Positions 1 through 64,000 of a DNA stretch of 64,000 bases are shown here, in pieces. Location: sequence record PX092659.1. The stretch is one strand, 5' to 3'. Positions within the stretch are counted from its first letter, which is position 1, and every line of letters begins with the position of its first letter. A model generated the notes under the pieces. It ran no database searches. It saw only the letters and a program-made list of their open reading frames with translations, and was not told the origin of the DNA. The position numbers and the translations under genes were made by a program. The stretch is from a phage.

Positions 1-628
1 TTTAGGACTATTCAGAAAGAATAGAACAACTGTTACTGTCAATTTCTCAACAAATTAATTGCAAATACTGAAGTGGGGTGGCAACTTCCACTTTCACGCT
101 GCGCTGCTGCCTCATTATACCGCACAAATCCTTGAGGATGGCCGCTAAGCCAGATTTGCTCACCTAATGCTTCATATACTAGCTCATACTAGATGCAATA
201 TAACTTACAGAATCACGTCTCGGTAGTTTTTCACTCCTCCCATCTCACTTCACAACCACCTCATACTAGGTTGCTTCGAGGCCTTACCAGGGTTCCTATG
301 GGACGCAGATCGCTAAGTATTCTATTAACTATTTGCTTAAAAACTAACACGTAACAGTTAAAACAACCCTTAATGGGGCAGCCTAACTGTTCCGTATCGC
401 GGATTGTAAACAAGAAAAAACTTTTTCGTAAAGCTCTAGCAACGTACCTTATGCAGCTATTTACGGGTCATCGATTCCTCTCGCCGTAAATCTCTTGTCA
501 GCTTCACTAAGAAAAATTAGTAAAAGATCAATTTTTACTAATGTCTCTCAATTCAATATAAATATTATAGCAAGATTTTGAGCATCATGCAAGTAGATTT
601 TTAAAGAGAATGCTATCAGTGTCTTTGA

Positions 629-661
629 GCACAGAGAAAACCGAGCCAAAATGACTCGGTT
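629..661 (-). terminator. intrinsic terminator closing minus-strand operon
   Basis: On minus strand: hairpin aaccgag/ctcggtt (9-nt loop) followed by TTTTCTCTG, just downstream of the stop of ORF 669..863. Confidence 0.5.
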
Positions 662-668
662 ATACGGA

Positions 669-863
669 TTAATCATAAAAAAGACCACGAATAGTATTAG
701 CAAATTTAAGTATAATAGCGCGGTTTGAGCTACTTAACTTTTTAATATCGAAAGTGGGATCAGTCAAATATCTCGCCATAAATTTTACTTGTTTAGCTGA
801 AAGTTGACCCTTATTCCACTTTTTAATTTTACCATAACATACCCAATATTCTTTATTCATCAT
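669..863 (-). CDS. hypothetical protein (64 aa)
   Basis: ORF in co-directional minus-strand array, start overlaps upstream gene stop. Confidence 0.4.
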   Translation of the reverse strand: MMNKEYWVCYGKIKKWNKGQLSAKQVKFMARYLTDPTFDIKKLSSSNRAIILKFANTIRGLFYD

Positions 864-1245
864 TTAGTCCCGGAACATAGATCCCAACACGATTTAATTG
901 TTCTTTAGCTTCTTTGAGAATATCTGGAGTGTACTCCCAAATATCATCTTCCACCTGTAAAAGATGTGGCGAACAACCGTCATCAGGCACACGACATATG
1001 GCCAAACCACGTGGATGGAACAAAGAGAAATTTAGGGCAACAATCAAGCCCATAGCAGACAATTCATTCCAATCCAATTCCCATTCCCTGGCATATCCAG
1101 ACAGGAAAATGCCAATGCATGGATCATCTATTTGCTGCTCCGGAAAAGTGAAGGAGGCTTGTCTTACCCCCAACCAACGTTGTAGCAGCTTCTCCGCACG
1201 CTTCACCAAACTAGGATCAATCTGACGCCAGTATACTTGTTCCAT
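853..1245 (-). CDS. hypothetical protein, paralog of 1255..1683
   Basis: 130 aa; shares motifs D(D/E)xPCIG, ELxxMGLxxALN, GWxYxP, PGL with adjacent ORF (tandem paralogs). Confidence 0.5.
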   Translation of the reverse strand: MEQVYWRQIDPSLVKRAEKLLQRWLGVRQASFTFPEQQIDDPCIGIFLSGYAREWELDWNELSAMGLIVALNFSLFHPRGLAICRVPDDGCSPHLLQVEDDIWEYTPDILKEAKEQLNRVGIYVPGLNDE

Positions 1246-1254
1246 TATGCCTCC

Positions 1255-1683
1255 TTAGGCAGTTAAACCCGGAATTTGATAACCAAAACGGCGAAGTTTT
1301 TGGATACCATCATTTACTTCTTCCGGTGAGTAAGACCAACCATAACGTTCATTAACCTGAAAACCAGGAGATTCACTAGTTTTATAGTTAACAACGAGGC
1401 GATGCTTAGCAGGCATAAACAGCTTATAGTTTAACGCAAAAACTAAGCCCATTTCATCTAACTCTTTCCAGCCGACAATTTCTTCAAGACCATCCTCTAC
1501 CTGCACAATTAAACCAATACAGGGAGCCTCATCAATATCATCTTTAAAAGCAAAGGAGATTTCGTTATTCTCACACCATATTTTCAAAGAGTTAATAGCC
1601 TCATTATACAGGCTAGCTGGGAGAGTACGCCAAAAGTTAACCAAAATTGGGTTAGCTTCTTTAGAGAGTACATTATTGAACAT
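1255..1683 (-). CDS. hypothetical protein, paralog of 853..1245
   Basis: 142 aa; same conserved motifs as downstream paralog. Confidence 0.5.
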   Translation of the reverse strand: MFNNVLSKEANPILVNFWRTLPASLYNEAINSLKIWCENNEISFAFKDDIDEAPCIGLIVQVEDGLEEIVGWKELDEMGLVFALNYKLFMPAKHRLVVNYKTSESPGFQVNERYGWSYSPEEVNDGIQKLRRFGYQIPGLTA

Positions 1684-1685
1684 AT

Positions 1686-2192
1686 TTACACCTTAAATTG
1701 TTGTAAGGATTTACACATTTCAAGATCTGGGCTAAATTCTAGCATATAGCTAACAGCTTTTAAATCTTGAAGATTTATCCCAGTCCTACCGTTGACTATA
1801 ACTGTTGGATACTGATACATCATAGCACCCGCATCATCAAGTACACACCAATGTTTGAGCTTATACTTTTCAACGAAACGAAGAACAGAATTACCCCTAG
1901 ATAATCCACCTCCAGTAAAATCCGTTGTACCAAGAAAACGATCGATAAGACCTAATCTGGTCATAATCTGAACGTTCTCCATCTCATTTCTAACAGAGAA
2001 CCAAGATGATACTCCAACAATCATTATCGGAGAAGGACGAATAAAGTCCTGAAAAGCCTTGAGAAGCGGTTTGAAAACCCAGTCACTTCCAAAGAAAATC
2101 TTTTCATCATCAGGTGCATGATGGTGGGAGATGCTCGAATTGAGCACCCCATCAATGTCTAGAAAAATAATCGGAGTATTACTTATTTCCAC
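1686..2192 (-). CDS. HAD-superfamily hydrolase-like protein
   Basis: N-terminal HAD motif I FLDIDGVLN; 168 aa. Confidence 0.55.
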   Translation of the reverse strand: MEISNTPIIFLDIDGVLNSSISHHHAPDDEKIFFGSDWVFKPLLKAFQDFIRPSPIMIVGVSSWFSVRNEMENVQIMTRLGLIDRFLGTTDFTGGGLSRGNSVLRFVEKYKLKHWCVLDDAGAMMYQYPTVIVNGRTGINLQDLKAVSYMLEFSPDLEMCKSLQQFKV

Positions 2193-2361
2193 TTTTGTCC
2201 CTTTCTAAGAACGTATCATACTCAACCGTATCAACATATATGACACCATAGTCATCGGATTTATAGTCCATTTCCCACAGCTCACAGCGATAGCACCAAC
2301 TACCGTCCGCCCATACAAATATATCATCAGGGTGTGCATACACAGATTTAATTATGGACAT
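2179..2361 (-). CDS. small hypothetical protein (60 aa)
   Basis: ORF overlapping neighbours by a few codons in operon. Confidence 0.35.
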   Translation of the reverse strand: MSIIKSVYAHPDDIFVWADGSWCYRCELWEMDYKSDDYGVIYVDTVEYDTFLERDKSGNK

Positions 2362-3175
2362 ATTTGTTCCCCGGCATATAAGGCCTACCCTCTAGATGAG
2401 CTTCTACACGAGCAATAAAATCAGGGTCACTGAAGGCATCTACAGCCCCTTTACCCCAGTAAGGGATACCGCGTTCTTCCAACTGGTACATCTCACTACG
2501 AGTCATGCCTTGATAGCCAGGTTCCGCTGCTAGGGCATTATCATAGTAGTTAACAACCATTAGCTTGGCAGCAGTAAGGTTAAGAATAGGAAATAATTCC
2601 CAGTAGAAGTTAATTACTTGGTTAGAGCAACCAACCACAATGATCATATCTTGACTGGTAATACCATCAAAAACATTGTACATTTCTGTATATGCTGGAG
2701 CATGCTCACCAAAGAAGATGACATTAGGTTTAACCCATTTATAGTCATCTGGGTCAATAGAGTTATACCCAACATCAATAATTCGTTTATTACTACTATT
2801 GTAGCTATCAGCTACAACAACCTCCTTTAAGTATCCATGAATGTGGAGAATATCATTATGGGGAACACCAGCACGCTCAATAAGGTCATCAACGTTAGTA
2901 GTCAAATTTACTACTTGACCTGGGTATTGTTTATACCACTCACCAATACGAAGATGCGCAAGGTTAGGTTCAACAGTTTTTAGCTCTTCACGACGCTTGT
3001 TGTAAAACATATGGGTTTTATGATAAAAATTACCACGAAAGGCATGAATATTACATACTTCTTCTAGATCATAATCATCCCACAATGCTTTACCACTAGC
3101 AGTATCAGTACGAAAGGCTCGTACACCACTTTCAACGCTCAAACCCGCACCGCTAATAATAATTAATCTACGCAT
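2348..3175 (-). CDS. Sir2-like NAD-dependent protein (no zinc-ribbon cysteines)
   Basis: Motifs GAGLSVESGVRAFR, TTNVDDL, HIHG, KPNVIFFGE match the Sir2 catalytic core; no CxxC...CxxC Zn module seen. Confidence 0.7.
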   Translation of the reverse strand: MRRLIIISGAGLSVESGVRAFRTDTASGKALWDDYDLEEVCNIHAFRGNFYHKTHMFYNKRREELKTVEPNLAHLRIGEWYKQYPGQVVNLTTNVDDLIERAGVPHNDILHIHGYLKEVVVADSYNSSNKRIIDVGYNSIDPDDYKWVKPNVIFFGEHAPAYTEMYNVFDGITSQDMIIVVGCSNQVINFYWELFPILNLTAAKLMVVNYYDNALAAEPGYQGMTRSEMYQLEERGIPYWGKGAVDAFSDPDFIARVEAHLEGRPYMPGNKYVHN

Positions 3176-3389
3176 TTTTCACCTGTTCTCTGAAGTTTTG
3201 CCCAATACTGTCTAATAGCTCAGCTAATTCTTTATTGCCTTTCTCCATTAAGGTATTAGCAATAACTTCTAGCATAGTAGCGCAGGATTCAACACCATCC
3301 TTATAGCCAGTTTCCCAGTGCTGCATTAATGCGTTTTCCAAAGCGGCGTTTAAACCCTTATCTGGTAGTATCGGCTTCAAGAATGCCAT
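3168..3389 (-). CDS. hypothetical protein (73 aa)
   Basis: ORF in minus-strand array. Confidence 0.4.
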   Translation of the reverse strand: MAFLKPILPDKGLNAALENALMQHWETGYKDGVESCATMLEVIANTLMEKGNKELAELLDSIGQNFREQVKNA

Positions 3390-3561
3390 AAAGTTTCTCC
3401 TCTAATTCCATAACACGATTTTCATAAGAGGCACGCAACTTTTCAATTGCCAGTGCACGCACCGTAACCTCATTAGAATTAATAGCTAATTGGGCCAGAT
3501 CTTCTGTTTCCATACGTCCGTTGTAAATTAAGCGATATTTAAGATGTTTTACGTTTTTCAT
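3358..3561 (-). CDS. hypothetical protein (67 aa)
   Basis: ORF in minus-strand array. Confidence 0.4.
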   Translation of the reverse strand: MKNVKHLKYRLIYNGRMETEDLAQLAINSNEVTVRALAIEKLRASYENRVMELEEKLYGILEADTTR

Positions 3562-3570
3562 TCTTGTTCC

Positions 3571-3852
3571 TTAGTTCTGTACTGTAAATTCATTCTTATC
3601 ACAGTGAGCATAATAATACCCATACATACGATAAATCTTCACAGCCTTAGTAGACCCCTTCGATTCTTCGTAATCAATCCAGAGCCACTTGTCTTTACCT
3701 ACATAATGTACCCGAAACTTCTTAACTTTCTTATCATTCCATGTTGCAACAACACGACGATAATCAAATCCGCCCAACCAATCCAGAGCTTTACGTTCTT
3801 CACTAGGCTCTCCAAGATGGGAGACATCTACTTTAGGAAGCAACTCGCTCAT
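3571..3852 (-). CDS. hypothetical protein (93 aa)
   Basis: ORF in minus-strand array. Confidence 0.45.
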   Translation of the reverse strand: MSELLPKVDVSHLGEPSEERKALDWLGGFDYRRVVATWNDKKVKKFRVHYVGKDKWLWIDYEESKGSTKAVKIYRMYGYYYAHCDKNEFTVQN

Positions 3853-3951
3853 AACTTTCTCCTCTCAAATTTATAAATCTATTATATATAAATTTTTGGC
3901 TGAAAGCAAATAAAATAAAAGCCAGGTCGACTAGCAACCCGGCTGATTAGC

Positions 3952-5778
3952 TTACTTAAGATTTAAGTGTTTTACTCTACCAAGAACTTCTTTTTGTTTC
4001 CCAGAATTGAAAGGCCTACTGCCAGGAGATCCCAGGTACCCGCAAACCCTACGTGTAACCTCTATTTCTTCAGACCCACAACTCGGACATACAAACCCAC
4101 GTTCAGAGGCAACAGATTCACCCATATACCCACAGTTGAAGCACTCATCAATTGGTATATTAACACCAATATAATGGCTACATTCTAGCCCCTTATCCAC
4201 CACATACTCAAGAGCTTTGTGGAACTTTTTCATTTGAGGTAGTTCCACAAATGATATATTACCACCATTAGCTATTTTGGTAAAATGAGCCTCGTACTCA
4301 AATTTAGTATCTGGAGCTACCTTCTCTCTTACGTCCAAATGGTGACTATTAGTAAGATAGCCTTTGTCTGTTAACCAAGAATACTCTGGGAATCTACGTT
4401 CTAGTAATTTATTAAAACGATTACATAGAGACTCACTAGGAGTAGCATACAAGCTAAACCCAAGATTAGTCTCATTAGCTTTAACTTCGCAACGATTTTT
4501 TAGGTGAGTGAGAACTTCCTCTGTAAATTCAATACAGTCCCTATGGGTCTGTGGTAAACTAAACATTATTTGGCACATCTCATAGACCCCAATATACCCA
4601 AGAGATACAGAGGATCTACCCTCAAAAATAGGCCATACATATTCTTCCCCTTCTAAACGTGCACCAAACCCACCGTGCATATAAAGAATAGGGGCTTGTT
4701 TAGCCTTAACTTTCTTCAGTCTGTTTAAGAAGAAGTCATGCGCTTCAAAAGCCTCATCCACATATTTGTCTAGAATACCCCAGAAATCTTCAAAAACTCC
4801 ATCTGCCTCAGCAGCAACCATAGGTAGATTGATAGACACAACACCTAAATTATTACGTCCTGCAATTTCTCCAGAGGGGATAGCAGATAAAAAACTACGA
4901 CAACCCATAGGGGCTTTAAAATCACCAGTAACAGCTACAACTCTCTCGTAACTTAAATAGTCTGGATACATACGAGTAGCAGAACACTCAAGTGCTAGCT
5001 GTTTTATATCATAGTTAGGATCACCTGGGTTTTTATTTAACCCTTCTTTAACTGAGAATACTAGTTTAGGGAAGATAGGGGTTGACTCAGCAGCACCTAA
5101 ACCTTTAATGCGATTTTGGAGGATGGCTTTCTGAATCATCCTTTCCTCCCACTCCTGCCCTAATCCAAAGCCAAGCGTAACAAAAGGGGTCTGCCCATTA
5201 GAGTTAAATAATGAATTAGTTTCATACTCTAGAGCTTGGAATGCATCATAACACTCTTTTTCAGTAAGCTCAGTAGCATACACAGCAGCTTTTCTTTCAT
5301 CCTTGAGCCAACGTAGCCCACGACCCAGATGTTTATTGTAAGACTTTCTGACATACGGGGCTAGAACCTCGTCGATACGATCAATAGAGGTGCCACCATA
5401 CTGAGCACCAGATACTTGGGCAATAATCTGAGCAGTGATTGCACATGCAGTAGTTATGGATTTAGGAGTTTCAATATTTGCATTACCAATTTTAGTACCA
5501 TTCTTCAGCATGCCACCAAGGTCTACTAAGCAACAGTTAGTGTACCCCTGCGCCCTGTAATCCATATCATGAATGTGTATCTTACCTAGATTATGTGCGT
5601 CTAATAGATGTTTGGGTAATTCCTGCGATACTAAATACTTGTTGATTTCTCCGGCTAATAAGTCTCTTTGAGTATGGAACATCTCACTAGGCTTATTAGC
5701 ATTATTATGTTGTAAGTCCTTGTCAGCAGTTAGAGTGAGCAGGCCTTTGCAATTCTCAATTAATTCATTCTCTGTCAT
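3952..5778 (-). CDS. nrdD: anaerobic ribonucleoside-triphosphate reductase (class III)
   Basis: 608 aa; C-terminal zinc-ribbon cysteines and glycyl-radical motif RRVCGYLG. Confidence 0.85.
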   Translation of the reverse strand: MTENELIENCKGLLTLTADKDLQHNNANKPSEMFHTQRDLLAGEINKYLVSQELPKHLLDAHNLGKIHIHDMDYRAQGYTNCCLVDLGGMLKNGTKIGNANIETPKSITTACAITAQIIAQVSGAQYGGTSIDRIDEVLAPYVRKSYNKHLGRGLRWLKDERKAAVYATELTEKECYDAFQALEYETNSLFNSNGQTPFVTLGFGLGQEWEERMIQKAILQNRIKGLGAAESTPIFPKLVFSVKEGLNKNPGDPNYDIKQLALECSATRMYPDYLSYERVVAVTGDFKAPMGCRSFLSAIPSGEIAGRNNLGVVSINLPMVAAEADGVFEDFWGILDKYVDEAFEAHDFFLNRLKKVKAKQAPILYMHGGFGARLEGEEYVWPIFEGRSSVSLGYIGVYEMCQIMFSLPQTHRDCIEFTEEVLTHLKNRCEVKANETNLGFSLYATPSESLCNRFNKLLERRFPEYSWLTDKGYLTNSHHLDVREKVAPDTKFEYEAHFTKIANGGNISFVELPQMKKFHKALEYVVDKGLECSHYIGVNIPIDECFNCGYMGESVASERGFVCPSCGSEEIEVTRRVCGYLGSPGSRPFNSGKQKEVLGRVKHLNLK

Positions 5779-6628
5779 TGATTATTTCCTCGATAAACTT
5801 TATAGCTACTTTTGGTTCAATATTGAAGAATTCCGTAGCGCCATCAAAATCTTTGTAATGGCAATTCTGTTCTTTAAAGTAGTTATGAGCTAATTTTTCG
5901 ATTCGAACTGCACTACTATATTCGCCAATTTCAAATACTTTAAGTATTTCCAAATCAATAAGGTGGCCACTAGATTTAATATGTAGAAGCCTACGCTCTG
6001 GATTGTTAGACCTACCTATTTTAACTCCATGTGTGGGGCTATGCATAACATATATCTTAGTACTTTCTAAATCTCTATAGCTACAGTAAGGACAACCGTT
6101 CCCTCTTAATACAGATCCTGGAGTAGCTCCCCACCTATGCCCTGCGCCACAGAGAAAGGTAGTCTTAGTATTCGCATTAACATATTCACCTACTATTCTG
6201 ATATTTCTGGCAGTAAGACGATCATTTATAACACTAATACTAAGTTTCTGCTTATTAATAGCACAAGACGGACAGCCACTCCCCCTATTAATTATGCTAT
6301 TAAGCGTAGTAGTCCACTCATGACCACAAATACACCTAAATTTAGTGTTTATATCAACACTATTTTTATATCCCCCCAACAATGTAATACCTCTGTCCTG
6401 TAATACAGAACTAATTTTATCAATATCTAGTTTACGGCTATTAGTAGAGCAAGTAGGACAATTGGTCTTTCCATTCCTAATAGCGTCAAATTTAGCTGTC
6501 CATTGATGGCCATATTCACACTGATACGTATGCCTATACCTAGAATTTTGATACGGCTTATCCACCATAGTAAAACCACGCTCGGCTAGGCATTTATCTA
6601 CTTCTTCTTGGGTTAATTTTTTCGGCAT
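5765..6628 (-). CDS. zinc-finger repeat protein with T5orf172/GIY-YIG-like domain (putative homing endonuclease)
   Basis: Repeated CPxC motifs; C-terminal YVMHSPTHGVKIGRSNNPERR matches the T5orf172 signature; start moved to internal Met MPKK with GGAG-type RBS. Confidence 0.55.
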   Translation of the reverse strand: MPKKLTQEEVDKCLAERGFTMVDKPYQNSRYRHTYQCEYGHQWTAKFDAIRNGKTNCPTCSTNSRKLDIDKISSVLQDRGITLLGGYKNSVDINTKFRCICGHEWTTTLNSIINRGSGCPSCAINKQKLSISVINDRLTARNIRIVGEYVNANTKTTFLCGAGHRWGATPGSVLRGNGCPYCSYRDLESTKIYVMHSPTHGVKIGRSNNPERRLLHIKSSGHLIDLEILKVFEIGEYSSAVRIEKLAHNYFKEQNCHYKDFDGATEFFNIEPKVAIKFIEEIINDRE

Positions 6629-6822
6629 TACTCTTCTCCATAGAATTTTTACATTTATTATACTAAACATTATCCACCATGTCAATTAAAATTTTCTTTC
6701 GCCATCTAATACTGTAATATTTCGCGTATAAATAGTTGAGTATCTAGTATCACACATCCCACGTTAAAAGCAAGCAAATTTTTTATTTAAATGCAATATC
6801 ATAGGCTTATTTAAAATTGTAG

Positions 6823-6851
6823 TTGCTTTTTACTGTATATATTGGTATAAT
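6823..6851 (+). promoter_or_regulatory. T5-type sigma70 promoter
   Basis: TTGCTT-17 nt-TATAAT in divergent intergenic region upstream of phoH. Confidence 0.6.
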
Positions 6852-6924
6852 ATATTTGTAAGTTGATAAACAAGATCTTTTTGTTGATCCTCTGTTAGCG
6901 AAGTACACTATAGGAGTGTTATTT

Positions 6925-7677
6925 ATGGGAAAAGCACGTCAAAAAAGAGAGAACCGCAACGGTTCAAGAAAGCGTGGCAACAAATATGAGAATAACGTAA
7001 TTCAGGCGGATTTTTCTAATGATTACGCTAACCCAGTTGCTAAATCCCTAGTAGGTAAAAACCGCGAGCAAAAATCATATATCAATATGATCAAGAACAA
7101 CACAGTGACTGTGGGTATTGGTGAGCCGGGTACAGGTAAAACCTTTATTCCGTCTGTTCTTGCAGCTCAGGAACTCGTAGACATTCACTCAGATATTGAG
7201 CAAGTGATCCTCGTACGTCCTAATGAACCTCTAGGTAAGTCTCTTGGTATGCTTCCTGGTGATCTAGCGGAAAAGCTAGAGCCTTGGTTGGAGCCAATAG
7301 CTGATGGTATGAAATGGGCCATCGGCGATCATGCGTATAAAGGATATGTCGAACGTCAGAAAATTAAATTTTTGGCTGTCGAACATGCTCGTGGCAGAAC
7401 TTTCAACAACTCCTATGTAATTGTCGATGAAGCTCAGAATATTTCCGTTGAGGCAATGATTTGTCTCCTAACTCGTGTAGGACAAGACTGCCGTTTAATT
7501 ATCTGCGGAGATATAGCTCAGAAAGACATTAAAGGTGACTCAGGTCTAGCACTCCTTATGGAAGTCTATGAGAAATACGAAAATGCCCCATTCTCAATGA
7601 TCGAATTGATTGATAACGTTCGTTCTGTCGAGTCTAAAGCATTCTATGATATTTTTAAAGACATGGGGAAGGTGTAA
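6925..7677 (+). CDS. phoH: PhoH-like ATPase
   Basis: Walker A GEPGTGKT; RBS taggag 6 nt upstream of ATG 6925 (ORF track starts at GTG 6916). Confidence 0.8.
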   Translation: MGKARQKRENRNGSRKRGNKYENNVIQADFSNDYANPVAKSLVGKNREQKSYINMIKNNTVTVGIGEPGTGKTFIPSVLAAQELVDIHSDIEQVILVRPNEPLGKSLGMLPGDLAEKLEPWLEPIADGMKWAIGDHAYKGYVERQKIKFLAVEHARGRTFNNSYVIVDEAQNISVEAMICLLTRVGQDCRLIICGDIAQKDIKGDSGLALLMEVYEKYENAPFSMIELIDNVRSVESKAFYDIFKDMGKV

Positions 7678-7678
7678 T

Positions 7679-7900
7679 ATGGGAAACGTCGTTCATCTGA
7701 GCCGTAAAACTAAAATACATCGTACTTCACTGAGTGCTGCTAATATTATTACACGTAAAGAAGGAGAAGAAAGTCCTAAGACAACCCTAGCGTGGAAAAT
7801 TGTAACCTCAAACCCAAATAAACCCTTCAATTATAACGAGCTGAGCACCTCCATAGATATTCTATTAAAAGAAGTAGCTAGAGCTAAAGTAATTGAATAA
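7679..7900 (+). CDS. hypothetical protein (73 aa)
   Basis: ATG immediately after phoH stop; listed ORF 7610..7900 trimmed to this start. Confidence 0.45.
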   Translation: MGNVVHLSRKTKIHRTSLSAANIITRKEGEESPKTTLAWKIVTSNPNKPFNYNELSTSIDILLKEVARAKVIE

Positions 7901-8042
7901 GCTAAAAAGCTAGACTGGTAATATACAGGGCCTGGGTATGAAAATACTCGGGCCTTTTCTATCAGAAAATTTTATTTGCCTAATGACCAATAATAATGTA
8001 GAATATTCCTTAAATCCTGATAACTATAAAAAGGAAAGCCAA

Positions 8043-10373
8043 ATGAGCCATCGCATTGAAAAAGTAATTAAACGTGACGGTACTGTAGAAGACTTTGCTC
8101 CTGAAAAACTCAATGGTTGGGCAGAGTATGGTTGCAAAACAGTTGATGTAAGTTGGTCAGCCATTACTATGGCTGCTCAAAAAACTCTACCTAAAGGGGT
8201 TGTAGATTCCGACACTCTGATGGACGCATTAATTAAAGCTGCTGAAAGTCTTATCAAAGATAACCCAGCATACGATGTGCCAGCAAAGGAATTACGTCTT
8301 GCGCAAATGCGTAAGCGCCTTTATGACTCTTTCGAACCACCTTCTCTACGTTTCTTCCATGACCATATGGTTAGCGTAGGTGCATGGGAAGACATGAGTG
8401 CATGGATTACCGATGAGCAATTTGAAGCTCTGAATCAGGTTATCGATCATGATCGTGACCGTCTTTTTACTAGTGGTGGACTGAAACAGTTCTTTGATAA
8501 GTATTCCCGTCGTAACATAGCCACTGGTGAAATTTATGAAACCCCGCAGTTTGCCTACATGGGTATGGCAATGGCGATGTTATCTCAACCTAACTGGACA
8601 ATTCTAGATGCAATCGACCTCTACAACGCAATGTCGCTCCACAAAATCAACGTTCCTACGCCGCCACTGGTTGGTCTGCGCTCTAGTGACCGTGGATTTG
8701 CTAGTTGCTGCCTCGTGGATTCCACTGACACGTTGGATTCAATCGACACCGCCGAGCACATCGTCTTCAAAATGGTCGCAGCCAGAGCGGGAATCGGGTA
8801 TCATCTTGAAAGCCGATCAATTGCTGATCCGGTGCGAAATGGGGCATTCCCGCATTCCGGAAAACTGCCATATTATAGACACATTGACCGCTCAGTAAAG
8901 GCCAATACTCAGCAAACTCGTGGGGGTTCTGCCACAGTGTCTTATCCATACTTCGACCCTGAAATCATTCAATTGATGCAGGTTAAGCAACAACGTGCTA
9001 CAGATGAGAATAAAATCGATAAGATGGATTATTCTCTGAGCTTCAACAATCTTTTGTTAAAACGTTATCTGAAAAATGAAGATATTACGCTAATGTCATA
9101 CTTCTATGCTCCAGAAGTTCATGAAGCGTTTTATAGTGATGACGAGGCTAAATTTGAAGAAATCTACGTGGCAGCGGAGAAACGTGTGGCATCTCTTACA
9201 AAGATCGACCACGAAGGAAAAACAGTTCCTGCAGCTCCTAAAGTCTCTGCAAAAGAAATCCTAGATACTTGGCTACGTATCCGAATGGAAACAGGACGTA
9301 TGTATGCTCATCACATCGGGGAATCTAATCGTCACGGTAACTTCCTTGATCCGATCCGTATGACAAACCTTTGTGTTGAGATTACTCAGCCTACGCGCCC
9401 GTTCCATCATATCACAGAACTGTATAAGACAAAAGAGCAGCTTGATCAAATGAAGCCGGAGGATATTGGTGAAGTATCTCTGTGTAACTTAGGTGGTGTT
9501 GTACTTGGGCGCATGGAATCTCTGGCTGAGTGGGAAAAAACTTGCTACATCCTTCTGAAATTCGTTGATACAATTATCGAAATTCAGGATTATCCGTTCC
9601 CAACTATGGAATATACGGCTAAGAAACGTCGTAATGTTGGTATTGGTCTAATGAACGCAGCAGGTGCAATGGCAGCAGAAGGTCTGGCTTATGAAGGTAT
9701 TGAAGCCCGTAACTGGATTCACCGTGAGGCTGAAAAACTGTCTTACTTCCTGCATAAAGCCTCTGTACGCCTAGCTAGAGAACAGGGCGCATGTGAGTGG
9801 TTTGATCGTACTAAACCATCTAAAGGAATTCTGGTAATCGACACGTACAAGAAAACTGTTGATGAACTGGTATCCGTAGGTCTAGAAATGGATTGGGAGT
9901 CTCTGCGTGCAGATATTCTGAAATACGGTATGCGTAACTCTGTTCTGACTGCTCAGATGCCGGGGGAAAGTTCCTCTGTTCTGTTAGGTGTTACTAACTC
10001 TATCGAACCGCCTCGTAAGATTGTATCTATCAAGGGTAGTGCAGTAAATAAAGTAATTGCAATTGCTCCAGGTGCAACCGATTGGGAAACGTTAATGAGC
10101 TATAAATTGGCTTATGATGTAGATCGTATCGAGTGGATCAAATGGGTAGCAACTATGCAGAAATTCTTCAGTCAGTCTATCAGTACGAATATGTACTATG
10201 ACTACACTAAGTTTGAGAATGAAATCATTCCTGGCCCAGTAGTAGTTCGTGATTTCATGACTGCTGTTAAGTATGGGTGGAAAACTTGGTATTATGCTAA
10301 CTTCAATACCGCAAATGGTGGAGGTGCTGGAGAAGAAGCAGCCGGTTGTGCATCAGGTGGTTGTACTATTTAA
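8043..10373 (+). CDS. nrdA: ribonucleoside-diphosphate reductase large subunit (class Ia)
   Basis: ATP-cone start MSHRIEKVIKRDGTVEDF after RBS; motifs NLCVEI and CNLG; C-terminal CASGGC tail. Confidence 0.9.
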   Translation: MSHRIEKVIKRDGTVEDFAPEKLNGWAEYGCKTVDVSWSAITMAAQKTLPKGVVDSDTLMDALIKAAESLIKDNPAYDVPAKELRLAQMRKRLYDSFEPPSLRFFHDHMVSVGAWEDMSAWITDEQFEALNQVIDHDRDRLFTSGGLKQFFDKYSRRNIATGEIYETPQFAYMGMAMAMLSQPNWTILDAIDLYNAMSLHKINVPTPPLVGLRSSDRGFASCCLVDSTDTLDSIDTAEHIVFKMVAARAGIGYHLESRSIADPVRNGAFPHSGKLPYYRHIDRSVKANTQQTRGGSATVSYPYFDPEIIQLMQVKQQRATDENKIDKMDYSLSFNNLLLKRYLKNEDITLMSYFYAPEVHEAFYSDDEAKFEEIYVAAEKRVASLTKIDHEGKTVPAAPKVSAKEILDTWLRIRMETGRMYAHHIGESNRHGNFLDPIRMTNLCVEITQPTRPFHHITELYKTKEQLDQMKPEDIGEVSLCNLGGVVLGRMESLAEWEKTCYILLKFVDTIIEIQDYPFPTMEYTAKKRRNVGIGLMNAAGAMAAEGLAYEGIEARNWIHREAEKLSYFLHKASVRLAREQGACEWFDRTKPSKGILVIDTYKKTVDELVSVGLEMDWESLRADILKYGMRNSVLTAQMPGESSSVLLGVTNSIEPPRKIVSIKGSAVNKVIAIAPGATDWETLMSYKLAYDVDRIEWIKWVATMQKFFSQSISTNMYYDYTKFENEIIPGPVVVRDFMTAVKYGWKTWYYANFNTANGGGAGEEAAGCASGGCTI

Positions 10374-10382
10374 TAAAAACAA

Positions 10383-10410
10383 GGAGATCTTCGGGTCTCC
10401 TTTTTCTTTG
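10383..10410 (+). terminator. intrinsic terminator after nrdA
   Basis: Hairpin ggagatc-ttcg-ggtctcc followed by TTTTTCTTT. Confidence 0.65.
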
Positions 10411-10419
10411 AAATTTTAC

Positions 10420-10448
10420 TTGCTAATCGCTACCAGATTTGCTATAAT
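10420..10448 (+). promoter_or_regulatory. T5-type promoter
   Basis: TTGCTA-17-TATAAT. Confidence 0.65.
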
Positions 10449-10474
10449 ATCTCCATTAGTTAAGGAGATTAGTT

Positions 10475-10990
10475 TTGATAACACAAGATGAATTAAAAAG
10501 GATTCTGGAGTATAATCCAGATGAAGGAACATTTACTTGGTTAAATAACCAAGAAGTACACAATAAAGTAAGAGGATTACCTGCTGGCTGTTTAAAACCA
10601 CACTCAGTAGACCCTAACCGAAAAGACTTAGTGATACAAATCAAGGGCAAGAAGTACCCTGCACAAAATATTGCCTTCCTGTACATGACAGGAAACTTAC
10701 CTAAAGTTATGGTTGACCATATAGATGGAGATTCACTAAACTATAAGTGGACTAATCTAAGAGAAGCAGACTGGCAATTAAATAGTCAAAATAGAAAAAC
10801 CAGTAAAAACAATATATTGGGTACTAAGAATATTCGGAAGAAAGGGTCTGGATTTCAAGTTAGAAAATCCATTAACGGAAAAGAATATGTGAAAACTCTT
10901 CCAACTCTAGAAGAGGCAATAGAGTATCGAGATTCTTTAATCCTCTCTATAACCAAAGATCCAACACTACTTAGAAACACAGATAAATAG
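10475..10990 (+). CDS. HNH homing endonuclease (HNH plus AP2-like DNA-binding region)
   Basis: TTG start after AAGGAG; motifs HIDGDSLN, NLREA, KKGSGFQVRKSINGKEY; sits between nrdA and nrdB. Confidence 0.75.
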   Translation: MITQDELKRILEYNPDEGTFTWLNNQEVHNKVRGLPAGCLKPHSVDPNRKDLVIQIKGKKYPAQNIAFLYMTGNLPKVMVDHIDGDSLNYKWTNLREADWQLNSQNRKTSKNNILGTKNIRKKGSGFQVRKSINGKEYVKTLPTLEEAIEYRDSLILSITKDPTLLRNTDK

Positions 10991-10998
10991 GAGAACTA

Positions 10999-12144
10999 AT
11001 GACAACTTTACTTAACTTAAACTGGGATCATACCAATAAAGATCTATTTCTCGGTGATTCTCTTGGTATTGCAGATTATGTACGAGTAGCCCATCCAGAG
11101 CTGGAAAGGCTGGCGTTATTAGCTCGCTCTCAATTTTGGACTGAAACTGAAATCAGTCTGGAAGCAGATAAGAAACAATGGCCTAATCTCCCACGAGAAA
11201 TTCAGGAAATTACACTCCTGAACTTAGCATGGCAGACTCAAACTGATTCCTTTATCAGTCGTGCCCCTGAAGCAGCTATTATGCCACTTGTAAGTCGTCC
11301 AGAATTGGAAGGTATGCTCAAACAGTGGAGCTATTTTGAAGACTTGCATAGTCGTGCTTATAGCAATATTATTCGTAATGTGCTGACTGATCCAGCAGAA
11401 TTTATTGATTCTGTAACCAAAAACCAAGAAGCATTCGCGCGCATCGCTGATTCTGTTGAACTATTCGATGAACTGTACCAGTTAGGTCAGTATTTCATCG
11501 CAGTACGCGATCATCGTGGCGACAATACATACCCAGAAACGGAGTTTCCTGAAGTTAAACGTGAAACTCAGGCTAAACTATTAGATGCTTACTTTGCTAT
11601 CTATGGTCTGGAAGCAATGCAGTTTTACGCATCCTTTGCATGTACCTTTGCATTAGCAGAGAACGATATTCTGCAAGGTATTGCTAAAAATCTGCAATTA
11701 ATCGCTAAAGATGAAGCTCTGCACACTCAGATGTCCAAAGCAATCATCCAGATTATGTTCCAGCAGTTTGACAAAGACCTAGTAGATGAAGCAGTGGCTA
11801 AAGCACCAGCACAGCTCCTGAAAACCCTGAAAACTGAAATTGAATGGGGTCATTTCATTTTCAAAGGTCGTAGTCTGATTGGCTTGAATGCAGAACTTCT
11901 AGAAGAATATCTGTACTTTGTGGGGCGTAATGCATTTATGCACATCGGTGTAGAATGGCCTAGTCATTTACCAGTAATCACCAAAAACCCTATTCCGTGG
12001 ATTATGAACTGGTTGGATACTACTTCTCTACAGCCTGCTCCACAAGAAATTCAGATTGGTGCAGCCTACCGTGTAGGTCAGGTAACTGAGACCTCTACTG
12101 ATACTCTGAAAGATCTGGGTAATGAATTTGGAGATTTCTTATGA
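10999..12144 (+). CDS. nrdB: ribonucleoside-diphosphate reductase small subunit
   Basis: 381 aa with di-iron ligand pattern typical of NrdB (e.g. EAMQFYASF, DEALHT); follows nrdA. Confidence 0.85.
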   Translation: MTTLLNLNWDHTNKDLFLGDSLGIADYVRVAHPELERLALLARSQFWTETEISLEADKKQWPNLPREIQEITLLNLAWQTQTDSFISRAPEAAIMPLVSRPELEGMLKQWSYFEDLHSRAYSNIIRNVLTDPAEFIDSVTKNQEAFARIADSVELFDELYQLGQYFIAVRDHRGDNTYPETEFPEVKRETQAKLLDAYFAIYGLEAMQFYASFACTFALAENDILQGIAKNLQLIAKDEALHTQMSKAIIQIMFQQFDKDLVDEAVAKAPAQLLKTLKTEIEWGHFIFKGRSLIGLNAELLEEYLYFVGRNAFMHIGVEWPSHLPVITKNPIPWIMNWLDTTSLQPAPQEIQIGAAYRVGQVTETSTDTLKDLGNEFGDFL

Positions 12145-12674
12145 TTACAGCAATGTATGCAGTTGGGCCGAATGGGGAGTTCGGCCTCCGAGGTAAACTT
12201 CCCTGGGGTTCCTTCAAAGAAGAACTAGATGCTTTCTATTCTCAACTGGACGTGTTGAATCCAGATAACATCATCATTGGTGCGGGTACTTATTTAGCTC
12301 TTCCATACGCCGTTAGAGAACGTATGATTGGAGCTTCTGACCTATTTATTCGTGCTGATCGTCCACTGCCAGACGATATTACACATGATATTTACACTCC
12401 AATTTCTAAGATTGGGGATGCTTTACCTACATTTCTGAAAGATCAGCAGACAGTAGTTCTAGGTGGGGCTAACCTTCTTCTAGAAATGTATATTCATGGA
12501 CATATTGAAAGTGCTTTTGTATCTACAATCTTTAGTGATCAAAAACTAGAGGCAGATACACACCTAGATAGTATGATACTGGATTATAACTATGAATCCA
12601 CTCGATTAGTCTATGCAGTTGGCGCAAACAGTGATAACAGCCTGCGATTTGTACAGGAATTGGTTACTTATTAA
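12141..12674 (+). CDS. frd: dihydrofolate reductase
   Basis: N-terminal GPNGEFGLRGKLPW resembles DHFR motif; overlaps nrdB stop and td start (ATGA coupling). Confidence 0.75.
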   Translation: MITAMYAVGPNGEFGLRGKLPWGSFKEELDAFYSQLDVLNPDNIIIGAGTYLALPYAVRERMIGASDLFIRADRPLPDDITHDIYTPISKIGDALPTFLKDQQTVVLGGANLLLEMYIHGHIESAFVSTIFSDQKLEADTHLDSMILDYNYESTRLVYAVGANSDNSLRFVQELVTY

Positions 12675-13513
12675 TGCAACAATACTTAAAAATTTTGACA
12701 GATGTAATTTTACTAGGTGAACCCCGTAATGACCGTACAGGAACAGGCACAGTTTCAATTTTTGATTCTTACGCTAAATTCGATCTACGTGACGGGTTTC
12801 CTGCTGTCACTACCAAACGTCTAGCTTGGAAATCAGTAGTAGGAGAACTTTTATGGTTCTTGTCTGGTTCTACAAATCTTCATGATCTACGTGTATTCAC
12901 ATTTGGTCGTGACGAAGGACAGTGGACCATCTGGACTCCAAATTATGAAGACCAAGCTATAAGTATGGGTTATGATAAGGGTAATCTAGGACCAGTATAT
13001 GGTAAACAGTGGCGTAACTTTGGTGGGCGAGATCAGATTCTAGAACTCATTGAGGGACTCAAAAATAACCCGCATGGCCGTAGACACCTAGTATCTGCAT
13101 GGAACGTAGCTGAACTGGACAAGATGGCATTACCACCATGTCACTATGGTTTCCAATGTTACATAAGTAATGATGGATACTTAGATCTTAAATGGACACA
13201 ACGCTCTGTGGATTGTTTCCTCGGTTTACCTTTCAATATTGCTAGTTATGCTTTATTAACGCATATATTAGCAAAACTGACAGGATTAAAACCTCGTTAT
13301 CTTATCTTTAGTGGCGGTGATACTCATATCTATAATGACCACATGGAACAGGTAGAAGAACAGGTAAAACGTAAACCTCGTCCTTTACCGACTCTAGTAA
13401 TGCCAGAATTTGTAGATCTTTACGACTTACTAGAAAATAATACGGCAGCTTGGTCATTCCATTTAGAGGGGTACGATCCTCATCCAGCTCTTAAAGCTAA
13501 AATGTCCTCTTAA
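12674..13513 (+). CDS. td: thymidylate synthase
   Basis: NDRTGTGT, TTKR, GPVYGKQWR and active-site PPCH motifs; uninterrupted 279 aa. Confidence 0.9.
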   Translation: MQQYLKILTDVILLGEPRNDRTGTGTVSIFDSYAKFDLRDGFPAVTTKRLAWKSVVGELLWFLSGSTNLHDLRVFTFGRDEGQWTIWTPNYEDQAISMGYDKGNLGPVYGKQWRNFGGRDQILELIEGLKNNPHGRRHLVSAWNVAELDKMALPPCHYGFQCYISNDGYLDLKWTQRSVDCFLGLPFNIASYALLTHILAKLTGLKPRYLIFSGGDTHIYNDHMEQVEEQVKRKPRPLPTLVMPEFVDLYDLLENNTAAWSFHLEGYDPHPALKAKMSS

Positions 13514-13518
13514 ATTAA

Positions 13519-13545
13519 ATAGCCCTTCGGGGCTATTATATTTAA
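13519..13545 (+). terminator. intrinsic terminator after td
   Basis: Hairpin atagccc-ttcg-gggctat then TATATTT. Confidence 0.6.
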
Positions 13546-13552
13546 ATTTCAT

Positions 13553-13581
13553 TTGCTTATTTAGTGAAATTTAAATATAAT
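13553..13581 (+). promoter_or_regulatory. T5-type promoter
   Basis: TTGCTT-17-TATAAT. Confidence 0.65.
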
Positions 13582-13606
13582 ATATTTTATAAATTGGAGG
13601 TATACA

Positions 13607-13888
13607 ATGATTTCAGCCAAAGAAGCCCAAGAACTTGCAGGATTAACAGAAGTACCCGCATTTCTAAAGTTTATAGAAGAAAAGATTGTAGAAGCTGCTA
13701 AGTCTGGAAATACAGAAGTAATTATTCGAGATAATCCTTACGCTAGGTGGCTATATAATCCTAGAGAAATGCCAGGAGCCGCTAAATCGGTACTAAAAAC
13801 CTTATCGGATAAGGGGTATCATCACTCACAATACTACCGAGAAGCCGCCTTTGTAGACATGGGTCTTAAAATTAGTTGGGGGGTATAA
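13607..13888 (+). CDS. hypothetical protein (93 aa)
   Basis: ORF after promoter with GGAGG RBS; stop overlaps rnh start. Confidence 0.5.
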   Translation: MISAKEAQELAGLTEVPAFLKFIEEKIVEAAKSGNTEVIIRDNPYARWLYNPREMPGAAKSVLKTLSDKGYHHSQYYREAAFVDMGLKISWGV

Positions 13889-14364
13889 TGTCGGTTTTCC
13901 ACATTTACACAGATGGTGCTTGTAAGTCTAATCCGGGTCCAGGTGCTTGGGGTTTTATTGTCTATGATGATAACGACGATCGTTTAGGTTCTAAATCTGG
14001 TTATAATCCTAAAACTACAAATAATGAGATGGAACTCACAGCTATTGTAGAAGCTCTACGTTGGTCTGTTAAAAAAGATAATAGACCAATTGCTATCTAT
14101 ACTGACTCTGCTTATTGCAAAAATGGTATGGAAAGTTGGATGTTTTCTTGGCAAAGGAAAGGCTGGAAGAAAGCAGATGGTGAAGTTCCTCTTAATCTAG
14201 AACTTTGGCAGGAAGCATTTAAATTAACACAGCAGTATATCAACTTTCATAATACTAACCCTACTTTTATTAAGGTTAAAGGACATTCTGGTATTAGTGG
14301 TAATGAAGCTGTAGACGCCTTATGTAACACAGTTATTACTGAAGCTGAAATGGCTGAGATGTAA
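13888..14364 (+). CDS. rnh: ribonuclease H
   Basis: RNase HI motifs HIYTDGACKSNPGPGAWG, TNNEMEL, YTDS, KGHSG; start set to ATG 13888. Confidence 0.8.
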   Translation: MSVFHIYTDGACKSNPGPGAWGFIVYDDNDDRLGSKSGYNPKTTNNEMELTAIVEALRWSVKKDNRPIAIYTDSAYCKNGMESWMFSWQRKGWKKADGEVPLNLELWQEAFKLTQQYINFHNTNPTFIKVKGHSGISGNEAVDALCNTVITEAEMAEM

Positions 14365-14384
14365 TAAATAAATTAAAAATTCTC

Positions 14385-14413
14385 TTGCTTAAAGCCCTCT
14401 AATTTAGTATAAT
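14385..14413 (+). promoter_or_regulatory. T5-type promoter
   Basis: TTGCTT-17-TATAAT. Confidence 0.65.
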
Positions 14414-14440
14414 ATTCGTATTGAAAGTGAGGAGGGCTTT

Positions 14441-14719
14441 ATGCGGATTTATAACTTAAATTCATTAGGATTTAAACCATTGAGAAAACGTGCACAATCA
14501 CCTCGTCAAATAAGAAAGGCTAATATTGGTGAGCCAGAAACACGTCTTCCACCTCCTCCAGAACAACGTTTAGTTTATCTGGATGAAGAATTAGCCGAAC
14601 GCGAAAGAAAAGCTCAAGAAGAGATTGAGCGTAAGAAAATGTGTACTGCTCCAGCATATAATAAAGGAGCGTATCAATATGTTTCCGATGCAGAACAAGC
14701 CAAGATGGTTGGTAGATAA
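14441..14719 (+). CDS. hypothetical protein (92 aa)
   Basis: ORF after promoter and GGAGG RBS. Confidence 0.45.
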   Translation: MRIYNLNSLGFKPLRKRAQSPRQIRKANIGEPETRLPPPPEQRLVYLDEELAERERKAQEEIERKKMCTAPAYNKGAYQYVSDAEQAKMVGR

Positions 14720-14735
14720 TTTTTAAAAAATTCAT

Positions 14736-14764
14736 TTGCTAAACGCTTCAAATTCTTGTATAAT
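14736..14764 (+). promoter_or_regulatory. T5-type promoter
   Basis: aaaaaattcaTTTGCTA-17-TATAAT, near-consensus copy of the repeated promoter. Confidence 0.7.
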
Positions 14765-14802
14765 ATACTTCATAAATTGATAAACAAAAAGGAAAACAAA
14801 TA

Positions 14803-15318
14803 ATGGCTAAGCAGAAAAACGCAAAAACTCAAGCAGCTACTACAGTTAAAACTTTCCCGCAGACTGAGGCTAACCGCAAAGCTCGTCTGGAACGCCACCT
14901 GCGCAAGCACCCTACTGATGCTCAAGCTGCACAGGCACTGAATCGTCCGGCTCCGATTCGTCAAAAGCCGAAGGCTAAGAACGCTACTCGTTCTGTAGCC
15001 CGCCTTGTGACCTATGTACAAGGTTATGGTCACAAATCTGTCCCAGTAACACTGAGTTTCAATGCTGGAGCAGAATTGTTCCCTCGTAATGGCATGGCCA
15101 TGAAAGATTACGAGAAAGCAGTTAACCAGAAACGCAAACCAACGGCAGATGTACTGCGTGATGCTCGTGGACAGTTTGGTTCTGTTAAGCCAAATATCTT
15201 CGGTGTAGAGTATAGCAAAGATAACGTTCGTGCTCTGTGTTACGGTGTAGGCATTAAGTTCACGGGTGATTCTGCTCGTAAATCTGCTAAACCAGCTCGT
15301 AAACGTAAAGCGAAGTAA
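14803..15318 (+). CDS. basic protein of unknown function (171 aa)
   Basis: K/R-rich; visibly different, GC-richer codon choice than neighbours. Confidence 0.5.
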   Translation: MAKQKNAKTQAATTVKTFPQTEANRKARLERHLRKHPTDAQAAQALNRPAPIRQKPKAKNATRSVARLVTYVQGYGHKSVPVTLSFNAGAELFPRNGMAMKDYEKAVNQKRKPTADVLRDARGQFGSVKPNIFGVEYSKDNVRALCYGVGIKFTGDSARKSAKPARKRKAK

Positions 15319-15325
15319 TAGATAA

Positions 15326-15350
15326 GAGGGGCTTTCGCCCCTCATATTTT
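15326..15350 (+). terminator. intrinsic terminator
   Basis: Hairpin gaggggc-tttc-gcccctc then ATATTTT. Confidence 0.65.
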
Positions 15351-15359
15351 GGAGAAACT

Positions 15360-15596
15360 ATGCGTAATTTTGTAGCAAAGAATGATTTTAACCGTGCTAG
15401 CACCCATAAGTCAGCTAGGGATTATACACGACTTTCTAGTCATGAGGTAATGGATGCCTGTTATGAAGAGCTGGAAGGTAGCTGGAATGAATGGCCCGAC
15501 TTCTCTATGGAAGAAAACTGGGATGTCAGTGAGGATATGCTTCCTGGTTTTAAAGACCCCAAGAAGTGGGAGTCTATTAAAGAGACAGCTCTTTAA
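15360..15596 (+). CDS. hypothetical protein (78 aa)
   Basis: ORF in plus-strand array. Confidence 0.45.
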   Translation: MRNFVAKNDFNRASTHKSARDYTRLSSHEVMDACYEELEGSWNEWPDFSMEENWDVSEDMLPGFKDPKKWESIKETAL

Positions 15597-15624
15597 TAGT
15601 TTTCTACACAATAAAGGATAAGTT

Positions 15625-16326
15625 ATGAAAGTAAAACCATTTGGTATGCTAGATATTGAATCTCTAGGAACTCCAGGAGATTGTGGTACTACTCATATCG
15701 CAATGCCTTCTTTCGCTTTTGTGGCTATGCATGGGATTGACAAAGACCCTGACTTAGTATTTGTTACTTTGGATGTGCAGGATCAGCTTAATTCTGGTGC
15801 CAAAGTTACAGCATCTACTCTAGCATTCTGGATGGATCAAGCTAAAAATAGCCCGTCTGCTATTCACATTATGGAAGCTATGAAGGAACGTAATCCAAAA
15901 CTGATTGCCTTCCAGAATGGTAAACATCATTGCACTAATAAATTAGGCTCAAACTATGCTGCCTTCTCTATGGCACAAAATATTATGGAGTTGGCTCTAG
16001 GCGAAAATGCTTTGTATTATGGCAATGGCCCAGAGTTTGATATGACTATCTACTCTGCAAACACGTTCCATGCTGGAACCAATGAAGAGGTAGTTCCGTG
16101 GAAATTCTGGAATTTGGGTAATGTTCGATCTCTTCGTAATCTCTGGATGCAAGCTGGATACAGTTATAAGGCTCTAGAGACCGAAGCTATTAGCTGGGCA
16201 ATAGCTAAAATGGAGAAGATGGACACCATTCGTTATGGGATCTATCCGGTTAAGCACGACCCAGCATTCGATGCCCTAGTTGAGAGCTATTGTGTTGCAG
16301 CTATGATCGAAAAAATGAAAATTTGA
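15625..16326 (+). CDS. DEDDh-type 3'-5' exonuclease-like protein
   Basis: Exo motif I GMLDIESLG and C-terminal YPVKHDPAFDALVESY (H-x4-D). Confidence 0.55.
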   Translation: MKVKPFGMLDIESLGTPGDCGTTHIAMPSFAFVAMHGIDKDPDLVFVTLDVQDQLNSGAKVTASTLAFWMDQAKNSPSAIHIMEAMKERNPKLIAFQNGKHHCTNKLGSNYAAFSMAQNIMELALGENALYYGNGPEFDMTIYSANTFHAGTNEEVVPWKFWNLGNVRSLRNLWMQAGYSYKALETEAISWAIAKMEKMDTIRYGIYPVKHDPAFDALVESYCVAAMIEKMKI

Positions 16327-16336
16327 TTTGCTTCCG

Positions 16337-16365
16337 GCTCCAAAATTCTGTATAATATATTCATA
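16337..16365 (+). promoter_or_regulatory. T5-type promoter
   Basis: TTGCTT-17-TATAAT. Confidence 0.65.
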
Positions 16366-16396
16366 AATTTGAGAAAACAATAAAAGGAAAACAAAT

Positions 16397-16579
16397 ATGC
16401 CAGTATCTAAAAATGTTCGTAAAAACGGTAAGAAAGCTACTCGTAATCTGGGTATCCGTCGTATGGCTGAACGTCAATCAGGTATCCAGAAAATCTTTGA
16501 TCTGCTAAATCGTGCTAATCCTAAAATTGGTAACAGTAATGATACTGTTCTGCGCACTCTGCTGGCAATTGGTCTGTAA
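16397..16579 (+). CDS. hypothetical basic protein (60 aa)
   Basis: ORF after promoter. Confidence 0.45.
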   Translation: MPVSKNVRKNGKKATRNLGIRRMAERQSGIQKIFDLLNRANPKIGNSNDTVLRTLLAIGL

Positions 16580-16632
16580 TAGACCAAATTTAAACAAATT
16601 CAAATCTCAAACTTCATATAAGGAAGCAAATA

Positions 16633-17271
16633 ATGACTACTCGTATCTCTAAAACTCGCGCTCTGGCAACTATCAAATCTCTGGAAGCTAAAATCCGTAA
16701 AGCTACTGAACAACAGCTTCTGATCGCTGTTGGTGAAGGTAAGGATAAAAATAAGGTTGTAGTTGGCGCTGCAATCGAAGTAGACGATCTGTCTGCTCGT
16801 ATTAAGGCAGATTTCCAATCTCTCCTGGATATGATGTCCCAGCGTGATCGTATCAAAGCTGCTCTTATTAAGAGCAATGCGGAAACAGTGGTTGAGATTG
16901 GTTCTCGTAAGATGACTGTTGCGGAAGCAATTGAAGCTAAGCGTTCTATGGAGCTTAAAGCCCAACTGCTGGCTAACATGCGTAAGCAGTTCCATGCCGC
17001 TACGGTTAAGTTTAATACGCAGAAAGCACAGTTTGATGCTAAATATGAGCGTTTGCAGGATAGCATGGCTACCCGCGATAAGAAAACTTCCGAAGATGAA
17101 GTTAAAATGCAGCTCAACCTGCTGGAACTCAAGAATACTCCATTCTTGATTGATCCGCTGGAACTGGAAAAGCTGATTAAGCAGCACGACGAGGAATATC
17201 AGGACTTTGCAACAAATGTTGACTTTGTTCTGTCCGAGTCTAACGCCTCTACCTTCATTGAAGTAGAGTAA
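16633..17271 (+). CDS. hypothetical protein (212 aa), predicted helical
   Basis: ORF with AGGAAG RBS; antisense ORFs in same interval rejected. Confidence 0.55.
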   Translation: MTTRISKTRALATIKSLEAKIRKATEQQLLIAVGEGKDKNKVVVGAAIEVDDLSARIKADFQSLLDMMSQRDRIKAALIKSNAETVVEIGSRKMTVAEAIEAKRSMELKAQLLANMRKQFHAATVKFNTQKAQFDAKYERLQDSMATRDKKTSEDEVKMQLNLLELKNTPFLIDPLELEKLIKQHDEEYQDFATNVDFVLSESNASTFIEVE

Positions 17272-17654
17272 TAATTTAAAAGCTAGTAAATCGGTAGACG
17301 AAAGCCCAAGCATCTTACCTCGCAGCAGCGGTTGAAATACGAGGTTAAATAAGACCGCTGACCATACTATAAAGTATAATCTATTGGAGATTATGTTTAT
17401 TACACCAGCCTCTTAAGCTGACACGTAAGAACAAAGCGTCGTTGATATTACCGACACAACTTCAAAGATCAACATTTAAGTATGAAAGCTGAAAAGTTTA
17501 AAGAACTCAAACTTCTAAACTTCTAAAGCTAAAAGATGCAAAGTATTCGTTGATGATTCAAACCCTAGATCAAAGGTACATGGCTCGTAAGATATGGCCT
17601 GTGGCGCCTCTAGGCTGTTTATCGGTTTACTAGTTTCACAATTTAAAAATGTAT

Positions 17655-17683
17655 TTGCTAATTTACTAAGTTATCTGTATAAT
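17655..17683 (+). promoter_or_regulatory. T5-type promoter
   Basis: TTGCTA-17-TATAAT. Confidence 0.65.
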
Positions 17684-17713
17684 ATATTTTTAAATTGATG
17701 AAACGAGGCTATT

Positions 17714-18031
17714 ATGACTTTTCATATTTTGATTGATGATGTGCGTAATCTTCACGGAATGGACATTATCATTCGAACCCCAGAAGCCGCTGTAGAGTTT
17801 CTGAATAAAACTGATACCACAGGCCATTTCGTTTATATGGATAATGACTTGGCTGTAGATGGTATGGAAGGTTATCAAATTCTCCGTTTACTCTTAGAAT
17901 TTGGGCAGAGACCAAAGAAAGTGGTACTAGTAACCTCGAACCCAGTAGCTAAGCAAAATATGCGCAATGATTTGCTTGACTTAGGGTATAAAGAAAATCC
18001 CAATCGTGTTGAATATGATTGGCAGGAGTAA
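17714..18031 (+). CDS. hypothetical protein (105 aa), weak receiver-fold-like pattern
   Basis: ILIDDV...YMDNDL...LVTSN pattern; tentative. Confidence 0.45.
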   Translation: MTFHILIDDVRNLHGMDIIIRTPEAAVEFLNKTDTTGHFVYMDNDLAVDGMEGYQILRLLLEFGQRPKKVVLVTSNPVAKQNMRNDLLDLGYKENPNRVEYDWQE

Positions 18032-18036
18032 AAAGA

Positions 18037-18486
18037 ATGAAGGCAGCTTTGCTTTTAGTAGCTGCCCTTACCTTCAGCTTTAGTAGTCAGGCATCGCACG
18101 ATGCAAAAGAAATAGATTGCATTGCTAAAAATATCTATTTCGAAAGTCGTGGTGAGGGCATAAAGGGAATGACGGCGATTGCACATGTTACTAAAAACCG
18201 TGTAAACTCCGGTAAATTCCCAGATTCCTACTGTAAAGTAGTATATCAGTCTAACCAGTTCTCTTGGGTATCTAAGAAACCAAAAGTTGATAAAACTGAT
18301 GAGGCTTGGCAAACCGCTAAGAATTTAGCTAGAGTGATATACTACGTTGATTTACCACAAGATCCTACATATGGAGCACTATACTTCCATAGTGGTAAAG
18401 ATAAACCTTACTGGACAAAGAAGTTTAAGAAAACAACTAAGATTAAGGGACATACGTTTTATAAACCTGTTGTCACTAAAACTTAA
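18037..18486 (+). CDS. secreted SleB-like cell-wall hydrolase
   Basis: Signal peptide MKAALLLVAALTFSFSSQA; motifs NIYFESRGE, AIAHVTKNRV, YCKVVYQSNQFSW typical of the SleB/Hydrolase_2 family. Confidence 0.6.
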   Translation: MKAALLLVAALTFSFSSQASHDAKEIDCIAKNIYFESRGEGIKGMTAIAHVTKNRVNSGKFPDSYCKVVYQSNQFSWVSKKPKVDKTDEAWQTAKNLARVIYYVDLPQDPTYGALYFHSGKDKPYWTKKFKKTTKIKGHTFYKPVVTKT

Positions 18487-18496
18487 AAAAATTTAC

Positions 18497-18525
18497 TTGC
18501 TTAGCTACTTAAATTTCTGTATAAT
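18497..18525 (+). promoter_or_regulatory. T5-type promoter
   Basis: TTGCTT-17-TATAAT. Confidence 0.65.
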
Positions 18526-18556
18526 ACTTTCATAAATTAATGAGAGGAAGCGAAAT

Positions 18557-18727
18557 ATGAAATCAGTTGTAATTATTGGTGTTAACACTCGCGGTATTCG
18601 TACTACGAAAACTGTTAAAACTTCTAACATTGCTGAAATCACTACGAACCCTAAAAAGTTTGATTTCGCCAAAGTCTCAGCAGTTATGACAGAACAATCT
18701 TTTAACCAAGCATTGGGGATGAAATAA
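18557..18727 (+). CDS. small hypothetical protein (56 aa)
   Basis: ATG after GAGGAAG RBS; stop overlaps next start; below the ORF-track length cutoff. Confidence 0.35.
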   Translation: MKSVVIIGVNTRGIRTTKTVKTSNIAEITTNPKKFDFAKVSAVMTEQSFNQALGMK

Positions 18728-19185
18728 TGGGTGAAAATATTCTAATGACCCTTCGTGGACTGCTTAGTCTAGCACGTACTCACGGTGATAAGGAACGGGC
18801 ACTTAATCTTCAGACCATGATTGGTGATCTGCAACGTATTGATAAAGACATTGTTACTCGAACCGAGTTCGTAGCCTATCTGAAAGCTCAGATTAAGGCT
18901 CTAGAAAATGCAAAACAACGCGCTATTAAAGTTGGTACGGAAGTTCCTACCGATGTAGACTATGAGCAACTGCTTTATTCCATGCTGCAAGAGTATCAGC
19001 CAAGTCAACTTACTGAAACTGAAATTCGTGAGTATTTTGCAGAACTGGTTAAATTAAACCCAGGTATTACCAAAGCTCTATTAATGAAAACCATTAAGGC
19101 AGAATTTCCTGGACGTTATGACGGTAAAACAACTGCTTTGATTGCTAGTGAATTTTTTAAAAATTCATTTGCTAAATGCTTATAA
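18727..19185 (+). CDS. hypothetical protein (152 aa)
   Basis: ORF in plus-strand array. Confidence 0.5.
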   Translation: MGENILMTLRGLLSLARTHGDKERALNLQTMIGDLQRIDKDIVTRTEFVAYLKAQIKALENAKQRAIKVGTEVPTDVDYEQLLYSMLQEYQPSQLTETEIREYFAELVKLNPGITKALLMKTIKAEFPGRYDGKTTALIASEFFKNSFAKCL

Positions 19186-19197
19186 ATTCTGTATAAT
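19169..19197 (+). promoter_or_regulatory. T5-type promoter at the start of the tRNA island
   Basis: aaaaattcaTTTGCTA-17-TATAAT; overlaps the 3' end of the upstream CDS. Confidence 0.7.
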
Positions 19198-19435
19198 ATA
19201 TTCATAAATTAGGGAACAGCGAGCCGATTACGCTGAACTTGTCTTAATGTAAGATGCGTCGAGCACTAAGATTCGTTGAATAGAGTCGGTGGGTTAGTTG
19301 TAAAACTAGTACACAGGGGGCGGCAATCCCGGTTAGTGGCTAGAACGTGTAAAATGAGGCGTCTGAAACCTCTCCCCTAAACTCTTCTCTAATTTATAAA
19401 TAGTGGGGTGTGGAAATCACTTATGTAGTAGCACT

Positions 19436-19510
19436 GCCGTCCTAGTATAATTGGTATTATCAAGCCGTAACTGGTGGAAGATGTAGGTTCGAATCTTACG
19501 GTCGGTAAGA
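19436..19510 (+). ncRNA. degenerate tRNA-like element
   Basis: Canonical T-arm gtagg-ttcgaat-cttac and 6/7 acceptor pairing, but no acceptable anticodon stem and no CCA. Confidence 0.25.
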
Positions 19511-20009
19511 ACTGGATAACTGATGCTTTTAACGTAAAAGCTTCCGAGGTTAGTTGCGCACTGCCTAAACCACGCGGTAGTTGGTTCCAGGCTAACCAAC
19601 CAGTCTGCTGAATAGTTTTATTACGATTTAACTATGTCCAGACTAAAGAAGAACTTTAGAAGGTATTCTAGGATAGTGAAGTTCTTTCTCCATATCGGAG
19701 TAGTTTTTCAAGCTATCCACAAAGTGGGAAATGCTGACATGAGAGATGTCACTAATGGTGCACAATAGCACAGGTAATTCGCGATAACTCCTGTTGAGTA
19801 GCAGCAAAAGGCGGGAAGTCATGACCCCAAGCCTAACCGAGTCCTCAATATACCGCAGGACATAACCACTAAGTCACCCTGACTTAAACTGGAAAATAAT
19901 AGACGTTACTGTATTTTGTCTTGAAATACTTAATGAGTGAGACTTATGACTCTCCCGGTATCGTCTGTATTTTTAAGAGTTTTTACGAGAGTTCTTAAAA
20001 ATACTTAAA

Positions 20010-20084
20010 CGGGGTGTAGTCTAAGGGAGAGGCAGGAGTCTTCTAAATTCCTTTATGCAGGTTCGAATCCTGTCACCTCGGCCA
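20010..20084 (+). tRNA. tRNA-Arg (anticodon TCT)
   Basis: Manual cloverleaf: acceptor cggggtg/cacctcg, anticodon loop cttctaa, T-arm gcagg-ttcgaat-cctgt, encoded CCA. Confidence 0.75.
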
Positions 20085-20118
20085 ATTTTATTAACTGTAA
20101 CTAAAACAAAGGAAATAT

Positions 20119-21066
20119 ATGTTTAATACTAAAAATATGAAAGAACTGACTTCTGAGCAGAAAGTAATTCGTACTATTAAACGTTGGGGTATTGGTGCTG
20201 TAGTTGGTTTAGCAGGCTTGATTCTAGCCTTTAATTCATATACTATTGTTTCTGATGGTACGGTTAAAACTCAAACATTTCTGGGTAAAGTAGATCCTAA
20301 CCCAGTATTACCAGGTTTCCATCTTGTAAACCCCTTTGCATCTTTCGACACTTTTAGTACAAAAGATATTGCTGTAAAATTAGATAAACTTCAAGTTCCT
20401 AGTCAGGATAAATTTAAATCCACTGTTGACCTGACTGTTATGTTGCAGTTTGATGGTTCTAAGGCACCGATTAACCGTATTAATGCGGGTACTCAGGATC
20501 AAGCGTTAGACAAATATGTAACTGAAAAATTACTGTCTACTATTCGTGAGTTTGGTAAGTCTGTACCTAAAGCACAAGATTTGTTTGATGCTAAAATTCA
20601 GGCTCAATTGCAAACTGCAATTCAACAGGAAGTTGAAGAGTATGCACGCCCATATGGTTATACAGTTAAGCAGGTATTCCTTCAGGATATTACTTTGCCA
20701 CCGGTAATCATGGAACAGGTACAGAATACCAAAGTTCGTGAAGAACAGGTTAATGCTGCTAAAGCTGAATTAGCTCGTGTTGAACAGGAAGCACAGCAAA
20801 AAGTTAAACAAGCAGAAGCAGATCGCGAAGCTCGTAATAACCAAGCTATTGCCAATGAGCGTGACGCAGATGCCAAACTGTACGCAGCTAAGAAAGAAGC
20901 TGAAGCTAACGCCGCGTTGCAACGTACCATTACTCCTGAGATGATTCGCTGGAAGCAACTGGAAGTTGAAATGATTCGTGCTCAGAAATACCAAGGTGGT
21001 GTACCGCAGACTGTGGTTGGCACTGGCTATGATGGCCAAATGATTATGGATATGCGTAATAAATAA
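20119..21066 (+). CDS. SPFH/band-7 (stomatin/HflC-like) membrane protein
   Basis: N-terminal TM helix, SPFH-like core, C-terminal coiled coil rich in A/E/K/Q (AKAELARVEQEAQQKVKQAEADREA). Confidence 0.65.
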   Translation: MFNTKNMKELTSEQKVIRTIKRWGIGAVVGLAGLILAFNSYTIVSDGTVKTQTFLGKVDPNPVLPGFHLVNPFASFDTFSTKDIAVKLDKLQVPSQDKFKSTVDLTVMLQFDGSKAPINRINAGTQDQALDKYVTEKLLSTIREFGKSVPKAQDLFDAKIQAQLQTAIQQEVEEYARPYGYTVKQVFLQDITLPPVIMEQVQNTKVREEQVNAAKAELARVEQEAQQKVKQAEADREARNNQAIANERDADAKLYAAKKEAEANAALQRTITPEMIRWKQLEVEMIRAQKYQGGVPQTVVGTGYDGQMIMDMRNK

Positions 21067-21090
21067 TACCCGCATGTAACATCTGAAATA

Positions 21091-21126
21091 AGCCCTGCGT
21101 TTCCTGGAGAGCGCAGGGCTTTTCTG
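21091..21126 (+). terminator. intrinsic terminator after SPFH gene
   Basis: 9-bp stem agccctgcg/cgcagggct followed by TTTTCTG. Confidence 0.7.
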
Positions 21127-21141
21127 TATTTAAGATAAAAG

Positions 21142-21180
21142 AAAAGCCCCTAAGTCTTTCGACTAGGGGCTTTATTGTTT
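21142..21180. terminator. bidirectional terminator-like hairpin
   Basis: GC-rich stem gcccctaagtc/gactaggggc flanked by A-run upstream and T-run downstream, between convergent genes. Confidence 0.55.
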
Positions 21181-21390
21181 GGTTCTTTAGAACCATATAC
21201 TCTTGTTACAGCAACCACCCATACGGGAGGCCAATCTTGACTGAAAATCTACTCTAGGGGGCAGGATAAGAGTAGGCTTAAAGGCAAACGGATTGAACGC
21301 CGGTATTTGTGTAAACATTGCTGGAGAGCAACAACGTGCTACAGGCATTGGGCAGCACGAAATAGATTTTCTGCAACACATAATTTCTCC

Positions 21391-21807
21391 TTAGGAGTTA
21401 TTACCACCATTTTGAGCTTTTGCAACTTGGCTTTGGCAGAAGCTATTAAACTTACCCATAAGTGATACAAGCTGTTTCCCATCCTCTGTCTTTGCGAAGT
21501 CTTCGAAAAGGGCTAGTACTGCCTGTCCTTCCGCAGAAACCTGCGGTTGTTGGGTTTGTTGCTGAACTTGCTGCTGAGGCACCTGTTGCTGCATTTGTTG
21601 AGGCATTTGCGACTGCCCGCTCATTTGCTGCATCATTTGCATAGGACTCACACTTCCAGGGTTTTGCTGGAGTTGTTGCTGCATCTGTTGCGCTTCTGCT
21701 AAACGCTGTTGCAATTGTTGTAAGTAGGGGTTATCCAGACCCGGAATGGGCTGCTGGGAGCCCATACTTTGATTAAGTCCGTTATTTACAAAACCATATT
21801 TACTCAT
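21391..21807 (-). CDS. Q-rich low-complexity protein (138 aa)
   Basis: Long Gln/Met-rich stretches; convergent with SPFH gene. Confidence 0.5.
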   Translation of the reverse strand: MSKYGFVNNGLNQSMGSQQPIPGLDNPYLQQLQQRLAEAQQMQQQLQQNPGSVSPMQMMQQMSGQSQMPQQMQQQVPQQQVQQQTQQPQVSAEGQAVLALFEDFAKTEDGKQLVSLMGKFNSFCQSQVAKAQNGGNNS

Positions 21808-21828
21808 AATGGGCTCCTCCCCTTAATA

Positions 21829-22821
21829 TTAAGCCGGCAGTTTAGCCTGCAGACCAGCCAGAGTCTGAGTGATAGCACCAAGACTTACAGCGATTTGATT
21901 AATTACCTGACCGTTAGCACCGTTACCCGCAGCGATTGCTTCACGTAGGCGACATGCATCTAACTCATCCTGAATACGAGCAGTAGTTACACCAGCGATA
22001 GCAGTCTGAAGTTCACAGCAACATTCAGCGATCTGACGTTCCAGAGAGTTCTGGTTAGCACACATCTGAGCCTGAACAGCGGCAAACTGGTTATTAGTTT
22101 GTAAAGTCTGCTGGAAAGCGATCTGTGCAGAATCAAACTTATCTTGTGCACGAGCTATCTGATTAGCTGCGAAAGATTGATCAATCTGGCGAGAAAGATC
22201 GAACTGACCCTGAATAACGTTGCGAGTTTCCTGACAGATCTGATTAGACAGATTAGCACCTGTACCATAGATCGTAGTTAGTACAGACTGAGTATCACGG
22301 CTCTGGTTTTGGGATGTCTGGCTAAACCCATTGTTAACTGCGCTTAAAACAGCTCCAGTACCCTGGTTAGCTTCTGTACGAGTAGTGTTAATAGCTGCTA
22401 GAATACTAGCGGTATCTTGGTTCTGAAGTACTGCATCAACTGCGGTACCATCACCAACTACACCACGTCCACCGAATCCACCGAAACCACCGAATCCGCC
22501 TGTTAATAGAGCACCGATTAGGATAGCTCCGAATAGTCCCATACCTTCACCACCGAAAGCACCTGCGTTTGCTGGGTAACCACCCAGTAGGCCAGGGAAG
22601 CCACTAGTAAATACGTTTACTGGTTCTTGCATTTTATGTTTTCCATATTTATGACAATGTTCATCGTCATCTTCTTCATCATCGTGTTCACGATGTTTTT
22701 CTTCGTAGGCTCTGACCTTCTCCCACTTTTTCTTATCTGATTCCTCGTGACGGTGCAGTTCTGCTGCAACGCTAGCGACGGTCTCAGGACTCTTAGCTAC
22801 TTCTTCTGTCATTTTTGACAC
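21829..22821 (-). CDS. membrane protein with His/acidic N-terminus and glycine-zipper TM segment (330 aa)
   Basis: GAILIGALLTGGFGGFGGFGG segment then Q/N/A/T-rich domain with CCC motif; RBS AGGAGG upstream on minus strand. Confidence 0.55.
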   Translation of the reverse strand: MSKMTEEVAKSPETVASVAAELHRHEESDKKKWEKVRAYEEKHREHDDEEDDDEHCHKYGKHKMQEPVNVFTSGFPGLLGGYPANAGAFGGEGMGLFGAILIGALLTGGFGGFGGFGGRGVVGDGTAVDAVLQNQDTASILAAINTTRTEANQGTGAVLSAVNNGFSQTSQNQSRDTQSVLTTIYGTGANLSNQICQETRNVIQGQFDLSRQIDQSFAANQIARAQDKFDSAQIAFQQTLQTNNQFAAVQAQMCANQNSLERQIAECCCELQTAIAGVTTARIQDELDACRLREAIAAGNGANGQVINQIAVSLGAITQTLAGLQAKLPA

Positions 22822-23018
22822 CTCCTAGTATATAGAAAATGTGTGTCTCTTTGATCACTCATCCATAACATATACTTTACACTACCCCAGCGAAAATGTC
22901 AAGGGGTCTTTAAAAATTGCCCCTGAATTTTTAGTGGGGTCACAAATTTTGGTCCTCACCATTTATCTGCTATCCTTAAGTGCCCTATGATTTTCCTCTA
23001 AAAAGTTAAAAAATTTGA

Positions 23019-23047
23019 TTGCTTGAATGCTAAATTCTCTGTATAAT
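23019..23047 (+). promoter_or_regulatory. T5-type promoter
   Basis: TTGCTT-17-TATAAT. Confidence 0.65.
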
Positions 23048-23077
23048 ATATCTATAAATTTGAAAGAGGAACCAAAT

Positions 23078-23596
23078 ATGAATGTTGATGAGCTAACACA
23101 GCACCTCTTATCTAGAGGATTTGATACAGATAAATATCATTGCTGGTTAAGTCCGGAAGGATGGCTAACAGTCCCGTTGTATGACTTCTCTGGGATGTTG
23201 AGGGGCTATCAAACTTATAATCCTTCTGCTCCAAAAGGTCATGGTAAGTGCCCCTTTGAAGCTAAATACTTTACTTATTCTACTACCCAGTGTGTATGGG
23301 GACTAGAAACTCTCAATGGAGATGAAAAAGTAGTATTGATTGCTGAATCTGTATTTAAGGCAGTTGCGTTACATAATGCTGGTTATCCAGCCCTAGCAAT
23401 GTTGGGTTCTTCTCCAGGAAAAGCGTTATTAAAGCAACTGAAATTACTACCTTTTAAATTGGTAGCTGTCGGAGATAATGATCCTGCGGGTGAAAAATTT
23501 GCTAGAAAATTAAACGGCTTTGTTTCTCCCGTAGATGTGGATGAGATGTCTACCGAAAACTTGAAAAATTTTCTTGCTATGAAGCTAAATTTCTAA
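23078..23596 (+). CDS. small Toprim-domain-like protein
   Basis: Start MNVDELTQ after GAGG RBS; VVLIAESVFKA...LVAVGDNDPAGEKF resembles Toprim E...DxD. Confidence 0.5.
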   Translation: MNVDELTQHLLSRGFDTDKYHCWLSPEGWLTVPLYDFSGMLRGYQTYNPSAPKGHGKCPFEAKYFTYSTTQCVWGLETLNGDEKVVLIAESVFKAVALHNAGYPALAMLGSSPGKALLKQLKLLPFKLVAVGDNDPAGEKFARKLNGFVSPVDVDEMSTENLKNFLAMKLNF

Positions 23597-23602
23597 TATA
23601 AT
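23574..23602 (+). promoter_or_regulatory. T5-type promoter embedded in the 3' end of the upstream CDS
   Basis: TTGCTA-17-TATAAT directly upstream of tRNA-Ser/tRNA-Met. Confidence 0.6.
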
Positions 23603-23617
23603 ATATCTTATAAATTC

Positions 23618-23706
23618 GGAAGAATAGCATAACGGTATTGCAGCAGATTGCTAATCTGTCGGCTTGAAATATAGCCTTGTGGGTTCGATTCCCACTTCTT
23701 CCGCCA
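23618..23706 (+). tRNA. tRNA-Ser (anticodon GCT), class II
   Basis: Acceptor ggaagaa/ttcttcc, anticodon loop ttgctaa, long variable arm, T-arm gtggg-ttcgatt-cccac, CCA. Confidence 0.75.
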
Positions 23707-23712
23707 AACATA

Positions 23713-23787
23713 GGGTCGGTAGCTTAAAGTTAAAGCGGTGGCCTCATAAGCTAACGAGTAGGAGTTAGATTCTCCTCCGACCCACCA
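23713..23787 (+). tRNA. tRNA with CAT anticodon (Met, fMet or Ile-lysidine)
   Basis: Acceptor gggtcgg/ccgaccc, anticodon loop ctcataa, T-loop ttagatt, CCA. Confidence 0.65.
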
Positions 23788-23801
23788 ATTAGGTACTGCG
23801 T

Positions 23802-24203
23802 ATGGAAAAGGTTGAATTTGAGTACTTTGGAGTTATTTTAATTGTACACTTAAATGGTACAATAGAAACTAAAGATAGAATAATAACACAACGAAATCAA
23901 TATGGCGAGTATACTAGAACTATAAAAGGAAAGGTACTGTCTCCACGTTGCAATGGTAAATCTGGGTATTTTCAGGTGAAGATTTGCAATAAGGGATTAG
24001 GTAAAAATGAGTATGTGCACAGACTCGTATGGATGGCTTTCAACGGTGAAATACCGGAAGGCTATGAAATAGAGCACAAAGATGATGATAAGTCTAATAA
24101 TGCTTTACCTAACCTAGAATTATTCACAAGAAAGCAGAATATGGACAAAGTCTTAAATAAGATGACTAGAGATTCTCTAGGTCGTTTTGAAAAACTTAAC
24201 TAG
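23802..24203 (+). CDS. HNH homing endonuclease
   Basis: VHRLVWMAFNGEIPEGYEIEHKDDDKSNN...NLELFTRKQN (HNH_3-type). Confidence 0.7.
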   Translation: MEKVEFEYFGVILIVHLNGTIETKDRIITQRNQYGEYTRTIKGKVLSPRCNGKSGYFQVKICNKGLGKNEYVHRLVWMAFNGEIPEGYEIEHKDDDKSNNALPNLELFTRKQNMDKVLNKMTRDSLGRFEKLN

Positions 24204-24211
24204 GAGACTAT

Positions 24212-24397
24212 ATGTCTAAGTTTCAAGAACTCAAGCAAGAGCTAGAAGAATGTGCCTGCCCTGAGTGTAGAGGAATTGGTGAAAGTTCTGATGCAGAAGC
24301 AGGAGATACTTTTTGCAATATCTGGGTTTGCCCAACTTGCAATGGTACAGGTATTAATCCTAACTGCGGTATTTCCCTAGATATTGAGCGAGGATAA
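24212..24397 (+). CDS. small zinc-ribbon protein (61 aa)
   Basis: CxxC...CxxC (CPEC...CPTC). Confidence 0.45.
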   Translation: MSKFQELKQELEECACPECRGIGESSDAEAGDTFCNIWVCPTCNGTGINPNCGISLDIERG

Positions 24398-24498
24398 TAC
24401 CTGTGAAACTAAAAGATTATTATATTGGTTGGTTTGTGGGACTAGTAGTAGTATTTTCACTAGGCTATAATATGTATCAACTAATAAACTGATTACAT

Positions 24499-24575
24499 GG
24501 GGGTGTAATCGAATTGGCATAGGTACTGGACTTAAAATTCAGGTTTTGTGGGTTCGAATCCCACCACCCCTACCA
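24499..24575 (+). tRNA. tRNA with TAA anticodon (Leu by anticodon) but class I architecture
   Basis: Acceptor gggggtg/cacccct, anticodon arm ctgga-cttaaaa-ttcag, 5-nt variable loop, T-arm gtggg-ttcgaat-cccac, CCA. Confidence 0.55.
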
Positions 24576-24590
24576 AATTAAGGAAATAAG

Positions 24591-24758
24591 ATGTATAGAC
24601 ATCCACCTCCGCCAACACGTCGTTCCAGAGAAGTTATCCTCATGGAGTTGACTAAAAACTTCAAGGCAACTCTTGAAGATAGAGATTTAGGCACGGATGA
24701 AGACATTGATTTTATTTGTAGACTATTAAAGATGAAACTGGAGAAACAACATGGCTAA
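24591..24758 (+). CDS. small hypothetical protein (55 aa)
   Basis: ATG after AAGGAAA; below ORF-track cutoff. Confidence 0.3.
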   Translation: MYRHPPPPTRRSREVILMELTKNFKATLEDRDLGTDEDIDFICRLLKMKLEKQHG

Positions 24759-24957
24759 TCCTGAAATTACCGCACAACGTTTCATGCTTAAAGGCATGAT
24801 TGCTGAAGCAGGTATGACTCAAGAGGTTGCAGACTTTCATAAGCAATTTCTTGATATTATAACTCTAGCTAAAGAGACTGGAGAAAAAGAACACGGAGCA
24901 GCAATTATGGCTATATCTCTTATTAGTCTAGACTTGGCTGAAGAATCTGGAGTTTAG
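24751..24957 (+). CDS. hypothetical protein (68 aa)
   Basis: ORF in plus-strand array. Confidence 0.45.
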   Translation: MANPEITAQRFMLKGMIAEAGMTQEVADFHKQFLDIITLAKETGEKEHGAAIMAISLISLDLAEESGV

Positions 24958-24977
24958 CTCCTCCAAACAGAATTTTT

Positions 24978-25007
24978 AAAAATGTACTTGCCTTTTGCTT
25001 TAAATTT
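24978..25007 (+). promoter_or_regulatory. T5-type promoter
   Basis: TTGCCT-18-TATAAT. Confidence 0.55.
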
Positions 25008-25047
25008 CTGATATAATAGTTATATAAATTGATGAAGGAGTTAACGA

Positions 25048-25323
25048 ATGCAAAATCGTGTTATAGCAGCTGGTATTGAAAGTGCAATCTGTAAATCCTG
25101 GGAAGGCTGGGAAGGTGAGATTGAATGGCTTTATTTCTATGATGTAGAACTTCTGCCGGAAGTTAAAGCTAAATGTGTTGAAGCTGGCATGGCTCCAGAT
25201 GCAAAAGCTGATATTGATATTTCAATGTCTGAACTTAAAGGTCGTGTAATTACTGTTAGTGATGAGGGCGAAGAAGTCTTCGAACTTCCATTCTCCTTAA
25301 TTGTCACTCCTAAGTTCGACTAA
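25048..25323 (+). CDS. hypothetical acidic protein (91 aa)
   Basis: ORF with GGAG RBS. Confidence 0.5.
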   Translation: MQNRVIAAGIESAICKSWEGWEGEIEWLYFYDVELLPEVKAKCVEAGMAPDAKADIDISMSELKGRVITVSDEGEEVFELPFSLIVTPKFD

Positions 25324-25359
25324 CTAATACAGCACTGAGCAAGTTCTTTAAAATTTGAC

Positions 25360-25389
25360 TTGCTCAGTGCTATAAAACTTGATATAATA
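25360..25389 (+). promoter_or_regulatory. T5-type promoter overlapping a terminator-like inverted repeat
   Basis: TTGCTC-18-TATAAT; 13-bp inverted repeat agcactgagcaag/cttgctcagtgct (25331-25370) spans the -35. Confidence 0.55.
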
Positions 25390-25520
25390 GTTATCTAATT
25401 TGGAAAGTTCTTTTTAAGGTAGTTCCTACTTTAGTAGAGTAAATTTTTGGCAGATGGCCCCACCATTTTACCGATAACTCCTAGTCAGTGCGGCAACACT
25501 GGCTACCTTAAAGAGAATTT

Positions 25521-25608
25521 GGGCGTTTATTCCGTAAGTGGTAGCGGAGGGGATTGTAAATCCCTGGTCATTGCGACTCGAGTGGTTCGACTCCATTAAC
25601 GCCCACCA
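25521..25608 (+). tRNA. tRNA-Tyr (anticodon GTA), class II
   Basis: Acceptor gggcgtt/aacgccc, anticodon arm gggga-ttgtaaa-tccct, long variable arm, CCA. Confidence 0.75.
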
Positions 25609-25615
25609 AATTTAA

Positions 25616-25692
25616 GTCCTGTTAGACAAACGGGTAAAGTCACTACCCTTTCAAGGTAGGATTTGCGGGTTCGATCCCCGCACAGGACGCCA
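25616..25692 (+). tRNA. tRNA-Glu (anticodon TTC)
   Basis: Acceptor gtcctgt/acaggac, anticodon arm ctacc-ctttcaa-ggtag, T-arm gcggg-ttcgatc-cccgc, CCA. Confidence 0.75.
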
Positions 25693-25701
25693 ATTTCTGC
25701 A

Positions 25702-25777
25702 TTCCTAGAGTGTTACTGGACAGCATGTCGGTCTCCAAAACCGTACGGTCTAGGTTCGAGTCCTAGTAGGTTTGCCA
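25702..25777 (+). ncRNA. tRNA-like element (anticodon arm compatible with CCA/Trp; acceptor stem defective)
   Basis: T-arm ctagg-ttcgagt-cctag plus encoded GCCA end, but only 3-5 of 7 acceptor pairs. Confidence 0.3.
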
Positions 25778-25783
25778 AAATTT

Positions 25784-25858
25784 GCACCTTTAGCTGAGAT
25801 GGATTAGCGCTTGCCTGAAGAGCTTGAGAGGTTCGTTCGATACGAACAGGGTGCACCA
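25784..25858 (+). tRNA. tRNA with GAA anticodon (Phe?), weak anticodon stem
   Basis: Acceptor gcacctt/agggtgc, T-arm gttcg-ttcgata-cgaac, CCA; anticodon stem has two U-U mismatches. Confidence 0.45.
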
Positions 25859-25875
25859 AATTGAAGGAGCTGCTG

Positions 25876-26148
25876 ATGCATCCTGAAAACTTCTTTATTT
25901 ACTGCGCGGATAAGTCGCTGAAACGTAGAATTAACAAAGTCTATCATTATCGTGCTAGTCAACAGCCTTATGTATATGCTTTTGACGGTGATCACATTCC
26001 ACTAGAACAATTATCTTGTGATTACATGATATTGAAGAACTTTGACGAGACGAAGATCTCAAGCGTTCATAATCGACAGAATCCCTTAACGTGGAAATAT
26101 AAGAAGAAAAAGAAAGGCATCAAATTCTTAAAAAATGTAGTTGCTTAG
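25876..26148 (+). CDS. hypothetical protein (about 90 aa)
   Basis: Listed ORF 25861..26148 trimmed to first ATG; ends inside next promoter. Confidence 0.4.
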   Translation: MHPENFFIYCADKSLKRRINKVYHYRASQQPYVYAFDGDHIPLEQLSCDYMILKNFDETKISSVHNRQNPLTWKYKKKKKGIKFLKNVVA

Positions 26149-26169
26149 TTTCTAAAAGTTCTGTATAAT
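26141..26169 (+). promoter_or_regulatory. T5-type promoter
   Basis: TTGCTT-17-TATAAT. Confidence 0.65.
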
Positions 26170-26217
26170 AATTACATAAATTGAACTGGAGAAGCAACAT
26201 GACAGAACAAGATAAAC

Positions 26218-26293
26218 CGACCGTTGGCTGAATGGCTTAGGCGAAGGATTGCAAATCCTTTTTATGTGAGTTCAAATCTCATGCGGTCGTCCA
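26218..26293 (+). tRNA. tRNA-Cys (anticodon GCA)
   Basis: Acceptor cgaccgt/gcggtcg, anticodon arm aagga-ttgcaaa-tcctt, T-arm gtgag-ttcaaat-ctcat, CCA. Confidence 0.75.
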
Positions 26294-26300
26294 AATTTTA

Positions 26301-26383
26301 GGGTCGTTAGCCAAGCGGTTTGGCGGCGGATTGTTAATCCGTGTCGAAAGACAACGTAGGTTCGAATCCTACACGGCCCGCCA
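26301..26383 (+). tRNA. tRNA with GTT anticodon (Asn by anticodon) and a 13-nt variable arm
   Basis: Acceptor gggtcgt/acggccc, D-stem gcca/tggc, anticodon arm gcgga-ttgttaa-tccgt, variable arm gtcgaaagacaac, CCA. Confidence 0.6.
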
Positions 26384-26485
26384 AATTCTGTGTAGAGTTA
26401 AGTAAACCGGTAGCCAACCAGCTATCATTGCTGACATCGAATTCAGCCACAGATACCATTTTCATTAATAACTGAGGAAACAAGC

Positions 26486-26671
26486 ATGTCCAAGAATGTA
26501 ATTGCGCAGCTAGAAGTTCATCGTGATAGCACTATTAACAATATTGAAGTTGAAAAGAAATACATCGAAGAACTTAAACACGATATACTAGTAAGTCTCA
26601 ATCGTCTTAATGTACGAAAAGAGTTTCTTAAAGAACTTAATGCAGCTATTGAAAAACTCAAAGCTGAGTAA
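26486..26671 (+). CDS. hypothetical protein (61 aa)
   Basis: ORF with GAGGAAA RBS. Confidence 0.45.
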   Translation: MSKNVIAQLEVHRDSTINNIEVEKKYIEELKHDILVSLNRLNVRKEFLKELNAAIEKLKAE

Positions 26672-26680
26672 ATGAATTAT

Positions 26681-26757
26681 GCGACCGGGGCTGGCTTGGT
26701 AATGGTACTCCCCTGTCACGGGAGAGAATGTGGGTTCGAATCCCATCGGTCGCGCCA
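26681..26757 (+). tRNA. tRNA-Asp (anticodon GTC)
   Basis: Acceptor gcgaccg/cggtcgc, anticodon arm ctccc-ctgtcac-gggag, T-arm gtggg-ttcgaat-cccat, CCA. Confidence 0.8.
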
Positions 26758-26774
26758 AATAAGGTAGGTTAGCT

Positions 26775-26927
26775 ATGGAATGTAGGGAGTTTACTCCAGA
26801 AGAGATAGAGCAGATAAAAGAATCTGCTATGAAAAATGCTAGAATATCTCTGTCACTGGAAGGTATCATTATTAGTGATGTAAACTTTGAAAAAATCAAA
26901 GCCATAGCTGATGAACTGGAAAAGTAA
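26775..26927 (+). CDS. small hypothetical protein (50 aa)
   Basis: ATG after AAGGTAGG; below ORF-track cutoff. Confidence 0.3.
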   Translation: MECREFTPEEIEQIKESAMKNARISLSLEGIIISDVNFEKIKAIADELEK

Positions 26928-26933
26928 TTTAAT

Positions 26934-27009
26934 ACATCCATAGCTCAATGGTTAGAGCTACCGCCTCTTAAGCGGAGGGTTCTAGGTTCAAGTCCTAGTG
27001 GGTGTACCA
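26934..27009 (+). tRNA. tRNA-Lys (anticodon CTT)
   Basis: Acceptor acatcca/tgggtgt, D-stem gctc/gagc, anticodon loop ctcttaa (one A-A mismatch at stem base), T-arm ctagg-ttcaagt-cctag, CCA. Confidence 0.55.
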
Positions 27010-27034
27010 AATTAATTTAGTATGAGAATATACT

Positions 27035-27382
27035 ATGCGTAATGCTAAAGAAGAGCTGTTACTCGCCTTAAAAAATACCAATTCTAAAGTTAAGTGTATT
27101 AAAATAGAATTTGGGTATTATGGGGACAAAAAAGTCTGGGTATTACCTTTAGGTTATACAGAAGAAGACATTGAGGGGTTTCTTAATAACCTAGACTTTG
27201 AATATGATTCTGGATACGGTGGACAATTACTTTATGGTAATGTATGGTTTGCCGATGGAACTTGGCTAGAACGTGGGGAATATGATGGTGCTGAGTGGTG
27301 GGAATACAAGGCTACACCAGCAATCCCAGAGGAATGCCGAACAATTAATGGTGAAGTAGATAATACTTTACGGTTAAACTAA
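27035..27382 (+). CDS. hypothetical protein (115 aa)
   Basis: ORF in plus-strand array. Confidence 0.5.
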   Translation: MRNAKEELLLALKNTNSKVKCIKIEFGYYGDKKVWVLPLGYTEEDIEGFLNNLDFEYDSGYGGQLLYGNVWFADGTWLERGEYDGAEWWEYKATPAIPEECRTINGEVDNTLRLN

Positions 27383-27504
27383 TAAAATTTCAGTGCAGAA
27401 CACGGAGCTAGCAATTCGGAAGTGCTGACTCATGATAAGCTGCCTATGTACTTGCAAAGCGGTCGTGTCCAAGACTCGGACTCTTGCACTGAAAACAATC
27501 AAAC

Positions 27505-27623
27505 ATTCTAGCGTGGTTGATGGGGAAACCAGCTTGGCTAGGGCAGAAGCTCGTTCGATTCGAGTGAAAGAATGGTTCTCGTAAGTCCGCACAAGTGATA
27601 GCAGGTTCGAGTCCTGTCTAGAA
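27505..27623 (+). ncRNA. tRNA-like RNA with a ~105-nt body
   Basis: 7-bp acceptor-like helix attctag/ctagaat closing a region that ends with canonical T-arm gcagg-ttcgagt-cctgt. Confidence 0.3.
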
Positions 27624-27774
27624 TGATACTATAAAGTTTACTTATTGAGTAGGTTCCGATAGATCGGCGGGTCTATTCTGGCAGTTAAGAGAGGTCTCGC
27701 AAACTTCTTTGTCAGCCGTGGGGTTGGTAGCCTCCAGGTGGCCTACACAATAAGTAAATTTATTAAAAATTCAT

Positions 27775-27803
27775 TTGCTATTTCGCTTAATTCTCGGTAT
27801 AAT
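27775..27803 (+). promoter_or_regulatory. T5-type promoter
   Basis: aaaaattcaTTTGCTA-17-TATAAT. Confidence 0.7.
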
Positions 27804-27835
27804 ATATCTTATAAAGTGTTGAGAAGGAAAGCAAA

Positions 27836-28033
27836 ATGAAAAAAGTTTTACTGCTGTCTGTATTCCTACTTACTGGTTGTTTTAAACTTGACTCAACCAT
27901 TAATAAAGAGTATGAATTTGCTAAAAATTTCTGTGGCGGAGAGAGTAATATAAAGAATTTCTACATATATAGTACAATTCCTAGTACCGTTTATTGTGTA
28001 GACGGACGAATTATTAATATTCCTCCACAATAA
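27836..28033 (+). CDS. small lipoprotein (65 aa)
   Basis: Signal peptide with lipobox LLTGC. Confidence 0.5.
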   Translation: MKKVLLLSVFLLTGCFKLDSTINKEYEFAKNFCGGESNIKNFYIYSTIPSTVYCVDGRIINIPPQ

Positions 28034-28042
28034 AAGAATTAA

Positions 28043-28118
28043 CAGTGCGTAGCGCAGTTGGTAGCGTGGGAGCCTTGGATGCTTCGGGTCGCAGGTTCGA
28101 GTCCTGCCGCACTGACCA
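28043..28118 (+). tRNA. tRNA-Pro (anticodon TGG)
   Basis: Acceptor cagtgcg/cgcactg, anticodon arm ggagc-cttggat-gcttc, T-arm gcagg-ttcgagt-cctgc, CCA. Confidence 0.8.
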
Positions 28119-28124
28119 AACAAT

Positions 28125-28202
28125 TGCGGGTTAGATCTCTGGTAGAGATCGCTAGTCTCATAAGCTAGAAAGAGGTAGGTTCGATTCCTGCACCCGCTTC
28201 CA
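28125..28202 (+). tRNA. tRNA with CAT anticodon (Met, fMet or Ile-lysidine), U-U mismatch at 1:72
   Basis: Acceptor tgcgggt/acccgct, D-stem gatc/gatc, anticodon arm ctagt-ctcataa-gctag, T-arm gtagg-ttcgatt-cctgc, CCA. Confidence 0.6.
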
Positions 28203-28222
28203 TTTTAATAGAGGGTTTCGAA

Positions 28223-28390
28223 ATGAAAGTATTTCGATTAGTAGTAAGTGACAAACGTTTAGGTAAGAATACCTCAAAATCCTTACTTGCTCATTATGGA
28301 AAAGATGAGAAAGAAGTAATGGCGGAGTTTGGGATTAATCACCCTTACTTGAAAGTTCACTCTATTAAAGAAGTATATAATGGTTACTAA
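28223..28390 (+). CDS. small hypothetical protein (55 aa)
   Basis: ATG after GAGGG; between tRNA genes; below ORF-track cutoff. Confidence 0.3.
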   Translation: MKVFRLVVSDKRLGKNTSKSLLAHYGKDEKEVMAEFGINHPYLKVHSIKEVYNGY

Positions 28391-28391
28391 T

Positions 28392-28470
28392 AGATCGCTA
28401 GCTCAATAGGTTTAGTAGCATCCGACTTTTAATCGGAAGGTTCTGGGTTCGAGTCCCAGGCGATCTACCA
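28392..28470 (+). tRNA. tRNA-Lys (anticodon TTT)
   Basis: Acceptor agatcgc/gcgatct, anticodon arm tccga-cttttaa-tcgga, T-arm ctggg-ttcgagt-cccag, CCA. Confidence 0.75.
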
Positions 28471-28488
28471 ATTTCAAGAAAAACGCAG

Positions 28489-28517
28489 TTGCTTAATGCG
28501 TAATTTCTTGTTACAAT
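28489..28517 (+). promoter_or_regulatory. T5-type promoter
   Basis: TTGCTT-17-TACAAT; drives a non-coding transcript. Confidence 0.6.
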
Positions 28518-28745
28518 ATTTATATAAATTGATGAGGAGAAATCCTCGTCATAGTTCACTAAGGTATTAGCTCGACCTAGGACTGGCTGCCAAAAAGCAC
28601 GATCCCTACGATTCGGGAGAAGTTCTAGATTAGTCCACTAGATTCAGCGGCAACTGAATAGTGTATCGGGTTTGCGAGATGACGCGGTTCCTTCCGCTCG
28701 AAGCGAAGGTGCTGTAGTTACGCCGAGCTAATAGCCTTAGTAAAC

Positions 28746-28820
28746 TAAAGAATTTGGGCGAATAGTGTCAGCGGGAGCACACCAGACTTGCAATCTGGTA
28801 GGGAGGGTTCGAGTCCCTCT
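28746..28820 (+). tRNA. tRNA-Ala (anticodon TGC)
   Basis: Acceptor gggcgaa/tttgtcc (G-U pairs), anticodon arm ccaga-cttgcaa-tctgg, T-arm gaggg-ttcgagt-ccctc, CCA. Confidence 0.75.
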
Positions 28821-28825
28821 TTGTC

Positions 28826-28902
28826 CACCAAATACGCGTGATTGATGGAATTGGCATACATACCGTCCTTAGAAGTCGGGTTTTGAGGGTTCGAATCCCT
28901 TG
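28826..28902 (+). tRNA. tRNA with TAG anticodon (Leu by anticodon) but class I architecture
   Basis: Acceptor gcgtgat/gtcacgc, anticodon arm ccgtc-cttagaa-gtcgg (one mismatch), 5-nt variable loop, T-arm gaggg-ttcgaat-ccctt, CCA. Confidence 0.55.
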
Positions 28903-29014
28903 TCACGCACCAAATTTGATGGTCAGAGTAAATTAAACCTACTATCTCGGTTGAGCTGTTTTAATGGGTTCGAATCCCAGCGAGGCGTAACTGCCTGGCG
29001 TGATAGAGGCATCA

Positions 29015-29105
29015 TCTTATTACTGGAAGAGCAAATCGAATTGGCGACGAAAACCGCTTGGAAAGTGGCTGACTGGTAAAACGGCTTGAGAGTTCAAATC
29101 TCTCC
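29015..29105 (+). tRNA. tRNA-Ser (anticodon GGA), class II
   Basis: Acceptor ggaagag/ctcttcc, anticodon loop ttggaaa, ~18-nt variable arm, T-arm gagag-ttcaaat-ctctc, CCA. Confidence 0.65.
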
Positions 29106-29134
29106 TCTTCCGCCAAACACTTGAGGTAATAATA

Positions 29135-29482
29135 ATGTTAGCAAAAGATAAAGCTCTAGAGTTTTTAGCATCTTTAGATGAAGATAAGATTATAGATGCT
29201 GCTGAAAAAGCTGGAATGCCCGATTTAACATATCTGGAACGTGCTATTATTGCTCGTGATAAACTACAGAAAGAGTTTGCTATTGCCCAGGAGGAGTTTT
29301 ATACTCGCTATAACGCTCTTACTAAGCAAATTGAAAATGAGTGTTCCCATACTTGGGGAGTAACAGAAAACCTAGGTAATGATCACGATGGCTGGTCTAA
29401 AGTAAAAATTACCTACTATCATCGTAGGACTTGTAAAATTTGTGGAAAAGTAGAAGATTTCACTAGTACGAGTGACTATTAG
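29135..29482 (+). CDS. hypothetical protein (115 aa), C-terminal zinc-ribbon-like
   Basis: CSHTW...CKIC motif; RBS TGAGGTAA. Confidence 0.5.
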   Translation: MLAKDKALEFLASLDEDKIIDAAEKAGMPDLTYLERAIIARDKLQKEFAIAQEEFYTRYNALTKQIENECSHTWGVTENLGNDHDGWSKVKITYYHRRTCKICGKVEDFTSTSDY

Positions 29483-29495
29483 TATAATAAATACT

Positions 29496-29585
29496 AGAAG
29501 ATAGGACGTAGTGGTACGTAACTGGTCTTGAAAACCAGCCCGCTGTAGCGATACGGTGATGGTTCGACTCCATTATCTTCTGCCA
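29496..29585 (+). tRNA. tRNA-Ser (anticodon TGA), class II
   Basis: Acceptor agaagat/atcttct, anticodon arm ctggt-cttgaaa-accag, long variable arm, T-arm gatgg-ttcgact-ccatt, CCA. Confidence 0.8.
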
Positions 29586-29605
29586 ATTAACTATAAGGAA
29601 GTCTT

Positions 29606-29779
29606 ATGAGCAAAACAGTTACTGTAACAATGAAGGACGGTAAAAAATTTAAAGCATGTCTTCATGAAACAGATAAGGGGTGGATGGCTTATTTGCCACA
29701 CCTAGATTCCACCGGGTACGGAATGACCCAACGTGAAGCTATTGTTGATGCTTTAAATGAGGCTTCTGCTGGTTTATAA
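29606..29779 (+). CDS. small HicB/UPF0150-like protein (57 aa)
   Basis: GWMAYLPHLDSTGYGMTQREAIVDALNEA resembles HicB-fold antitoxins; RBS AAGGAAG; no HicA partner seen. Confidence 0.4.
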   Translation: MSKTVTVTMKDGKKFKACLHETDKGWMAYLPHLDSTGYGMTQREAIVDALNEASAGL

Positions 29780-30148
29780 AAAATTCTTGAAGTATGCCGG
29801 AATCGGTAGACGGGGCTGCCTAAAAGGTTTATAGGGAACATCCACTCCCTGCAACATACCTCATAAAGCGGCTGAGATAAATGGTCTATCTCGTGAAGGT
29901 TCAAGTCCTTCTGCTTCTTGATACATCTATGGCTCAAAGTGTAACGGTGCTATTTGATGCTCTTGGTAAGACTTCCCCGACATGCGTTCGGGAGTAAGCT
30001 GCTAAGACTAGAGTAGAAGAGTTTCTGAGAGCCGCCACAATTGAAAATTCGTACTCGTCTTGAGCTGCGTGCAATAGGAGATAACTTGATTAGTATTCTA
30101 GAACATGCTAATTGAGGATGGTTTCGCTAACCCTGCGAGTTTTCAATT

Positions 30149-30225
30149 GTGGCTATATCATAATTGGTTAATGATCCTGATTGTGAATCAGGCCTATGTG
30201 GATTCGAATTCCACTAGCCACCCCA
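30149..30225 (+). tRNA. tRNA-His (anticodon GTG)
   Basis: Acceptor gtggcta/tagccac, D-stem tcat/atga, anticodon arm cctga-ttgtgaa-tcagg, T-arm gtgga-ttcgaat-tccac, discriminator C, CCA; position -1 is T not G. Confidence 0.7.
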
Positions 30226-30250
30226 AATTAACTTAAATAGGAAATAAAAT

Positions 30251-30448
30251 ATGGCTGATTTCTGCAAACAATGCTCCATTGATATGTGGGGCAGAGATAC
30301 TGGTGATCTTTCTGGTTTGATTACAGAAGCTGAGGTCAAAGAAGGTTATGGTGCAGTTGTGATTTGCGAAGGATGCGGAGTTATTCGAGTAGATCATGAA
30401 GGCAAACGTTTAAAAGAACCGGAAAACTTAGGAGAAACAAATGAGTAA
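30251..30448 (+). CDS. small zinc-ribbon protein (65 aa)
   Basis: CKQC...CEGC motif. Confidence 0.45.
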   Translation: MADFCKQCSIDMWGRDTGDLSGLITEAEVKEGYGAVVICEGCGVIRVDHEGKRLKEPENLGETNE

Positions 30449-30677
30449 TGCTTTAATTAGTGAAATTATGTTAACACGTCTTGCAGAACTGCAAACTCTT
30501 CGAGATGAATCTCAGAATAACTTAGCCTATCATAAACAGATGGTAGATACTCTTACTACTCGTATTGAAACTTACGAGCGTGATATTGCAGCATTACAGG
30601 CTCTTTTCTCAGTATCAGCACCAGATACTTTAGAGCAGCCTGTTGTATCTCAGCCAGTAGAAACAGCATCTAGTTAA
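30441..30677 (+). CDS. hypothetical protein (78 aa)
   Basis: Start overlaps upstream stop. Confidence 0.45.
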   Translation: MSNALISEIMLTRLAELQTLRDESQNNLAYHKQMVDTLTTRIETYERDIAALQALFSVSAPDTLEQPVVSQPVETASS

Positions 30678-30686
30678 TAGCATTTT

Positions 30687-30762
30687 TGGAGTGTAGATCA
30701 ATTGGCAGATCGTCGGCCTCTGACTCCGAAGGTTCCTGGTTCGATCCCAGGCACTCCAGCCA
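30687..30762 (+). tRNA. tRNA-Gln (anticodon CTG)
   Basis: Acceptor tggagtg/cactcca, anticodon loop ctctgac, T-arm cctgg-ttcgatc-ccagg, CCA. Confidence 0.7.
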
Positions 30763-30768
30763 AATAAT

Positions 30769-30844
30769 TGGAGAGTAGTGTAACGGTTAGCACAACGGCC
30801 TTTGACTCCGTTAATGGTAGGTTCGATTCCTCCTTCTCCAGCCA
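30769..30844 (+). tRNA. tRNA-Gln (anticodon TTG)
   Basis: Acceptor tggagag/ttctcca, anticodon loop ctttgac, T-loop ttcgatt, CCA; near-duplicate of the previous gene. Confidence 0.7.
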
Positions 30845-30852
30845 AGTAATAA

Positions 30853-30928
30853 GCGGTTAAGCACACGGGTTGTGTCGCAGGCCTTCCAAGCCTCGCTGAG
30901 TAGGGTTCGATTCCCTCTAGCCGCTCCA
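30853..30928 (+). tRNA. tRNA-Gly (anticodon TCC)
   Basis: Acceptor gcggtta/tagccgc, D-stem caca/tgtg, anticodon loop cttccaa, T-loop ttcgatt, CCA; some stem mismatches. Confidence 0.6.
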
Positions 30929-30944
30929 ACTTTAAGGAAACGTT

Positions 30945-31196
30945 ATGCACGTTTTTGAGTTTCGTAATAAAAGTACCGATAAACGAGTTATTGTTATTGG
31001 AGAAACATACCGAGCATACGAACAAACTGACGGCTCTGTCATCCTGAATGATGAGAAAGGAGGTTTTAGCTTTTATCCAGAAGAACCTTATGAAGAGTTT
31101 CGAAAACAATTTAACCTAGACTGGAGAAAGCATTTAAACACTGTTGCTTCATCTGTAGTATTGCCAACTACCAGTACTGTACTATCTAATGGCTGA
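30945..31196 (+). CDS. hypothetical protein (83 aa)
   Basis: ORF with AAGGAAA RBS. Confidence 0.45.
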   Translation: MHVFEFRNKSTDKRVIVIGETYRAYEQTDGSVILNDEKGGFSFYPEEPYEEFRKQFNLDWRKHLNTVASSVVLPTTSTVLSNG

Positions 31197-31353
31197 TAAC
31201 CTAAAAGTCAAGATCGACAAACAAAAGAAACGTGTAGAAGTAGAGATTGGTGAAGAACGTGTAGCCTTCACCTTTGAATTCCTACAACAAATGGCAATGG
31301 TAGTTATGACTGATAAGTCTCCTGTTATTGAAAAAGAAATCCCGTTGAAATAA
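31189..31353 (+). CDS. small hypothetical protein (54 aa)
   Basis: ATG overlapping upstream stop; followed by hairpin cccgtt-gaaata-acggg. Confidence 0.35.
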   Translation: MADNLKVKIDKQKKRVEVEIGEERVAFTFEFLQQMAMVVMTDKSPVIEKEIPLK

Positions 31354-31363
31354 CGGGATCATC

Positions 31364-31438
31364 GCTCCTAAAGCATTGCTGGCGATGCAGTTGCCTTGTA
31401 AGCATCTGAACCGGGTTCGATTCCTGGTGGGAGCACCA
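31364..31438 (+). tRNA. tRNA-Thr (anticodon TGT)
   Basis: Acceptor gctccta/tgggagc, D-stem gcat/atgc, anticodon loop cttgtaa, T-arm ccggg-ttcgatt-cctgg, CCA. Confidence 0.65.
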
Positions 31439-31453
31439 AATTTAAAAATTCAT

Positions 31454-31482
31454 TTGCTTTCTCTCTTATTTATTGTTATAAT
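31454..31482 (+). promoter_or_regulatory. T5-type promoter
   Basis: aaaaattcaTTTGCTT-17-TATAAT. Confidence 0.7.
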
Positions 31483-31512
31483 ATTTATATAAATTAATGA
31501 GAGGGAAACCAA

Positions 31513-31803
31513 ATGAAACGTTATCTTTCTGTTGTGTTCCAAACTGGTGGTCAACGCTATACCTATGAATTTCCTAGCTCTTGGAAGATCAAAGAAGGTG
31601 ATCAAGTAGTAGTGTTAACACCGCGAGATGGATATAAAGTAGTAACGGTTAAACAAGTATTCCCAAAAGATCATGAACCAGCTAAAGGCATTCGCTATAA
31701 GATGATTCATGGTGTGGTTCGTCAAGTACCACGAACTGAGGTAGAAGTAGATAAGACTGGAGAAGCTAAATTCCGTTATACTTCTTACCTAGATAGTGTG
31801 TGA
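31513..31803 (+). CDS. hypothetical protein (96 aa)
   Basis: ORF with GAGGGAAA RBS. Confidence 0.5.
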   Translation: MKRYLSVVFQTGGQRYTYEFPSSWKIKEGDQVVVLTPRDGYKVVTVKQVFPKDHEPAKGIRYKMIHGVVRQVPRTEVEVDKTGEAKFRYTSYLDSV

Positions 31804-31818
31804 TGTAAATATTTTAAT

Positions 31819-31895
31819 GCTTCGGTAGCTTAGCGATCTAAAGCACTCGGCTGATAACCGAGAGATCGGGGGTTTAAATCCCTCCCGGAGTACCA
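31819..31895 (+). tRNA. tRNA-Ile (anticodon GAT)
   Basis: Acceptor gcttcgg/ccggagt, D-stem gctt/aagc, anticodon arm ctcgg-ctgataa-ccgag, T-arm ggggg-tttaaat-ccctc, CCA. Confidence 0.8.
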
Positions 31896-31991
31896 AATTT
31901 AGGAATTAAGACTATGCGTCCAGGAAAGTTTAAAAAAGCTAGTTGGTCTAAAGAGTATAAAGAATACTTACTTAGTCTAATAAAACATAAT

Positions 31992-32067
31992 AGTTAGTTG
32001 GCAGAGTGGTTATGCACCTCCTTCATACGGAGCGACTACAGTGGTTCAAATCCACTACTAACTACCA
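31992..32067 (+). tRNA. tRNA with CAT anticodon (third copy; Met, fMet or Ile-lysidine)
   Basis: Acceptor agttagt/actaact, anticodon loop ttcatac, T-arm agtgg-ttcaaat-ccact, CCA. Confidence 0.65.
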
Positions 32068-32090
32068 AATTCTAACATCGGGGAGATCTA

Positions 32091-32459
32091 ATGAAAGCAT
32101 ATCAAAACCTTAAATCTGGCGTAATTAACCTTGTTCATGAAAATCAGATTATTCAGCTATACTCCGACAACGGTGAACTTAAACAGAAAGTTCTAGTTGA
32201 AGATCTAGAAGGTATCACACCACAATTCGATCCTGAATCCTTCCGTGAAGTTAAGGTGGAAGTCGCCCCTCAAATCGAAGGTGGTCAGCACCTAAATGTC
32301 AATGTATTAAGCCGTGATCAGCTTTTGGATGCACAGAAACATCCTGAAAAATATCCTCAGTTGACCATCCGTGTCTCTGGCTACGCTGTTCGATTTAATG
32401 CACTGACTCGTGAACAACAGAACGACGTTATTAGTCGTACATTTACTCAGGCGATGTAA
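32091..32459 (+). CDS. grcA: autonomous glycyl-radical cofactor (GrcA/YfiD-like)
   Basis: C-terminal [10 protein letters not shown]...[37 protein letters not shown] matches the PFL-type glycyl-radical domain (RVSGY). Confidence 0.8.
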
Positions 32460-32540
32460 TGGGGTTTGGGTACGATTTCTCCGAACTACGTGGGGTAGTC
32501 GAGCAAACTCCATTTATCTCCCAAGTTTTAGGAGAAATGT

Positions 32541-32855
32541 GTGGATCGAGCATTAAGACGCCATCACCGGCAACGTGTGAAGAACAACCGCAGGAAGTAT
32601 TGGACAGTCTTCCCACATGAAGAAAGCCCTAAGCGGTTAGGTATTATCACTACTACTCCTTGCATCTGTTCTTGTTGGATGTGTGGGAACCCTCGCAAAT
32701 ACTATAAGAATAGTAAAGCAGGCATGAAAATTTCGGAGATTAGGAAAATGGAAGCAATGATTATGGGCATCTCAAATGATGAATTTGATGACTTTGTAGG
32801 ATTCGGAGAAGGAATCAGCTCAGGCTGTTTCGAAGATGAGCGCCCCGATCTGTAA
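32541..32855 (+). CDS. hypothetical Cys-rich protein (104 aa)
   Basis: GTG start after AGGAG; CxCxxC and CG motifs. Confidence 0.45.
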   Translation: MDRALRRHHRQRVKNNRRKYWTVFPHEESPKRLGIITTTPCICSCWMCGNPRKYYKNSKAGMKISEIRKMEAMIMGISNDEFDDFVGFGEGISSGCFEDERPDL

Positions 32856-32867
32856 TTAATAATAAAC

Positions 32868-32900
32868 CCCAGCTATTGAATAAGTAGTCTGGGGTTTTTC
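32868..32900 (+). terminator. intrinsic terminator
   Basis: Stem ccccag/ctgggg then TTTTTC. Confidence 0.65.
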
Positions 32901-32976
32901 TGTATAAAGGTACATAATATATGTATAACAAAATTCATCCACATTAGGTTAATTTAAAAGACTTAATGGAGGTAAT

Positions 32977-33324
32977 ATGAGCCGTACTTATCGTAAACAA
33001 TCTGGTGATCAGTGGTGGAAGTCTAAAGAACAATTCTCTCAAGAATATTCTTTCTTCAAAGAAAATGGCTACTGGATTCGTGTTATTTATGCTAAATCCT
33101 GGGATGATATAAAACAGGAAATGAAGGAAGCAACCATTCGTAATGAGAAAAAGGATGGTTATAACTGGAATTCTATTAGTAAGAATGTTAAGTGGCATTC
33201 TAATAAAATGGTTCGTCAAGGGAATCGTCAAGAACTCCACCGCGTGATGAAAGATCCAGAAAATTACGACTATAATCGCGATCATGACATGCGTAAGCGT
33301 GGATTATGGTGGTGCTATGACTAA
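32977..33324 (+). CDS. hypothetical protein (115 aa), Trp/Lys-rich
   Basis: ORF with GGAGG RBS. Confidence 0.5.
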   Translation: MSRTYRKQSGDQWWKSKEQFSQEYSFFKENGYWIRVIYAKSWDDIKQEMKEATIRNEKKDGYNWNSISKNVKWHSNKMVRQGNRQELHRVMKDPENYDYNRDHDMRKRGLWWCYD

Positions 33325-33341
33325 ATTCTGAAATAATTCAT

Positions 33342-33370
33342 TTGCTAAACCTCTCTTTTCTTGCTATAAT
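33342..33370 (+). promoter_or_regulatory. T5-type promoter
   Basis: aaataattcaTTTGCTA-17-TATAAT. Confidence 0.7.
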
Positions 33371-33400
33371 ATATTTATAAATTGATGAGAGAGGTTTGAA

Positions 33401-33682
33401 ATGAAAACTCGTCTAGACTGTGCTGTTCATGTTCTTGAACACGATGTTGTGGGAACCTGTATGTCTTACCATGAAGCAGGTCGTTTAATTAAAGAACGTG
33501 TGGCAGATGTGTGCGGATTGAAGATTGCTGCTGAGGAAGCTGATGATCTTTTAGGTCAAGCACTAGAGAAAACCGAAATGTTTCTCTGCGATTCTTGTTC
33601 TTGGTGGTGTGAAGCTCACGAACGTTCTTTCAACGATTATGATGTATGTCGTGATTGTAGTGGGGAGGATGAAGATGAATAA
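33401..33682 (+). CDS. hypothetical Cys-rich acidic-tail protein (93 aa)
   Basis: CDSCSWWC...CRDCSGEDEDE tail; stop overlaps next ATG. Confidence 0.5.
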   Translation: MKTRLDCAVHVLEHDVVGTCMSYHEAGRLIKERVADVCGLKIAAEEADDLLGQALEKTEMFLCDSCSWWCEAHERSFNDYDVCRDCSGEDEDE

Positions 33683-33974
33683 GTTTATTATTGCACTGAT
33701 GATCTCCGCAGTTAGTTTCGGTTCTTTGGCATCTACCAAAGTTTCTATGAAAAATGGTAATGTTAAAGTCCAACAGAACGGCATTATTACCGAGTATGGT
33801 AAAGTTCGTGATGTTAGGGAACGTAATGGTAAAGTAGAAATATATACTAATAAAAACTTCTCTACTCCAGCCGTTACTATTAGCAAACGCGGTGAAATAA
33901 CCACTCAACGTACTAATAGCTCCAGTTCTTTTACTTGTCGTTATGATTGCGACTTTGAAGGTGAAGATGAATAA
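33675..33974 (+). CDS. secreted hypothetical protein
   Basis: Signal peptide MNKFIIALMISAVSFGSLAS; ends ...CRYDCDFEGEDE; listed ORF 33609.. trimmed to this ATG. Confidence 0.5.
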   Translation: MNKFIIALMISAVSFGSLASTKVSMKNGNVKVQQNGIITEYGKVRDVRERNGKVEIYTNKNFSTPAVTISKRGEITTQRTNSSSSFTCRYDCDFEGEDE

Positions 33975-34386
33975 TTTAGACCCTAGAATTAAATTTGCAA
34001 TTACAGAAATCCAAGATCAAATTGACGAGGACTTCACCGTTTGGTCAAGGTCTGGTAATGGGGAATACTGCCAGCTTTACAGCATGAAAATGGGTATCTC
34101 AATTGAGCTTAATATCAACTCTGAAGGTAGAGTAGAAGCCCAACCCATGTTCAGTGTTCCAGGCTTCTCTGGGTTTGTTGCGGGTATGAAATTATGCCTA
34201 CCAAATAACCATCTTCATCGAGTTATTTGTCAGCTAGAGACTATTAAGCATTTCTTGCCAGAAGATAATATCAATGACTACTACCATGAAGTCGTAGCAG
34301 CTCATATGATGAGAGAATGTAAACGTCGGAGAGAAGAACGTGAAAAGACTAAACATCAACAGCACAGTGCAGATTCCAGCAACTAA
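33967..34386 (+). CDS. hypothetical protein (about 139 aa)
   Basis: ATG within GATGAATAA overlap; listed ORF 33943.. trimmed. Confidence 0.5.
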   Translation: MNNLDPRIKFAITEIQDQIDEDFTVWSRSGNGEYCQLYSMKMGISIELNINSEGRVEAQPMFSVPGFSGFVAGMKLCLPNNHLHRVICQLETIKHFLPEDNINDYYHEVVAAHMMRECKRRREEREKTKHQQHSADSSN

Positions 34387-34636
34387 GGATGTTTTAACAT
34401 TCCTACGTAGTGAGAATACCCAGTTTTGGCATGACTATATTCAGGAAAATAAAAATAATCCAGACATAGTTGCTTTTGCCAAAAAACGTATTGGGGAATA
34501 TAAAGATCCAGAGATTAAAGATGGGATGATTACTATGCAGTTATGGATAGCTATGAAAACCTTTGGACCTACTATGAGTTTAGGATTTACTCCACTGTTT
34601 ACTGATATTCTAATTAATGAAAGGGATCTGAAATGA
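34340..34636 (+). CDS. hypothetical protein (98 aa)
   Basis: ORF overlapping upstream gene end. Confidence 0.4.
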   Translation: MKRLNINSTVQIPATKDVLTFLRSENTQFWHDYIQENKNNPDIVAFAKKRIGEYKDPEIKDGMITMQLWIAMKTFGPTMSLGFTPLFTDILINERDLK

Positions 34637-34917
34637 TTATCTCCCCATTTGCTCTTTGGTTCGTCATTGGATCTATAGTTGCTATTTATAGCCTGGTTGA
34701 TGATCTGTATATTTCTAAGAATAAAGATGTAATATTATACGTTATACATAAAACACGTCCACTAGATCTAGCACCTCTTGATGATACAACACTATTAAGA
34801 TGTGGTATGTCTGTGATATTTATTATGGATATTCTGCTAGGACCAGCATCTGTATTTTTCTATTACCGAAAAACTCGTAATATGAAAAAATTTAAAGCAG
34901 AAATGCAGAATAATTAA
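34633..34917 (+). CDS. small membrane protein (94 aa)
   Basis: Two hydrophobic helices. Confidence 0.45.
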   Translation: MIISPFALWFVIGSIVAIYSLVDDLYISKNKDVILYVIHKTRPLDLAPLDDTTLLRCGMSVIFIMDILLGPASVFFYYRKTRNMKKFKAEMQNN

Positions 34918-35026
34918 AGAACTCGCGTAGGACCGAGTTGCGTCACCTGCAACTGTTACGGATAAGGGAGTCGTGCCCCTTAGTGCGGTAAGTGGTGAGT
35001 TGGTCGCTGACCTTAACTGGAGATTA

Positions 35027-35372
35027 TATGACTATAGTACTAATTCTTGTTACCACTTGGTTTTTAATCGGCGCTGGGTATGCAGTAGCTATACTTAGAC
35101 ACTTAGATGAATATTCTGCTGAATGGTTCATTAAACACCTTCGTATAGACAACAAGGAGCACGAGTTTGAAAACGAAAAACAAAGAAAAGCAGTTGAAGA
35201 AATGACAGGCGAAGAATGCTTATTCTATATGCGTGCAATAGGATTCTTAGGATTATTTAGTGCTGGCCCACTAGGTTTTACCATAGCTCCTTATAAAGAA
35301 ACAGTAGACGATATTAAGTTATGGAGAAATGCAGGGGTACTGCACAAAGCTAGAAAAACTAATATTACATAA
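35027..35372 (+). CDS. membrane protein (about 115 aa)
   Basis: Start MTIVLILVTTWFLIGAGYAVAIL; listed ORF 34992.. trimmed. Confidence 0.5.
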
Positions 35373-35416
35373 GATTGACACTAAGTCAGCTTACTAGCAA
35401 AAGCAAATAATGACAA

Positions 35417-35451
35417 AGCCCAGCCTGCAAAGTTGCGACTGGGCTATTTTT
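35417..35451 (+). terminator. intrinsic terminator
   Basis: Stem agcccag/ctgggct then TTTTTAT. Confidence 0.7.
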
Positions 35452-35466
35452 ATAATAAAATTTTAG

Positions 35467-35495
35467 TTGCTTAGATGCCCAAACTTTTGTATAAT
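35467..35495 (+). promoter_or_regulatory. T5-type promoter
   Basis: TTGCTT-17-TATAAT. Confidence 0.65.
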
Positions 35496-35526
35496 ATGTT
35501 TATAGATTGAGGCAAGAGGATTAAAT

Positions 35527-36225
35527 ATGAGGATTATTTCTAAGTTCGCCGATGTTTATGATTTGCAGAACAGTTTGTTCGACCCAGATCGTGTTTGGGA
35601 ACGTAAAACTGAAGAGTTGCTGGTTAAAGTAACCGATGATGCAGAAAAGAACATTGTGCATACTCGCCAGGTATTTCGTGATGGCTCGCTATCTTTTCGT
35701 GGTGATTTCGAATATTTTGTAAACCCACTATTTGTTGCAGGTGAAGTTTACTGGTTGCACGAGCTGTACTGCTGGCATCCGGCATTTAGCTTCAAAACGT
35801 TCAACCTCGACACTATGTTCGATAAAATGGAAGAGATGGGATTGCATGCCCGCTCTTACTTAATGGATAAGAGTCGTGGAGATGTTCGTGAAACAATGCG
35901 TGATTTGCTCATTGAAGCAAAACCTAAAGCAGAACGTATCTTGTCCGAACTGCGTGTACCGATTGCATATGTGAAAGGTATTAAAAAGAACGATAATGAT
36001 GATGTTCGTAACTTCGTGATTCAGACTAACATTCGTTTCCATCAGTCAGGTATTCCGTGGCAGGAAATTGAAAGTAACTTATATCGTTTACACCAGATGA
36101 TCGAGCAATATATCTGGGGCGTGTTAGGAACCGGTGAGCCTGATATGATTACCACTTCCGATAAGGATCGCTTAACCGCACATGGATTTGATACTGTTAC
36201 TTCTTTTAGGAATATGAAAAGATGA
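35527..36225 (+). CDS. hypothetical protein (232 aa)
   Basis: ORF with GAGG RBS. Confidence 0.55.
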   Translation: MRIISKFADVYDLQNSLFDPDRVWERKTEELLVKVTDDAEKNIVHTRQVFRDGSLSFRGDFEYFVNPLFVAGEVYWLHELYCWHPAFSFKTFNLDTMFDKMEEMGLHARSYLMDKSRGDVRETMRDLLIEAKPKAERILSELRVPIAYVKGIKKNDNDDVRNFVIQTNIRFHQSGIPWQEIESNLYRLHQMIEQYIWGVLGTGEPDMITTSDKDRLTAHGFDTVTSFRNMKR

Positions 36226-36719
36226 TCAGTAAGGAAGAGCTAAGAAGAATGTTCGATTACCAAGAAGATGGTAATCTTATCTGGAAACCCAGGGAAGGGG
36301 ACGAACATTTTAATAAGATATTCGCCGGAACAGTAGCAGGATCTAGACAAAGTACAGGGCATAGAGTAGTTGAACTATATAATGGTTCCATAGCTATAGG
36401 GGCACATAGATTAATCTATGCATGGCATACTGGAGAATGGCCTGAAATAGTTGATCACAAGGATAAAGACCCAACTAATGATAGATTTGAGAATCTAAGA
36501 CCTGCTACAAGATCTGATAATGCTTGTAACCAAAAAGTAAGAAGCGATAACCATTTAGGCGTTAAAAATATCCATAGAAAAACAAATGGGACTTACCAAG
36601 TAAGAATTACCAAACACGGTAAGCAAGTTTCGAAAACACTTAAGAGTTTGGAAGAGGCTATAAAATGGCGGGATACCAAACTCAAAGAACTCCACGGTGA
36701 GTTTGCGAGTACAGGCTAA
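36222..36719 (+). CDS. HNH homing endonuclease
   Basis: HRLIYAWHTGEWPEIVDHKDKDPTNDRFENLRPATRSDN...GTYQVRITKHGKQV (HNH_3 plus AP2-like). Confidence 0.75.
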   Translation: MISKEELRRMFDYQEDGNLIWKPREGDEHFNKIFAGTVAGSRQSTGHRVVELYNGSIAIGAHRLIYAWHTGEWPEIVDHKDKDPTNDRFENLRPATRSDNACNQKVRSDNHLGVKNIHRKTNGTYQVRITKHGKQVSKTLKSLEEAIKWRDTKLKELHGEFASTG

Positions 36720-37162
36720 TGCGGAAATGGTTTGTAGACTTAGTTTGGAATAACAAGATATACATCCTGGGAGCAGGTCTAGCGATAGGCATCGGGTTCG
36801 GTGCTTATCACTTAGTAGATAAAGTGGAGACTTTAGCAGGAGATCTTGCGGTAGCTACTAAAAAGATTTCTTCTCTAGAAACCTCCCTTAATAAGGTGAA
36901 AGCTGAAAGCGAACTTCGTGAGACTAGAATGAATCAGTATTTCACGATGAATAATATTTCTCAAGCAGACTTAGATAAGAAAATTGGTCAGCTTGATAAG
37001 GCACTTAGCCGCCAAGATATTATAGCTGCAAAGCCCGGATTGGTAACATTAATTGCTAAAAAGCAGAGTAAAGAGTTCGAGGAAAGATTAGCGTGTTTAA
37101 CTGGAAACTTGGAATACTGCTCGCAGCCGCAATCACAATCACAGGCTGTGCACAAGAAATAG
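36719..37162 (+). CDS. membrane-anchored coiled-coil protein (147 aa)
   Basis: N-terminal TM helix; overlaps next ORF by ~70 nt, so one boundary is uncertain. Confidence 0.45.
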   Translation: MRKWFVDLVWNNKIYILGAGLAIGIGFGAYHLVDKVETLAGDLAVATKKISSLETSLNKVKAESELRETRMNQYFTMNNISQADLDKKIGQLDKALSRQDIIAAKPGLVTLIAKKQSKEFEERLACLTGNLEYCSQPQSQSQAVHKK

Positions 37163-37446
37163 AGTCAGAACCCACACACGAGCTACCAACAGCTCATGTA
37201 GACTGGCCTAAAGGACTTCAACCTTGTAGCTTTGACTTTAAGTTTGAAAAGAAATTAGCTACAAATGGAGAAGATGGCGTAGTAGTTGTTGTACCATATA
37301 AAGATTGGAATGCAAAAGCAAAATGTGAGGAAGCAGTTTACTCTTACATTTCACGACTGACTGGTATGGTTTGCTTCTATCGTCAAGATTTACAAGAAAA
37401 ACGTTGCTTAGTTTACTATCCACCCATTACAAATAGGAAAGATTAA
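37093..37446 (+). CDS. lipoprotein (117 aa)
   Basis: Signal peptide with lipobox ITGC. Confidence 0.45.
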   Translation: MFNWKLGILLAAAITITGCAQEIESEPTHELPTAHVDWPKGLQPCSFDFKFEKKLATNGEDGVVVVVPYKDWNAKAKCEEAVYSYISRLTGMVCFYRQDLQEKRCLVYYPPITNRKD

Positions 37447-38198
37447 TGTCAGTATTAGTCGGTTTACATGGTGAAGCTGGTTCGGGAAAAGATACCGTTG
37501 CAAAATTAATTATCGATTGGTGTAATGACACGTATCCAACGTGTTTATCCCGTCGTTACCGTTTTGCTAAGCCCGTTTATGAACTTGCATCCGTAATCCT
37601 CGGTGTAACTCCAGAGTTTCTAGGAGAGCGCAGAGGAAAAGAGATTGACCAATGGTTTACGGTCACACAATCTCAATTGGAGCGAGCCAGAGATGTGTGG
37701 TTTAAGTACGGTATCGATAAGTTTGAAGACTTCTCGTACGTTTGGCCTATTTTTGAGGAAAAATATCTTAATCCTCAACAACTTATCTCAGAGAATAAAG
37801 AAGACGGACTTTATAGTTTATTTATTTCTCCGAGAAAAATGTTACAGCTCATAGGGACAGAGCTAGGAAGGCAGCTGGTGCATGAACGCATTTGGCTCAT
37901 AATTCTGGAGCAATCCATCGCTAAAGACGACCCAGATGTCGCCGTAATAACAGATGTTAGATTCCCCAATGAAGGAGAGTTACTCAGAGAAACAAACCAT
38001 TTAGATATGGATTCTTTGATAGTAAATGTAGTACCCGCTGAGCAGAAGTTCACTATTAAATCAGATCATCCATCTGAAAGTGGTATTCCTGCAAAATATA
38101 TTACTCACGAATTAGTTAATAAATTCGATGGTATCAATAACCTTAAACTAGAAGTTTATAACTTCTGTGACTTAGAGCTAGAACCACTAGTTGGATAA
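37446..38198 (+). CDS. dnk: P-loop kinase, dNMP-kinase-like
   Basis: Walker A GEAGSGKDT at N-terminus; 250 aa. Confidence 0.65.
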   Translation: MSVLVGLHGEAGSGKDTVAKLIIDWCNDTYPTCLSRRYRFAKPVYELASVILGVTPEFLGERRGKEIDQWFTVTQSQLERARDVWFKYGIDKFEDFSYVWPIFEEKYLNPQQLISENKEDGLYSLFISPRKMLQLIGTELGRQLVHERIWLIILEQSIAKDDPDVAVITDVRFPNEGELLRETNHLDMDSLIVNVVPAEQKFTIKSDHPSESGIPAKYITHELVNKFDGINNLKLEVYNFCDLELEPLVG

Positions 38199-38210
38199 TC
38201 AAGGATCGCT

Positions 38211-38810
38211 ATGACTAATAAAAAAGAAGAAAAGACTAACCTGTTTCACTCCATTCGCCAATCTAATGAGTATACCTTTTTCTTTGATGAAGAATTAGGC
38301 CCGCCGGATGAATACCGTGATTTATCAATGGTACTTATGCAGGCAAATGAGGACGACGAAATTAATCTGATGATTAATGGCCCTGGTGGTTATGTTGATA
38401 CTGCTGCACAGTTATCTAACTTAATTGCTAATTGCCGTGGAACAGTTATAGGACACCTGATTGGTCCTAGTGCTTCTGCTTACTGCACAATTTTCCTATC
38501 CTGTCATGGATGGGTAGTACATCCACATGCTACGCTAATGGGACACACGTTCTCTGGCGGATTCTGTGAGAAGGGTCAAGAAATCAAGAAAGCCTATGAA
38601 TCTTACAACAAGTTCGTAGAAGATATGATGCTAGATGTCTACTATCCGTTCTTCTCAATAGACGAAATCGACGAGATGGTAAAAGACAACAAAAATATCT
38701 ATCTAGATAGCAAAGAAATCCATAAGCGTATTGAAATCTTGGCAAAATATCGATCTGAGCAATATAATAAAGCCCAGTTACCTCAATCCGAGGAGCATAA
38801 CGAAGAGTAA
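38211..38810 (+). CDS. ClpP-like serine protease
   Basis: MINGPGGYV and GPSASAY motifs resemble ClpP INSPGG / catalytic Ser region. Confidence 0.55.
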   Translation: MTNKKEEKTNLFHSIRQSNEYTFFFDEELGPPDEYRDLSMVLMQANEDDEINLMINGPGGYVDTAAQLSNLIANCRGTVIGHLIGPSASAYCTIFLSCHGWVVHPHATLMGHTFSGGFCEKGQEIKKAYESYNKFVEDMMLDVYYPFFSIDEIDEMVKDNKNIYLDSKEIHKRIEILAKYRSEQYNKAQLPQSEEHNEE

Positions 38811-38820
38811 GTAATTTTAA

Positions 38821-38850
38821 GCCAGGGTTTAACGACCCTGGCTTTTCTTT
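38821..38850 (+). terminator. intrinsic terminator
   Basis: Stem gccagggt/accctggc then TTTTCTTTT. Confidence 0.7.
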
Positions 38851-38913
38851 TATCTAAAATTCTTCTTGACAACGACAAAATTTTATGCTCCAGAAGTGAT
38901 CTTTAAAAACACA

Positions 38914-38942
38914 TTGTAATTTTCCTCCAAAATTAGTATAAT
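38914..38942 (+). promoter_or_regulatory. sigma70-type promoter upstream of the lysis genes
   Basis: TTGTAA-17-TATAAT; differs from the TTGCTA early family. Confidence 0.55.
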
Positions 38943-38966
38943 GGTACTGGTTAGAGGAGGTTACAA

Positions 38967-39623
38967 TTGGAAAAGTTCTTACAATTATTAACGGTACTGC
39001 TCCAAGAAGCGAAAGATCCAGCATCGCTTCTTAAACGTCTGCTAACTATCTTAGTTGCTGTCATTATTTTCTTATTTGTTAGTAATACTAGTGAGGTGAT
39101 GTCGTTCTTAAAGACTTTCTCCACGTCTGCGGTTCTACAGGATGTTCAAACTCAAAGGATAAGTAATTTTCCTAACGTAGCTAGAGAAAAGAGCATGGTG
39201 CTTTTTTCCCAAACGGGTGCGGATGCTGTTTTTGTAGTCAAGTATAAACCCGATGCCATTAATGATTATTCTAACATTATTGCATGGGAAAGCAATGCGC
39301 AATTAGATAGGGCTGACTTGGCCGATAAAGCGGTAAATAAGACGTCTGAGCTATATAGACGTCACTTAGACGGCTTTAACTACGCATCGGATTTAAGTGT
39401 AAAAGTAAATAAATACATGGGGTTAAATATACCTGCGTTTAAGAACGTTACTTTTAATTACATATACACTTGTCCGTACTTCAATCTAAACAATATCTAT
39501 GCTGGATATATTGGTATTGCTTGGAAAGATAATCCTGTAGATGCAGCCGATTCTGAGAAATTTAACGAGTATTTAACAAAGCTCTGTTCCCCACAACAGA
39601 GATCTTTAGGTAGATCAATATGA
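38967..39623 (+). CDS. hol: putative holin
   Basis: TTG start after GAGGAGG; single N-terminal TM helix; overlaps endolysin start. Confidence 0.55.
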   Translation: MEKFLQLLTVLLQEAKDPASLLKRLLTILVAVIIFLFVSNTSEVMSFLKTFSTSAVLQDVQTQRISNFPNVAREKSMVLFSQTGADAVFVVKYKPDAINDYSNIIAWESNAQLDRADLADKAVNKTSELYRRHLDGFNYASDLSVKVNKYMGLNIPAFKNVTFNYIYTCPYFNLNNIYAGYIGIAWKDNPVDAADSEKFNEYLTKLCSPQQRSLGRSI

Positions 39624-40033
39624 GTTTTAAATTTGGTAAAAATAGCGAAAAACAATTAGCTACCGTTAAGCCAGAGCTACAAAAAGTAGCTCGTAGAGCT
39701 TTAGAATTATCTCCTTATGATTTCACGATCGTACAGGGTATTCGTACAGTAGCACAAAGTGCCCAGAATATTGCTAATGGTACTTCATTCTTAAAAGATC
39801 CTAGTAAAAGCAAGCATATTACTGGGGATGCTCTTGATTTTGCTCCATACATTAATGGTAAGATTGATTGGAATGATTTAGAAGCATTTTGGGCAGTTAA
39901 AAAGGCTTTTGAACAAGCAGGTAAAGAACTAGGCATTAAACTTCGTTTTGGTGCTGATTGGAATGCTTCTGGAGACTATCACGATGAAATAAAACGTGGT
40001 ACCTATGATGGCGGTCATGTCGAACTAGTTTAA
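39620..40033 (+). CDS. lys: endolysin, zinc-dependent L-alanyl-D-glutamate peptidase (M15-type)
   Basis: 137 aa; zinc ligands in SKHITGDALD and DGGHVEL. Confidence 0.8.
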   Translation: MSFKFGKNSEKQLATVKPELQKVARRALELSPYDFTIVQGIRTVAQSAQNIANGTSFLKDPSKSKHITGDALDFAPYINGKIDWNDLEAFWAVKKAFEQAGKELGIKLRFGADWNASGDYHDEIKRGTYDGGHVELV

Positions 40034-40044
40034 TTAATAACTTA

Positions 40045-40067
40045 GGCGGGAGTATTCCCGCCTTTTT
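40045..40067 (+). terminator. intrinsic terminator after lys
   Basis: Stem ggcggga/tcccgcc then TTTTT. Confidence 0.7.
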
Positions 40068-40110
40068 AGGCAAAGGGGGCTTTAATAATTTTTGAAGATA
40101 GGAGAAAGCC

Positions 40111-40527
40111 ATGTTTGCAGAACTATTCACTATGATGCTGCTAGGTATCTGGAAAATAAGTCTAGTAGTATTCGTTTTAATGATAGTCTTTACTATCATT
40201 GCATTAACTACCAGAAATAGCTTATTAATAAAGGTTATTCACGGACTAGAGTATATAATTATGGGTTCATTCGGCGTTTGTAAATGCAATTGCCATAGAG
40301 ATACGAAATATTGTTGGTTATGGATGGAACTAGAGAATCCCATATCCATAGCTTTGGCTGTTTCATTCGGTATGATTCTTATGGCCCTTACTCTAGCATT
40401 AATACCTTTGATGTTAGCTGGGGGAGTTACAGCGTATTTCACCCTTTTCTCCCCGATACTTATGTACTCAATTTACCCAATAACTATGTATCTAGTTAGG
40501 AAAAGATTTATACATGTAGTAGATTAA
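40111..40527 (+). CDS. polytopic membrane protein (138 aa)
   Basis: Four predicted hydrophobic helices. Confidence 0.5.
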   Translation: MFAELFTMMLLGIWKISLVVFVLMIVFTIIALTTRNSLLIKVIHGLEYIIMGSFGVCKCNCHRDTKYCWLWMELENPISIALAVSFGMILMALTLALIPLMLAGGVTAYFTLFSPILMYSIYPITMYLVRKRFIHVVD

Positions 40528-40540
40528 GATAAAAAAGTAG

Positions 40541-40569
40541 TTGACTTTTAGCCCTAGTTATTATATAAT
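40541..40569 (+). promoter_or_regulatory. T5-type promoter
   Basis: TTGACT-17-TATAAT. Confidence 0.65.
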
Positions 40570-40602
40570 ATATACATAAATTAGTTAAGAGAGGTATATA
40601 TT

Positions 40603-41034
40603 ATGTCTGATCGTTTCTATACTCAAATGGCGGAACATTTTCGTATACCACATTACGAGCTAAACATTGCACTCCGTGATCATGACTCTCCTGAGTACAA
40701 AAAGCTCGAAAAGAAAGCGGAAAAATCTATTGATACAAAGGTAGGTGCATCTATGTCTAAGGGCAAAAAGTTAACTCGTCTTGATCTTAATAAAATTTTA
40801 ACTGAACTTTTGGGTACTGATATTGAAGGTGCTAAATTACCACTTCTTGTACTAGAGACTATGATTAAAAAGGTCAAAAATAAAGAATATAAGAAGGTAG
40901 AAGTCCCGGAAGGCAGATTAAAGGCTCCTTATCAGGAAGCATTAACTGAGTGTTTGGGTGTAAATCTTGATCTGAGCACCGCAACCGTAAAAACTATGAA
41001 AAACTTCTTAGAGGCCATTAATAACTATGAGTAA
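40603..41034 (+). CDS. hypothetical protein (143 aa)
   Basis: ORF with GAGAGG RBS. Confidence 0.5.
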   Translation: MSDRFYTQMAEHFRIPHYELNIALRDHDSPEYKKLEKKAEKSIDTKVGASMSKGKKLTRLDLNKILTELLGTDIEGAKLPLLVLETMIKKVKNKEYKKVEVPEGRLKAPYQEALTECLGVNLDLSTATVKTMKNFLEAINNYE

Positions 41035-41317
41035 ATTAGTATATCTATTAAAAGGTTCCACCTGTAACCCGTGTAAACTTTTCGAGCCAGTATTTGATAA
41101 AGTAGTCAATGACTATAATTTGGAAGTCCATAAAGAGACTGATAATACAGAATTAATGCAGAAATTTGGTGTACGCCAAGTTCCTGTAGTAGTTCTAGCG
41201 GATCGCTTACCTAATGGTCGAGTAGAAGCTAATCATATTTTGATTGGACGTCAGCTTCGTAAAGAAACTATGCACGAAGCTATTAAAAACTTCCTGGAGG
41301 ATAATCCAGAAGATTAA
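41027..41317 (+). CDS. thioredoxin/glutaredoxin-like protein
   Basis: CNPC redox motif near N-terminus. Confidence 0.55.
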   Translation: MSKLVYLLKGSTCNPCKLFEPVFDKVVNDYNLEVHKETDNTELMQKFGVRQVPVVVLADRLPNGRVEANHILIGRQLRKETMHEAIKNFLEDNPED

Positions 41318-41324
41318 TAAACCA

Positions 41325-41356
41325 AGCCTGATCTTAGCGGATCAGGCTTTTATTTT
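41325..41356 (+). terminator. intrinsic terminator
   Basis: Stem agcctgatc/gatcaggct then TTTTATTTT. Confidence 0.7.
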
Positions 41357-41358
41357 AC

Positions 41359-41387
41359 TTGCTTTTTGCTAAAAATTTTGGTATAAT
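41359..41387 (+). promoter_or_regulatory. T5-type promoter
   Basis: TTGCTT-17-TATAAT. Confidence 0.65.
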
Positions 41388-41420
41388 ACTTATATAAATT
41401 GATGAGAAGGCTATCTTCGT

Positions 41421-41855
41421 ATGGGTTCTAGTCATACTAAGGGCTATCTACGCACTACAAGAAATAGGAGTATTCCAATGAACTATGCATATCTTATTAT
41501 TAATAATAACGTAGTTTGTGGTACTCGCGCTGTTGAGATGGGTATTACAGAAGAAAAGTATAAGTCACTTCCAGAAAAGGAACAACAATATTATGTTGAA
41601 GAAGCTGCTTGGGAGTATGCTGAGGTTTATCCCGAAGAACGTGAAGATCGTCTTACTCTTGTTGTGTCTCTGGGTTTGGTTGGCTGTGATACCGAAGTTG
41701 ATACAGACCTAGAGACTTTAGAGGAGTGGGAAGAGTTAGATATTTCAGCTAAAAACTCCTTAATCCGTGAAGCCTTTTGGGAAGCTGTAGATTGCCATGT
41801 AGTATTTGAGCCTAATGATGAAGAGGCTGAAAAACATACTAACCATTGGAGATAA
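41421..41855 (+). CDS. hypothetical acidic protein (144 aa or shorter)
   Basis: ORF; internal Met at MNYAYLI may be the true start. Confidence 0.45.
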   Translation: MGSSHTKGYLRTTRNRSIPMNYAYLIINNNVVCGTRAVEMGITEEKYKSLPEKEQQYYVEEAAWEYAEVYPEEREDRLTLVVSLGLVGCDTEVDTDLETLEEWEELDISAKNSLIREAFWEAVDCHVVFEPNDEEAEKHTNHWR

Positions 41856-41859
41856 TTAA

Positions 41860-42105
41860 ATGTTAGCGGAACAAGCAAAACGTTTAGCTAGAATAAATAG
41901 AGCCGCGTCCCTTAAGAGCCGAAAGAAAACGTATAGATGGGTTAAGCGAAGGATAGTATCTTCTGTCGAGATTGGAGGTTCTTTTGTACAGCTTAATCGT
42001 GACGAAATTAGTTATGAAGCTATAAAAGCCCTCTATAAAGATGGTTATACTCTAAAACTATCAAATAATTATGGTACAACTATTTTAAATGTTATTTGGG
42101 AATAA
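41860..42105 (+). CDS. hypothetical protein (81 aa)
   Basis: ORF in array. Confidence 0.45.
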   Translation: MLAEQAKRLARINRAASLKSRKKTYRWVKRRIVSSVEIGGSFVQLNRDEISYEAIKALYKDGYTLKLSNNYGTTILNVIWE

Positions 42106-42107
42106 TT

Positions 42108-42971
42108 ATGAAAAAAGAATTTAATGTGCATAAAACACTAGTAGTACCTGATGATGTTAACTTATTCTTTGTTGGTGATATTCATGGATGCAACGATTTA
42201 CTAGAAGATGCATTACAATTAGCTGGCTATAACGGCAAGAAAGACTGCGTTGTATGCGTTGGGGATTTAATTGATCGAGGCACGCAGAACCTACAAGTTT
42301 TAGCCAAATTCCTGTATAATCCACGCTTTATCAGTGTCCGTGGTAATCATGACCAATTTATGATTGTGGGAGATTGGGCTAACTGGATGTATAACGGTGG
42401 TATGTGGGCCATGAATGAACTAGATGCAGATACCATTAAAAATATTGCTGAAGACATGGCTGAAAAAATGCCAGTATTTCTGACTGTATTGCATCGTGGT
42501 AAAAAGTATGGTGTTGTTCATGGTGGTGTACCTTTTACGTACAAAGAATGCGGTAACGAAGTAGAAACCCCAGTATGGGATAGCCTTATTGCACAAGTAG
42601 AAGCAGCTAAGGAAGATCCACATGACCATCCTGGATACCATGTTGAGCCATACTTATGGGATCGAGATGTAATCCAAGAAATAGGTTTTCACTTAGCTAA
42701 AAATGGTGAAGAACACTCACATTTCCAGCGTTATGCAGGGTTTAAAGAGAAATACATGGTAGAAGTACCTCCGGTTAATGGAGTAGACTTTGTATTTCAT
42801 GGGCATACCGGAGTACCTTACCCGATTTTATACCAGAACCGTGTTTACCTAGATACCGGCGGTGTTTTCAACGGGCAGTTGACGGTTGCGCAGGTTAACG
42901 ATGAAACTGGCAAAATCACCACATTTACCACAGACAAAAATGATAGCTGCGGTGTACAGAGGATCCTTTAA
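42108..42971 (+). CDS. Ser/Thr protein phosphatase (PPP/lambda-PPase-like)
   Basis: GDIHGC, GDLIDRG, RGNHD metallophosphatase motifs. Confidence 0.8.
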   Translation: MKKEFNVHKTLVVPDDVNLFFVGDIHGCNDLLEDALQLAGYNGKKDCVVCVGDLIDRGTQNLQVLAKFLYNPRFISVRGNHDQFMIVGDWANWMYNGGMWAMNELDADTIKNIAEDMAEKMPVFLTVLHRGKKYGVVHGGVPFTYKECGNEVETPVWDSLIAQVEAAKEDPHDHPGYHVEPYLWDRDVIQEIGFHLAKNGEEHSHFQRYAGFKEKYMVEVPPVNGVDFVFHGHTGVPYPILYQNRVYLDTGGVFNGQLTVAQVNDETGKITTFTTDKNDSCGVQRIL

Positions 42972-43258
42972 TGAATGATAGAATGAAAGAAGTACAAGAA
43001 GAATTACGAGCAATGCGTATTGATGCCCTTCGTTGGAGGGCATTAGTTAATGCTTTCGTCAAAGGAGACACCGGAGTAATATATTCTGGAATAGCAGTCA
43101 ATTTTTGTTTTAATTCTCCTGCTGAAATAGAGATAGAAACAAGGCTTACTACCTACCTTAATGAGGTAGACCTTAAGGAAGGAGAGACTCCCGAGGAGTT
43201 TAAAACTAGAGTATTAACTACCTGGGTTGATAACTTAATACAAAAAAGGAGTAAGTGA
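42971..43258 (+). CDS. hypothetical protein (95 aa)
   Basis: ORF, ATGA overlap. Confidence 0.45.
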   Translation: MNDRMKEVQEELRAMRIDALRWRALVNAFVKGDTGVIYSGIAVNFCFNSPAEIEIETRLTTYLNEVDLKEGETPEEFKTRVLTTWVDNLIQKRSK

Positions 43259-43848
43259 TGAAGGTTAAATTCTGGTCAGACTTGCACTTAGACCACCCTG
43301 GAGCACTACGTTTCCGTCCGTGGTTTAAGAACATGAAAGAGCACGATGAGTATATTCTAGATACTTTGTCCAAGCATATTGGTAAACGAACAAAACTTAT
43401 TTTGCTAGGAGATATTGCAGTAGGTCGTGAAGGTCTGGACAAATTAAAGTCGGTTATCCACAATGTCCCTAATCAACTCATTATGGGTAATCATGATGCG
43501 GAGCGTCAAGGACTGAGTATTAGGGACTTAGCGGAAGTTTATGATGATATTCAGGCTCTAGGTAAACAGACTGGAGGTGGCAAAAAGTTTTGGCTATCTC
43601 ACTGCCCTTTGCATCCCAATGAACTTCGTGGTAAACTAAATATTCACGGACACGTACATACTACTTCTTTACGTGATCCACGTTATATTAATGTCTCATT
43701 TGAAATGAGTAAAATTCCAATTCCGCTAGAGGATATTGTATCTGGTAAGTTTACTAGCTATGATAGGGTAGTTAATTGTACTACCGGCGAGGTATTACAA
43801 ATAGGAGAAGACGTAGCTGCTGTATTACGTGGTGATATAAATGTCTAA
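43255..43848 (+). CDS. calcineurin-like metallophosphoesterase
   Basis: SDLHLD, LGDIAVG, GNHD, GHVH motifs. Confidence 0.7.
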   Translation: MMKVKFWSDLHLDHPGALRFRPWFKNMKEHDEYILDTLSKHIGKRTKLILLGDIAVGREGLDKLKSVIHNVPNQLIMGNHDAERQGLSIRDLAEVYDDIQALGKQTGGGKKFWLSHCPLHPNELRGKLNIHGHVHTTSLRDPRYINVSFEMSKIPIPLEDIVSGKFTSYDRVVNCTTGEVLQIGEDVAAVLRGDINV

Positions 43849-43956
43849 GTATATAGCTGAGGCTATTATTAAACGAATCATACAAGCGATAGCAATACTT
43901 ATAATTATTTGTATTGCTATTGGCACAGGATTAGGCATTTTAACTAAAAGTTTTAT

Positions 43957-43985
43957 TTGCTAAAATGCTTAAGTTTCTGTATAAT
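43957..43985 (+). promoter_or_regulatory. T5-type promoter
   Basis: TTGCTA-17-TATAAT. Confidence 0.65.
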
Positions 43986-44015
43986 TACTTTATAAATTGA
44001 TGAGAAGGAATCAAA

Positions 44016-44447
44016 ATGAACAAAGTTGATAAAGCTCTAGTTTTCGCAGCAGCAGATAAGTTTGAACAAGTTAAGGCAACTTTCCGAACCTTGTTCCAGT
44101 CTTACGTTCAGGATAAGTCTAATCCTATTTCTGAACGCTTGATGGTTTGGGAGTGTCATGCTTGCAATGCCCTGCTAATTGCTGATTACCGTAGTGATAT
44201 AGATAAAGATCTTTGTGAAATCCTTATCCCCGAGGAAGCAGAACGTTATCAGTTAATCTCTTTCCAAGATTTGGCGGAGCATATCATTCCTGATGATCTT
44301 TGGGACAAATATTACGGTGATCCTGAAGATGAAGGAATGACTCCAGAAGCCTGTATTGAGCTGATCTGCAAAGATCATCCTGAAATTGCAGAGAAATTTG
44401 AAAAAGTTTTTGCTTCTGAGTTCTCCGGCGTTGTTAACGATTGGTAA
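44016..44447 (+). CDS. hypothetical protein (143 aa)
   Basis: ORF with AGGAA RBS. Confidence 0.5.
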   Translation: MNKVDKALVFAAADKFEQVKATFRTLFQSYVQDKSNPISERLMVWECHACNALLIADYRSDIDKDLCEILIPEEAERYQLISFQDLAEHIIPDDLWDKYYGDPEDEGMTPEACIELICKDHPEIAEKFEKVFASEFSGVVNDW

Positions 44448-44464
44448 GTAATTAAAAAATTCAG

Positions 44465-44493
44465 TTGCTTTAAGCCTTAAAATTCTGTATAAT
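44465..44493 (+). promoter_or_regulatory. T5-type promoter
   Basis: TTGCTT-17-TATAAT. Confidence 0.65.
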
Positions 44494-44525
44494 AAGTTCA
44501 TAAATTAATGAGAGAGGAAATTCTA

Positions 44526-44804
44526 ATGGAAAACATGACTAAAGACTTCGACGCCTCTAACCTTACCAAGACTGAAATGGCCAATGTATTAGCAATTCTC
44601 CTCGACATGCAAGGATTTGAGGGGCAACTGATGAAAATGTCTATTCCGGCGATGAAGAAGATGTATGATTCTCTTAACAAGAACGCTATGGCCTTTAACT
44701 TAGCAAAACAAGAGGCACGCTTTGCTAAGGAGCATCAAGCAGTGGCAGAACGCCGAGCAGCTAGCTTTGAGCGTGAAGTCAAGCAATTAAAGAAAAAATG
44801 CTAA
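44526..44804 (+). CDS. hypothetical protein (92 aa)
   Basis: Listed ORF 44508.. trimmed to ATG after GAGGAAA. Confidence 0.45.
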   Translation: MENMTKDFDASNLTKTEMANVLAILLDMQGFEGQLMKMSIPAMKKMYDSLNKNAMAFNLAKQEARFAKEHQAVAERRAASFEREVKQLKKKC

Positions 44805-45334
44805 CACAAGAAAGATTAAAAGAGTTATTTGAATACCGCCCGGAAACGGGCGAGTTTATAAGGAAAGTCAGTAGAGGACGAGGTAAAGCAGGTAGTATTG
44901 CTGGTAGTCCTGATAAGGATGGTTATATATTTATTGGGATAAATAGAAGAAGATATGCAGCCCATAGGTTAGCCTTTTTGTACATGGAGGGGTATATTCC
45001 AAATCTAGTACACCACTTAAATAATATAAGAAAAGATAATAGATGGTGTAATTTAAAAGATTGTACGTCCCAAGAAAATAATCGTAGCAAAATCGCTCAA
45101 TCTAATTCGGGGTACTTAGGAGTTACCTGGAAAAAAGATCGACAACAATGGAGAGTCCAGGCCAGAAGCGCCGAAAGCATTACAGTACACGGAGGCTACT
45201 TTAGGTATCTAGATTTAGAGTTGGCAGTTCAAAGAGCTAATGAACTACGTTTAGAACTACATGGGCCTAATGCTGTTATAGAAACTTTTGATCATACAAA
45301 ACCCTTACCTACTTTAGAGGACTTAAATAAATGA
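44798..45334 (+). CDS. HNH homing endonuclease
   Basis: AAHRLAFLYMEGYIPNLVHHLNNIRKDNRWCNL...QEN and AP2-like GVTWKKDRQQWRVQ. Confidence 0.7.
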   Translation: MLTQERLKELFEYRPETGEFIRKVSRGRGKAGSIAGSPDKDGYIFIGINRRRYAAHRLAFLYMEGYIPNLVHHLNNIRKDNRWCNLKDCTSQENNRSKIAQSNSGYLGVTWKKDRQQWRVQARSAESITVHGGYFRYLDLELAVQRANELRLELHGPNAVIETFDHTKPLPTLEDLNK

Positions 45335-45612
45335 TTACAGAAATTCTCATTGGATTGCTAGTGCTTATGACACTAGCAGCGATTGGTGGGATTATTGGTA
45401 TTGTAAGCATACGAAAAAATATGGAGGGTATGATTATTACTAATAGTGGACTTCACTGTCGTTTGATAGAACAAGAACAAGATATTGAACTAGCACAGAG
45501 ACGCTCAGATATTCTAAAAGAAAAACTAAACAATATTGAAGCAATAGCTGGAAATACCAAATTACCTGCCAAAGTAATGCGTGCACAGATAATCACGGAG
45601 ATTAAAAAATGA
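45331..45612 (+). CDS. small membrane protein (93 aa)
   Basis: N-terminal TM helix. Confidence 0.45.
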   Translation: MITEILIGLLVLMTLAAIGGIIGIVSIRKNMEGMIITNSGLHCRLIEQEQDIELAQRRSDILKEKLNNIEAIAGNTKLPAKVMRAQIITEIKK

Positions 45613-45854
45613 TGATGTTTATTCTAGCATTTTATTTGATTGTGGTAGGGGTTCTAGTTACTAAGTACCATACATGGGCACCAAAGAATGTAGGTAAGGT
45701 AGCACTGTTTGTTATCCCAGTTCCACTTATTATACTTTCTATGCTACTGGTGATGTTAATAGGTAAAGTAACAAAAACAGATGTTAAGCGCATTGCTGAC
45801 GAATTGCAACAGTCCTGTGATATGGTTGAGGATATTCTTAAAGATGAAGCTTAA
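45609..45854 (+). CDS. small membrane protein (81 aa)
   Basis: Two hydrophobic helices. Confidence 0.45.
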   Translation: MMMFILAFYLIVVGVLVTKYHTWAPKNVGKVALFVIPVPLIILSMLLVMLIGKVTKTDVKRIADELQQSCDMVEDILKDEA

Positions 45855-46170
45855 TTTTAATGAATTAAATACCTTACATGAGATATTACAGTTTGTGAAT
45901 AATAATATTAGTATTCCAGATGATACACTAGAAGTTCTCAGGGTAATCGAGAAAAAGGTAGGAATTGAAATTGAGGACTCTTGGAAACCACTTTCTGTAT
46001 TAACACCTCTTAATATGAAAGTGATAGTTAAAAATATCGATACTGGTGAAGAATGTAAGATGATTCGTAAAGAACTAGCTGATAGTTATTCACCAAAGTC
46101 TGTAGTAATGTATCATGATGACACACCTAAGATCCTACAGACAGCTAATTACGTATGGCGTCTCCCATGA
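45844..46170 (+). CDS. hypothetical protein (108 aa)
   Basis: Listed ORF 45781.. trimmed to ATG overlapping upstream stop. Confidence 0.45.
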   Translation: MKLNFNELNTLHEILQFVNNNISIPDDTLEVLRVIEKKVGIEIEDSWKPLSVLTPLNMKVIVKNIDTGEECKMIRKELADSYSPKSVVMYHDDTPKILQTANYVWRLP

Positions 46171-46314
46171 TTGATTTAGTACCAATTACTGCGGGGCTAC
46201 TGGCACTATTAGTGCTCGCAGTTTTTATTATTGTGGAGCAGGCCAAAGTAATAAGGAGACTTAAAAACAATGATAAAACGTCTTGTTTATCAGGCACCAA
46301 AGATTGTAACTGAG
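46168..46314 (+). CDS. small membrane protein (48 aa)
   Basis: Plus-strand ATG overlapping upstream stop; preferred over antisense ORF 46145..46354. Confidence 0.3.
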
Positions 46315-46470
46315 TATTTTGTATTACTGCCTCAGATTGTATTTCTAACAGCATTATTTAATATACTTTTTCGACATCTAGGAATAACGGAAAATATTTT
46401 CTACACTTCTGAACTACTTCCTTTTATGTACGAAGGCATCCTCGTGGCAATTAACGGAGTTCGTAAATGA
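46270..46470 (+). CDS. small membrane protein (66 aa)
   Basis: ORF in array. Confidence 0.4.
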   Translation: MIKRLVYQAPKIVTEYFVLLPQIVFLTALFNILFRHLGITENIFYTSELLPFMYEGILVAINGVRK

Positions 46471-46928
46471 CAGCACTACAACAACTACAGAATTACTGGT
46501 TTGATAACCAATTTAACGATCTCTTTATCCAGTTATTTGTCGAAACGAACGGACGCTTCAACTACCGATTCTTTAATAAGTTTCACGAAACAAAATTCTC
46601 GCATACAGAAATTAATGCAGCGATCCAAGACCTAACTGGTTCTAAAGTAATTCAGTATCGTGAAGTAGACTTCACACCGGATTGCTTTGGGTTTAAATTG
46701 TTTAAGAAAGCGTATAAATTTGGTAAGTTTGAAGATGCTCGTCAATGGGTTTACGATTTCTGGTACAACACTGATATTGTTCCTAGTCGTGTACTGATTC
46801 TTAACTGGATTGCTAAACAACATCCACCTAAAGCTCAATCGTCCTTCTTACCAACAGACACAGGAAACCTTTACCATGACAGAAAAGAAAAATCCATTGC
46901 TGGAGCAGATGAAGGAATGGGAGAGTAA
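46467..46928 (+). CDS. hypothetical protein (153 aa)
   Basis: ORF, ATGA overlap. Confidence 0.5.
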   Translation: MTALQQLQNYWFDNQFNDLFIQLFVETNGRFNYRFFNKFHETKFSHTEINAAIQDLTGSKVIQYREVDFTPDCFGFKLFKKAYKFGKFEDARQWVYDFWYNTDIVPSRVLILNWIAKQHPPKAQSSFLPTDTGNLYHDRKEKSIAGADEGMGE

Positions 46929-47247
46929 TATTGAATCTGGCCTAATAGACGGTGAAGATATTGTTAACTCTATGCTAGAAGTAACAATAGATAATATTAA
47001 TCCTATTTTGGCCAGTGAAACCTCAGATCTTATAGGACTTTCTAGTACTTTCGATTCTTTAGCTAAATTAGCTTTAGATAATGAAGAGATAACCAAAGAA
47101 GATCTCGCCTCATCTATGAATATGGCTATTAACGCTTACATCGGCAAACGTACCGATGAACTTGGTAAACAGATCAATAAGCGTGATACTACGCTAGGTC
47201 TTATGGAAACGGCCACTATGTTACGAAGTGGTAAACAACTTCATTAA
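46876..47247 (+). CDS. hypothetical protein (about 123 aa)
   Basis: Listed ORF 46810.. trimmed to internal ATG (MTEKKNP). Confidence 0.45.
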   Translation: MTEKKNPLLEQMKEWESNIESGLIDGEDIVNSMLEVTIDNINPILASETSDLIGLSSTFDSLAKLALDNEEITKEDLASSMNMAINAYIGKRTDELGKQINKRDTTLGLMETATMLRSGKQLH

Positions 47248-47253
47248 TTCTAG

Positions 47254-47284
47254 AGGCCAGGACTTAATTGTTCTGGCCTTTTGT
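47254..47284 (+). terminator. intrinsic terminator
   Basis: Stem aggccag/ctggcct then TTTTGTGTTT. Confidence 0.7.
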
Positions 47285-47302
47285 GTTTCAAGGAACTTCA
47301 AA

Positions 47303-47506
47303 ATGCAAGTATATGTCCTTACCAGAGATATAAATGAGTATAATCAGGATGGTGAGTATTTTGTAAAAGTATTCGCTGAAAAGCCAAGTAAACAACAATT
47401 ATTAGATGCTGGAGTACCGGAAGACCAAGCTAAGTGTTTACTACAAGATAAAGAATTTACTGGAGATGCTTACGAATGTTTCTACCTTAACTGTGAGACT
47501 ATTTAA
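47303..47506 (+). CDS. hypothetical protein (67 aa)
   Basis: Listed ORF 47228.. trimmed to ATG after the terminator. Confidence 0.45.
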   Translation: MQVYVLTRDINEYNQDGEYFVKVFAEKPSKQQLLDAGVPEDQAKCLLQDKEFTGDAYECFYLNCETI

Positions 47507-47507
47507 T

Positions 47508-47948
47508 ATGAGAGAGAAAGTAAATGAATTATTAATCGAGGAAGCTAACAACTTTCCAATAAATAGGTTCATTAAATCGGATGGTTCTATTAATAGAACT
47601 AAGATTAAGCAGCTACATTCCGACTTCCAGCAAGAAGCACTAAACCTTATATTTATCAAGAAAGCCGTTGCAGCTCACGGGGCTTTCTTCGGATATGAGC
47701 GTGTAAATTATAAAACAATGCAACAGCAAGTAGAGATCTATTGTCCAGATCACGATGATTATTACTGGCAAACTGCTAGATCTCATTTAGAAGGGCATGG
47801 TTGTCGACTGTGTGCACACAAGGTTGTGCAGCGTGTCACGGATTATGGAACCTATACCGTACCAGCATGTTATCATAAATTTGTAATTGACGATAACCAT
47901 ATAGTTTGGTATAATAAGTTTTCAAAGTTAAGAATGGAGATAAAATAA
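47508..47948 (+). CDS. hypothetical protein (146 aa), Cys/His cluster
   Basis: Listed ORF 47406.. trimmed to ATG; HGCRLCAH motif. Confidence 0.45.
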   Translation: MREKVNELLIEEANNFPINRFIKSDGSINRTKIKQLHSDFQQEALNLIFIKKAVAAHGAFFGYERVNYKTMQQQVEIYCPDHDDYYWQTARSHLEGHGCRLCAHKVVQRVTDYGTYTVPACYHKFVIDDNHIVWYNKFSKLRMEIK

Positions 47949-48133
47949 TGGAAACTCTTTTTATTTTAATGCTAGTAGGTTCCTTGCTAGTTATACTAGC
48001 ACTTCTATTTATTTGCAATCTTCTTAATAAAGAGAACCTAGAGTTAAAGTGTGAGAACCAAATCCTTAACCGTGAGATTAAACAATATAATCTAGCAGCT
48101 CATAATCTGCTAGACAAACTGGAGAATAAGTAA
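47948..48133 (+). CDS. small membrane protein (61 aa)
   Basis: N-terminal TM helix then coiled coil. Confidence 0.45.
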   Translation: METLFILMLVGSLLVILALLFICNLLNKENLELKCENQILNREIKQYNLAAHNLLDKLENK

Positions 48134-48744
48134 TGACTTTTAATACACAACAATCTATTCAAGTAGTACCAGACCATGAACTGAATACGTGGGATTATAG
48201 CTTTAAAGATTTAACTGCTACTGTACAATTCAAATCTATGAAGCTAACATTTGCACACACTGACCTTAAAGCCTGTAAGGATTTTGAAGGTAAGCTCGGA
48301 GATGCTCGTAAGATCTTTGGCAAGGCTCGTATTCCAGCGGATAACCTTATTAATGCATTAATAGATGCTGGTTATAAACTCATGAAGGCTGAGGTAAACC
48401 GTCCTAGTGCTCCAGTAACTATTCGAAATCCGTGGCCGTCAGGGCCAATTACAGTGCGGAACAGTCCTAAAGTAACGTCGGATTTGCACAATGTTCCGTG
48501 CGGTGGCATTATAGAAAATAGTTCCTCATATCGAGTTGGTGAAGATTACGGCCCTTCTGTACAGCTGAAACATACTCAAGAAGCTTTTGAATCTGATATG
48601 CGAAGCGTAGCACCTGCGGATGCTGGAGTTTCTAGGGATTCTGTTTATACTATTCATTTTAATAATCCTGGTAAGCATGGAAGTCTAAATGATGCAATTA
48701 TGGAGGCACTGGGAGCTGTTATTAACGAAAGTAAAAAGGATTAA
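48133..48744 (+). CDS. hypothetical protein (203 aa)
   Basis: ORF, ATGA overlap. Confidence 0.5.
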   Translation: MTFNTQQSIQVVPDHELNTWDYSFKDLTATVQFKSMKLTFAHTDLKACKDFEGKLGDARKIFGKARIPADNLINALIDAGYKLMKAEVNRPSAPVTIRNPWPSGPITVRNSPKVTSDLHNVPCGGIIENSSSYRVGEDYGPSVQLKHTQEAFESDMRSVAPADAGVSRDSVYTIHFNNPGKHGSLNDAIMEALGAVINESKKD

Positions 48745-48823
48745 TAATTCCTAACACACGAGCCTCTACGGAGGCTCTAAAATAAAAAGAAGGTCATCCA
48801 GACCTTAAAAATGGGAGATAATA

Positions 48824-49708
48824 ATGTATAACTTTAAAGATAAACTAAGACAAAATGCTGGTAAAACAAAACCTAAAGAGAACAATAATATTCCTAATGC
48901 CAAAGTATTACCATTTCCAGAACTATCTCAAGAAGAAAAAGATAAATTAGCATTTATGTTTGATGCCCTTCTAGGGCTAAATGGACGTTTATATTCCTCA
49001 CTCAATATTAATGAGAAACGTTTAGTAGAGATGTTTTGTAAACGTTATCAAGTTACTTCAAAGGGCAATTCTTATAAAGAAGGCGAGAAAGCATTCACAG
49101 TCTTAAAAATCAGTGCATATGCACATCGTTTCTTAGTTTATGGGTTACAGATGGAATACTTCACCATCCCATCATTTAGCTCTTTCCATATCTTTGAAGA
49201 TGAACGAATGAATATTGATGATCTCTATGGGGATACGTACAAATATTCAGGAAGTCCATTCCATGATGCATTAAGAAGCTATCCTACTAGTTATCTGCCA
49301 GTTAGGGCATCACAAGGTAAAGCTAGCGTCTTCGCTGTGTACTCAGGATCTAAAGCATCGGATCTAGAAACTTATATATTTAAAGAGCGTAAATCTGTGC
49401 TTCCAGATGAAGCATTGTATAACAATCCGTTGCTTCCAGAAAAAGAACCAGAAAAAACTGATGTAACCCAACCAATCCCATCTGATTCTCAGTATTTAAT
49501 TTATGAGAAACAAGTTAAGTTATCTCTAGAAATTGGGTTAGTTACACCGCTTGCTGCAGCGTTCATAAATAGATATCTAGAAATTCCTGACGAGTTCCAC
49601 ACACGTTATAATACGAATATTCAGATAACAGATGAACTAATTGCGTTAGCAAAAGATACACCTACAGATACTGAGGCGTATCAAAAAGCATACCAAGAGT
49701 TACTGTAA
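48824..49708 (+). CDS. hypothetical protein (294 aa)
   Basis: ORF with GGAGA RBS; last plus-strand gene before the repeat region. Confidence 0.55.
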   Translation: MYNFKDKLRQNAGKTKPKENNNIPNAKVLPFPELSQEEKDKLAFMFDALLGLNGRLYSSLNINEKRLVEMFCKRYQVTSKGNSYKEGEKAFTVLKISAYAHRFLVYGLQMEYFTIPSFSSFHIFEDERMNIDDLYGDTYKYSGSPFHDALRSYPTSYLPVRASQGKASVFAVYSGSKASDLETYIFKERKSVLPDEALYNNPLLPEKEPEKTDVTQPIPSDSQYLIYEKQVKLSLEIGLVTPLAAAFINRYLEIPDEFHTRYNTNIQITDELIALAKDTPTDTEAYQKAYQELL

Positions 49709-50225
49709 GATCCTGCATGTCTCGGTGCACAATACCTGTACCGAGACAGAAATACAAACTCTCGTTGACAGATAGCTAAATGTATGTTATCATAACTCTA
49801 TGAGTTAATAGAATTAACCATTTAGAGTTGCCACACAGAAGGTGTGGTGGTTCAGTAATTTAAAATTACTAACTTGTAGCGTAGGATACGGAGCGACAGG
49901 ACAAGTTAATAAGTAATTTAATATAAATTGCTAGAAACATCACAAGACCTTCTGGCGGGGGCAAAGCTCTATATGAGAACCCTGGGGGATCTTATATTTA
50001 AAATAAAAGTAAAACTTTTGACCACATAATTTACATTCAAGATGATACACCTGTTGCCGCTCATCTGCTAGGATGGTACAACACTTTCTTCTAGACTCCT
50101 AAGTTTCTAGGGCAGTTTTCATTGTTCCTAGAAACTCCAGCAATAGGCGGTTAATACAGGGCGGTTATAGGGAGGGCGGTTATTTCTAGAAGACATTTTT
50201 TGAAAACACATTTCCAGAAATTACT

Positions 50226-50825
50226 GTCGGATTTGCACATTGTGTTTCTAGAAATTTATGGTCGGATTTGCACAAACGCCTAAGTTTTTAGGAACATATA
50301 ATCTCCTGAAAATAGCAGCATTATTTCGGGCCGAAGGCCCATGATTGCCTGAGTTTTTAGAGCCACAAGAATTTTCACTTGTCAAGCTATTTTGCCCCAT
50401 TTAGCTAATAAAATTTTACTTTTTCTGCACCTATCTCAAATTTCCCCAAATTATCTCAACTCTTCCCCAAAATCCCCGCAAATCAGGTGCTTCGCACCAA
50501 TCCTGCGCCCACATCCTTCTAGCTCCCAAATTTTTCTCGCTCTCTCATCTTCTCCTCAAACCTATACAATCACACACCCTCCAATCGAAGTCACAAAAAT
50601 CTTGTCGGATTCGCACATCTTAATCCTAGAAAAACCGTGTCGGATTTGCACATACCCCACAGGATTCGAACGCAGTTCGTGATTGCTGGAGTTTTTGGGA
50701 AAATTCGTCGTCGGATTCGCACATCACAAAAGTTTTTAGGGTCGGATTTGCACACTACCAAAAATTGTCGGATTCGCACATACACGCCAGCACGTAACCC
50801 TTGGAGCAAATGTCGGATTTGCACA
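50226..50825 (+). repeat. eight direct copies of GTCGGATT(T/C)GCACA
   Basis: Copies at 50226, 50261, 50604, 50639, 50710, 50741, 50767, 50812, all in the same orientation with irregular spacing. Confidence 0.85.
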
Positions 50826-50864
50826 AAAGCGCAGGGCAATTGCCCTGCTCGCCTGAATGCGAAT

Positions 50865-50957
50865 GATAATAAGAATCATTATCATTTAAAAAGCGAAATG
50901 AGAATGATAATAATTCGCATTTAAAAAGTGAAATGCGAATGATAATAATTCGCATTT
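50865..50957. promoter_or_regulatory. cluster of three AT-rich operator-like palindromes (Fur-box-like)
   Basis: 50865-50883 gataataagaatcattatc is 17/19 to GATAATGATAATCATTATC; 50896-50922 and 50931-50957 are 27-bp palindromes aaatg(a/c)gaatgataataattcgcattt. Confidence 0.45.
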
Positions 50958-50967
50958 AAGAATGGAA

Positions 50968-51099
50968 GTGAGAAACACTATTATTTAAGTTATCCACAGA
51001 CTTATTAACAGCACGATTTGACTTGACAGAATCCTAGCCATTTTGAGGCGTTATTAACAGACTTATCCACAGCTTATCCTACTGTATAAATATACAGTA
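50968..51099. repeat. left arm of ~130-bp imperfect inverted repeat carrying DnaA boxes and a LexA box
   Basis: Starts gtgagaaacact; TTATCCACA at 50990-50998 and 51063-51071, TTATTAACA variants at 51003 and 51050; about 80% identical to the reverse complement of 53916-54045. Confidence 0.8.
51080..51099. promoter_or_regulatory. LexA (SOS) box-like site
   Basis: TACTGTATAAATATACAGTA fits CTGT-N8-ACAG with AT spacer and TA flanks. Confidence 0.55.
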
Positions 51100-51293
51100 T
51101 TCCTATGTAGTGAATAATTCTAATATACCGCTAAAACGTCCTAGATCGCATTCTAACGCGTTTAATTTTGGTGGGGATACTAAAACAAGGGCAAAATTGG
51201 AGGAGGCTTAAAAATTAGTTAGCCCGCTAACGATCACACAAGGCGACACGTAACACCCTAATCATTAGCAGGCTAACCATCGCGGGCGCAGTC

Positions 51294-51314
51294 AAATGAG
51301 AATCATTCTCATTT
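51294..51314. promoter_or_regulatory. perfect 21-bp palindrome AAATGAGAATCATTCTCATTT
   Basis: Core TGAGAATCATTCTCA is 13/15 to Fur core TGATAATCATTATCA; same half-site as the palindromes at 50896-50957. Confidence 0.4.
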
Positions 51315-51355
51315 GAGAATTGGGGGTACTCCCTGGTAGTTGCGCCCCGTGATTA

Positions 51356-51550
51356 TTAGTCCGGTAATTGATGCGTGATCTTCTCCTCCTCCCCGTAGGA
51401 ATCGACCAAATGCTGATAATAACCATCGTGATCATAAATCACTTTATCATACTCGCCCCGCTCGACCGCTTGCCGGTTTTCCGGCGTATCGGGCACGTAA
51501 AAAACATCAACCATTGTACTGATTTTGGTTACAACAATTTTATTGCTCAT
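51356..51550 (-). CDS. hypothetical protein (64 aa)
   Basis: Last ORF of the minus-strand cassette. Confidence 0.45.
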   Translation of the reverse strand: MSNKIVVTKISTMVDVFYVPDTPENRQAVERGEYDKVIYDHDGYYQHLVDSYGEEEKITHQLPD

Positions 51551-51891
51551 TGCGCCACCTTTCGAAACGCTGTTTCAATACTATCCGCAGTGGATTGAAT
51601 ATATGCGCCTTTCATTATCAGGCGCTCGGTGCATATCTTGCGGAAAATATTAATAAAATCATCTTCATTTTCTGCAATTAACGCTTCACCCATAACCTGA
51701 ACGTCACAAGATGCAAAGGTCAAAAATTGAAACGCTAGTTCACGGGCAACGACCGCATTGATTTTATAATGCGCCGTGCCCTCATAAATATTAATAACGC
51801 CCTTATAAGCTGGTGAAAGCTGGTTTAAATAGTTTGCTAATAATGCCGGACGGCAATTAGCAACAAAGCGGTTGCCCTCATAAATAACCAT
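51547..51891 (-). CDS. hypothetical protein (about 114 aa)
   Basis: Listed ORF 51547..51930 trimmed to internal ATG (MVIYEGN). Confidence 0.45.
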   Translation of the reverse strand: MVIYEGNRFVANCRPALLANYLNQLSPAYKGVINIYEGTAHYKINAVVARELAFQFLTFASCDVQVMGEALIAENEDDFINIFRKICTERLIMKGAYIQSTADSIETAFRKVAQ

Positions 51892-51892
51892 T

Positions 51893-52105
51893 TTATAACA
51901 CTCCCCGAAACGCAGCGTAAAAGGTGGCAAAGTGTTTAACCGTTTCAGCGATCACGTTGCCGCGCTTGTCGAATTTTTTCTCGGTAACACGAAAGGCATT
52001 TTTGTTACGTGCTACATATTCGATTTTACAATCTTCCCGCTCGAACGTGCTAACATCCACCAGCTTAAAGCCTTTCGAACGAGCAAGAGAAACGTTGCGG
52101 ATCAT
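51893..52105 (-). CDS. hypothetical protein (70 aa)
   Basis: ORF; AGGAG RBS on minus strand. Confidence 0.45.
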   Translation of the reverse strand: MIRNVSLARSKGFKLVDVSTFEREDCKIEYVARNKNAFRVTEKKFDKRGNVIAETVKHFATFYAAFRGVL

Positions 52106-52107
52106 TT

Positions 52108-52257
52108 TTATTCTCCTTTACTAGTCATGCAGCCCAGCAGATAAGAAAATACAGCAATGCCAGCACCAACAATAACGGCGTGAACACCGAAAGCTATTGC
52201 AAACAACGATAAAATAGCGCCCAAGATACCTGCCAGAATAGCTCGAAAAATAACCAT
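52108..52257 (-). CDS. small membrane protein (49 aa)
   Basis: Hand-translated minus-strand ORF MVIFRAILAGILG...; stop abuts next start; below ORF-track cutoff. Confidence 0.3.
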   Translation of the reverse strand: MVIFRAILAGILGAILSLFAIAFGVHAVIVGAGIAVFSYLLGCMTSKGE

Positions 52258-52306
52258 TTGTAATACTCCCCTAGTTAGTGGGGCGAAAGTAACGCCCCGT
52301 TATTAA

Positions 52307-52570
52307 TTACATTAAAACAATTTTTGCCGCTTGTTTTTTGGTACAGTGTTCCGCTTTCAGGGTATCCAGCAAAAAGCCAGCCGTTTGCTGATCAATCTTA
52401 TCAGCGTTATACAATTCTTGGATGGTGTTATAAGTTTTAGCAATGCCGTATTCTTGCACCATTTCGTGAATAATAACGCGATTAGACACCCAGCCTTGAG
52501 CGGTAAACAGATGACTAGCAGAAGAGTATGCAACCATTTTAAGCCTCCAAATTTTTGGGAAAATTTTCAA
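52307..52570 (-). CDS. hypothetical protein (87 aa)
   Basis: ORF in cassette. Confidence 0.45.
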   Translation of the reverse strand: MKIFPKIWRLKMVAYSSASHLFTAQGWVSNRVIIHEMVQEYGIAKTYNTIQELYNADKIDQQTAGFLLDTLKAEHCTKKQAAKIVLM

Positions 52571-52600
52571 CCGTCCTCAAACGGTGTAAAGGCATTATAA

Positions 52601-52629
52601 CAAAAAAGGCCGCTGATTATGGCGGCCTT
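52601..52629 (-). terminator. intrinsic terminator (minus strand)
   Basis: Stem aaggccgc/gcggcctt; on minus strand followed by TTTTTTG; downstream of the 330-aa gene. Confidence 0.65.
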
Positions 52630-52655
52630 TACAAAACTTTACACTAGGTTAATTA

Positions 52656-53648
52656 TTACTCGCTTTCGGTGCTAGTGGTAAAAGTAGAAATATCAATACC
52701 TTTCACCATTTCATCAATCATCTCAGCGATGTTAAAACTTTGCACCATTTCTAACATAGCCGCTTCCATAGCTGCACCCGCTACCGCTTTCGCCTTTTGG
52801 TTAGCAGGGGCGTACTGGTCAACCGCTACGCTCAGCAGGTTGGCAATCACTACTCGACCAATCGGCGTATCAATATAACCTTTGATCATGAATGGTGCTT
52901 TTTTAGCCGCTACTTTCGTGATTTGGGTTAATGCAATTTTACCCGCTTCCAGTTTTGCAGCATTTACAATAGCGGATTTATTAGCGGCAACGATGTTAGC
53001 AATCTTGGTCATGGTGTTTTTTCCTTTGTTTTCAGTAGTTTGAATTTTAACGCTTTGAGTGTTAGAATTTACAGCATGGTTTTCCGTATTGTCAATAGGC
53101 TGATTTTCATCTTTCCAGAAAGTAAAACCGGCTTCCTGTATCAGATCATTATAAACATACGGGTATAACTCCGACGGTAACAAAAAATTACCGTTATCAT
53201 CAAAAGCCATTACAGCCGCAAAACGATACCCGTCATAATCTGATCGATTCCATCCAACTGATAAATAACGCCAAAATGAATCGAGAAAATTTTCTACGTC
53301 ATAAAGATCCTTATCATAAGGCTCATAATTTTCTATCGTGAAAACTTCTAAGCTCGCCCCCGCATCATAGGCTTTTACTGTATTGCCTTTTACTACGATA
53401 AAATCAGTATCTGGCCCTCGACTAGTAAGCAAGTGAGATTCCTGATTATATAAAACAAGCGTTGCCCCTTGCTTATATAACGGTAGAAAACTATTCATAT
53501 TATAAGCATCATAATCATCAAAAAAGTTATGATGAATAGTTTCAATATTGAAAACAAAATGTTTGATGCTGGTTGTTCTGCTACCGTCCAGCAGGTTACG
53601 CAGCGCACCTTTTAAGATGGTTGCGTTATCTGGTTTATATAGCCTCAT
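52656..53648 (-). CDS. hypothetical two-domain protein (330 aa)
   Basis: N-terminal ~180-aa domain, polar linker, Ala/Lys-rich helical C-terminus; first gene of the cassette. Confidence 0.55.
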   Translation of the reverse strand: MRLYKPDNATILKGALRNLLDGSRTTSIKHFVFNIETIHHNFFDDYDAYNMNSFLPLYKQGATLVLYNQESHLLTSRGPDTDFIVVKGNTVKAYDAGASLEVFTIENYEPYDKDLYDVENFLDSFWRYLSVGWNRSDYDGYRFAAVMAFDDNGNFLLPSELYPYVYNDLIQEAGFTFWKDENQPIDNTENHAVNSNTQSVKIQTTENKGKNTMTKIANIVAANKSAIVNAAKLEAGKIALTQITKVAAKKAPFMIKGYIDTPIGRVVIANLLSVAVDQYAPANQKAKAVAGAAMEAAMLEMVQSFNIAEMIDEMVKGIDISTFTTSTESE

Positions 53649-53915
53649 TTGTTCGGCCTCCCTCGTTAATCGGTGAGTGAATGATAAAGGTAATTTTCTA
53701 ACATAGGCAAATATTATTTTACCTTTTTATTTTCCTTGCCTAGCGCCTAGTTTTATGCTAACCGCGCAGCGGTGCAATAAAGAGCAAAACACGGCGAAGC
53801 CACCAGGGCGACGGGTGAAGGCTTTACTTTAATATTGCCCCACCGCATTTAGCTCGTTAGAAAGCGTTTTAGGCCGCTTAAAATTGATTGCAGTTGTTAA
53901 CACTACCTTTCTACC

Positions 53916-54045
53916 CTGTATATTTATACAGTAGGATAACCTGTGGATAAGTCTGTGGATAAGCCCTTATATCGCCGCCTATCGTGTCAAATCAAAAAGT
54001 GCTGTGGATAACGTTGTGGATAACTTAAATAACAGTGTTTCTCAC
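53916..54045. repeat. right arm of inverted repeat carrying a LexA box and four DnaA boxes
   Basis: CTGTATATTTATACAG at 53916-53931; TGTGGATAA (reverse complement of TTATCCACA) at 53942, 53954, 54003, 54015; ends agtgtttctcac. Confidence 0.8.
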
Positions 54046-54213
54046 TAACTAATTTATAAAGTTATTATATCGTAAAACATAGTTAGTTGGCTAATAGGAT
54101 TTTACCGTGATTATGAGTCTGCTAACTAATCCTGAAAAACTCATTAGCTCGCTTGCTAACTATTTTGATATAATATAATAGAGATTAAATTAATAACATA
54201 AGGAAACAATTAG

Positions 54214-54732
54214 ATGCCTAAATATAAAGATATAGATTATGACCTTTTTAATAGTTACTTTTATTATGATGAAACAGCGTTATCATTTTTACGTTGGCGG
54301 GAGGATCACGCCGTCGCAGGTGGTTTAAATGGTAATTATTGGCAAGTTGAATTATTAGACATGGGGCAATTCAAAGTACATAGAATTATCTTTTGTATAA
54401 TGAATGGCGGTATAGATAGCGAGCTAATGATTGACCATATTGATCGTAACACACGTAACAATAACATCTGGAATCTTCGCGCGGTTGATAGTTCGCAGAA
54501 TAATTATAATCGTACTCCTAGTGAGTATGAAAACTGTAAGCGTGCTAATGGTATCCCTAGAAACATTTACGTTAATAAAGTTCGCCCCCGTGATAGTTTC
54601 GGGCGTGATTATTTAACTGCTCAAATTAAGAATCCTATTACTAACAAGCGTGTTAGTAAGCCTGGTTATGATTTACAAGAGTTATTATTATGGCTTGAAG
54701 CTAAAAAAGCTGAATTTGGAATTGTCAATTAA
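54214..54732 (+). CDS. HNH endonuclease
   Basis: VHRIIFCIMNGGIDSELMIDHIDRNTRNNNIWNLRAV...QNN. Confidence 0.65.
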   Translation: MPKYKDIDYDLFNSYFYYDETALSFLRWREDHAVAGGLNGNYWQVELLDMGQFKVHRIIFCIMNGGIDSELMIDHIDRNTRNNNIWNLRAVDSSQNNYNRTPSEYENCKRANGIPRNIYVNKVRPRDSFGRDYLTAQIKNPITNKRVSKPGYDLQELLLWLEAKKAEFGIVN

Positions 54733-55121
54733 TTAATTTTATAAAATAACTCGTTTAGTCTTGATTTTTAAAAGTCAAGACCTTTTTCAACTATTTTTCA
54801 ATTTTGCGGTTGTTAAATATTTGTTAAGTCAAAAATAAGCGGCCTAAAACGCCCTAGAACGCGATGAAAGTTTTAGCCATGCCATTGCATTGCCTACCCT
54901 CGTTTATCGCTACCACGAGCTTTTTAGATTTTGTCAAGTAGGGCAAGGCAAATAAAACTGAAAAAATTACTTGCCAACCTGCTGGGTTTTATGGTATTCG
55001 CGCGCCCGTTTCCTTTAAACTTAGGTGAGCGCCGGACGCGGTGCGGTGAAACTGTGTTAGCCATATTGCTAATAATTTTGGTATAATATAATAACCAAAT
55101 GAAACTAATAGGAGAATATTA

Positions 55122-55463
55122 ATGATTGAGCTAACAAAAGATATTGATTTAGAAACTGTACTAGATAATCTTTACTATGATGAAACTAGTCCCAGTTGCC
55201 TACGGTGGAAAGTATCCCGCCCCGGTTGCGCCCTTCATGGGGTAGCAGGTACTAAAAGAAAGGATGGTTACTGGTCTGTACAGCTCAATAAAGAGCGTTA
55301 CTTAGCGCATCGTATTGTGTGGTTATTATTTAATTATAAAATAGATAGCAAACTAGTAATTGATCATATTGATCGTAACCCTAGTAATAATTTTATTGAT
55401 AACTTACGGTTAGTAACTCAAGCCGAAAACAACCAAAATAAGGGAGGCTATAGAAAGGCGTAA
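55122..55463 (+). CDS. HNH endonuclease-like protein (paralog of 54214..54732)
   Basis: AHRIVWLLFNYKIDSKLVIDHIDRNPSNNFIDNLRLV...ENN. Confidence 0.6.
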   Translation: MIELTKDIDLETVLDNLYYDETSPSCLRWKVSRPGCALHGVAGTKRKDGYWSVQLNKERYLAHRIVWLLFNYKIDSKLVIDHIDRNPSNNFIDNLRLVTQAENNQNKGGYRKA

Positions 55464-55595
55464 AACTTACGTTTCTTTACAAAAATAAGGTTGCGCCATT
55501 TTCGGGAATCTCTTACTATTTATCACGTAGGGCGGCAATGACGAACTACACGGCGGGAAGTTTACCGCCACGCTCTTTAAAAATTGGGTACATCT

Positions 55596-55880
55596 TAAAG
55601 CCTATCGGCGGTAAACTTATTCATTATAAGGAATCGACGATATGAAACAAACTCTTTTGATCACTGGCAAGCCTAGCAAGGCACTAGATAGCAAAACAAA
55701 AAATTTGTTGACAGTAGCGCAAAGATCGATAAAATATCGATTTAAGCAGTACAAGAAAGGCCGCCAGCAAGGTCTAGAAATGATCTGGCGAAATATTATG
55801 ATTGACTTAAAAGAAAATCATAAAAAATTGCAAAAAACCGTTTGACAACCTAGCCGATAGGTTTTAAGATGTACCCAGTT
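55596..55880. repeat. 24-bp inverted repeat pair flanking a 67-aa ORF
   Basis: 55596-55619 gggtacatcttaaagcctatcggc versus 55857-55880 gccgataggttttaagatgtaccc (23/24 complementary). Confidence 0.8.
55642..55845 (+). CDS. small basic hypothetical protein (67 aa)
   Basis: ORF bracketed by the 24-bp inverted repeats. Confidence 0.4.
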   Translation: MKQTLLITGKPSKALDSKTKNLLTVAQRSIKYRFKQYKKGRQQGLEMIWRNIMIDLKENHKKLQKTV

Positions 55881-56076
55881 CGATAAGAGCGATAACTTGA
55901 TAAAATTTGACGGTCGGTGCTTACCATAATGCATCCCGCCCCCTAACTGGGATATAGCGGCCTACGTGGAGTTCTTTAAATCGATTATATTGGCGAGCGG
56001 ATTGTTACTTATTACCTGCTGTTACTTTCTAGCAGGTAATGCGGAACAATCCACCAAATAACTCGGAGTTTATATT

Positions 56077-56328
56077 ATGCAAAACGTTATTACCGCGCCT
56101 AAAATTGGTCAATCCGTCTTCATTCCTTTCGTTACTAAAACGGATGAATTAACCGGAAAGGCCGAACGCATTAAAGGTGCGGCGCTTATGCCGTTCGATA
56201 CAATCGACGCGGTATATGCTGAAACTGAACGCAGTAACAACGGCAAGCCTGTTTTTAGCGTTCGCGTTAAATCCGGTGACGTTGTAAAGGTTGTTCAACG
56301 TAACGAAAAATGGGAAGCTGTTTTATAA
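56077..56328 (+). CDS. hypothetical protein (83 aa)
   Basis: ORF with RBS; followed by hairpin atatccccc/gggggatat. Confidence 0.45.
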   Translation: MQNVITAPKIGQSVFIPFVTKTDELTGKAERIKGAALMPFDTIDAVYAETERSNNGKPVFSVRVKSGDVVKVVQRNEKWEAVL

Positions 56329-56427
56329 TTTAGTGTTAACTTTATATCCCCCTAGTAGTTCGGGGGATATAACGATTAACATTATGTTAATCTTATCCCT
56401 TAAATTAAACTAATAGGAGTTTTTACC

Positions 56428-56835
56428 ATGACTAACGTTAAAACCGCAAAATTTTCTTGGAATGAAGAAAACACCCAGCAGGCTGTTACCATGTATCAGC
56501 AGTTAATTAACGAAAACGGTTTAGATTTCGCAAATAGCGACGGTTTAAAAGAAATTGCGAAAGCAGTTGGCGCGGCTTCTCCCGTGTCCGTTCGCTCAAA
56601 ATTGACCAGTGCAAAAGCGTATCAGAAAAGCGATAAGCCGCGCAAAGTTGGCGGCGGTAGCTCAATCCGCAAAGCGCATTATGTGCGCGTTATTGCAAAA
56701 CATGCCATCGATTCCGGCATTATCAAAGACGCTGACGATCTGGCATCACTGGAAAGCGCAAAATTGGAAACGCTGGACGCCGTGGCGCAACTGTTAGGCG
56801 TTGCCGATGAAGTGAAACAAGCCGCAGGCGAATAA
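56428..56835 (+). CDS. hypothetical protein (135 aa)
   Basis: ORF with AGGAG RBS; followed by palindrome agtggggaatattccccact. Confidence 0.5.
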   Translation: MTNVKTAKFSWNEENTQQAVTMYQQLINENGLDFANSDGLKEIAKAVGAASPVSVRSKLTSAKAYQKSDKPRKVGGGSSIRKAHYVRVIAKHAIDSGIIKDADDLASLESAKLETLDAVAQLLGVADEVKQAAGE

Positions 56836-56891
56836 ATTTAATTAGTGGGGAATATTCCCCACTATAATTTCCCTTTGACTGGAGTTTTAAA

Positions 56892-57089
56892 ATGATCCTT
56901 TACCCCACTGAATCCCTCATTCTAGGCTTATTTATTATGGCGGCCTCATTATTATTCGCTTATTTTCAAAATGATTTAGATTCATATTATTTTAAGCGTA
57001 AATCTAAATTGGCAAAACGTTTAGGCTTACTTTGCTTTATTGCCGCCGTTGTTTGTGGTGTTAGTTCTAGTCTAATGCCGATTAGTTAA
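56892..57089 (+). CDS. small membrane protein (65 aa)
   Basis: Two hydrophobic helices. Confidence 0.4.
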   Translation: MILYPTESLILGLFIMAASLLFAYFQNDLDSYYFKRKSKLAKRLGLLCFIAAVVCGVSSSLMPIS

Positions 57090-57187
57090 ATGTTGCAAAT
57101 TATAACGCTGTAAATAAACGGCGTTATATTTGGCAATATTTGCCAATAACAAACGTTTTTTAATCCCTTTAATGGAGTTTTATTAAT

Positions 57188-58852
57188 ATGATTATTTCCG
57201 CAGAAAAACAAACCGTTATCCTGAAAATGGCCGCTGACTTTAATTTCTATGGTAAACGTCTGCGCGCCACTAAACTGGAGGTCTGCGACGATATATCAAA
57301 AGCGGTCTATGATACTACAAAACACTCGACCGCGATTTGTGATTGGTTGGAAGCAAATAAACCAGCGAAACCAAAAGCGGCGAAAGTAGCAAAAGCCATT
57401 AAAAACGACGAGCGCCCAGAAGCGGCGGGGATTGTTTCTAGTACCGTGGAACAATGGGAAGTAAAACAAGGTAAACGCTTTATTATTACGTCGATTCAGA
57501 ATAATACTTTCCCGCATAAAAACTTTTTAGCCTCGTTGGAGCAATTTGCTAAATATATCGGCGCTGATTTGCTGGTTAGCAAGTATATTTATAATAAAAA
57601 CGGATTCCAAAATGGCGAGGGTGCAGATGGAATAAAATATGATTCCGCGTTCGATAAATATATTTGCAGCAAAAACGTGTTTTTGAATAATCGCCGTTTT
57701 GCTTTCATGGCTGAAATTAACGTTTTGCCCACCGCAGATTATCCGCTTTCTGGATTCGCTGAAACTGCAACCGCGCTTAATCTGGAAGGTCTGGCAATTG
57801 GAGCGGCTAAAATCACCGCCGAAAGCGTGCCAGCTTTAAAAGGTGAAATTGTGCGCCGCATGTATTCAACCGGAACGGCAACGCTCAAAAACTACATTCA
57901 GCAGAAAGCAGGGCAAAAAGCCGAAGCATTGCATAATTACGGTGCGCTTATTGTCGAGTTTGATGAGGACGGTGAATTTTTTGTTCGCCAGCTTGAAACG
58001 ATGGACGAAAGCGGCATGTTTTATGATCTGAATATCTGCGCGACCCCCGCCGGATGTTTTGAAACGTCCGATCATGTTTTAGGCTTGCAATATGGCGATA
58101 TTCACGCCGAAAAATTAGATGATGATTGTGCCGTTGCGTCATGGGCTGGCGAAAATAGCTTGCTTGATATTCTCAAGCCTAAATATCAGTTTATCCATGA
58201 CGTGCATGATTTCACATCACGCAACCATCATAACCGTGCGTCAGGTGTATTCCTAGCGAAACAGTATGCAGCCGGACGTGATAAAGTTCTGGATGATCTT
58301 ATCGATACCGGTCGCGTGCTGGAATCAATGGAACGCGATTTTAGCCAAACAATCATTGTTGAATCGAATCACGATTTGGCGCTATCCCGTTGGCTTGATG
58401 ATCGTAATGCTAACATTAAAGACGATCCAGCCAATGCGGAACTATATCACCGCCTAAATGCTGCGATTTATGGAGCTATTGCAAAGCAGGATGATACTTT
58501 CAACGTGCTAGATTATGCGCTGCGTAAGGTTGCAGGTTGTGAGTTTAACGCCATTTTCCTAACGACTGACCAATCTTTCAAGATTGCAGGCATTGAATGC
58601 GGCGTACACGGTCACAACGGCATAAACGGCAGCCGTGGCAATCCGAAACAGTTTAAGAAATTGGGTAAACTGAACACGGGGCACACTCACACCGCCAGCA
58701 TTTACGGCGGGGTATACACCGCTGGCGTGGCTGGTAGTCTGGATATGGGTTACAACGTTGGCGCGTCAAGCTGGACGCAAACGCATTTAATTACATATGC
58801 AAACGGTCAGCGCACTTTGATCGACTTTAAAAACGGTAAATTCTTTGCCTAA
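57188..58852 (+). CDS. A1: pre-early A1-like protein, predicted metallophosphatase/nuclease
   Basis: 554 aa; GDIH, HDVHD, ESNHD, GVHGHNG, GHTH phosphoesterase motifs; position and size match phage T5 A1. Confidence 0.65.
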   Translation: MIISAEKQTVILKMAADFNFYGKRLRATKLEVCDDISKAVYDTTKHSTAICDWLEANKPAKPKAAKVAKAIKNDERPEAAGIVSSTVEQWEVKQGKRFIITSIQNNTFPHKNFLASLEQFAKYIGADLLVSKYIYNKNGFQNGEGADGIKYDSAFDKYICSKNVFLNNRRFAFMAEINVLPTADYPLSGFAETATALNLEGLAIGAAKITAESVPALKGEIVRRMYSTGTATLKNYIQQKAGQKAEALHNYGALIVEFDEDGEFFVRQLETMDESGMFYDLNICATPAGCFETSDHVLGLQYGDIHAEKLDDDCAVASWAGENSLLDILKPKYQFIHDVHDFTSRNHHNRASGVFLAKQYAAGRDKVLDDLIDTGRVLESMERDFSQTIIVESNHDLALSRWLDDRNANIKDDPANAELYHRLNAAIYGAIAKQDDTFNVLDYALRKVAGCEFNAIFLTTDQSFKIAGIECGVHGHNGINGSRGNPKQFKKLGKLNTGHTHTASIYGGVYTAGVAGSLDMGYNVGASSWTQTHLITYANGQRTLIDFKNGKFFA

Positions 58853-58919
58853 TTAAATTTATAAGCTGGGAATATTCCCAGCTTAAACGCCTTATTAAAT
58901 TAATTGGAGTTATATAAGT

Positions 58920-59312
58920 ATGAAAAAGCAAAATATTCCATTCGATCGCGCTCAATCTTCCATTGTTCTGGTTTATTCTAATGGCGAACGTTACCACGTC
59001 GAGGCGGGGCACGTTATTGATGAGCTATTGGACTTTAACGACGCCTTGCAGGTTACTACCTTTGCATATATGCAAGGTAAACTAACCAGCCATATTAAGG
59101 CAAAAGGCGTTTATGTTGACACGGTGAAACAAGAAACGATTATCATCGACTCCGTAAAATCCGGCCTAGCCTTTGCAGTTGTCGCGCCTTGCCCCGCTTG
59201 CCCCGATGATCAATTGACCAGCGCAAAGGTATATACCTGCGCGGGCATTCGTTCCGGTGTATCTGGTGAAGATATTAGTTTTATTGCTGATGCGTTGGCG
59301 TATGGTCTTTAA
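58920..59312 (+). CDS. A2: pre-early A2-like protein
   Basis: 130 aa immediately downstream of the A1-like gene; assigned by position and size only. Confidence 0.45.
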   Translation: MKKQNIPFDRAQSSIVLVYSNGERYHVEAGHVIDELLDFNDALQVTTFAYMQGKLTSHIKAKGVYVDTVKQETIIIDSVKSGLAFAVVAPCPACPDDQLTSAKVYTCAGIRSGVSGEDISFIADALAYGL

Positions 59313-59392
59313 TAGTTGATTTATTATTGCCCGCTATTTATAAGCGGGCAATGCTGGATAAACTAAATCCCTTAAATGGAGAACGTAACAAA

Positions 59393-60127
59393 ATGAATCA
59401 AGTTAAAACGAATATTACCCGTAATTTCCCGCATATTTCCCGCGTCATGATTTGGGATCTGGACGGCACTATCATTAATTCTTTCCATCGCGTAGCGCCT
59501 TGCTTTGATAGCGAGGGCAATTTAGATTTAAATAAGTATAAAAATGAAGCCTGCAAACATGATTTAATAATGCAAGATACACTATTGCCCCTTGTTACAT
59601 ATATGCGCCAGTGCATGAATGACGCAAATACTTTAAACATTATTTGCACCGCTCGACTAATGAGCAAGTCGGACTATTATTATTTGCGCAAACAAGGCTT
59701 GCGCGGTCGTGGTAATAGTAATATCCGCGTGTTTTCCCGTGATACACTGCATAAATATTTTGAGGCTGATAAAGTTAGCGAGATATACCACAGCAAAGAC
59801 GCAGTTTATAAAAGTTACTATTTTGGGCTATTCAAACAATTATATCCGAACGCTGATTTTACAATGATTGATGATCATAAAGGCGTGCTATCAGCGGCAG
59901 CGTCATACGGATTTAAAACGCTGGACGCGCAAGCCGTTAATGATATTCTATCGATCGGCGTTACATTGATAGGTGAAACCTTTATTGATGAATCTCTTGA
60001 GGATGATAATGATTATCAGTTCCTAGCCGATCGCTTGCAATTATGTTGGGAAAGTATGACCGAAGAAGAACGCGCAGAATATAGTTGCAGCCCGCAACAA
60101 TATATTGAGAAATTAAAAGTTGCGTAA
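59393..60127 (+). CDS. dmp: HAD-family 5'-deoxyribonucleotidase-like protein
   Basis: HAD motif I WDLDGTIIN; 244 aa from ATG 59393 (listed ORF starts further upstream at 59327). Confidence 0.65.
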   Translation: MNQVKTNITRNFPHISRVMIWDLDGTIINSFHRVAPCFDSEGNLDLNKYKNEACKHDLIMQDTLLPLVTYMRQCMNDANTLNIICTARLMSKSDYYYLRKQGLRGRGNSNIRVFSRDTLHKYFEADKVSEIYHSKDAVYKSYYFGLFKQLYPNADFTMIDDHKGVLSAAASYGFKTLDAQAVNDILSIGVTLIGETFIDESLEDDNDYQFLADRLQLCWESMTEEERAEYSCSPQQYIEKLKVA

Positions 60128-60144
60128 TAATTAAAGTTGAAATT

Positions 60145-60181
60145 GTTTCACCCTGCAATTAAAATGGTTGCAGGGTGAAAC
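60145..60181 (+). terminator. strong hairpin (possible terminator) after the dmp-like gene
   Basis: Perfect 14-bp stem gtttcaccctgcaa/ttgcagggtgaaac with 9-nt loop; no clear T-run. Confidence 0.45.
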
Positions 60182-60291
60182 AGTTAGCATGGTAATAGTA
60201 ACGGGGGTGGCGGTTAGCAGACTAAGTATTTTCGCCGGAGGCAGTGAGCACACCCTCATGTGTAATCTTATGAAATTTGGCAAAAGTCAAA

Positions 60292-60537
60292 TTAGCGCAT
60301 AGAAGGGTCATCAAACCTGTGTTCTGGTCTGAACTCACGGAATCTCTTCCGCGACGCCCGAGAACCATCCGACCACTCCCGTTCAAACTCCGCACGTTTC
60401 TCCGAGAATCTCCGCTCTCTTTCCGCAATCTCCCGCGATACTTCCGCAATATATTTACGATGCTTGTTAATAGCCGCAGTCATTCCGAAAACTCCCGCGA
60501 TTATCCCGATAATAAAAGCAACTATAATACTAAACAT
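60292..60537 (-). CDS. small membrane protein (81 aa), last of tandem array
   Basis: N-terminal TM helix MFSIIVAFIIGIIAGVFGM then R/E-rich tail. Confidence 0.45.
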   Translation of the reverse strand: MFSIIVAFIIGIIAGVFGMTAAINKHRKYIAEVSREIAERERRFSEKRAEFEREWSDGSRASRKRFREFRPEHRFDDPSMR

Positions 60538-60724
60538 CTAATTCCCTCTCAATTTGCAGAATACGGGTACTATCACAACGTTGAAGTTCTACTAATTTTT
60601 CTATAGCAAATTGTTGCTGCTTTACCTGGGCCTCTAGAGTTTTTAGACGAACATACGCGGTATAAGAAACAATGAAAATTGCCCAGACTAGTATTACTAT
60701 TAGTGTAGCTGCCACTTCCATCAT
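60530..60724 (-). CDS. small membrane protein (64 aa)
   Basis: N-terminal TM helix then coiled-coil tail; ATG overlaps upstream stop. Confidence 0.45.
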   Translation of the reverse strand: MMEVAATLIVILVWAIFIVSYTAYVRLKTLEAQVKQQQFAIEKLVELQRCDSTRILQIERELDV

Positions 60725-60828
60725 TTACGTTTCTCCAGTAATAAGGTTTCAACTCTAGCTAAGTGATTATCTAAAATACATTGCCCGATAATCACAATCC
60801 CTAGTAATGCAATAATTACCCATTCCAT
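60721..60828 (-). CDS. small membrane protein (35 aa)
   Basis: Hand-translated MEWVIIALLGIVIIGQCILDNHLARVETLLLEKRK; ATG overlaps stop of upstream ORF. Confidence 0.3.
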   Translation of the reverse strand: MEWVIIALLGIVIIGQCILDNHLARVETLLLEKRK

Positions 60829-60983
60829 TATTTACGCTCCTCTAATAAAATTTCAATCCTAGATAATCTGTTACTCAACTGTACTAATTTAACTTCTACT
60901 TGTGTTATAGAGGTATCTATTACACGTAAGCCTACAAAGAGAAGTATCAGTAAGACGAATATGCCAATAATTACCCATTCCAT
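60828..60983 (-). CDS. small membrane protein (51 aa)
   Basis: Listed ORF 60828..61013 trimmed to MEWVIIGIFVLLILLFVGL..., paralogous to 60721..60828. Confidence 0.4.
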   Translation of the reverse strand: MEWVIIGIFVLLILLFVGLRVIDTSITQVEVKLVQLSNRLSRIEILLEERK

Positions 60984-61111
60984 TAAATCCACCCCGCCAT
61001 AGCTGCTAACCAAAAACCTACGAAAATAAAGAATAGGATAGTTCCGAATCCAAAGCTATTAATCCAACTATCGTACACTTCTCCGCGTCTATTCTTTCTT
61101 TTATTTGACAT
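60983..61111 (-). CDS. small membrane protein (42 aa), first of tandem array
   Basis: Hand-translated MSNKRKNRRGEVYDSWINSFGFGTILFFIFVGFWLAAMAGWI; GGAG RBS upstream on minus strand. Confidence 0.3.
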   Translation of the reverse strand: MSNKRKNRRGEVYDSWINSFGFGTILFFIFVGFWLAAMAGWI

Positions 61112-61272
61112 GTCTTTCATACTCCTGTAAATGTTGTATTTGGAATATTCTAGCAATTGCACGAGTCATAACATTTTATCTTATATGGTGTTCTGAATGA
61201 CCTCAATTGCATTGTGAACTAGTTTTGACCTAGGATCCACCCCGGTACACATTCCTGGAAAGATTTTTCCTG

Positions 61273-61506
61273 TTAGAAAGCCCCTTCGCATGTATTTCCT
61301 TCGGTAAAGTAGCTTACCGGAGCCCAGAAAGACCCGTAGGCCATGATTGGTGCCACTAAGAACATATCCCCTTTCCTATCAAAAACATTGGCCTTATATT
61401 TCACATGATCCTGCATATAGTAGGCCTCACATTTAATATCTTTAGGCCCAAAAGTAGAGCAAGCCGAAAGAAGTACCACTGCCAGAGCTAAAAATAATTT
61501 TTTCAT
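61273..61506 (-). CDS. llp: Llp-like lipoprotein (lytic-conversion / receptor-blocking type)
   Basis: 77 aa; signal peptide with lipobox LLSAC; divergent from the adjacent receptor-binding gene, the arrangement known for T5 llp/oad. Confidence 0.65.
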   Translation of the reverse strand: MKKLFLALAVVLLSACSTFGPKDIKCEAYYMQDHVKYKANVFDRKGDMFLVAPIMAYGSFWAPVSYFTEGNTCEGAF

Positions 61507-61585
61507 TTACATTCTCCTCTATTTAATTTATAATACTATTATACAGAATTATGGCAGTATAAGCAACTAAATTTTTGGAGAACTT

Positions 61586-63508
61586 ATGAGTTTTTTCGCT
61601 GGTAAGCTAAATAACAAATCTATACTCTCACTGCGAAGGGGTAGTGGTGGGGATACTAACCAACATATCAACCCTGATTCCCAAACCATCTTTCACTCAG
61701 ATATGCCGCACGTAATTATAACGGAAACTCATTCTACTGGGTTAAGGTTGGATCAGGGTGCTGGTGACTATTACTGGTCTGAGATGCCTAGTAGAATTAC
61801 ACAGCTACATAATAATGACCCCAATAGAGTTGTGCTAACAGAAATTGAGTTTTCTGATGGCTCTAGACATATGTTATCTGGCATGTCTATGGGGGTAGGG
61901 GCTAAAGCGTATGGAATTATAAATCCGCAGGTCATGTCTCAAGGTGGTTTAAAAACACAAATAACAGCTAGTGCTGATCTATCTCTTGATGTGGGCTATT
62001 TTAATAGTGGTACTAGTGGAACTATCCCCCAGAAATTAAGAGACGGTACTGGATGTCAGCATATGTTTGGCGCCTTTAGTGGGCGTAGAGGGTTTGCATC
62101 TAGTGCAATGTATTTAGGGGGTGCCGCTCTTTATAAGTCTGCCTGGGATGGTTCAGGATATGTAGTGCCGGATTCAGGAACTCTAACTATCCCTAGCGAC
62201 TACGTTAGGCATCCCGGAGCTAGAAACTTTGGATTTAACGCCATATATGTTCGTGGTAGGTCTTGTAATAGAGTTCTTTATGGTATGGAAGGGCCCAACT
62301 ACACCACTGCTGGAGCTGTACATGGGGCGTCGAGTTCAGGGGCTCTTAACTTTATGTCTAATCCTAGCAATCCCTCGGCTCCTAAGTACTCTGTAGGTTT
62401 CGCACGTGCTGATCCCACTAACTATGCGTATTGGGAAAGTATGGGTGATCCGAATGATGCTGCTAATGGGCCCATAGGTATATATAGTGAGCACCTCGGT
62501 ATTTATCCATCTAAAATTACCTGGTATGTTACTAACTTAGTGTATAATGGTTCAGGTTATAGTATTGATGCTGGATTATTTACAGGTAATGATATAAAAT
62601 TAAGCCCCACTGAATTTATTATTAAAGGTATTAACGTTAATAATACATCTTGGAAGTTTATCAACTTTGTTGAGAAAAACTTTAATGTAGGGAGCAGAGC
62701 TGATTTTCGTGATGTTGGGTGTAACTTGAGTATGGGTGGCCCCTCTACTGGGATCTCTGGCATAGCAACATTTGGACTACCAACCACAGAAAGCAATAAC
62801 GCACCAAGTATTAAGGGTGGTAACGTTGGTGGTTTAAATACTAATGTAGTTAGTATTTATAACTTTTTACCTTCAGCATCTTGGTATGTTTCTAGTAATC
62901 CTCCAAAAATAGGGAGTAATTATGGGGACGTTTGGAGTGAAAATCTTCTACCTTTAAGACTTCTAGGTGGTAGCGGAAGTACTGTACTATCTGGTAACAT
63001 AGTATTTCAGGGTAATGGTTCCGTGCATGTTGGTACTGTGGGACTAGATCTTAATAGTAGTAGAAATGGTGCAATTGTATGTACTATGGAGTTCCTAGAT
63101 GACACATGGTTGTCTGCAGGAGGTATTGGCTGCTTTAATCCTACGGAAATGCTATCTAAAGGCGCTGAATATGGCGATAGTAGGTTTAGAATGGGTGGCA
63201 ATACTATTGATAAAAAACTTCACCAAATATTGTCCCTACCTGCAGGAGAATATGTACCATTTTTTACTATTAAAGGTACTGTAGTAAATGCTTGTAAATT
63301 ACAGGCTGCTGGGTATACTCCAACTCCGTACTGGGTATCTGGGTTGCCAGGATCCGTAGGTCAAACGGGTTACTATACTCTAACATACTATATGAGAAAT
63401 GATGGAAATAATAATATCTCTATTTGGTTAGAATCCTCTATGAGCAATATAATTGGCATGAAAGCATGCTTACCAAATATTAAACTTATAATTCAACGCC
63501 TTACCTAA
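61586..63508 (+). CDS. oad: receptor-binding tail protein pb5/Oad-like
   Basis: 640 aa, Gly/Ser/Asn-rich, divergent from llp; size and context match T5 pb5. Confidence 0.65.
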
Positions 63509-63518
63509 AGGAGGAAAT

Positions 63519-64000
63519 ATGGCAAATGATGTATTAGTACCAGATCTTATGTCCCCTGAAGGGATGGATGTAATTGAAGCTTATTTACAGTGCGGCAGCG
63601 ATGTGCCTTCTGCCGCACGTAGTCTTGGAATGTCCGAAATTGCTTTCCGAGATATTATGAATCGTAGTGAGGTTAAGAACTACTTAAATGATATTTTTAT
63701 GGAGAGTGGTTTCCGTAATAGGGATCGTTTATTTGGTGTTCTGGATGAAGTTATTAAGCGTAAGCTGGAGGAACTAGAAGAAACTGGCATGGGTTCTGAC
63801 CAGGATATTATGGATATTCTCTGGAAAGCACACAAAATGAAGATGGAAGAAATGAAGATGATGGTGGAGTTAGAAAAAGCTAAAGCTGCCGTCCGTACTC
63901 CAGCTAACCAGACCAACATCCAGAATAATATTATTGCTGGAGCTGGGGATCAAAACTACATGGACTTAATTACTTCCCTAGCTACTGGAGGTAAGAAGTA
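63519..64000 (+). CDS. hypothetical protein, partial (runs off window end)
   Basis: ATG after AGGAGG RBS, open to window end; starts [22 protein letters not shown]. Confidence 0.5.

What the first reader, a model, noticed from the sequence alone, without database searches (positions are those of the whole stretch)
50968..54045. ~130-bp inverted repeats with DnaA and LexA boxes bracket a 2.8-kb minus-strand cassette
Segments 50968-51099 and 53916-54045 are imperfect inverted copies of each other (about 80% identity by hand alignment). Each ends, on the cassette-proximal side, with a near-consensus LexA box (TACTGTATAAATATACAGTA at 51080; CTGTATATTTATACAG at 53916). Each also carries DnaA boxes: two TTATCCACA plus two TTATTAACA variants on the left, four perfect boxes on the right. 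Between them lie six co-directional minus-strand ORFs (51356-53648) of unknown function with their own terminator. Inverted repeats flanking a gene block are the architecture of invertible or mobile segments, and stacked LexA plus DnaA sites suggest host-factor control. Injection-stop regions of T5-type phages are known to contain DnaA boxes and repeats; I cannot verify whether the LexA boxes or the inverted-repeat symmetry are already described.
Basis: partly seen in the sequence, partly recalled or inferred. Interest (0 to 1): 0.8.

Follow-up and report, generated by a model that had tools for sequence, protein, structure and literature searches.

The report
T5 inverted repeats carry LexA operators
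The two inverted repeats are a long-known feature of the first-injected DNA of T5-type phages. Each one ends in a near-perfect binding site for the host SOS repressor LexA, placed exactly 10 bp from a DnaA box and conserved across the whole phage family, which gives a new testable candidate for what pauses T5 DNA injection.

Summary
Arms 50967-51112 and 53901-54046 are 78% complementary over 146 nt. They hold 4+4 DnaA-type boxes and, at their inner ends, the only two strong LexA-type sites in 64 kb.

The structure is not new. The window is a T5-like phage, and the arms are T5's annotated IRC-spacer-IRD / IRD'-spacer-IRC' repeats in the terminal repeat (first-step-transfer DNA). The left LexA box is T5's annotated "palindrome D". 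The eight DnaA boxes and the repeat symmetry are published, and they are tied there to the injection stop signal.

The LexA reading is absent from every T5 paper I could search. The module [DnaA box]-10 bp-[CTGT-N8-ACAG] recurs in nine Demerecviridae genera of Escherichia, Salmonella, Yersinia, Klebsiella, Pectobacterium, Proteus and Vibrio phages, although the surrounding sequence has diverged.

It is not an active invertible or mobile element. It has no recombinase, and none of 455 related records carries the inverted junction. However, the cassette lies in the opposite orientation in Klebsiella and Pectobacterium relatives, so the repeats have allowed rare evolutionary inversions.

The cassette is the leftward pre-early operon. 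It includes the toxic T5.011 homologue and the Ung-dependent nicking endonuclease. The most likely function of the arms is a DnaA+LexA docking module on newly entered DNA.

The parts
50967..51112 (+). Left (injection-stop-proximal) arm of the inverted repeat. It corresponds to T5 IRC'-spacer-IRD' plus palindrome D.
   Evidence: I1; 91% identical to T5 AY587007 9332-9462 region; outer end is about 131 bp from the equivalent of the T5 7.9% nick/palJ at 50831-50848
50990..50998 (+). DnaA box TTATCCACA (consensus)
   Evidence: 95.6% column conservation in 60 arms
51002..51010 (+). Variant DnaA box TTATTAACA, 3 bp after the first box
   Evidence: called a DnaA* box by Davison
51051..51059 (+). Variant DnaA box TTATTAACA
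51063..51071 (+). DnaA box TTATCCACA (consensus), 10 bp upstream of CTGT
51072..51081 (+). Conserved 10-bp linker GCTTATCCTA. It holds a third TTATCC at 12-bp period, and its weak DnaA-like 9-mer TTATCCTAC overlaps the LexA 20-mer.
   Evidence: gap is 10 bp in most genera
51080..51099 (.). LexA-type operator TACTGTATAAATATACAGTA (19/20 to consensus). Same element as T5 'palindrome D'.
   Evidence: HI 0.46; T5 record 9330-9349 is this 20-mer
51294..51314 (-). Palindrome AAATGAGAATCATTCTCATTT, the equivalent of T5 palindrome C (putative terminator ending the cassette)
   Evidence: (D1/I10)
51356..51550 (-). ORF of 64 aa, last gene of the cassette, unknown function (phrog_6973)
51547..51891 (-). 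ORF of 114 aa counted from the ATG (127 aa from TTG at 51930), unknown function (phrog_4379). Corresponds to tag T5.015 of AY543070.
51893..52105 (-). ORF of 70 aa in the family labelled 'endonuclease nicking abasic sites generated by host Ung'
   Evidence: phrog_4227 E=2.9e-49; RefSeq label on tag T5.014; function described in PMC8201957
52108..52257 (-). ORF of 49 aa, hydrophobic (T5.013-like, two transmembrane segments)
52307..52540 (-). ORF of 77 aa (87 aa from TTG at 52570), unknown function (phrog_5145)
52605..52630 (-). Intrinsic-terminator-like hairpin after the first gene of the cassette
   Evidence: T5 has a terminator at the same place
52656..53648 (-). ORF of 330 aa, T5.011 homologue (DUF7566), first gene of the leftward pre-early operon. 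It is toxic when expressed in E. coli.
   Evidence: Pfam PF24450 E=1.6e-111; toxicity reported in PMC8201957
53654..53742 (-). Promoter region of the cassette (equivalent of the characterised T5 promoter upstream of gene 011)
   Evidence: T5 annotation; promoter-like hexamers at 53742-53713 and 53710-53681; bioRxiv 10.64898/2026.04.02.716235
53914..53933 (.). LexA-type operator. Read on the minus strand it is TACTGTATAAATATACAGGG.
   Evidence: HI 3.67; lies about 170 bp upstream of the cassette promoter region and does not overlap it
53942..53962 (-). Pair of consensus DnaA boxes (TGTGGATAA x2, 3-bp gap), 10 bp from the LexA box
54003..54023 (-). Second pair of consensus DnaA boxes
53901..54046 (-). 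Right (A2-proximal) arm, corresponding to T5 IRC-spacer-IRD. It lies between the divergent cassette and hegG promoters.

Best explanation
The two arms are the IRC-spacer-IRD and IRD'-spacer-IRC' inverted repeats of the terminal repeat (first-step-transfer DNA) of a T5-like phage. They bracket the leftward pre-early operon: the T5.011 homologue, a small membrane protein, the Ung-dependent nicking endonuclease, and others. Each arm is a docking module for host DNA-binding proteins. It consists of an outer motif AGTGAGAAACACT, two pairs of DnaA boxes, and a near-consensus LexA operator exactly 10 bp beyond the last DnaA box. Shown: the identity with the T5 repeats, the quality of the motifs, their strong conservation, and their family-wide co-occurrence at fixed spacing. 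Inferred: when the first 8% of the genome enters, LexA dimers and DnaA already present in the cell occupy both modules within seconds. The iss-proximal module is the last DNA in, about 130 bp from the pause point. The resulting nucleoprotein complex helps to hold or organise the entered DNA during the injection pause, rather than acting as a classical promoter switch. The arms are not a programmed inversion switch. As long inverted homologies, they have allowed rare inversions of the operon during the evolution of the family.
For: Identity: megablast to 538 T5-like records. T5 annotation lists IRC/IRD, IRD'/IRC', palindrome D, iss and the nick. Davison describes the 131-bp repeats with 8 DnaA boxes in 25 phages. 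LexA quality: HI 0.46 and 3.67, with nothing else below 8.5 in 64 kb and 0.115 sites below HI 8 expected. In each of 40 related 12-20 kb loci, the only exact CTGT-N8-ACAG sites are those in the arms. Constraint: CTGT+ACAG columns are 98.5% conserved, against 75% for the spacer and 64-72% for the flanks. The variants seen are mostly LexA-tolerated ones (CTGG, CCAG, changes inside N8). Family-wide: LexA-type boxes with HI 0.5-5.5 sit next to DnaA boxes in Proteus, Pectobacterium, Yersinia, Klebsiella and four Vibrio phage lineages whose A2 protein is only 35-65% identical. The N8 spacers differ (ATAAATAT, TTATTTAT, ATATAATT, ATATCCAT, GTATTTAT) but CTGT/ACAG is kept. The DnaA-to-CTGT gap is 10 bp in most genera, and 0.12 such composites are expected per shuffled 64 kb. 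Not a hairpin: the stems are weak (-2 to -4.6 kcal/mol) and are not maintained in distant relatives. Not a switch. Evolutionary inversion.
Against: No binding data exist, so LexA occupancy is inferred from sequence only. The HI matrix was rebuilt from sites recalled from memory. Neither box overlaps a known promoter, so the canonical LexA mechanism does not apply and the proposed function is indirect. How proteins bound to DNA that is already inside the cell could stop further entry is unexplained. A T5-like phage (ESCO40) is recorded with host DH5a, which is recA1 (own knowledge). RecA-driven LexA cleavage therefore cannot be required for the lytic cycle. Four of 30 distinct right arms carry ACAA instead of ACAG (HI 6.4 for the commoner variant, ACAAGG), so the A2-proximal box is dispensable in some phages. 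Older subscription papers (Heusterspreute 1987; Wang 2005; Davison 2015) could not be read, so an earlier mention of an SOS box cannot be excluded.
Confidence: 0.65

Rival explanations
1. Active invertible or mobile cassette. The arms are recombination sites, and the 2.8-kb segment flips or moves within phage populations to switch expression.
For: Inverted repeats flank a gene block. The operon lies in the opposite orientation in Klebsiella Sugarlandvirus and Pectobacterium My1. The inner flank is swapped in the Klebsiella phage. The distance between arms and the gene content vary, from 1.7 to 4.0 kb.
Against: No invertase, integrase or transposase family is found in or next to the cassette, and T5 phages are not known to encode one (own knowledge). 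None of 455 matching records contains the inverted junction. All close relatives share one orientation. The arms are only 78% alike, and orthologous arms are closer than paralogous ones. There are no target-site duplications (sequence).
Confidence: 0.05
2. SOS-responsive transcription control. LexA represses a promoter that overlaps a box, so that part of the pre-early programme (or a transcript through the DnaA boxes towards hegG/A2/A1) responds to the host's DNA-damage state.
For: A promoter-like site TTAACA-16-TATATT at 53897-53924 (+) has its -10 hexamer inside the right box. The -35 TTAACA is conserved in most Tequintavirus right arms. The cassette encodes a DNA-nicking toxin.
Against: The -35 element is absent in T5 itself and in several relatives. 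The left box has no promoter-like partner. The three characterised pre-early promoters lie elsewhere, and the cassette promoter region begins about 170 bp from the box. No promoter arrangement is conserved with the box in distant genera.
Confidence: 0.12
3. The palindrome is the target of a phage protein: A2 (DNA-binding), or A1 acting as the restriction-like cutter that Davison proposed for palindromes of this region. The likeness to the LexA operator is then incidental.
For: Davison lists palD among the candidate A1 cleavage palindromes. A1 and A2 are conserved in every genome that carries the box.
Against: The match is 19/20 to one specific host operator. CTGT/ACAG is retained while A2 diverges to 35% identity, whereas a co-evolving phage protein and its site would be expected to drift. 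The site is adjacent to the sites of a second host protein (DnaA) at fixed spacing.
Confidence: 0.13
4. DnaA-directed function without injection control. The arms act as a datA/DARS-like DnaA sink or as a secondary origin, and LexA gates extension of a DnaA oligomer onto the weak third site that overlaps the box.
For: There are eight DnaA boxes in oriC-like pairs. A third TTATCC at 12-bp period overlaps the LexA 20-mer. A DnaA+LexA composite is known at uvrB (PMC6015884).
Against: [quoted passage not shown] No unwinding element was identified. The host chromosome is destroyed within minutes, which makes control of DnaA activity of doubtful value.
Confidence: 0.05

Closest known systems
T5 inverted repeats IRC-spacer-IRD / IRD'-spacer-IRC' with palindrome D (GenBank AY587007 features; Davison, bioRxiv 10.1101/866236)
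   Same: Same locus, same geometry and 79-91% sequence identity. DnaA boxes come in pairs 3 bp apart. Both bracket the T5.011 operon and lie next to the iss repeats and the 7.9% nick.
   Different: This phage has 8 boxes (6 consensus) where T5 has 7. It lacks the T5.016/T5.017 segment and carries a different HNH gene set. The published descriptions name palD only as a palindrome and never mention LexA or SOS.
E. coli SOS boxes (operators of recA, sulA, umuDC, etc.)
   Same: CTGT-N8-ACAG with TA flanks and an AT-rich spacer. The left box is closer to the consensus than any chromosomal box in my recalled list.
   Different: The boxes do not overlap a known promoter. They occur as an inverted pair 2.8 kb apart on the DNA of an obligately virulent phage, each fused to a DnaA-box array.
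uvrB promoter region (LexA boxes plus a DnaA box; PMC6015884)
   Same: LexA and DnaA sites are juxtaposed on one short stretch of DNA.
   Different: uvrB is a chromosomal promoter with a transcriptional read-out. Here the spacing is a fixed 10 bp, there are four DnaA boxes per module, and there is no associated conserved promoter.
LexA-controlled temperate phages and mobile elements (e.g. GIL01 P1/gp7, PMC4551915; CTXphi and coliphage 186 tum from own knowledge)
   Same: A phage borrows the host LexA repressor through SOS boxes on its own DNA.
   Different: Those boxes sit on lysogeny or induction promoters of temperate elements. T5-like phages are strictly lytic, and here the boxes are non-promoter elements of the first-injected DNA.
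Phage invertible segments (Mu G / P1 C / Salmonella Hin systems; own knowledge)
   Same: Inverted repeats flank a gene block in a phage genome.
   Different: Those systems use short (about 26-34 bp) crossover sites and an adjacent serine invertase, and both orientations coexist in a population. Here the arms are 146 bp and 78% alike, there is no recombinase, and 455 records show one orientation.

Membership tests
T5-type IRC-spacer-IRD / IRD'-spacer-IRC' repeats of the FST/terminal-repeat region | Sequence homology to the T5 arms, at the same map position between A2 and the iss repeats | tested here: met
   Left arm 91% and right arm 79% identical to T5; synteny o294 - DRD - nick/palJ - DRC - arm - cassette - arm - hegG - A2
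T5-type IRC-spacer-IRD / IRD'-spacer-IRC' repeats of the FST/terminal-repeat region | Four DnaA or DnaA* boxes per arm, in two pairs with a 3-bp gap inside each pair | tested here: met
   50990/51002 and 51051/51063; 53942/53954 and 54003/54015; matches Davison's description
T5-type IRC-spacer-IRD / IRD'-spacer-IRC' repeats of the FST/terminal-repeat region | Acts in cis as (part of) the injection stop signal | not testable with these tools
   Only a positional argument is available: the arm ends about 131 bp from the nick equivalent. The literature itself says experimental proof is lacking (PMC10644984).
Gammaproteobacterial LexA operator (SOS box) | 20-bp motif TACTGT-(AT-rich)8-ACAGTA with a low heterology index | tested here: met
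   HI 0.46 and 3.67 with a matrix rebuilt from recalled sites; 19/20 and 17/20 matches to the consensus
Gammaproteobacterial LexA operator (SOS box) | Evolutionary retention of CTGT/ACAG while the spacer varies | tested here: met
   98.5% conservation in 60 arms; retained with five different spacers across distant genera
Gammaproteobacterial LexA operator (SOS box) | Overlaps or adjoins a promoter that it represses | tested here: not met
   No overlap with the characterised promoters. There is only a lineage-specific promoter-like match at the right box.
Gammaproteobacterial LexA operator (SOS box) | Bound by LexA in vitro or in vivo and released on RecA-stimulated cleavage | not testable with these tools
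   Needs EMSA, footprinting or ChIP
Site-specific invertible DNA segment | Dedicated recombinase gene in or next to the segment | tested here: not met
   Pfam and PHROGs scans of all six cassette ORFs and the adjacent hegG gave DUF7566, HNH and unknown families only
Site-specific invertible DNA segment | Both orientations present among close relatives or within populations | tested here: not met
   One orientation in all Tequintavirus/Epseptimavirus loci; 0 of 455 records span the synthetic inverted junction. Read-level data were not available.
Site-specific invertible DNA segment | Segment found inverted between identical flanks in some lineage | tested here: met
   The T5.011-type operon lies on the A2 strand in Klebsiella IME260-type phages and in Pectobacterium My1, between arms that keep their positions. 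The swapped inner flank is clear on one side in the Klebsiella phage.
Composite transposon / insertion element | Transposase gene and target-site duplication outside the terminal inverted repeats | tested here: not met
   No transposase. The bases outside the arms (..AATGGA | AACTAA..) are not a duplication.
DnaA-box cluster of the oriC / datA / DARS type | Clustered consensus DnaA boxes | tested here: met
   6 of the window's 13 consensus boxes lie within 292 bp
DnaA-box cluster of the oriC / datA / DARS type | Adjacent DNA-unwinding element or IHF site, and an effect on replication or DnaA nucleotide state | not tested
   No scan for 13-mer unwinding elements or IHF sites was made. T5 origins are reported elsewhere.

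The most novel reading that the evidence does not exclude
LexA, together with DnaA, is a host component of the T5 injection stop or hold complex. The family-wide DnaA-10 bp-LexA module is the cis element that captures the just-entered end of first-step DNA. Its occupancy, which is sensitive to the host's SOS state or is displaced by A1/A2, sets the timing of second-step transfer.
Probability: 0.12. Interest if true: 0.9.

Novelty: new variant of a known kind. Interest (0 to 1): 0.6.

Why it matters
Why T5 DNA entry halts after 8% and how it resumes has been open since the 1960s. The only recent proposal, membrane-bound DnaA on the eight boxes, is untested. If the annotated 'palindrome D' and its partner are near-perfect LexA operators, held 10 bp from a DnaA box in phages of Escherichia, Salmonella, Yersinia, Klebsiella, Pectobacterium, Proteus and Vibrio, then there is a second concrete host factor to test. 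The tools exist: lexA(Def), lexA(Ind-) and recA hosts, purified LexA, and engineered box mutants. It would also be an unusual use of LexA, by a strictly virulent phage, away from any conserved promoter, on the first DNA to enter the cell. If LexA turns out to be irrelevant, the result is still useful. It shows that the reported architecture is the known T5 repeat pair, that it is not a present-day inversion switch, and that it has nevertheless permitted operon inversions between genera.

Tried and rejected
(1) Hairpin or cruciform as the conserved feature: single-strand DNA folds are weak (-4.6, -4.1, -3.7 and -2.0 kcal/mol). In Proteus and Vibrio D116 only 5-6 bp can pair, and several variants break the symmetry without compensation. 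Rejected.

(2) Known RNA family: Rfam at E<=1 gave only two sub-threshold sRNA matches over the 52605-52630 terminator hairpin. Rejected.

(3) LexA-repressed promoter as the conserved role: the only candidate (53897-53924) lacks its -35 element in T5 and has no counterpart at the left box or in distant genera. Kept as a minor rival.

(4) Transposon or invertase: no such gene was found.

(5) RecA-dependent 'LexA timer' as an essential step: a T5-like phage is recorded on DH5a, which is recA1 (own knowledge). Rejected as essential.

(6) A second scan of viral contigs with an A2 alignment returned the same 40 loci. Distant relatives had to be taken from the annotated phage collection.

(7) Davison 2015 could not be retrieved by DOI or PMC id. 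Wang 2005 and Heusterspreute 1987 are not in the library.

(9) An attempt to confirm SOS-box sequences or HI values from PMC2994835 found no sequences, so the matrix rests on recalled sites.

(10) Swapped inner flanks: the signal is clear only for the Klebsiella A2-proximal flank. The Klebsiella iss-proximal flank and both My1 flanks are ambiguous.

(11) A Fur-box reading of the neighbouring DRC palindromes was followed only partly.

Full report
WHAT IS THERE

The region was read directly and scanned for repeats. The arms are 50967-51112 and 53901-54046: 146 nt, 78% complementary (114/146 ungapped), 2788 nt apart.

Read from the outside inwards, each arm contains:
- AGTGAGAAACACT..ATTTAAG;
- a pair of DnaA-type boxes 3 bp apart;
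- about 40 bp of less conserved spacer;
- a second pair of boxes;
- a 10-bp linker G(C/G)TTATCCTA;
- a 20-bp LexA-type palindrome.

The left arm has TTATCCACA at 50990 and 51063 and TTATTAACA at 51002 and 51051. The right arm has four perfect boxes at 53942, 53954, 54003 and 54015. Together these are 6 of the 13 consensus boxes in the whole 64-kb window.

The LexA-type 20-mers are TACTGTATAAATATACAGTA (51080-51099) and, on the minus strand, TACTGTATAAATATACAGGG (53914-53933). I rebuilt a heterology-index matrix from 24 E. coli SOS boxes recalled from memory; its consensus comes out as the textbook TACTGTATATATATACAGTA. With it the boxes score 0.46 and 3.67, and the next best site in the window scores 8.5. 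In 200 Markov-1 simulations of 64 kb, the mean number of sites below HI 8 is 0.115 and no simulated site is as good as the left box.

Six minus-strand ORFs fill 51356-53648.

WHAT IT IS

Megablast against 50,697 phage records finds 538 T5-like genomes. The window maps, in reverse orientation, onto T5 coordinates of about 5.1-10.6 kb. This is the left terminal repeat, which is the first-step-transfer (FST) DNA.

In GenBank AY587007 the arms are annotated as 'inverted repeat C/D' (6022-6152) and 'inverted repeat D'/C'' (9332-9462). 'Palindrome D' (9330-9349) is exactly the left LexA-type 20-mer.

AY543070 places the 'injection stop signal (iss)' over 9140-10149. The equivalent of the major 7.9% nick and palindrome J is at window 50829-50848, about 131 bp outside the left arm.

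Davison's preprint (10.1101/866236) describes the 131-bp IRCspacerIRD / IRD'spacerIRC' pair and their eight DnaA boxes in 25 phages. It notes their variable separation and proposes that membrane-bound DnaA stops injection. BF23 authors state that experimental work on these sites is lacking.

So the inverted-repeat symmetry and the DnaA boxes are already known.

THE CASSETTE

The cassette is the leftward pre-early operon.
- The 330-aa ORF is the T5.011 homologue (Pfam DUF7566, E=1.6e-111).
- The 70-aa ORF belongs to the family labelled 'endonuclease nicking abasic sites generated by host uracil glycosylase Ung' (phrog_4227; RefSeq label).
- PMC8201957 reports that 011 and the Ung-dependent protein are toxic to E. 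coli.
- The other four ORFs have no assigned function.
- A characterised promoter lies immediately upstream of gene 011.

The right arm therefore sits between the divergent cassette and hegG promoters. The left arm sits downstream of the cassette's terminator (the palindrome C equivalent, about 51294-51314).

THE LEXA READING

Davison's paper contains no occurrence of 'LexA' or 'SOS'. Six full-text searches combining LexA or SOS box with T5, T5-like, Tequintavirus, Demerecviridae, first-step transfer or injection stop returned no relevant paper. Three older subscription papers could not be read.

Comparative data argue that the likeness is not incidental:

(i) In 40 loci from about 28 related phages anchored on the A2 gene, both arms are always present in the same relative orientation. 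The only exact CTGT-N8-ACAG sites in each 12-20 kb locus are those in the arms.

(ii) In an alignment of 60 distinct arms, the eight CTGT/ACAG columns are the most conserved element:

| Element | Conservation (major-base frequency) |
|---|---|
| CTGT + ACAG columns | 98.5% |
| Two best DnaA boxes | 95.6-95.7% |
| Spacer | 75% |
| Flanks | 64-72% |

The variants are mostly ones known from real SOS boxes (CTGG, CCAG, changes within N8). The exception is ACAA in four right arms.

(iii) In distant Demerecviridae whose A2 protein is only 35-65% identical, the surrounding DNA is no longer alignable, yet LexA-type boxes with HI 0.5-5.5 flank the pre-early cassette next to DnaA boxes. These phages are:
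- Klebsiella IME260 (Sugarlandvirus);
- Pectobacterium My1 (Myunavirus);
- Proteus VTCCBPA139 (Novosibvirus);
- Vibrio phi 3 (Jesfedecavirus);
- Vibrio Bennett (Thalassavirus);
- Vibrio PG07 (Pogseptimavirus);
- Vibrio D116.

The N8 spacers differ (ATAAATAT, TTATTTAT, ATATAATT, ATATCCAT, GTATTTAT, ATAAATAA) while CTGT/ACAG is retained. This is the pattern expected of a LexA site and not of a sequence conserved merely by descent.

(iv) The gap between the last DnaA box (at most 1 mismatch) and CTGT is exactly 10 bp in the window (both arms), T5, phiR2-01, an SH9-like phage, IME260, My1 and PG07. It is 11 bp in the Proteus phage and 9 bp in Bennett. A shuffled window yields 0.12 such composites.

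(v) As single-stranded DNA the palindrome is a weak hairpin (-2 to -4.6 kcal/mol), and its stem is not preserved in distant relatives. This argues against a purely structural role.

IS IT INVERTIBLE OR MOBILE?

Not as a present-day mechanism:
- Neither Pfam nor PHROGs finds a recombinase or transposase.
- There is no target-site duplication.
- The cassette genes are on the strand opposite to A2 in every Tequintavirus and Epseptimavirus locus.
- A synthetic junction (outer left flank plus left arm, joined to the inverted inner right flank) is spanned by none of 455 matching records. The best places cover only the part that corresponds to the native right arm.
- Orthologous arms are 90-100% identical, whereas the two arms of one genome are 78% identical. 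Exchange between arms is therefore rare.

Nevertheless, orientation differs between genera:

| Phage group | Orientation of the T5.011-type operon relative to A2 |
|---|---|
| Tequintavirus, Epseptimavirus | opposite strand |
| Proteus phage | opposite strand |
| Klebsiella Sugarlandvirus | same strand; order T5.011 homologue then o127 homologue preserved |
| Pectobacterium My1 | same strand (T5.011 and o64 homologues) |

In the Klebsiella phage the inner flank next to the A2-proximal arm is of the type that T5 has next to the iss-proximal arm (alignment scores 32-41 against 8-12). The non-inverted control phiR2-01 shows the unswapped pattern (41-44 against 9-17). The other Klebsiella flank and both My1 flanks are ambiguous.

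At least one inversion between the arms has therefore occurred during the evolution of the family. Given the A2 identities, two is likely.

HOW IT MOST LIKELY WORKS

Shown: two high-quality LexA operators and eight DnaA-type boxes, held in a fixed composite under strong constraint, at both ends of the leftward pre-early operon. The iss-proximal copy is the last DNA to enter before the pause.

Established background (own knowledge): uninfected E. coli contains on the order of a thousand LexA dimers and a similar number of DnaA molecules. A near-consensus operator is bound with high affinity.

Inferred: LexA and DnaA load onto both modules as soon as the FST DNA enters. They form a nucleoprotein complex that contributes to holding or organising that DNA during the pause. 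This extends Davison's DnaA model with a second host factor.

I put about 0.9 on LexA binding in vitro, about 0.7 on the boxes being maintained for LexA binding, and about 0.3 on a role in the injection pause specifically.

Points against:
- There is no conserved promoter at the boxes.
- It is unclear how proteins on DNA that is already inside the cell would stop entry.
- A T5-like phage is recorded on DH5a, a recA1 strain (own knowledge). LexA cleavage therefore cannot be an essential release step.

Rivals considered:
- a lineage-specific LexA-repressed promoter at the right box;
- a phage protein (A2, or A1 as a cutter) as the true ligand;
- a datA- or origin-like DnaA function gated by LexA;
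- the inversion switch.

COMPARISON WITH KNOWN SYSTEMS AND VERDICT

As a structure this is a member of the known T5 repeat family; all sequence-level criteria are met. As a LexA site it meets the motif and conservation criteria but fails the 'overlaps a promoter' criterion. I therefore describe it as working like a LexA operator without filing it as an SOS-regulated promoter.

The nearest precedent for adjoining LexA and DnaA sites is the uvrB promoter (PMC6015884). The nearest precedent for phage use of LexA is temperate phages such as GIL01 (PMC4551915).

The finding as stated is mostly already known. What appears to be new is:
- the identification of palindrome D and its partner as LexA operators;
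- their family-wide coupling to a DnaA box at a 10-bp gap;
- the evidence for evolutionary inversion.

I rate it a new variant of a known kind, with interest 0.6. The LexA idea gives a cheap and decisive set of experiments on a long-standing question, but its functional relevance is unproven.

Noticed in passing
window 50856-50966 (also 51292-51310): The DRC repeats/palindromes between the left arm and the nick resemble Fur boxes. GATAATAAGAATCATTATC at 50865 matches 17/19 of GATAATGATAATCATTATC, with 15/19 at 50900 and 14/19 at 50935 and 51292. Five sites of >=15/19 are observed in the window against 0.43 expected. Similar sites occur in T5, Klebsiella, phiR2-01, SH9-like, My1 and PG07, but not in the Proteus, D116, Bennett or phi 3 loci. 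T5 uses the Fur-regulated FhuA receptor (own knowledge). Whether Fur binds is unknown.
   Followed up: partly
window 50226-50827: Eight copies of GTCGGATTYGCACA (T5 'direct repeat D') lie just beyond the nick, on the second-step side. No binding protein is known for them.
   Followed up: no
window 51089-51090 and 53923-53924; arms of L001-L042: The two central bases of the LexA palindrome flip between AA and TT among phages. Among the 30 distinct left arms, 21 are AA-type (16 with the exact 20-mer) and 9 are TT-type. The intermediates TA and AT are never seen; TA would give the perfect consensus. This looks like a concerted 2-bp inversion, for example by hairpin template switching, rather than two point mutations.
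   Followed up: partly
window 51063-51083 and 53930-53950: TTATCC recurs three times with a 12-bp period (TTATCCACAGCTTATCCTACTGT). The third, weak DnaA-like 9-mer TTATCCTAC overlaps the first bases of the LexA 20-mer. The 10-bp linker is itself conserved across genera.
   Followed up: partly
window 53897-53924 (+): A promoter-like site TTAACA-16-TATATT has its -10 hexamer inside the right LexA box and points towards hegG/A2. The -35 element is conserved in most Tequintavirus right arms but is replaced in T5 and a few others.
   Followed up: partly
window 51113-51190, 53820-53900 and 54829-54868: The inverted homology continues more weakly for about 90 nt inside both arms (shared CCTAAAACG, TTCTAACG, GGTGGGG). 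A third copy of the CCTAAAACGC..CTAGAACGC motif lies at 54829-54868 (T5 IRB/IRB') (I2). In My1, phiR2-01, phi 3 and Bennett this motif directly follows a half-degenerate LexA-like palindrome CTGTATAWWTATACATG.
   Followed up: partly
L048 (Yersinia phiR2-01) 8924-9044: The inner part of the iss-proximal arm (LexA box plus adjacent DnaA* boxes) is duplicated in tandem, giving two perfect TACTGTATAAATATACAGTA boxes 101 bp apart. This agrees with Davison's remark about a duplicated IRD'.
   Followed up: no
window 54214-54732 and 55122-55463: Two HNH homing-endonuclease genes lie between the right arm and the A2 region. Their presence and type vary from phage to phage.
   Followed up: no
window 59327-63508: After A1 (57188-58852) and the ORF at 59327-60127, which by synteny should be the deoxynucleotidase gene dmp, a 640-aa plus-strand ORF follows at 61586-63508. 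This suggests the window comes from an assembly in which the terminal repeat is collapsed to one copy and joined to the other genome end.
   Followed up: no
window 51893-52105; T5 NC_005859 8086-8298: There is a numbering mismatch. RefSeq and PHROGs attach the 'Ung-dependent abasic-site nicking endonuclease' label to the 70-aa protein with locus tag T5.014, whereas the paper (PMC8201957) calls the protein T5.015.
   Followed up: partly
window 52587-52639 (+): Sub-threshold Rfam matches (STnc320 at 29.8 bits against a gathering score of 50; STnc430) fall on the strand opposite the cassette's internal terminator hairpin. They most likely reflect only the hairpin.
   Followed up: no

What the first reader, a model, noticed from the sequence alone, without database searches (positions are those of the whole stretch)
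55596..55880. A 67-aa ORF bracketed by 24-bp near-perfect inverted repeats
gggtacatcttaaagcctatcggc (55596-55619) and gccgataggttttaagatgtaccc (55857-55880) are reverse complements with one mismatch and flank a 237-bp unit containing ORF 55642..55845. This resembles a miniature inverted-repeat element or a symmetric regulatory cassette, and is the second inverted-repeat-bounded unit in the pre-early region.
Basis: seen in the sequence. Interest (0 to 1): 0.5.

Follow-up and report, generated by a model that had tools for sequence, protein, structure and literature searches.

The report
Phage copy of rRNA processing stem
The inverted repeat is real, but it is not a mobile element: it most likely forms a long RNA helix that, with an adjacent host-type 'boxA' antitermination signal, loops out a small toxic gene (hdi) in the first transcripts of a T5-like phage, which is the layout bacteria use to transcribe and process ribosomal RNA.

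Summary
The 24-nt arms exist, but at 55586-55609 and 55853-55876, not at the reported coordinates. They have one mismatch, extend to 39 nt, and are far beyond chance. The window is the pre-early region of a T5-like phage. The ORF is hdi (T5.008), and the right arm is the spacer/-10 core of the known promoter P_D/E20. All 78 related loci carry the repeat at the same place, once per terminal-repeat copy, so it is not a MITE. The arms co-vary: there are compensatory swaps, a compensated 1-bp insertion, and 26 G·U versus 3 A·C cells in + sense. In Klebsiella, Erwinia, Serratia, Pectobacterium and Proteus phages the arm sequences are unrelated, yet they are still complementary at the same position. 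The left arm directly follows a hairpin plus a perfect match to the published boxA consensus GYTCTTTAANA. In most genera a second boxA follows the right arm. E. coli rrnB has the same layout: hairpin, boxA, leader-trailer helix, cargo, spacer boxA. Best reading: an rrn-type Nus/boxA module whose leader-trailer helix, a likely RNase III substrate, brackets a swappable small-gene cargo. Nus binding and cleavage are inferred, not shown. I found no prior report linking T5 to boxA.

The parts
55491..55519 (+). Candidate upstream promoter 'P_up' (TTGCGC, 17 nt, TACTAT; predicted start about 55526). It would make the transcript that carries both arms.
   Evidence: Across T5-like, Epseptimavirus, Sugarlandvirus, Erwinia and Pectobacterium phages the hexamers are invariant or near-invariant (TTGnnn / TAnTAT) at constant spacing, while the spacer sequence varies. 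It is NOT detected by the consensus scan (-35 matches 3 of 6) and has not been characterised experimentally. Its role is inferred.
55552..55569 (+). boxB-like hairpin: GGCGG, loop GAAGTTTA, CCGCC
   Evidence: Predicted in the single-sequence fold and in the RNAalifold consensus. In L011/L016 the stem is kept while the loop is inverted. A hairpin precedes boxA in every genus examined, as it does in E. coli rrnB.
55572..55582 (+). boxA element GCTCTTTAAAA (NusB/NusE binding-site consensus)
   Evidence: Perfect match to the published gamma-proteobacterial consensus GYTCTTTAANA. It is identical over 13 nt to the E. coli rrnB spacer boxA. In oriented relatives the consensus hits only the expected positions, always on the transcribed strand, and in rrnB it hits only the two known boxAs.
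55586..55609 (+). Left arm, the 5' (leader) strand of the long-range helix. Pairing extends outward to 55571, so it includes boxA.
55642..55845 (+). Cargo gene hdi (T5.008 homologue, 67 aa; RBS AAGGA at 55628-55632)
   Evidence: 85% identical to T5p008. It has a conserved core Y..G.QQGL.M.W.N.M..L down to 35-46% identity in Sugarlandvirus and Myunavirus homologues. It matches phrog_4718. In T5 it is named hdi, a toxic FtsZ-directed division inhibitor that is dispensable for infection.
55708..55735 (+). Promoter P_H22 (TTGACA, 16 nt, TAAAAT), located inside hdi
   Evidence: Consensus scan matches 11 of 12 positions. Annotated in T5 record AY692264. Active in vivo by primer extension.
55842..55870 (+). 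Promoter P_D/E20 (TTGACA, 17 nt, TAAGAT). The hdi stop codon TGA (55843-55845) lies inside the -35 hexamer. The predicted start is about 55877.
   Evidence: Consensus scan matches 10 of 12 positions. Annotated in T5. Described as overlapping hdi.
55853..55876 (+). Right arm, the 3' (trailer) strand of the helix. At the DNA level it is the spacer, -10 and discriminator of P_D/E20.
55877..55891 (+). Outer extension of the trailer strand (AGTTCGATAAGAGCG). AAGAGCG pairs with CGCTCTT of boxA. This feature is specific to the Tequintavirus lineage.
   Evidence: helix 1 is 88% paired, with a U-A / U·G alternation. In other genera this position holds a second boxA instead.

Best explanation
The inverted repeat is the leader-trailer helix of an rrn-operon-like RNA module in the pre-early (first-step-transfer) operon of a T5-like phage. 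A transcript that starts upstream of hdi first makes a small hairpin and a consensus boxA (55572-55582), immediately followed by the 5' arm. That transcript would start at the conserved candidate promoter at 55491-55519, or further upstream through the HNH gene. By analogy with rRNA operons, NusB/NusE (with NusA, NusG and SuhB) bind boxA and tether it to RNA polymerase, giving a fast, termination-resistant complex. The hdi cistron is looped out. When the 3' arm emerges it pairs with the tethered 5' arm. The resulting duplex has 24-28 contiguous bp (35 bp with the outer extension) and an energy of -42 to -57 kcal/mol, as strong as the E. coli 16S leader-trailer helix. A duplex of that length is a natural RNase III substrate. 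Cleavage would separate a short hdi mRNA with duplex ends, together with the boxA leader, from the downstream 007-A2-005-A1-dmp message. The new 5' end would lie close to the start site of P_D/E20. The tethered loop may also limit translation of the toxic Hdi until it is cut, as at lambda nutL-N and at suhB. In most genera a second boxA follows the 3' arm, re-arming polymerase and arming transcripts from the internal promoter. In Tequintaviruses, including this window, that position instead pairs with boxA itself. SHOWN: the repeat, its conservation and covariation, the boxA consensus and its fixed adjacency to the arm, the same layout in rrnB, and the known promoters and hdi. INFERRED: the upstream start site, Nus binding, RNase III cleavage, and the consequences for hdi and downstream genes. 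My rough sub-confidences are: RNA helix under selection 0.85, functional boxA 0.7, RNase III processing 0.5.
For: (1) The repeat is real and non-random. (2) It dominates the MFE and centroid folds of the + strand (z = -10.7). The + strand is about 10 kcal/mol more stable than the - strand. Duplex energies are -42.3 (+) versus -38.0 (-) for the core, and -57.5 for the extended arms versus -58.4 for the rrnB helix. (3) Covariation was scored on 22 distinct arm pairs from 78 loci. The core helix is 98.2% paired. Four pairs change on both sides (0 of 500 shuffles reach this), and slid registers give only 24-45% pairing. Non-Watson-Crick cells in the core are 26 G·U versus 3 A·C and 0 others in + sense; the G·U states are common polymorphisms and the A·C states are singletons. 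There is a C-G to U·G to U-A series at arm position 6, a T-A to A-T swap in Epseptimavirus, and a compensated 1-bp insertion in L017. (4) RNAalifold recovers the helix de novo and leaves boxA unpaired. (5) In Sugarlandvirus, Erwinia KEY, Serratia Slocum, Pectobacterium My1 (two modules), metagenomic L121 (two modules) and Proteus Novosibvirus the arm sequences are unrelated but complementary, and they sit at the same place. In all 11 representatives the arm starts -1 to +5 nt after a boxA and has a long-range partner scoring 15-28, against a null mean of 10.2 and a 95th percentile of 14. The 3' arm is followed by the next boxA within 0-16 nt, except in the two Tequintavirus representatives (window and T5), which lack a second consensus boxA. 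The last boxA, before the main genes, has no partner. (6) boxA matches the published consensus. (7) E. coli rrnB shows the same order and spacing twice: hairpin, boxA, then leader strand. The same repeat finder returns its leader-trailer helix starting inside boxA. (8) The published model holds that boxA tethering delivers the leader strand to the trailer, that a helix longer than 17 bp is needed, and that the helix carries the RNase III site. (9) A full-length hdi mRNA must start upstream of the RBS at 55628, and no terminator separates hdi from the right arm, so transcripts carrying both arms must exist.
Against: No start site upstream of hdi has been mapped. P_up has a weak -35 and fails the consensus scan. 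In Tequintaviruses, including this window, there is no consensus boxA downstream of P_H22 or P_D/E20. The only candidate is a variable near-match, GTTCTTTAAAT, at 55971-55981. So the two strongest promoters may make transcripts that are not Nus-modified, which weakens an 'antitermination of the whole operon' role in this lineage. The outer extension pairs with the 5' half of boxA, which would compete with NusB/NusE. The right arm is also constrained as a promoter core, so part of its conservation is unrelated to pairing, and gene conversion between the arms could produce some of the 'compensatory' changes. A few A·C mismatches occur (L029, L144, KEY, L121). By independent position-states the G·U excess is only about 17 versus 5. 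The one Vibrio phage examined has a hairpin and a boxA-like motif but no helix. hdi is dispensable in the laboratory. RNase III cleavage and Nus binding were not testable here.
Confidence: 0.62

Rival explanations
1. An RNA helix acting alone. The repeat is a long-range RNA stem that controls hdi mRNA stability, translation or processing, but the adjacent boxA-like motif does not recruit Nus factors. It might be a Rho-loading or RNase E site, or be conserved for another reason.
For: All the pairing evidence applies equally. boxA function was not tested. boxA and rut sequences can overlap. In Tequintaviruses the helix extension would sequester half of boxA.
Against: The motif matches the functional consensus exactly. 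It is identical over 13-17 nt to the host rrn boxAs. It always follows a hairpin on the transcribed strand and recurs 2-4 times per pre-early region across subfamilies, while its surroundings diverge. Its spacing to the arm (-1 to +5 nt) is fixed, as in rrnB.
Confidence: 0.17
2. Paired DNA operators. Both arms bind the same phage or host protein (for example, one involved in the A1-dependent shut-off of pre-early promoters). The 267-bp loop between them would silence P_H22 and P_D/E20.
For: In most lineages the right arm covers the spacer, -10 and start of a strong promoter, which is where an operator would sit. A1 is reported to dampen pre-early promoters.
Against: The arm sequences are unrelated between genera even though A1 and A2 are conserved. 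Every position of 24-28 nt stays complementary, bulges and indels included, which is unlike a protein site. Mismatches are biased toward G·U on one strand. In module 2 of L121 the 3' arm lies downstream of the -10. The left arm's position is tied to boxA, not to a promoter.
Confidence: 0.08
3. A mobile cassette (MITE-like, or a moron bounded by terminal inverted repeats) that inserted between an ancestral promoter leader and gene 007.
For: Terminal inverted repeats bracket a short unit. In several genera a direct repeat of about 15 nt flanks it. The gene content between the arms differs among phages: hdi; a second ORF plus hdi; or a different ORF with no hdi.
Against: There is a single copy in the window. 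No empty site was found in 78 loci or in any enterobacterial-host genus. The 'target duplication' is the boxA signal, and it is absent on the right side in Tequintaviruses. The arms are lineage-specific and co-vary. No transposase is present. The HNH gene next door is a separate insertion whose boundary (about 55467) lies outside the unit.
Confidence: 0.04
4. An invertible promoter segment (a phase-variation-type switch) in which the arms are recombination sites flanking P_H22.
For: Inverted repeats of about 24 bp flank a 243-bp segment containing a strong promoter.
Against: The segment has the same orientation in all 78 loci and all genera. No invertase is annotated nearby. Inversion would destroy P_D/E20 by separating its -35 from its -10.
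Confidence: 0.02
5. A by-product with no function. The left arm would be a decayed inverted copy of the P_D/E20 core (an old divergent promoter) that is kept similar by gene conversion.
For: The right arm is a promoter core. Inverted repeats can be homogenised by recombination.
Against: On the minus strand the left arm has no -35 and is not predicted as a promoter. In Sugarlandvirus the -10 hexamer is not preserved in the left arm, though the pairing is. An inverted repeat at this position has been re-created with unrelated sequences in at least seven lineages. G·U states persist at high frequency on one strand only.
Confidence: 0.04

Closest known systems
E. coli rrn operon leader: boxB hairpin, boxA, and the 16S (and 23S) leader-trailer helix processed by RNase III
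   Same: The order is the same: promoter(s), hairpin, boxA, then immediately the 5' strand of a long-range helix whose 3' strand lies beyond the cargo, then a second hairpin-boxA before the next unit. boxA is identical over 13-17 nt, and the helix is of comparable length and energy.
   Different: The cargo is one or two small protein-coding genes of 0.2-0.65 kb, not a structural RNA. The 3' strand doubles as the core of an internal sigma-70 promoter. I did not identify a boxC. In Tequintaviruses the second boxA is replaced by a sequence that pairs with the first.
Lambda nutL / N-leader (boxA-boxB nut site, RNase III hairpin, translational repression of N by the tethered elongation complex)
   Same: A phage early leader carries a boxA of nearly the same sequence, followed by an RNase III-type duplex and a downstream gene whose translation could be affected by the boxA-polymerase loop.
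   Different: In lambda the order is boxA then boxB, and it depends on the phage N protein. Here the hairpin precedes boxA, as in rrn, and I did not search for an N-like protein. The lambda RNase III site is a local hairpin, not a helix bracketing a gene.
Phage T7 early-region RNase III sites downstream of tandem strong promoters A1-A3 (from general knowledge)
   Same: Several tandem strong host-RNAP promoters are followed by double-stranded RNA elements that would cut a polycistronic early transcript into defined mRNAs.
   Different: T7 sites are local irregular hairpins between genes, with no boxA. This comparison rests on my own knowledge and was not tested here.
Non-rRNA boxA targets (suhB 5' UTR; CRISPR array leaders)
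   Same: A consensus boxA lies in a leader close to a start codon (60 nt before hdi), where Nus factors can repress translation or protect untranslated RNA from Rho.
   Different: Those elements have no associated leader-trailer helix and are chromosomal.
T5 'Repeat Region 1' inverted repeats IRA/IRA' (Wang 2005 nomenclature, discussed by Davison)
   Same: Probably the same physical repeat. [quoted passage not shown]
   Different: It is described as part of an 'untranslated' repeat region with no assigned function. I could not read the original table, so the identification is not verified.
MITEs / terminal-inverted-repeat transposons
   Same: Short inverted repeats bound a unit of about 290 bp.
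   Different: It is single-copy and fixed at one locus, has no true target-site duplication and no transposase, and its arms co-vary within lineages.

Membership tests
rrn-type boxA / Nus-factor antitermination element | RNA motif matching the boxA consensus (GYTCTTTAANA in gamma-proteobacteria) on the transcribed strand | tested here: met
   55572-55582 GCTCTTTAAAA is a perfect match. It is conserved in all relatives, on the transcribed strand only.
rrn-type boxA / Nus-factor antitermination element | Promoter-proximal position in a transcribed leader | tested here: inconclusive
   A conserved promoter-like element ends 52 nt upstream, and hdi must be transcribed through this region. However, no start site has been mapped and the consensus scan misses the element.
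rrn-type boxA / Nus-factor antitermination element | boxB-type hairpin 5' of boxA (the rrn order) | tested here: met
   The hairpin at 55552-55569 ends 2 nt before boxA. The same arrangement occurs in rrnB and in every genus examined.
rrn-type boxA / Nus-factor antitermination element | Binds NusB/NusE and makes RNA polymerase termination-resistant | not testable with these tools
   Needs ChIP/RIP, nus mutants or in vitro assays.
rRNA-type leader-trailer helix (RNase III processing stem) | Long-range complementarity of more than 17 bp between sequences flanking the cargo | tested here: met
   24-28 contiguous bp, 35 with the extension, at -42 to -57 kcal/mol.
rRNA-type leader-trailer helix (RNase III processing stem) | The 5' strand lies directly downstream of boxA | tested here: met
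   The gap is -1 to +5 nt in 11 phages. The same holds in rrnB.
rRNA-type leader-trailer helix (RNase III processing stem) | Pairing maintained by covariation while the sequence drifts | tested here: met
   Arm sequences are unrelated in other genera.
rRNA-type leader-trailer helix (RNase III processing stem) | The cargo is a structural rRNA | tested here: not met
   The cargo is protein-coding: hdi and other small ORFs. It therefore works like, but is not a member of, the rRNA helices.
rRNA-type leader-trailer helix (RNase III processing stem) | Cleaved by RNase III | not testable with these tools
   Inferred from duplex length only.
Lambda-type nut site | boxA followed by a boxB hairpin that is bound by a phage N protein | tested here: not met
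   The hairpin precedes boxA, and no hairpin directly follows it. Whether an N-like protein exists was not tested.
MITE / TIR transposable element | Multiple dispersed copies sharing the same terminal repeats | tested here: not met
   The window holds only these two arms, even with up to 3 mismatches allowed. Relatives carry one unit per terminal-repeat copy.
MITE / TIR transposable element | Target-site duplication and occupied/empty-site polymorphism | tested here: not met
   The flanking direct repeat is boxA and is missing on the right side in this window. No empty site occurs in 78 loci or in other genera.
Invertible promoter switch | Both orientations of the segment occur; an invertase is present | tested here: not met
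   Only one orientation is seen in all loci. No recombinase is annotated nearby.

The most novel reading that the evidence does not exclude
T5-like phages (Demerecviridae infecting enterobacteria) have copied the architecture of the host ribosomal RNA operon into their first-step-transfer DNA. The elements are tandem strong promoters, a hairpin plus boxA that recruits the host Nus/SuhB antitermination complex without a phage N protein, and boxA-tethered leader-trailer helices cut by RNase III. The phages use these helices as fixed 'slots' that excise, and perhaps translationally gate, small and often toxic host-takeover genes such as hdi. The cargo can be swapped between phages while the frame stays constant.
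Probability: 0.45. Interest if true: 0.8.

Novelty: new variant of a known kind. Interest (0 to 1): 0.66.

Why it matters
How T5 drives and then limits expression of its pre-early genes, during the few minutes when only 8% of the genome is in the cell, is still unresolved. Only three pre-early promoters are characterised, and attempts to delete hdi failed because fragments of the locus carrying P_H22 and P_D/E20 could not be cloned. If the module works as proposed, three things follow. First, it would be an N-independent, rrn-type use of host Nus factors by a virulent phage. Second, it would extend the boxA-tethered 'leader meets trailer' mechanism from rRNA to protein-coding cargo. Third, it would explain why a 'non-coding repeat region' is more conserved than the neighbouring genes. 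It also yields directly testable predictions: rnc, nusB, nusE and suhB host mutants, boxA point mutations, and compensatory arm mutations. Finally, it identifies a conserved frame that could be used to insert cargo into T5-like phages.

Tried and rejected
(1) Rfam scan of 54800-56500 at E<=1 gave only a sub-threshold miRNA hit on the downstream hairpin and nothing for the unit. (2) An IMG/VR scan with the boxA-flank motif returned only contigs I already held. (3) My first arm tally read reverse-stored loci on the wrong strand and created false A·C mismatches; I corrected it by requiring boxA upstream. (4) Left arm as a divergent minus-strand promoter: it has no -35 and is not predicted. (5) Intrinsic terminator after the hairpin or after the helix: none was predicted. 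(6) Alternative local pairing of 55559-55570 with 55607-55618 (-19.2 kcal/mol): it is not preserved in L011/L016, where the loop is inverted without compensation, so I set it aside. (7) The other boxA-consensus hits in the window lack leader context. 15588 spans the stop codon of an upstream gene, 25343 is in a hairpin loop upstream of a promoter, and 26626 lies inside an ORF. (9) Davison's 2015 review, which might give IRA/IRA' coordinates, is not held. (10) Literature searches for T5 with boxA, Nus or RNase III found nothing relevant. Older subscription papers are not searchable, so prior description cannot be excluded.
Full report
OBSERVATION. They are reverse complements with one mismatch and are 243 nt apart. 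They bracket ORF 55642..55845 (67 aa). With up to three mismatches allowed, the 24-mer occurs nowhere else in the 64 kb, and none of 100 dinucleotide shuffles produced a match. The complementarity continues outward to 39 nt (55571-55609 / 55853-55891, 85%).

WHERE WE ARE. The region is 90-96% identical to the terminal-repeat (first-step-transfer, pre-early) DNA of T5-like phages. In the annotated T5 record the ORF is T5p008. Promoter P-H22 lies inside it, and promoter P-D/E20 overlaps its end. In the window these correspond to TTGACA-16-TAAAAT (55708-55735) and TTGACA-17-TAAGAT (55842-55870). The right arm is therefore the spacer, -10 hexamer and discriminator of P_D/E20, and the ORF's stop codon sits inside its -35 hexamer. 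Recent literature names the gene hdi. It is a toxic host-division inhibitor thought to target FtsZ, it is dispensable in the laboratory, and it is described as overlapped by these two promoters. P_H22 is active in vivo by primer extension. The ORF is a real gene: homologues keep an invariant core, Y..G.QQGL.M.W.N.M..L, down to 35-46% identity in three subfamilies, and it matches phrog_4718. The neighbouring HNH gene (55122-55463) is a separate insertion. Its match is present in only 15 of 450 records, and its boundary at about 55467 lies outside the unit.

NOT A MOBILE ELEMENT. I collected relatives anchored on the downstream gene, so that an empty site could have been found, and also on the upstream leader. 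All 78 loci with T5-type arms carry the repeat at the same position and in the same orientation. There is one unit per terminal-repeat copy and no other copy in the window. The gene content inside does vary: hdi alone in 73 loci, a phrog_21018 ORF plus hdi in 5, an 'HKDG' ORF plus hdi in 1, and the HKDG ORF with no hdi in 2. The frame is thus more conserved than its cargo.

THE ARMS ARE KEPT COMPLEMENTARY, AND THE SIGNAL POINTS TO + STRAND RNA. Among 22 distinct arm pairs the 24-28-bp helix is 98.2% paired. Four pairs change on both sides (0 of 500 shuffles reach this), and sliding the partner by 1-3 columns drops pairing to 24-45%. Examples are a T-A to A-T swap in Epseptimaviruses, a C-G to U·G to U-A series at arm position 6, and a 1-bp insertion present in both arms of L017. 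Every non-Watson-Crick cell in the core is a transition-type mismatch. In + sense, 26 are G·U and 3 are A·C. The G·U states are common polymorphisms and the A·C states are singletons (an earlier tally was wrong because of strand orientation). Counted as independent position-states across all lineages, the excess is more modest, at roughly 17 to 5. As RNA, the + strand from 55529 to 55900 folds with this helix in both the MFE and the centroid structures (z = -10.7). It is about 10 kcal/mol more stable than the minus strand, and duplex energies agree. RNAalifold on 19 full-length sequences recovers the helix de novo.

THE STRUCTURE SURVIVES COMPLETE SEQUENCE TURNOVER. Several phages have arm sequences unrelated to T5's, yet the arms are complementary and occupy the equivalent position, bracketing one or two small ORFs. 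These are Klebsiella phages (Sugarlandvirus), Erwinia phage KEY, Serratia phage Slocum, Pectobacterium phage My1 (a different subfamily, with two successive modules), a metagenomic relative L121 (two modules) and a Proteus Novosibvirus. In most of them the 3' arm again overlaps the -10 of an internal promoter. In module 2 of L121 it lies downstream of the -10, so promoter overlap is not the defining property.

THE KEY NEIGHBOUR: boxA. The left arm is directly preceded by CGCTCTTTAAAAATT. The core GCTCTTTAAAA (55572-55582) matches exactly the published gamma-proteobacterial boxA consensus GYTCTTTAANA, which is the NusB/NusE binding site. A GGCGG-N8-CCGCC hairpin (55552-55569) precedes it. In the oriented relatives the consensus hits only the expected positions, always on the transcribed strand. 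In a control locus, E. coli rrnB, it hits exactly the two known rrn boxAs. The three other hits in the window lack leader context. In Epseptimavirus, Sugarlandvirus, KEY, Slocum, My1, L121 and the Proteus phage, a second boxA (typically CGCTCTTTAACAATTTGG) follows the 3' arm within 0-16 nt. These motifs are identical over 13-17 nt to the rrnB leader or spacer boxAs. I ran a quantitative test on 11 representative phages. The sequence starting -1 to +5 nt after the first boxA has a long-range partner scoring 15-28, against a null mean of 10.2 and a 95th percentile of 14 (n = 1320). The last boxA, before the 007-A2-A1 genes, has none.

COMPARISON WITH THE HOST rRNA OPERON. In E. coli rrnB the order is promoters, hairpin, boxA (416-431), then immediately the leader strand ATCAGACAATCTGTGTGGGCAC. 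Its partner lies just past the 16S rRNA. The spacer then repeats hairpin and boxA before the 23S helix. The same repeat finder that reported the phage repeat reports the rrnB leader-trailer helix with its left arm starting inside boxA. Its duplex energy (-58.4) equals that of the extended phage arms (-57.5). Published work holds that boxA is necessary and sufficient to assemble the antitermination complex. [quoted passage not shown] A helix longer than 17 bp is essential, and it carries the RNase III site. The phage unit has the same parts in the same order and spacing, with a protein-coding cargo instead of rRNA.

MOST LIKELY MECHANISM. A transcript starting upstream of hdi makes the hairpin and boxA. 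Nus factors tether boxA to the polymerase, hdi is looped out, and the 3' arm pairs with the 5' arm as it is made. The resulting duplex of 24-35 bp is probably cut by RNase III. That would separate a short hdi RNA and the boxA leader from the downstream 007-A2-005-A1-dmp message, at a point close to the P_D/E20 start (about 55877). The tethered loop could also hold down translation of the toxic Hdi until it is cut, as reported for suhB and for lambda N at nutL. Where a second boxA follows, it would re-arm the polymerase and serve transcripts from the internal promoter.

WHAT IS SHOWN AND WHAT IS INFERRED. Shown: the repeat, its covariation, its persistence across genera, the boxA match and its fixed adjacency to the arm, and the rrnB parallel. 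Inferred: the upstream start site, Nus binding, RNase III cleavage, and the effects on hdi. The candidate promoter (TTGCGC-17-TACTAT, 55491-55519) has invariant hexamers and a variable spacer across genera, but it fails the consensus scan and has not been tested. Still, any full-length hdi mRNA must begin upstream of 55628, and no terminator precedes the right arm.

WEAK POINTS. In Tequintaviruses, including this window, no consensus boxA follows P_D/E20. Instead the flank AGTTCGATAAGAGCG pairs with the first boxA. The nearest candidate downstream, GTTCTTTAAAT at 55971-55981, is off-consensus and variable. Transcripts from the two strongest promoters may therefore not be Nus-modified in this lineage, and the helix may switch boxA off rather than hand over to a second one. 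The right arm's conservation is partly due to its promoter role, and gene conversion between the arms could mimic some compensation. A Vibrio phage has a hairpin and a boxA-like motif but no helix.

RIVALS. I considered and scored five alternatives in the rival-explanation section. They are a helix acting without Nus coupling, paired DNA operators, a MITE-like cassette, an invertible switch, and a functionless decayed promoter copy. The main arguments against the DNA-level readings are the complete sequence turnover of the arms while A1 and A2 stay conserved, pairing maintained at every position including indels, strand-biased wobble pairs, and positioning relative to boxA rather than to a promoter.

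NOVELTY. The physical repeat is probably the IRA/IRA' pair of T5 'Repeat Region 1'. That region is known to be conserved, is described as untranslated, and has no assigned function; I could not verify the coordinates. The promoters and hdi are already known. I found no paper linking T5-like phages with boxA, Nus factors, RNase III or a leader-trailer helix, though older subscription literature is not searchable. I therefore rate the interpretation as a new variant of a known kind: an rrn-type boxA plus leader-trailer module in a virulent phage, with protein-coding and swappable cargo and with the trailer strand doubling as a promoter core.

Noticed in passing
window 55999-56052: A strong local hairpin (22-nt arms, 86% complementary, 10-nt loop) lies in the 5' UTR of the 007 homologue, about 25 nt before its RBS. 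It shows clear compensatory variation across relatives (ACCTGC/GCAGGT, ATCTGC/GCAGAT, and AGCG.../...CGCT in Epseptimavirus). It is likely an mRNA-stabilising or RNase III-type element of the P_D/E20 leader. Rfam gave only a sub-threshold miRNA hit.
   Followed up: partly
window 55122-55463, and 54214-54732 with 54144-54180 / 55057-55093: There are two paralogous HNH endonuclease genes, each preceded by a duplicated promoter-like sequence (TTGCTAA...TATAATATAATA). Only 15 of 450 related records match across the second gene, and its right boundary at about 55467 falls exactly at the start of the conserved leader. It is a homing-type insertion polymorphism separate from the unit studied.
   Followed up: partly
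window 53931-54023, minus strand: A cluster of four perfect TTATCCACA DnaA-box sequences plus one near copy. It matches the DnaA-box arrays that Davison described in T5 repeat regions 2 and 3.
   Followed up: no
window 53775-53785, minus strand; L158 1486-1496 (-); L160 2788-2798 (-): The leader of the divergent pre-early operon (011 homologue, ORF 52656-53648 on the minus strand) contains a near-boxA, GCTCTTTATTG (two mismatches to the consensus). In Serratia phage Slocum and the Proteus phage, the equivalent leader carries a perfect consensus boxA just upstream of the RBS. Both divergent pre-early operons may therefore use boxA.
   Followed up: partly
window 55971-55981: GTTCTTTAAAT is a one-mismatch boxA-like motif in the P_D/E20 leader, at the position where My1 has a perfect third boxA. 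It varies (TTCCTT) in about a quarter of T5-like relatives, so its function is doubtful.
   Followed up: partly
window 55465-55485 (consensus in relatives: CTTTACGTTTCTTTACAA): A direct repeat, CTTTAC-N5-CTTTACAA, lies immediately upstream of the candidate promoter's -35. It is conserved from T5 to Klebsiella and Erwinia phages and could be an UP element or a regulator site. In the window the HNH insertion has altered the first copy (ACTTAC).
   Followed up: no
L011 and L016, position equivalent to window 55557-55564: The 8-nt loop of the boxB-like hairpin is exactly inverted (GAAGTTTA to TAAACTTC) while the stem is kept. This is the signature of a hairpin template-switch mutation and is incidental evidence that the hairpin forms.
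   Followed up: no
window 55559-55570 with 55607-55618: AAGTTTACCGCC and GGCGGTAAACTT are perfectly complementary (about 11 bp predicted, -19.2 kcal/mol). If paired, they would enclose boxA and most of the left arm in a loop, giving a possible alternative conformation. The pairing is not maintained in L011/L016.
   Followed up: partly
L029/L030 (IMGVR_UViG_2974666860), between arms 2038-2061 and 2279-2302: This phage has no hdi. The slot between the same arms holds a different 56-aa ORF (MKIKETANNITVEQAEAV...HKDG...), which in other phages sits next to hdi. P_H22, which lies inside hdi, is therefore also absent.
   Followed up: partly
window 15588-15598, 25343-25353, 26626-26636: Three further exact matches to the boxA consensus (4 in the window against 0.8 expected). 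One spans a stop codon, one is in the loop of a 13-bp hairpin upstream of a TTGACT...TATAAT promoter, and one lies inside an ORF. None has leader context.
   Followed up: yes
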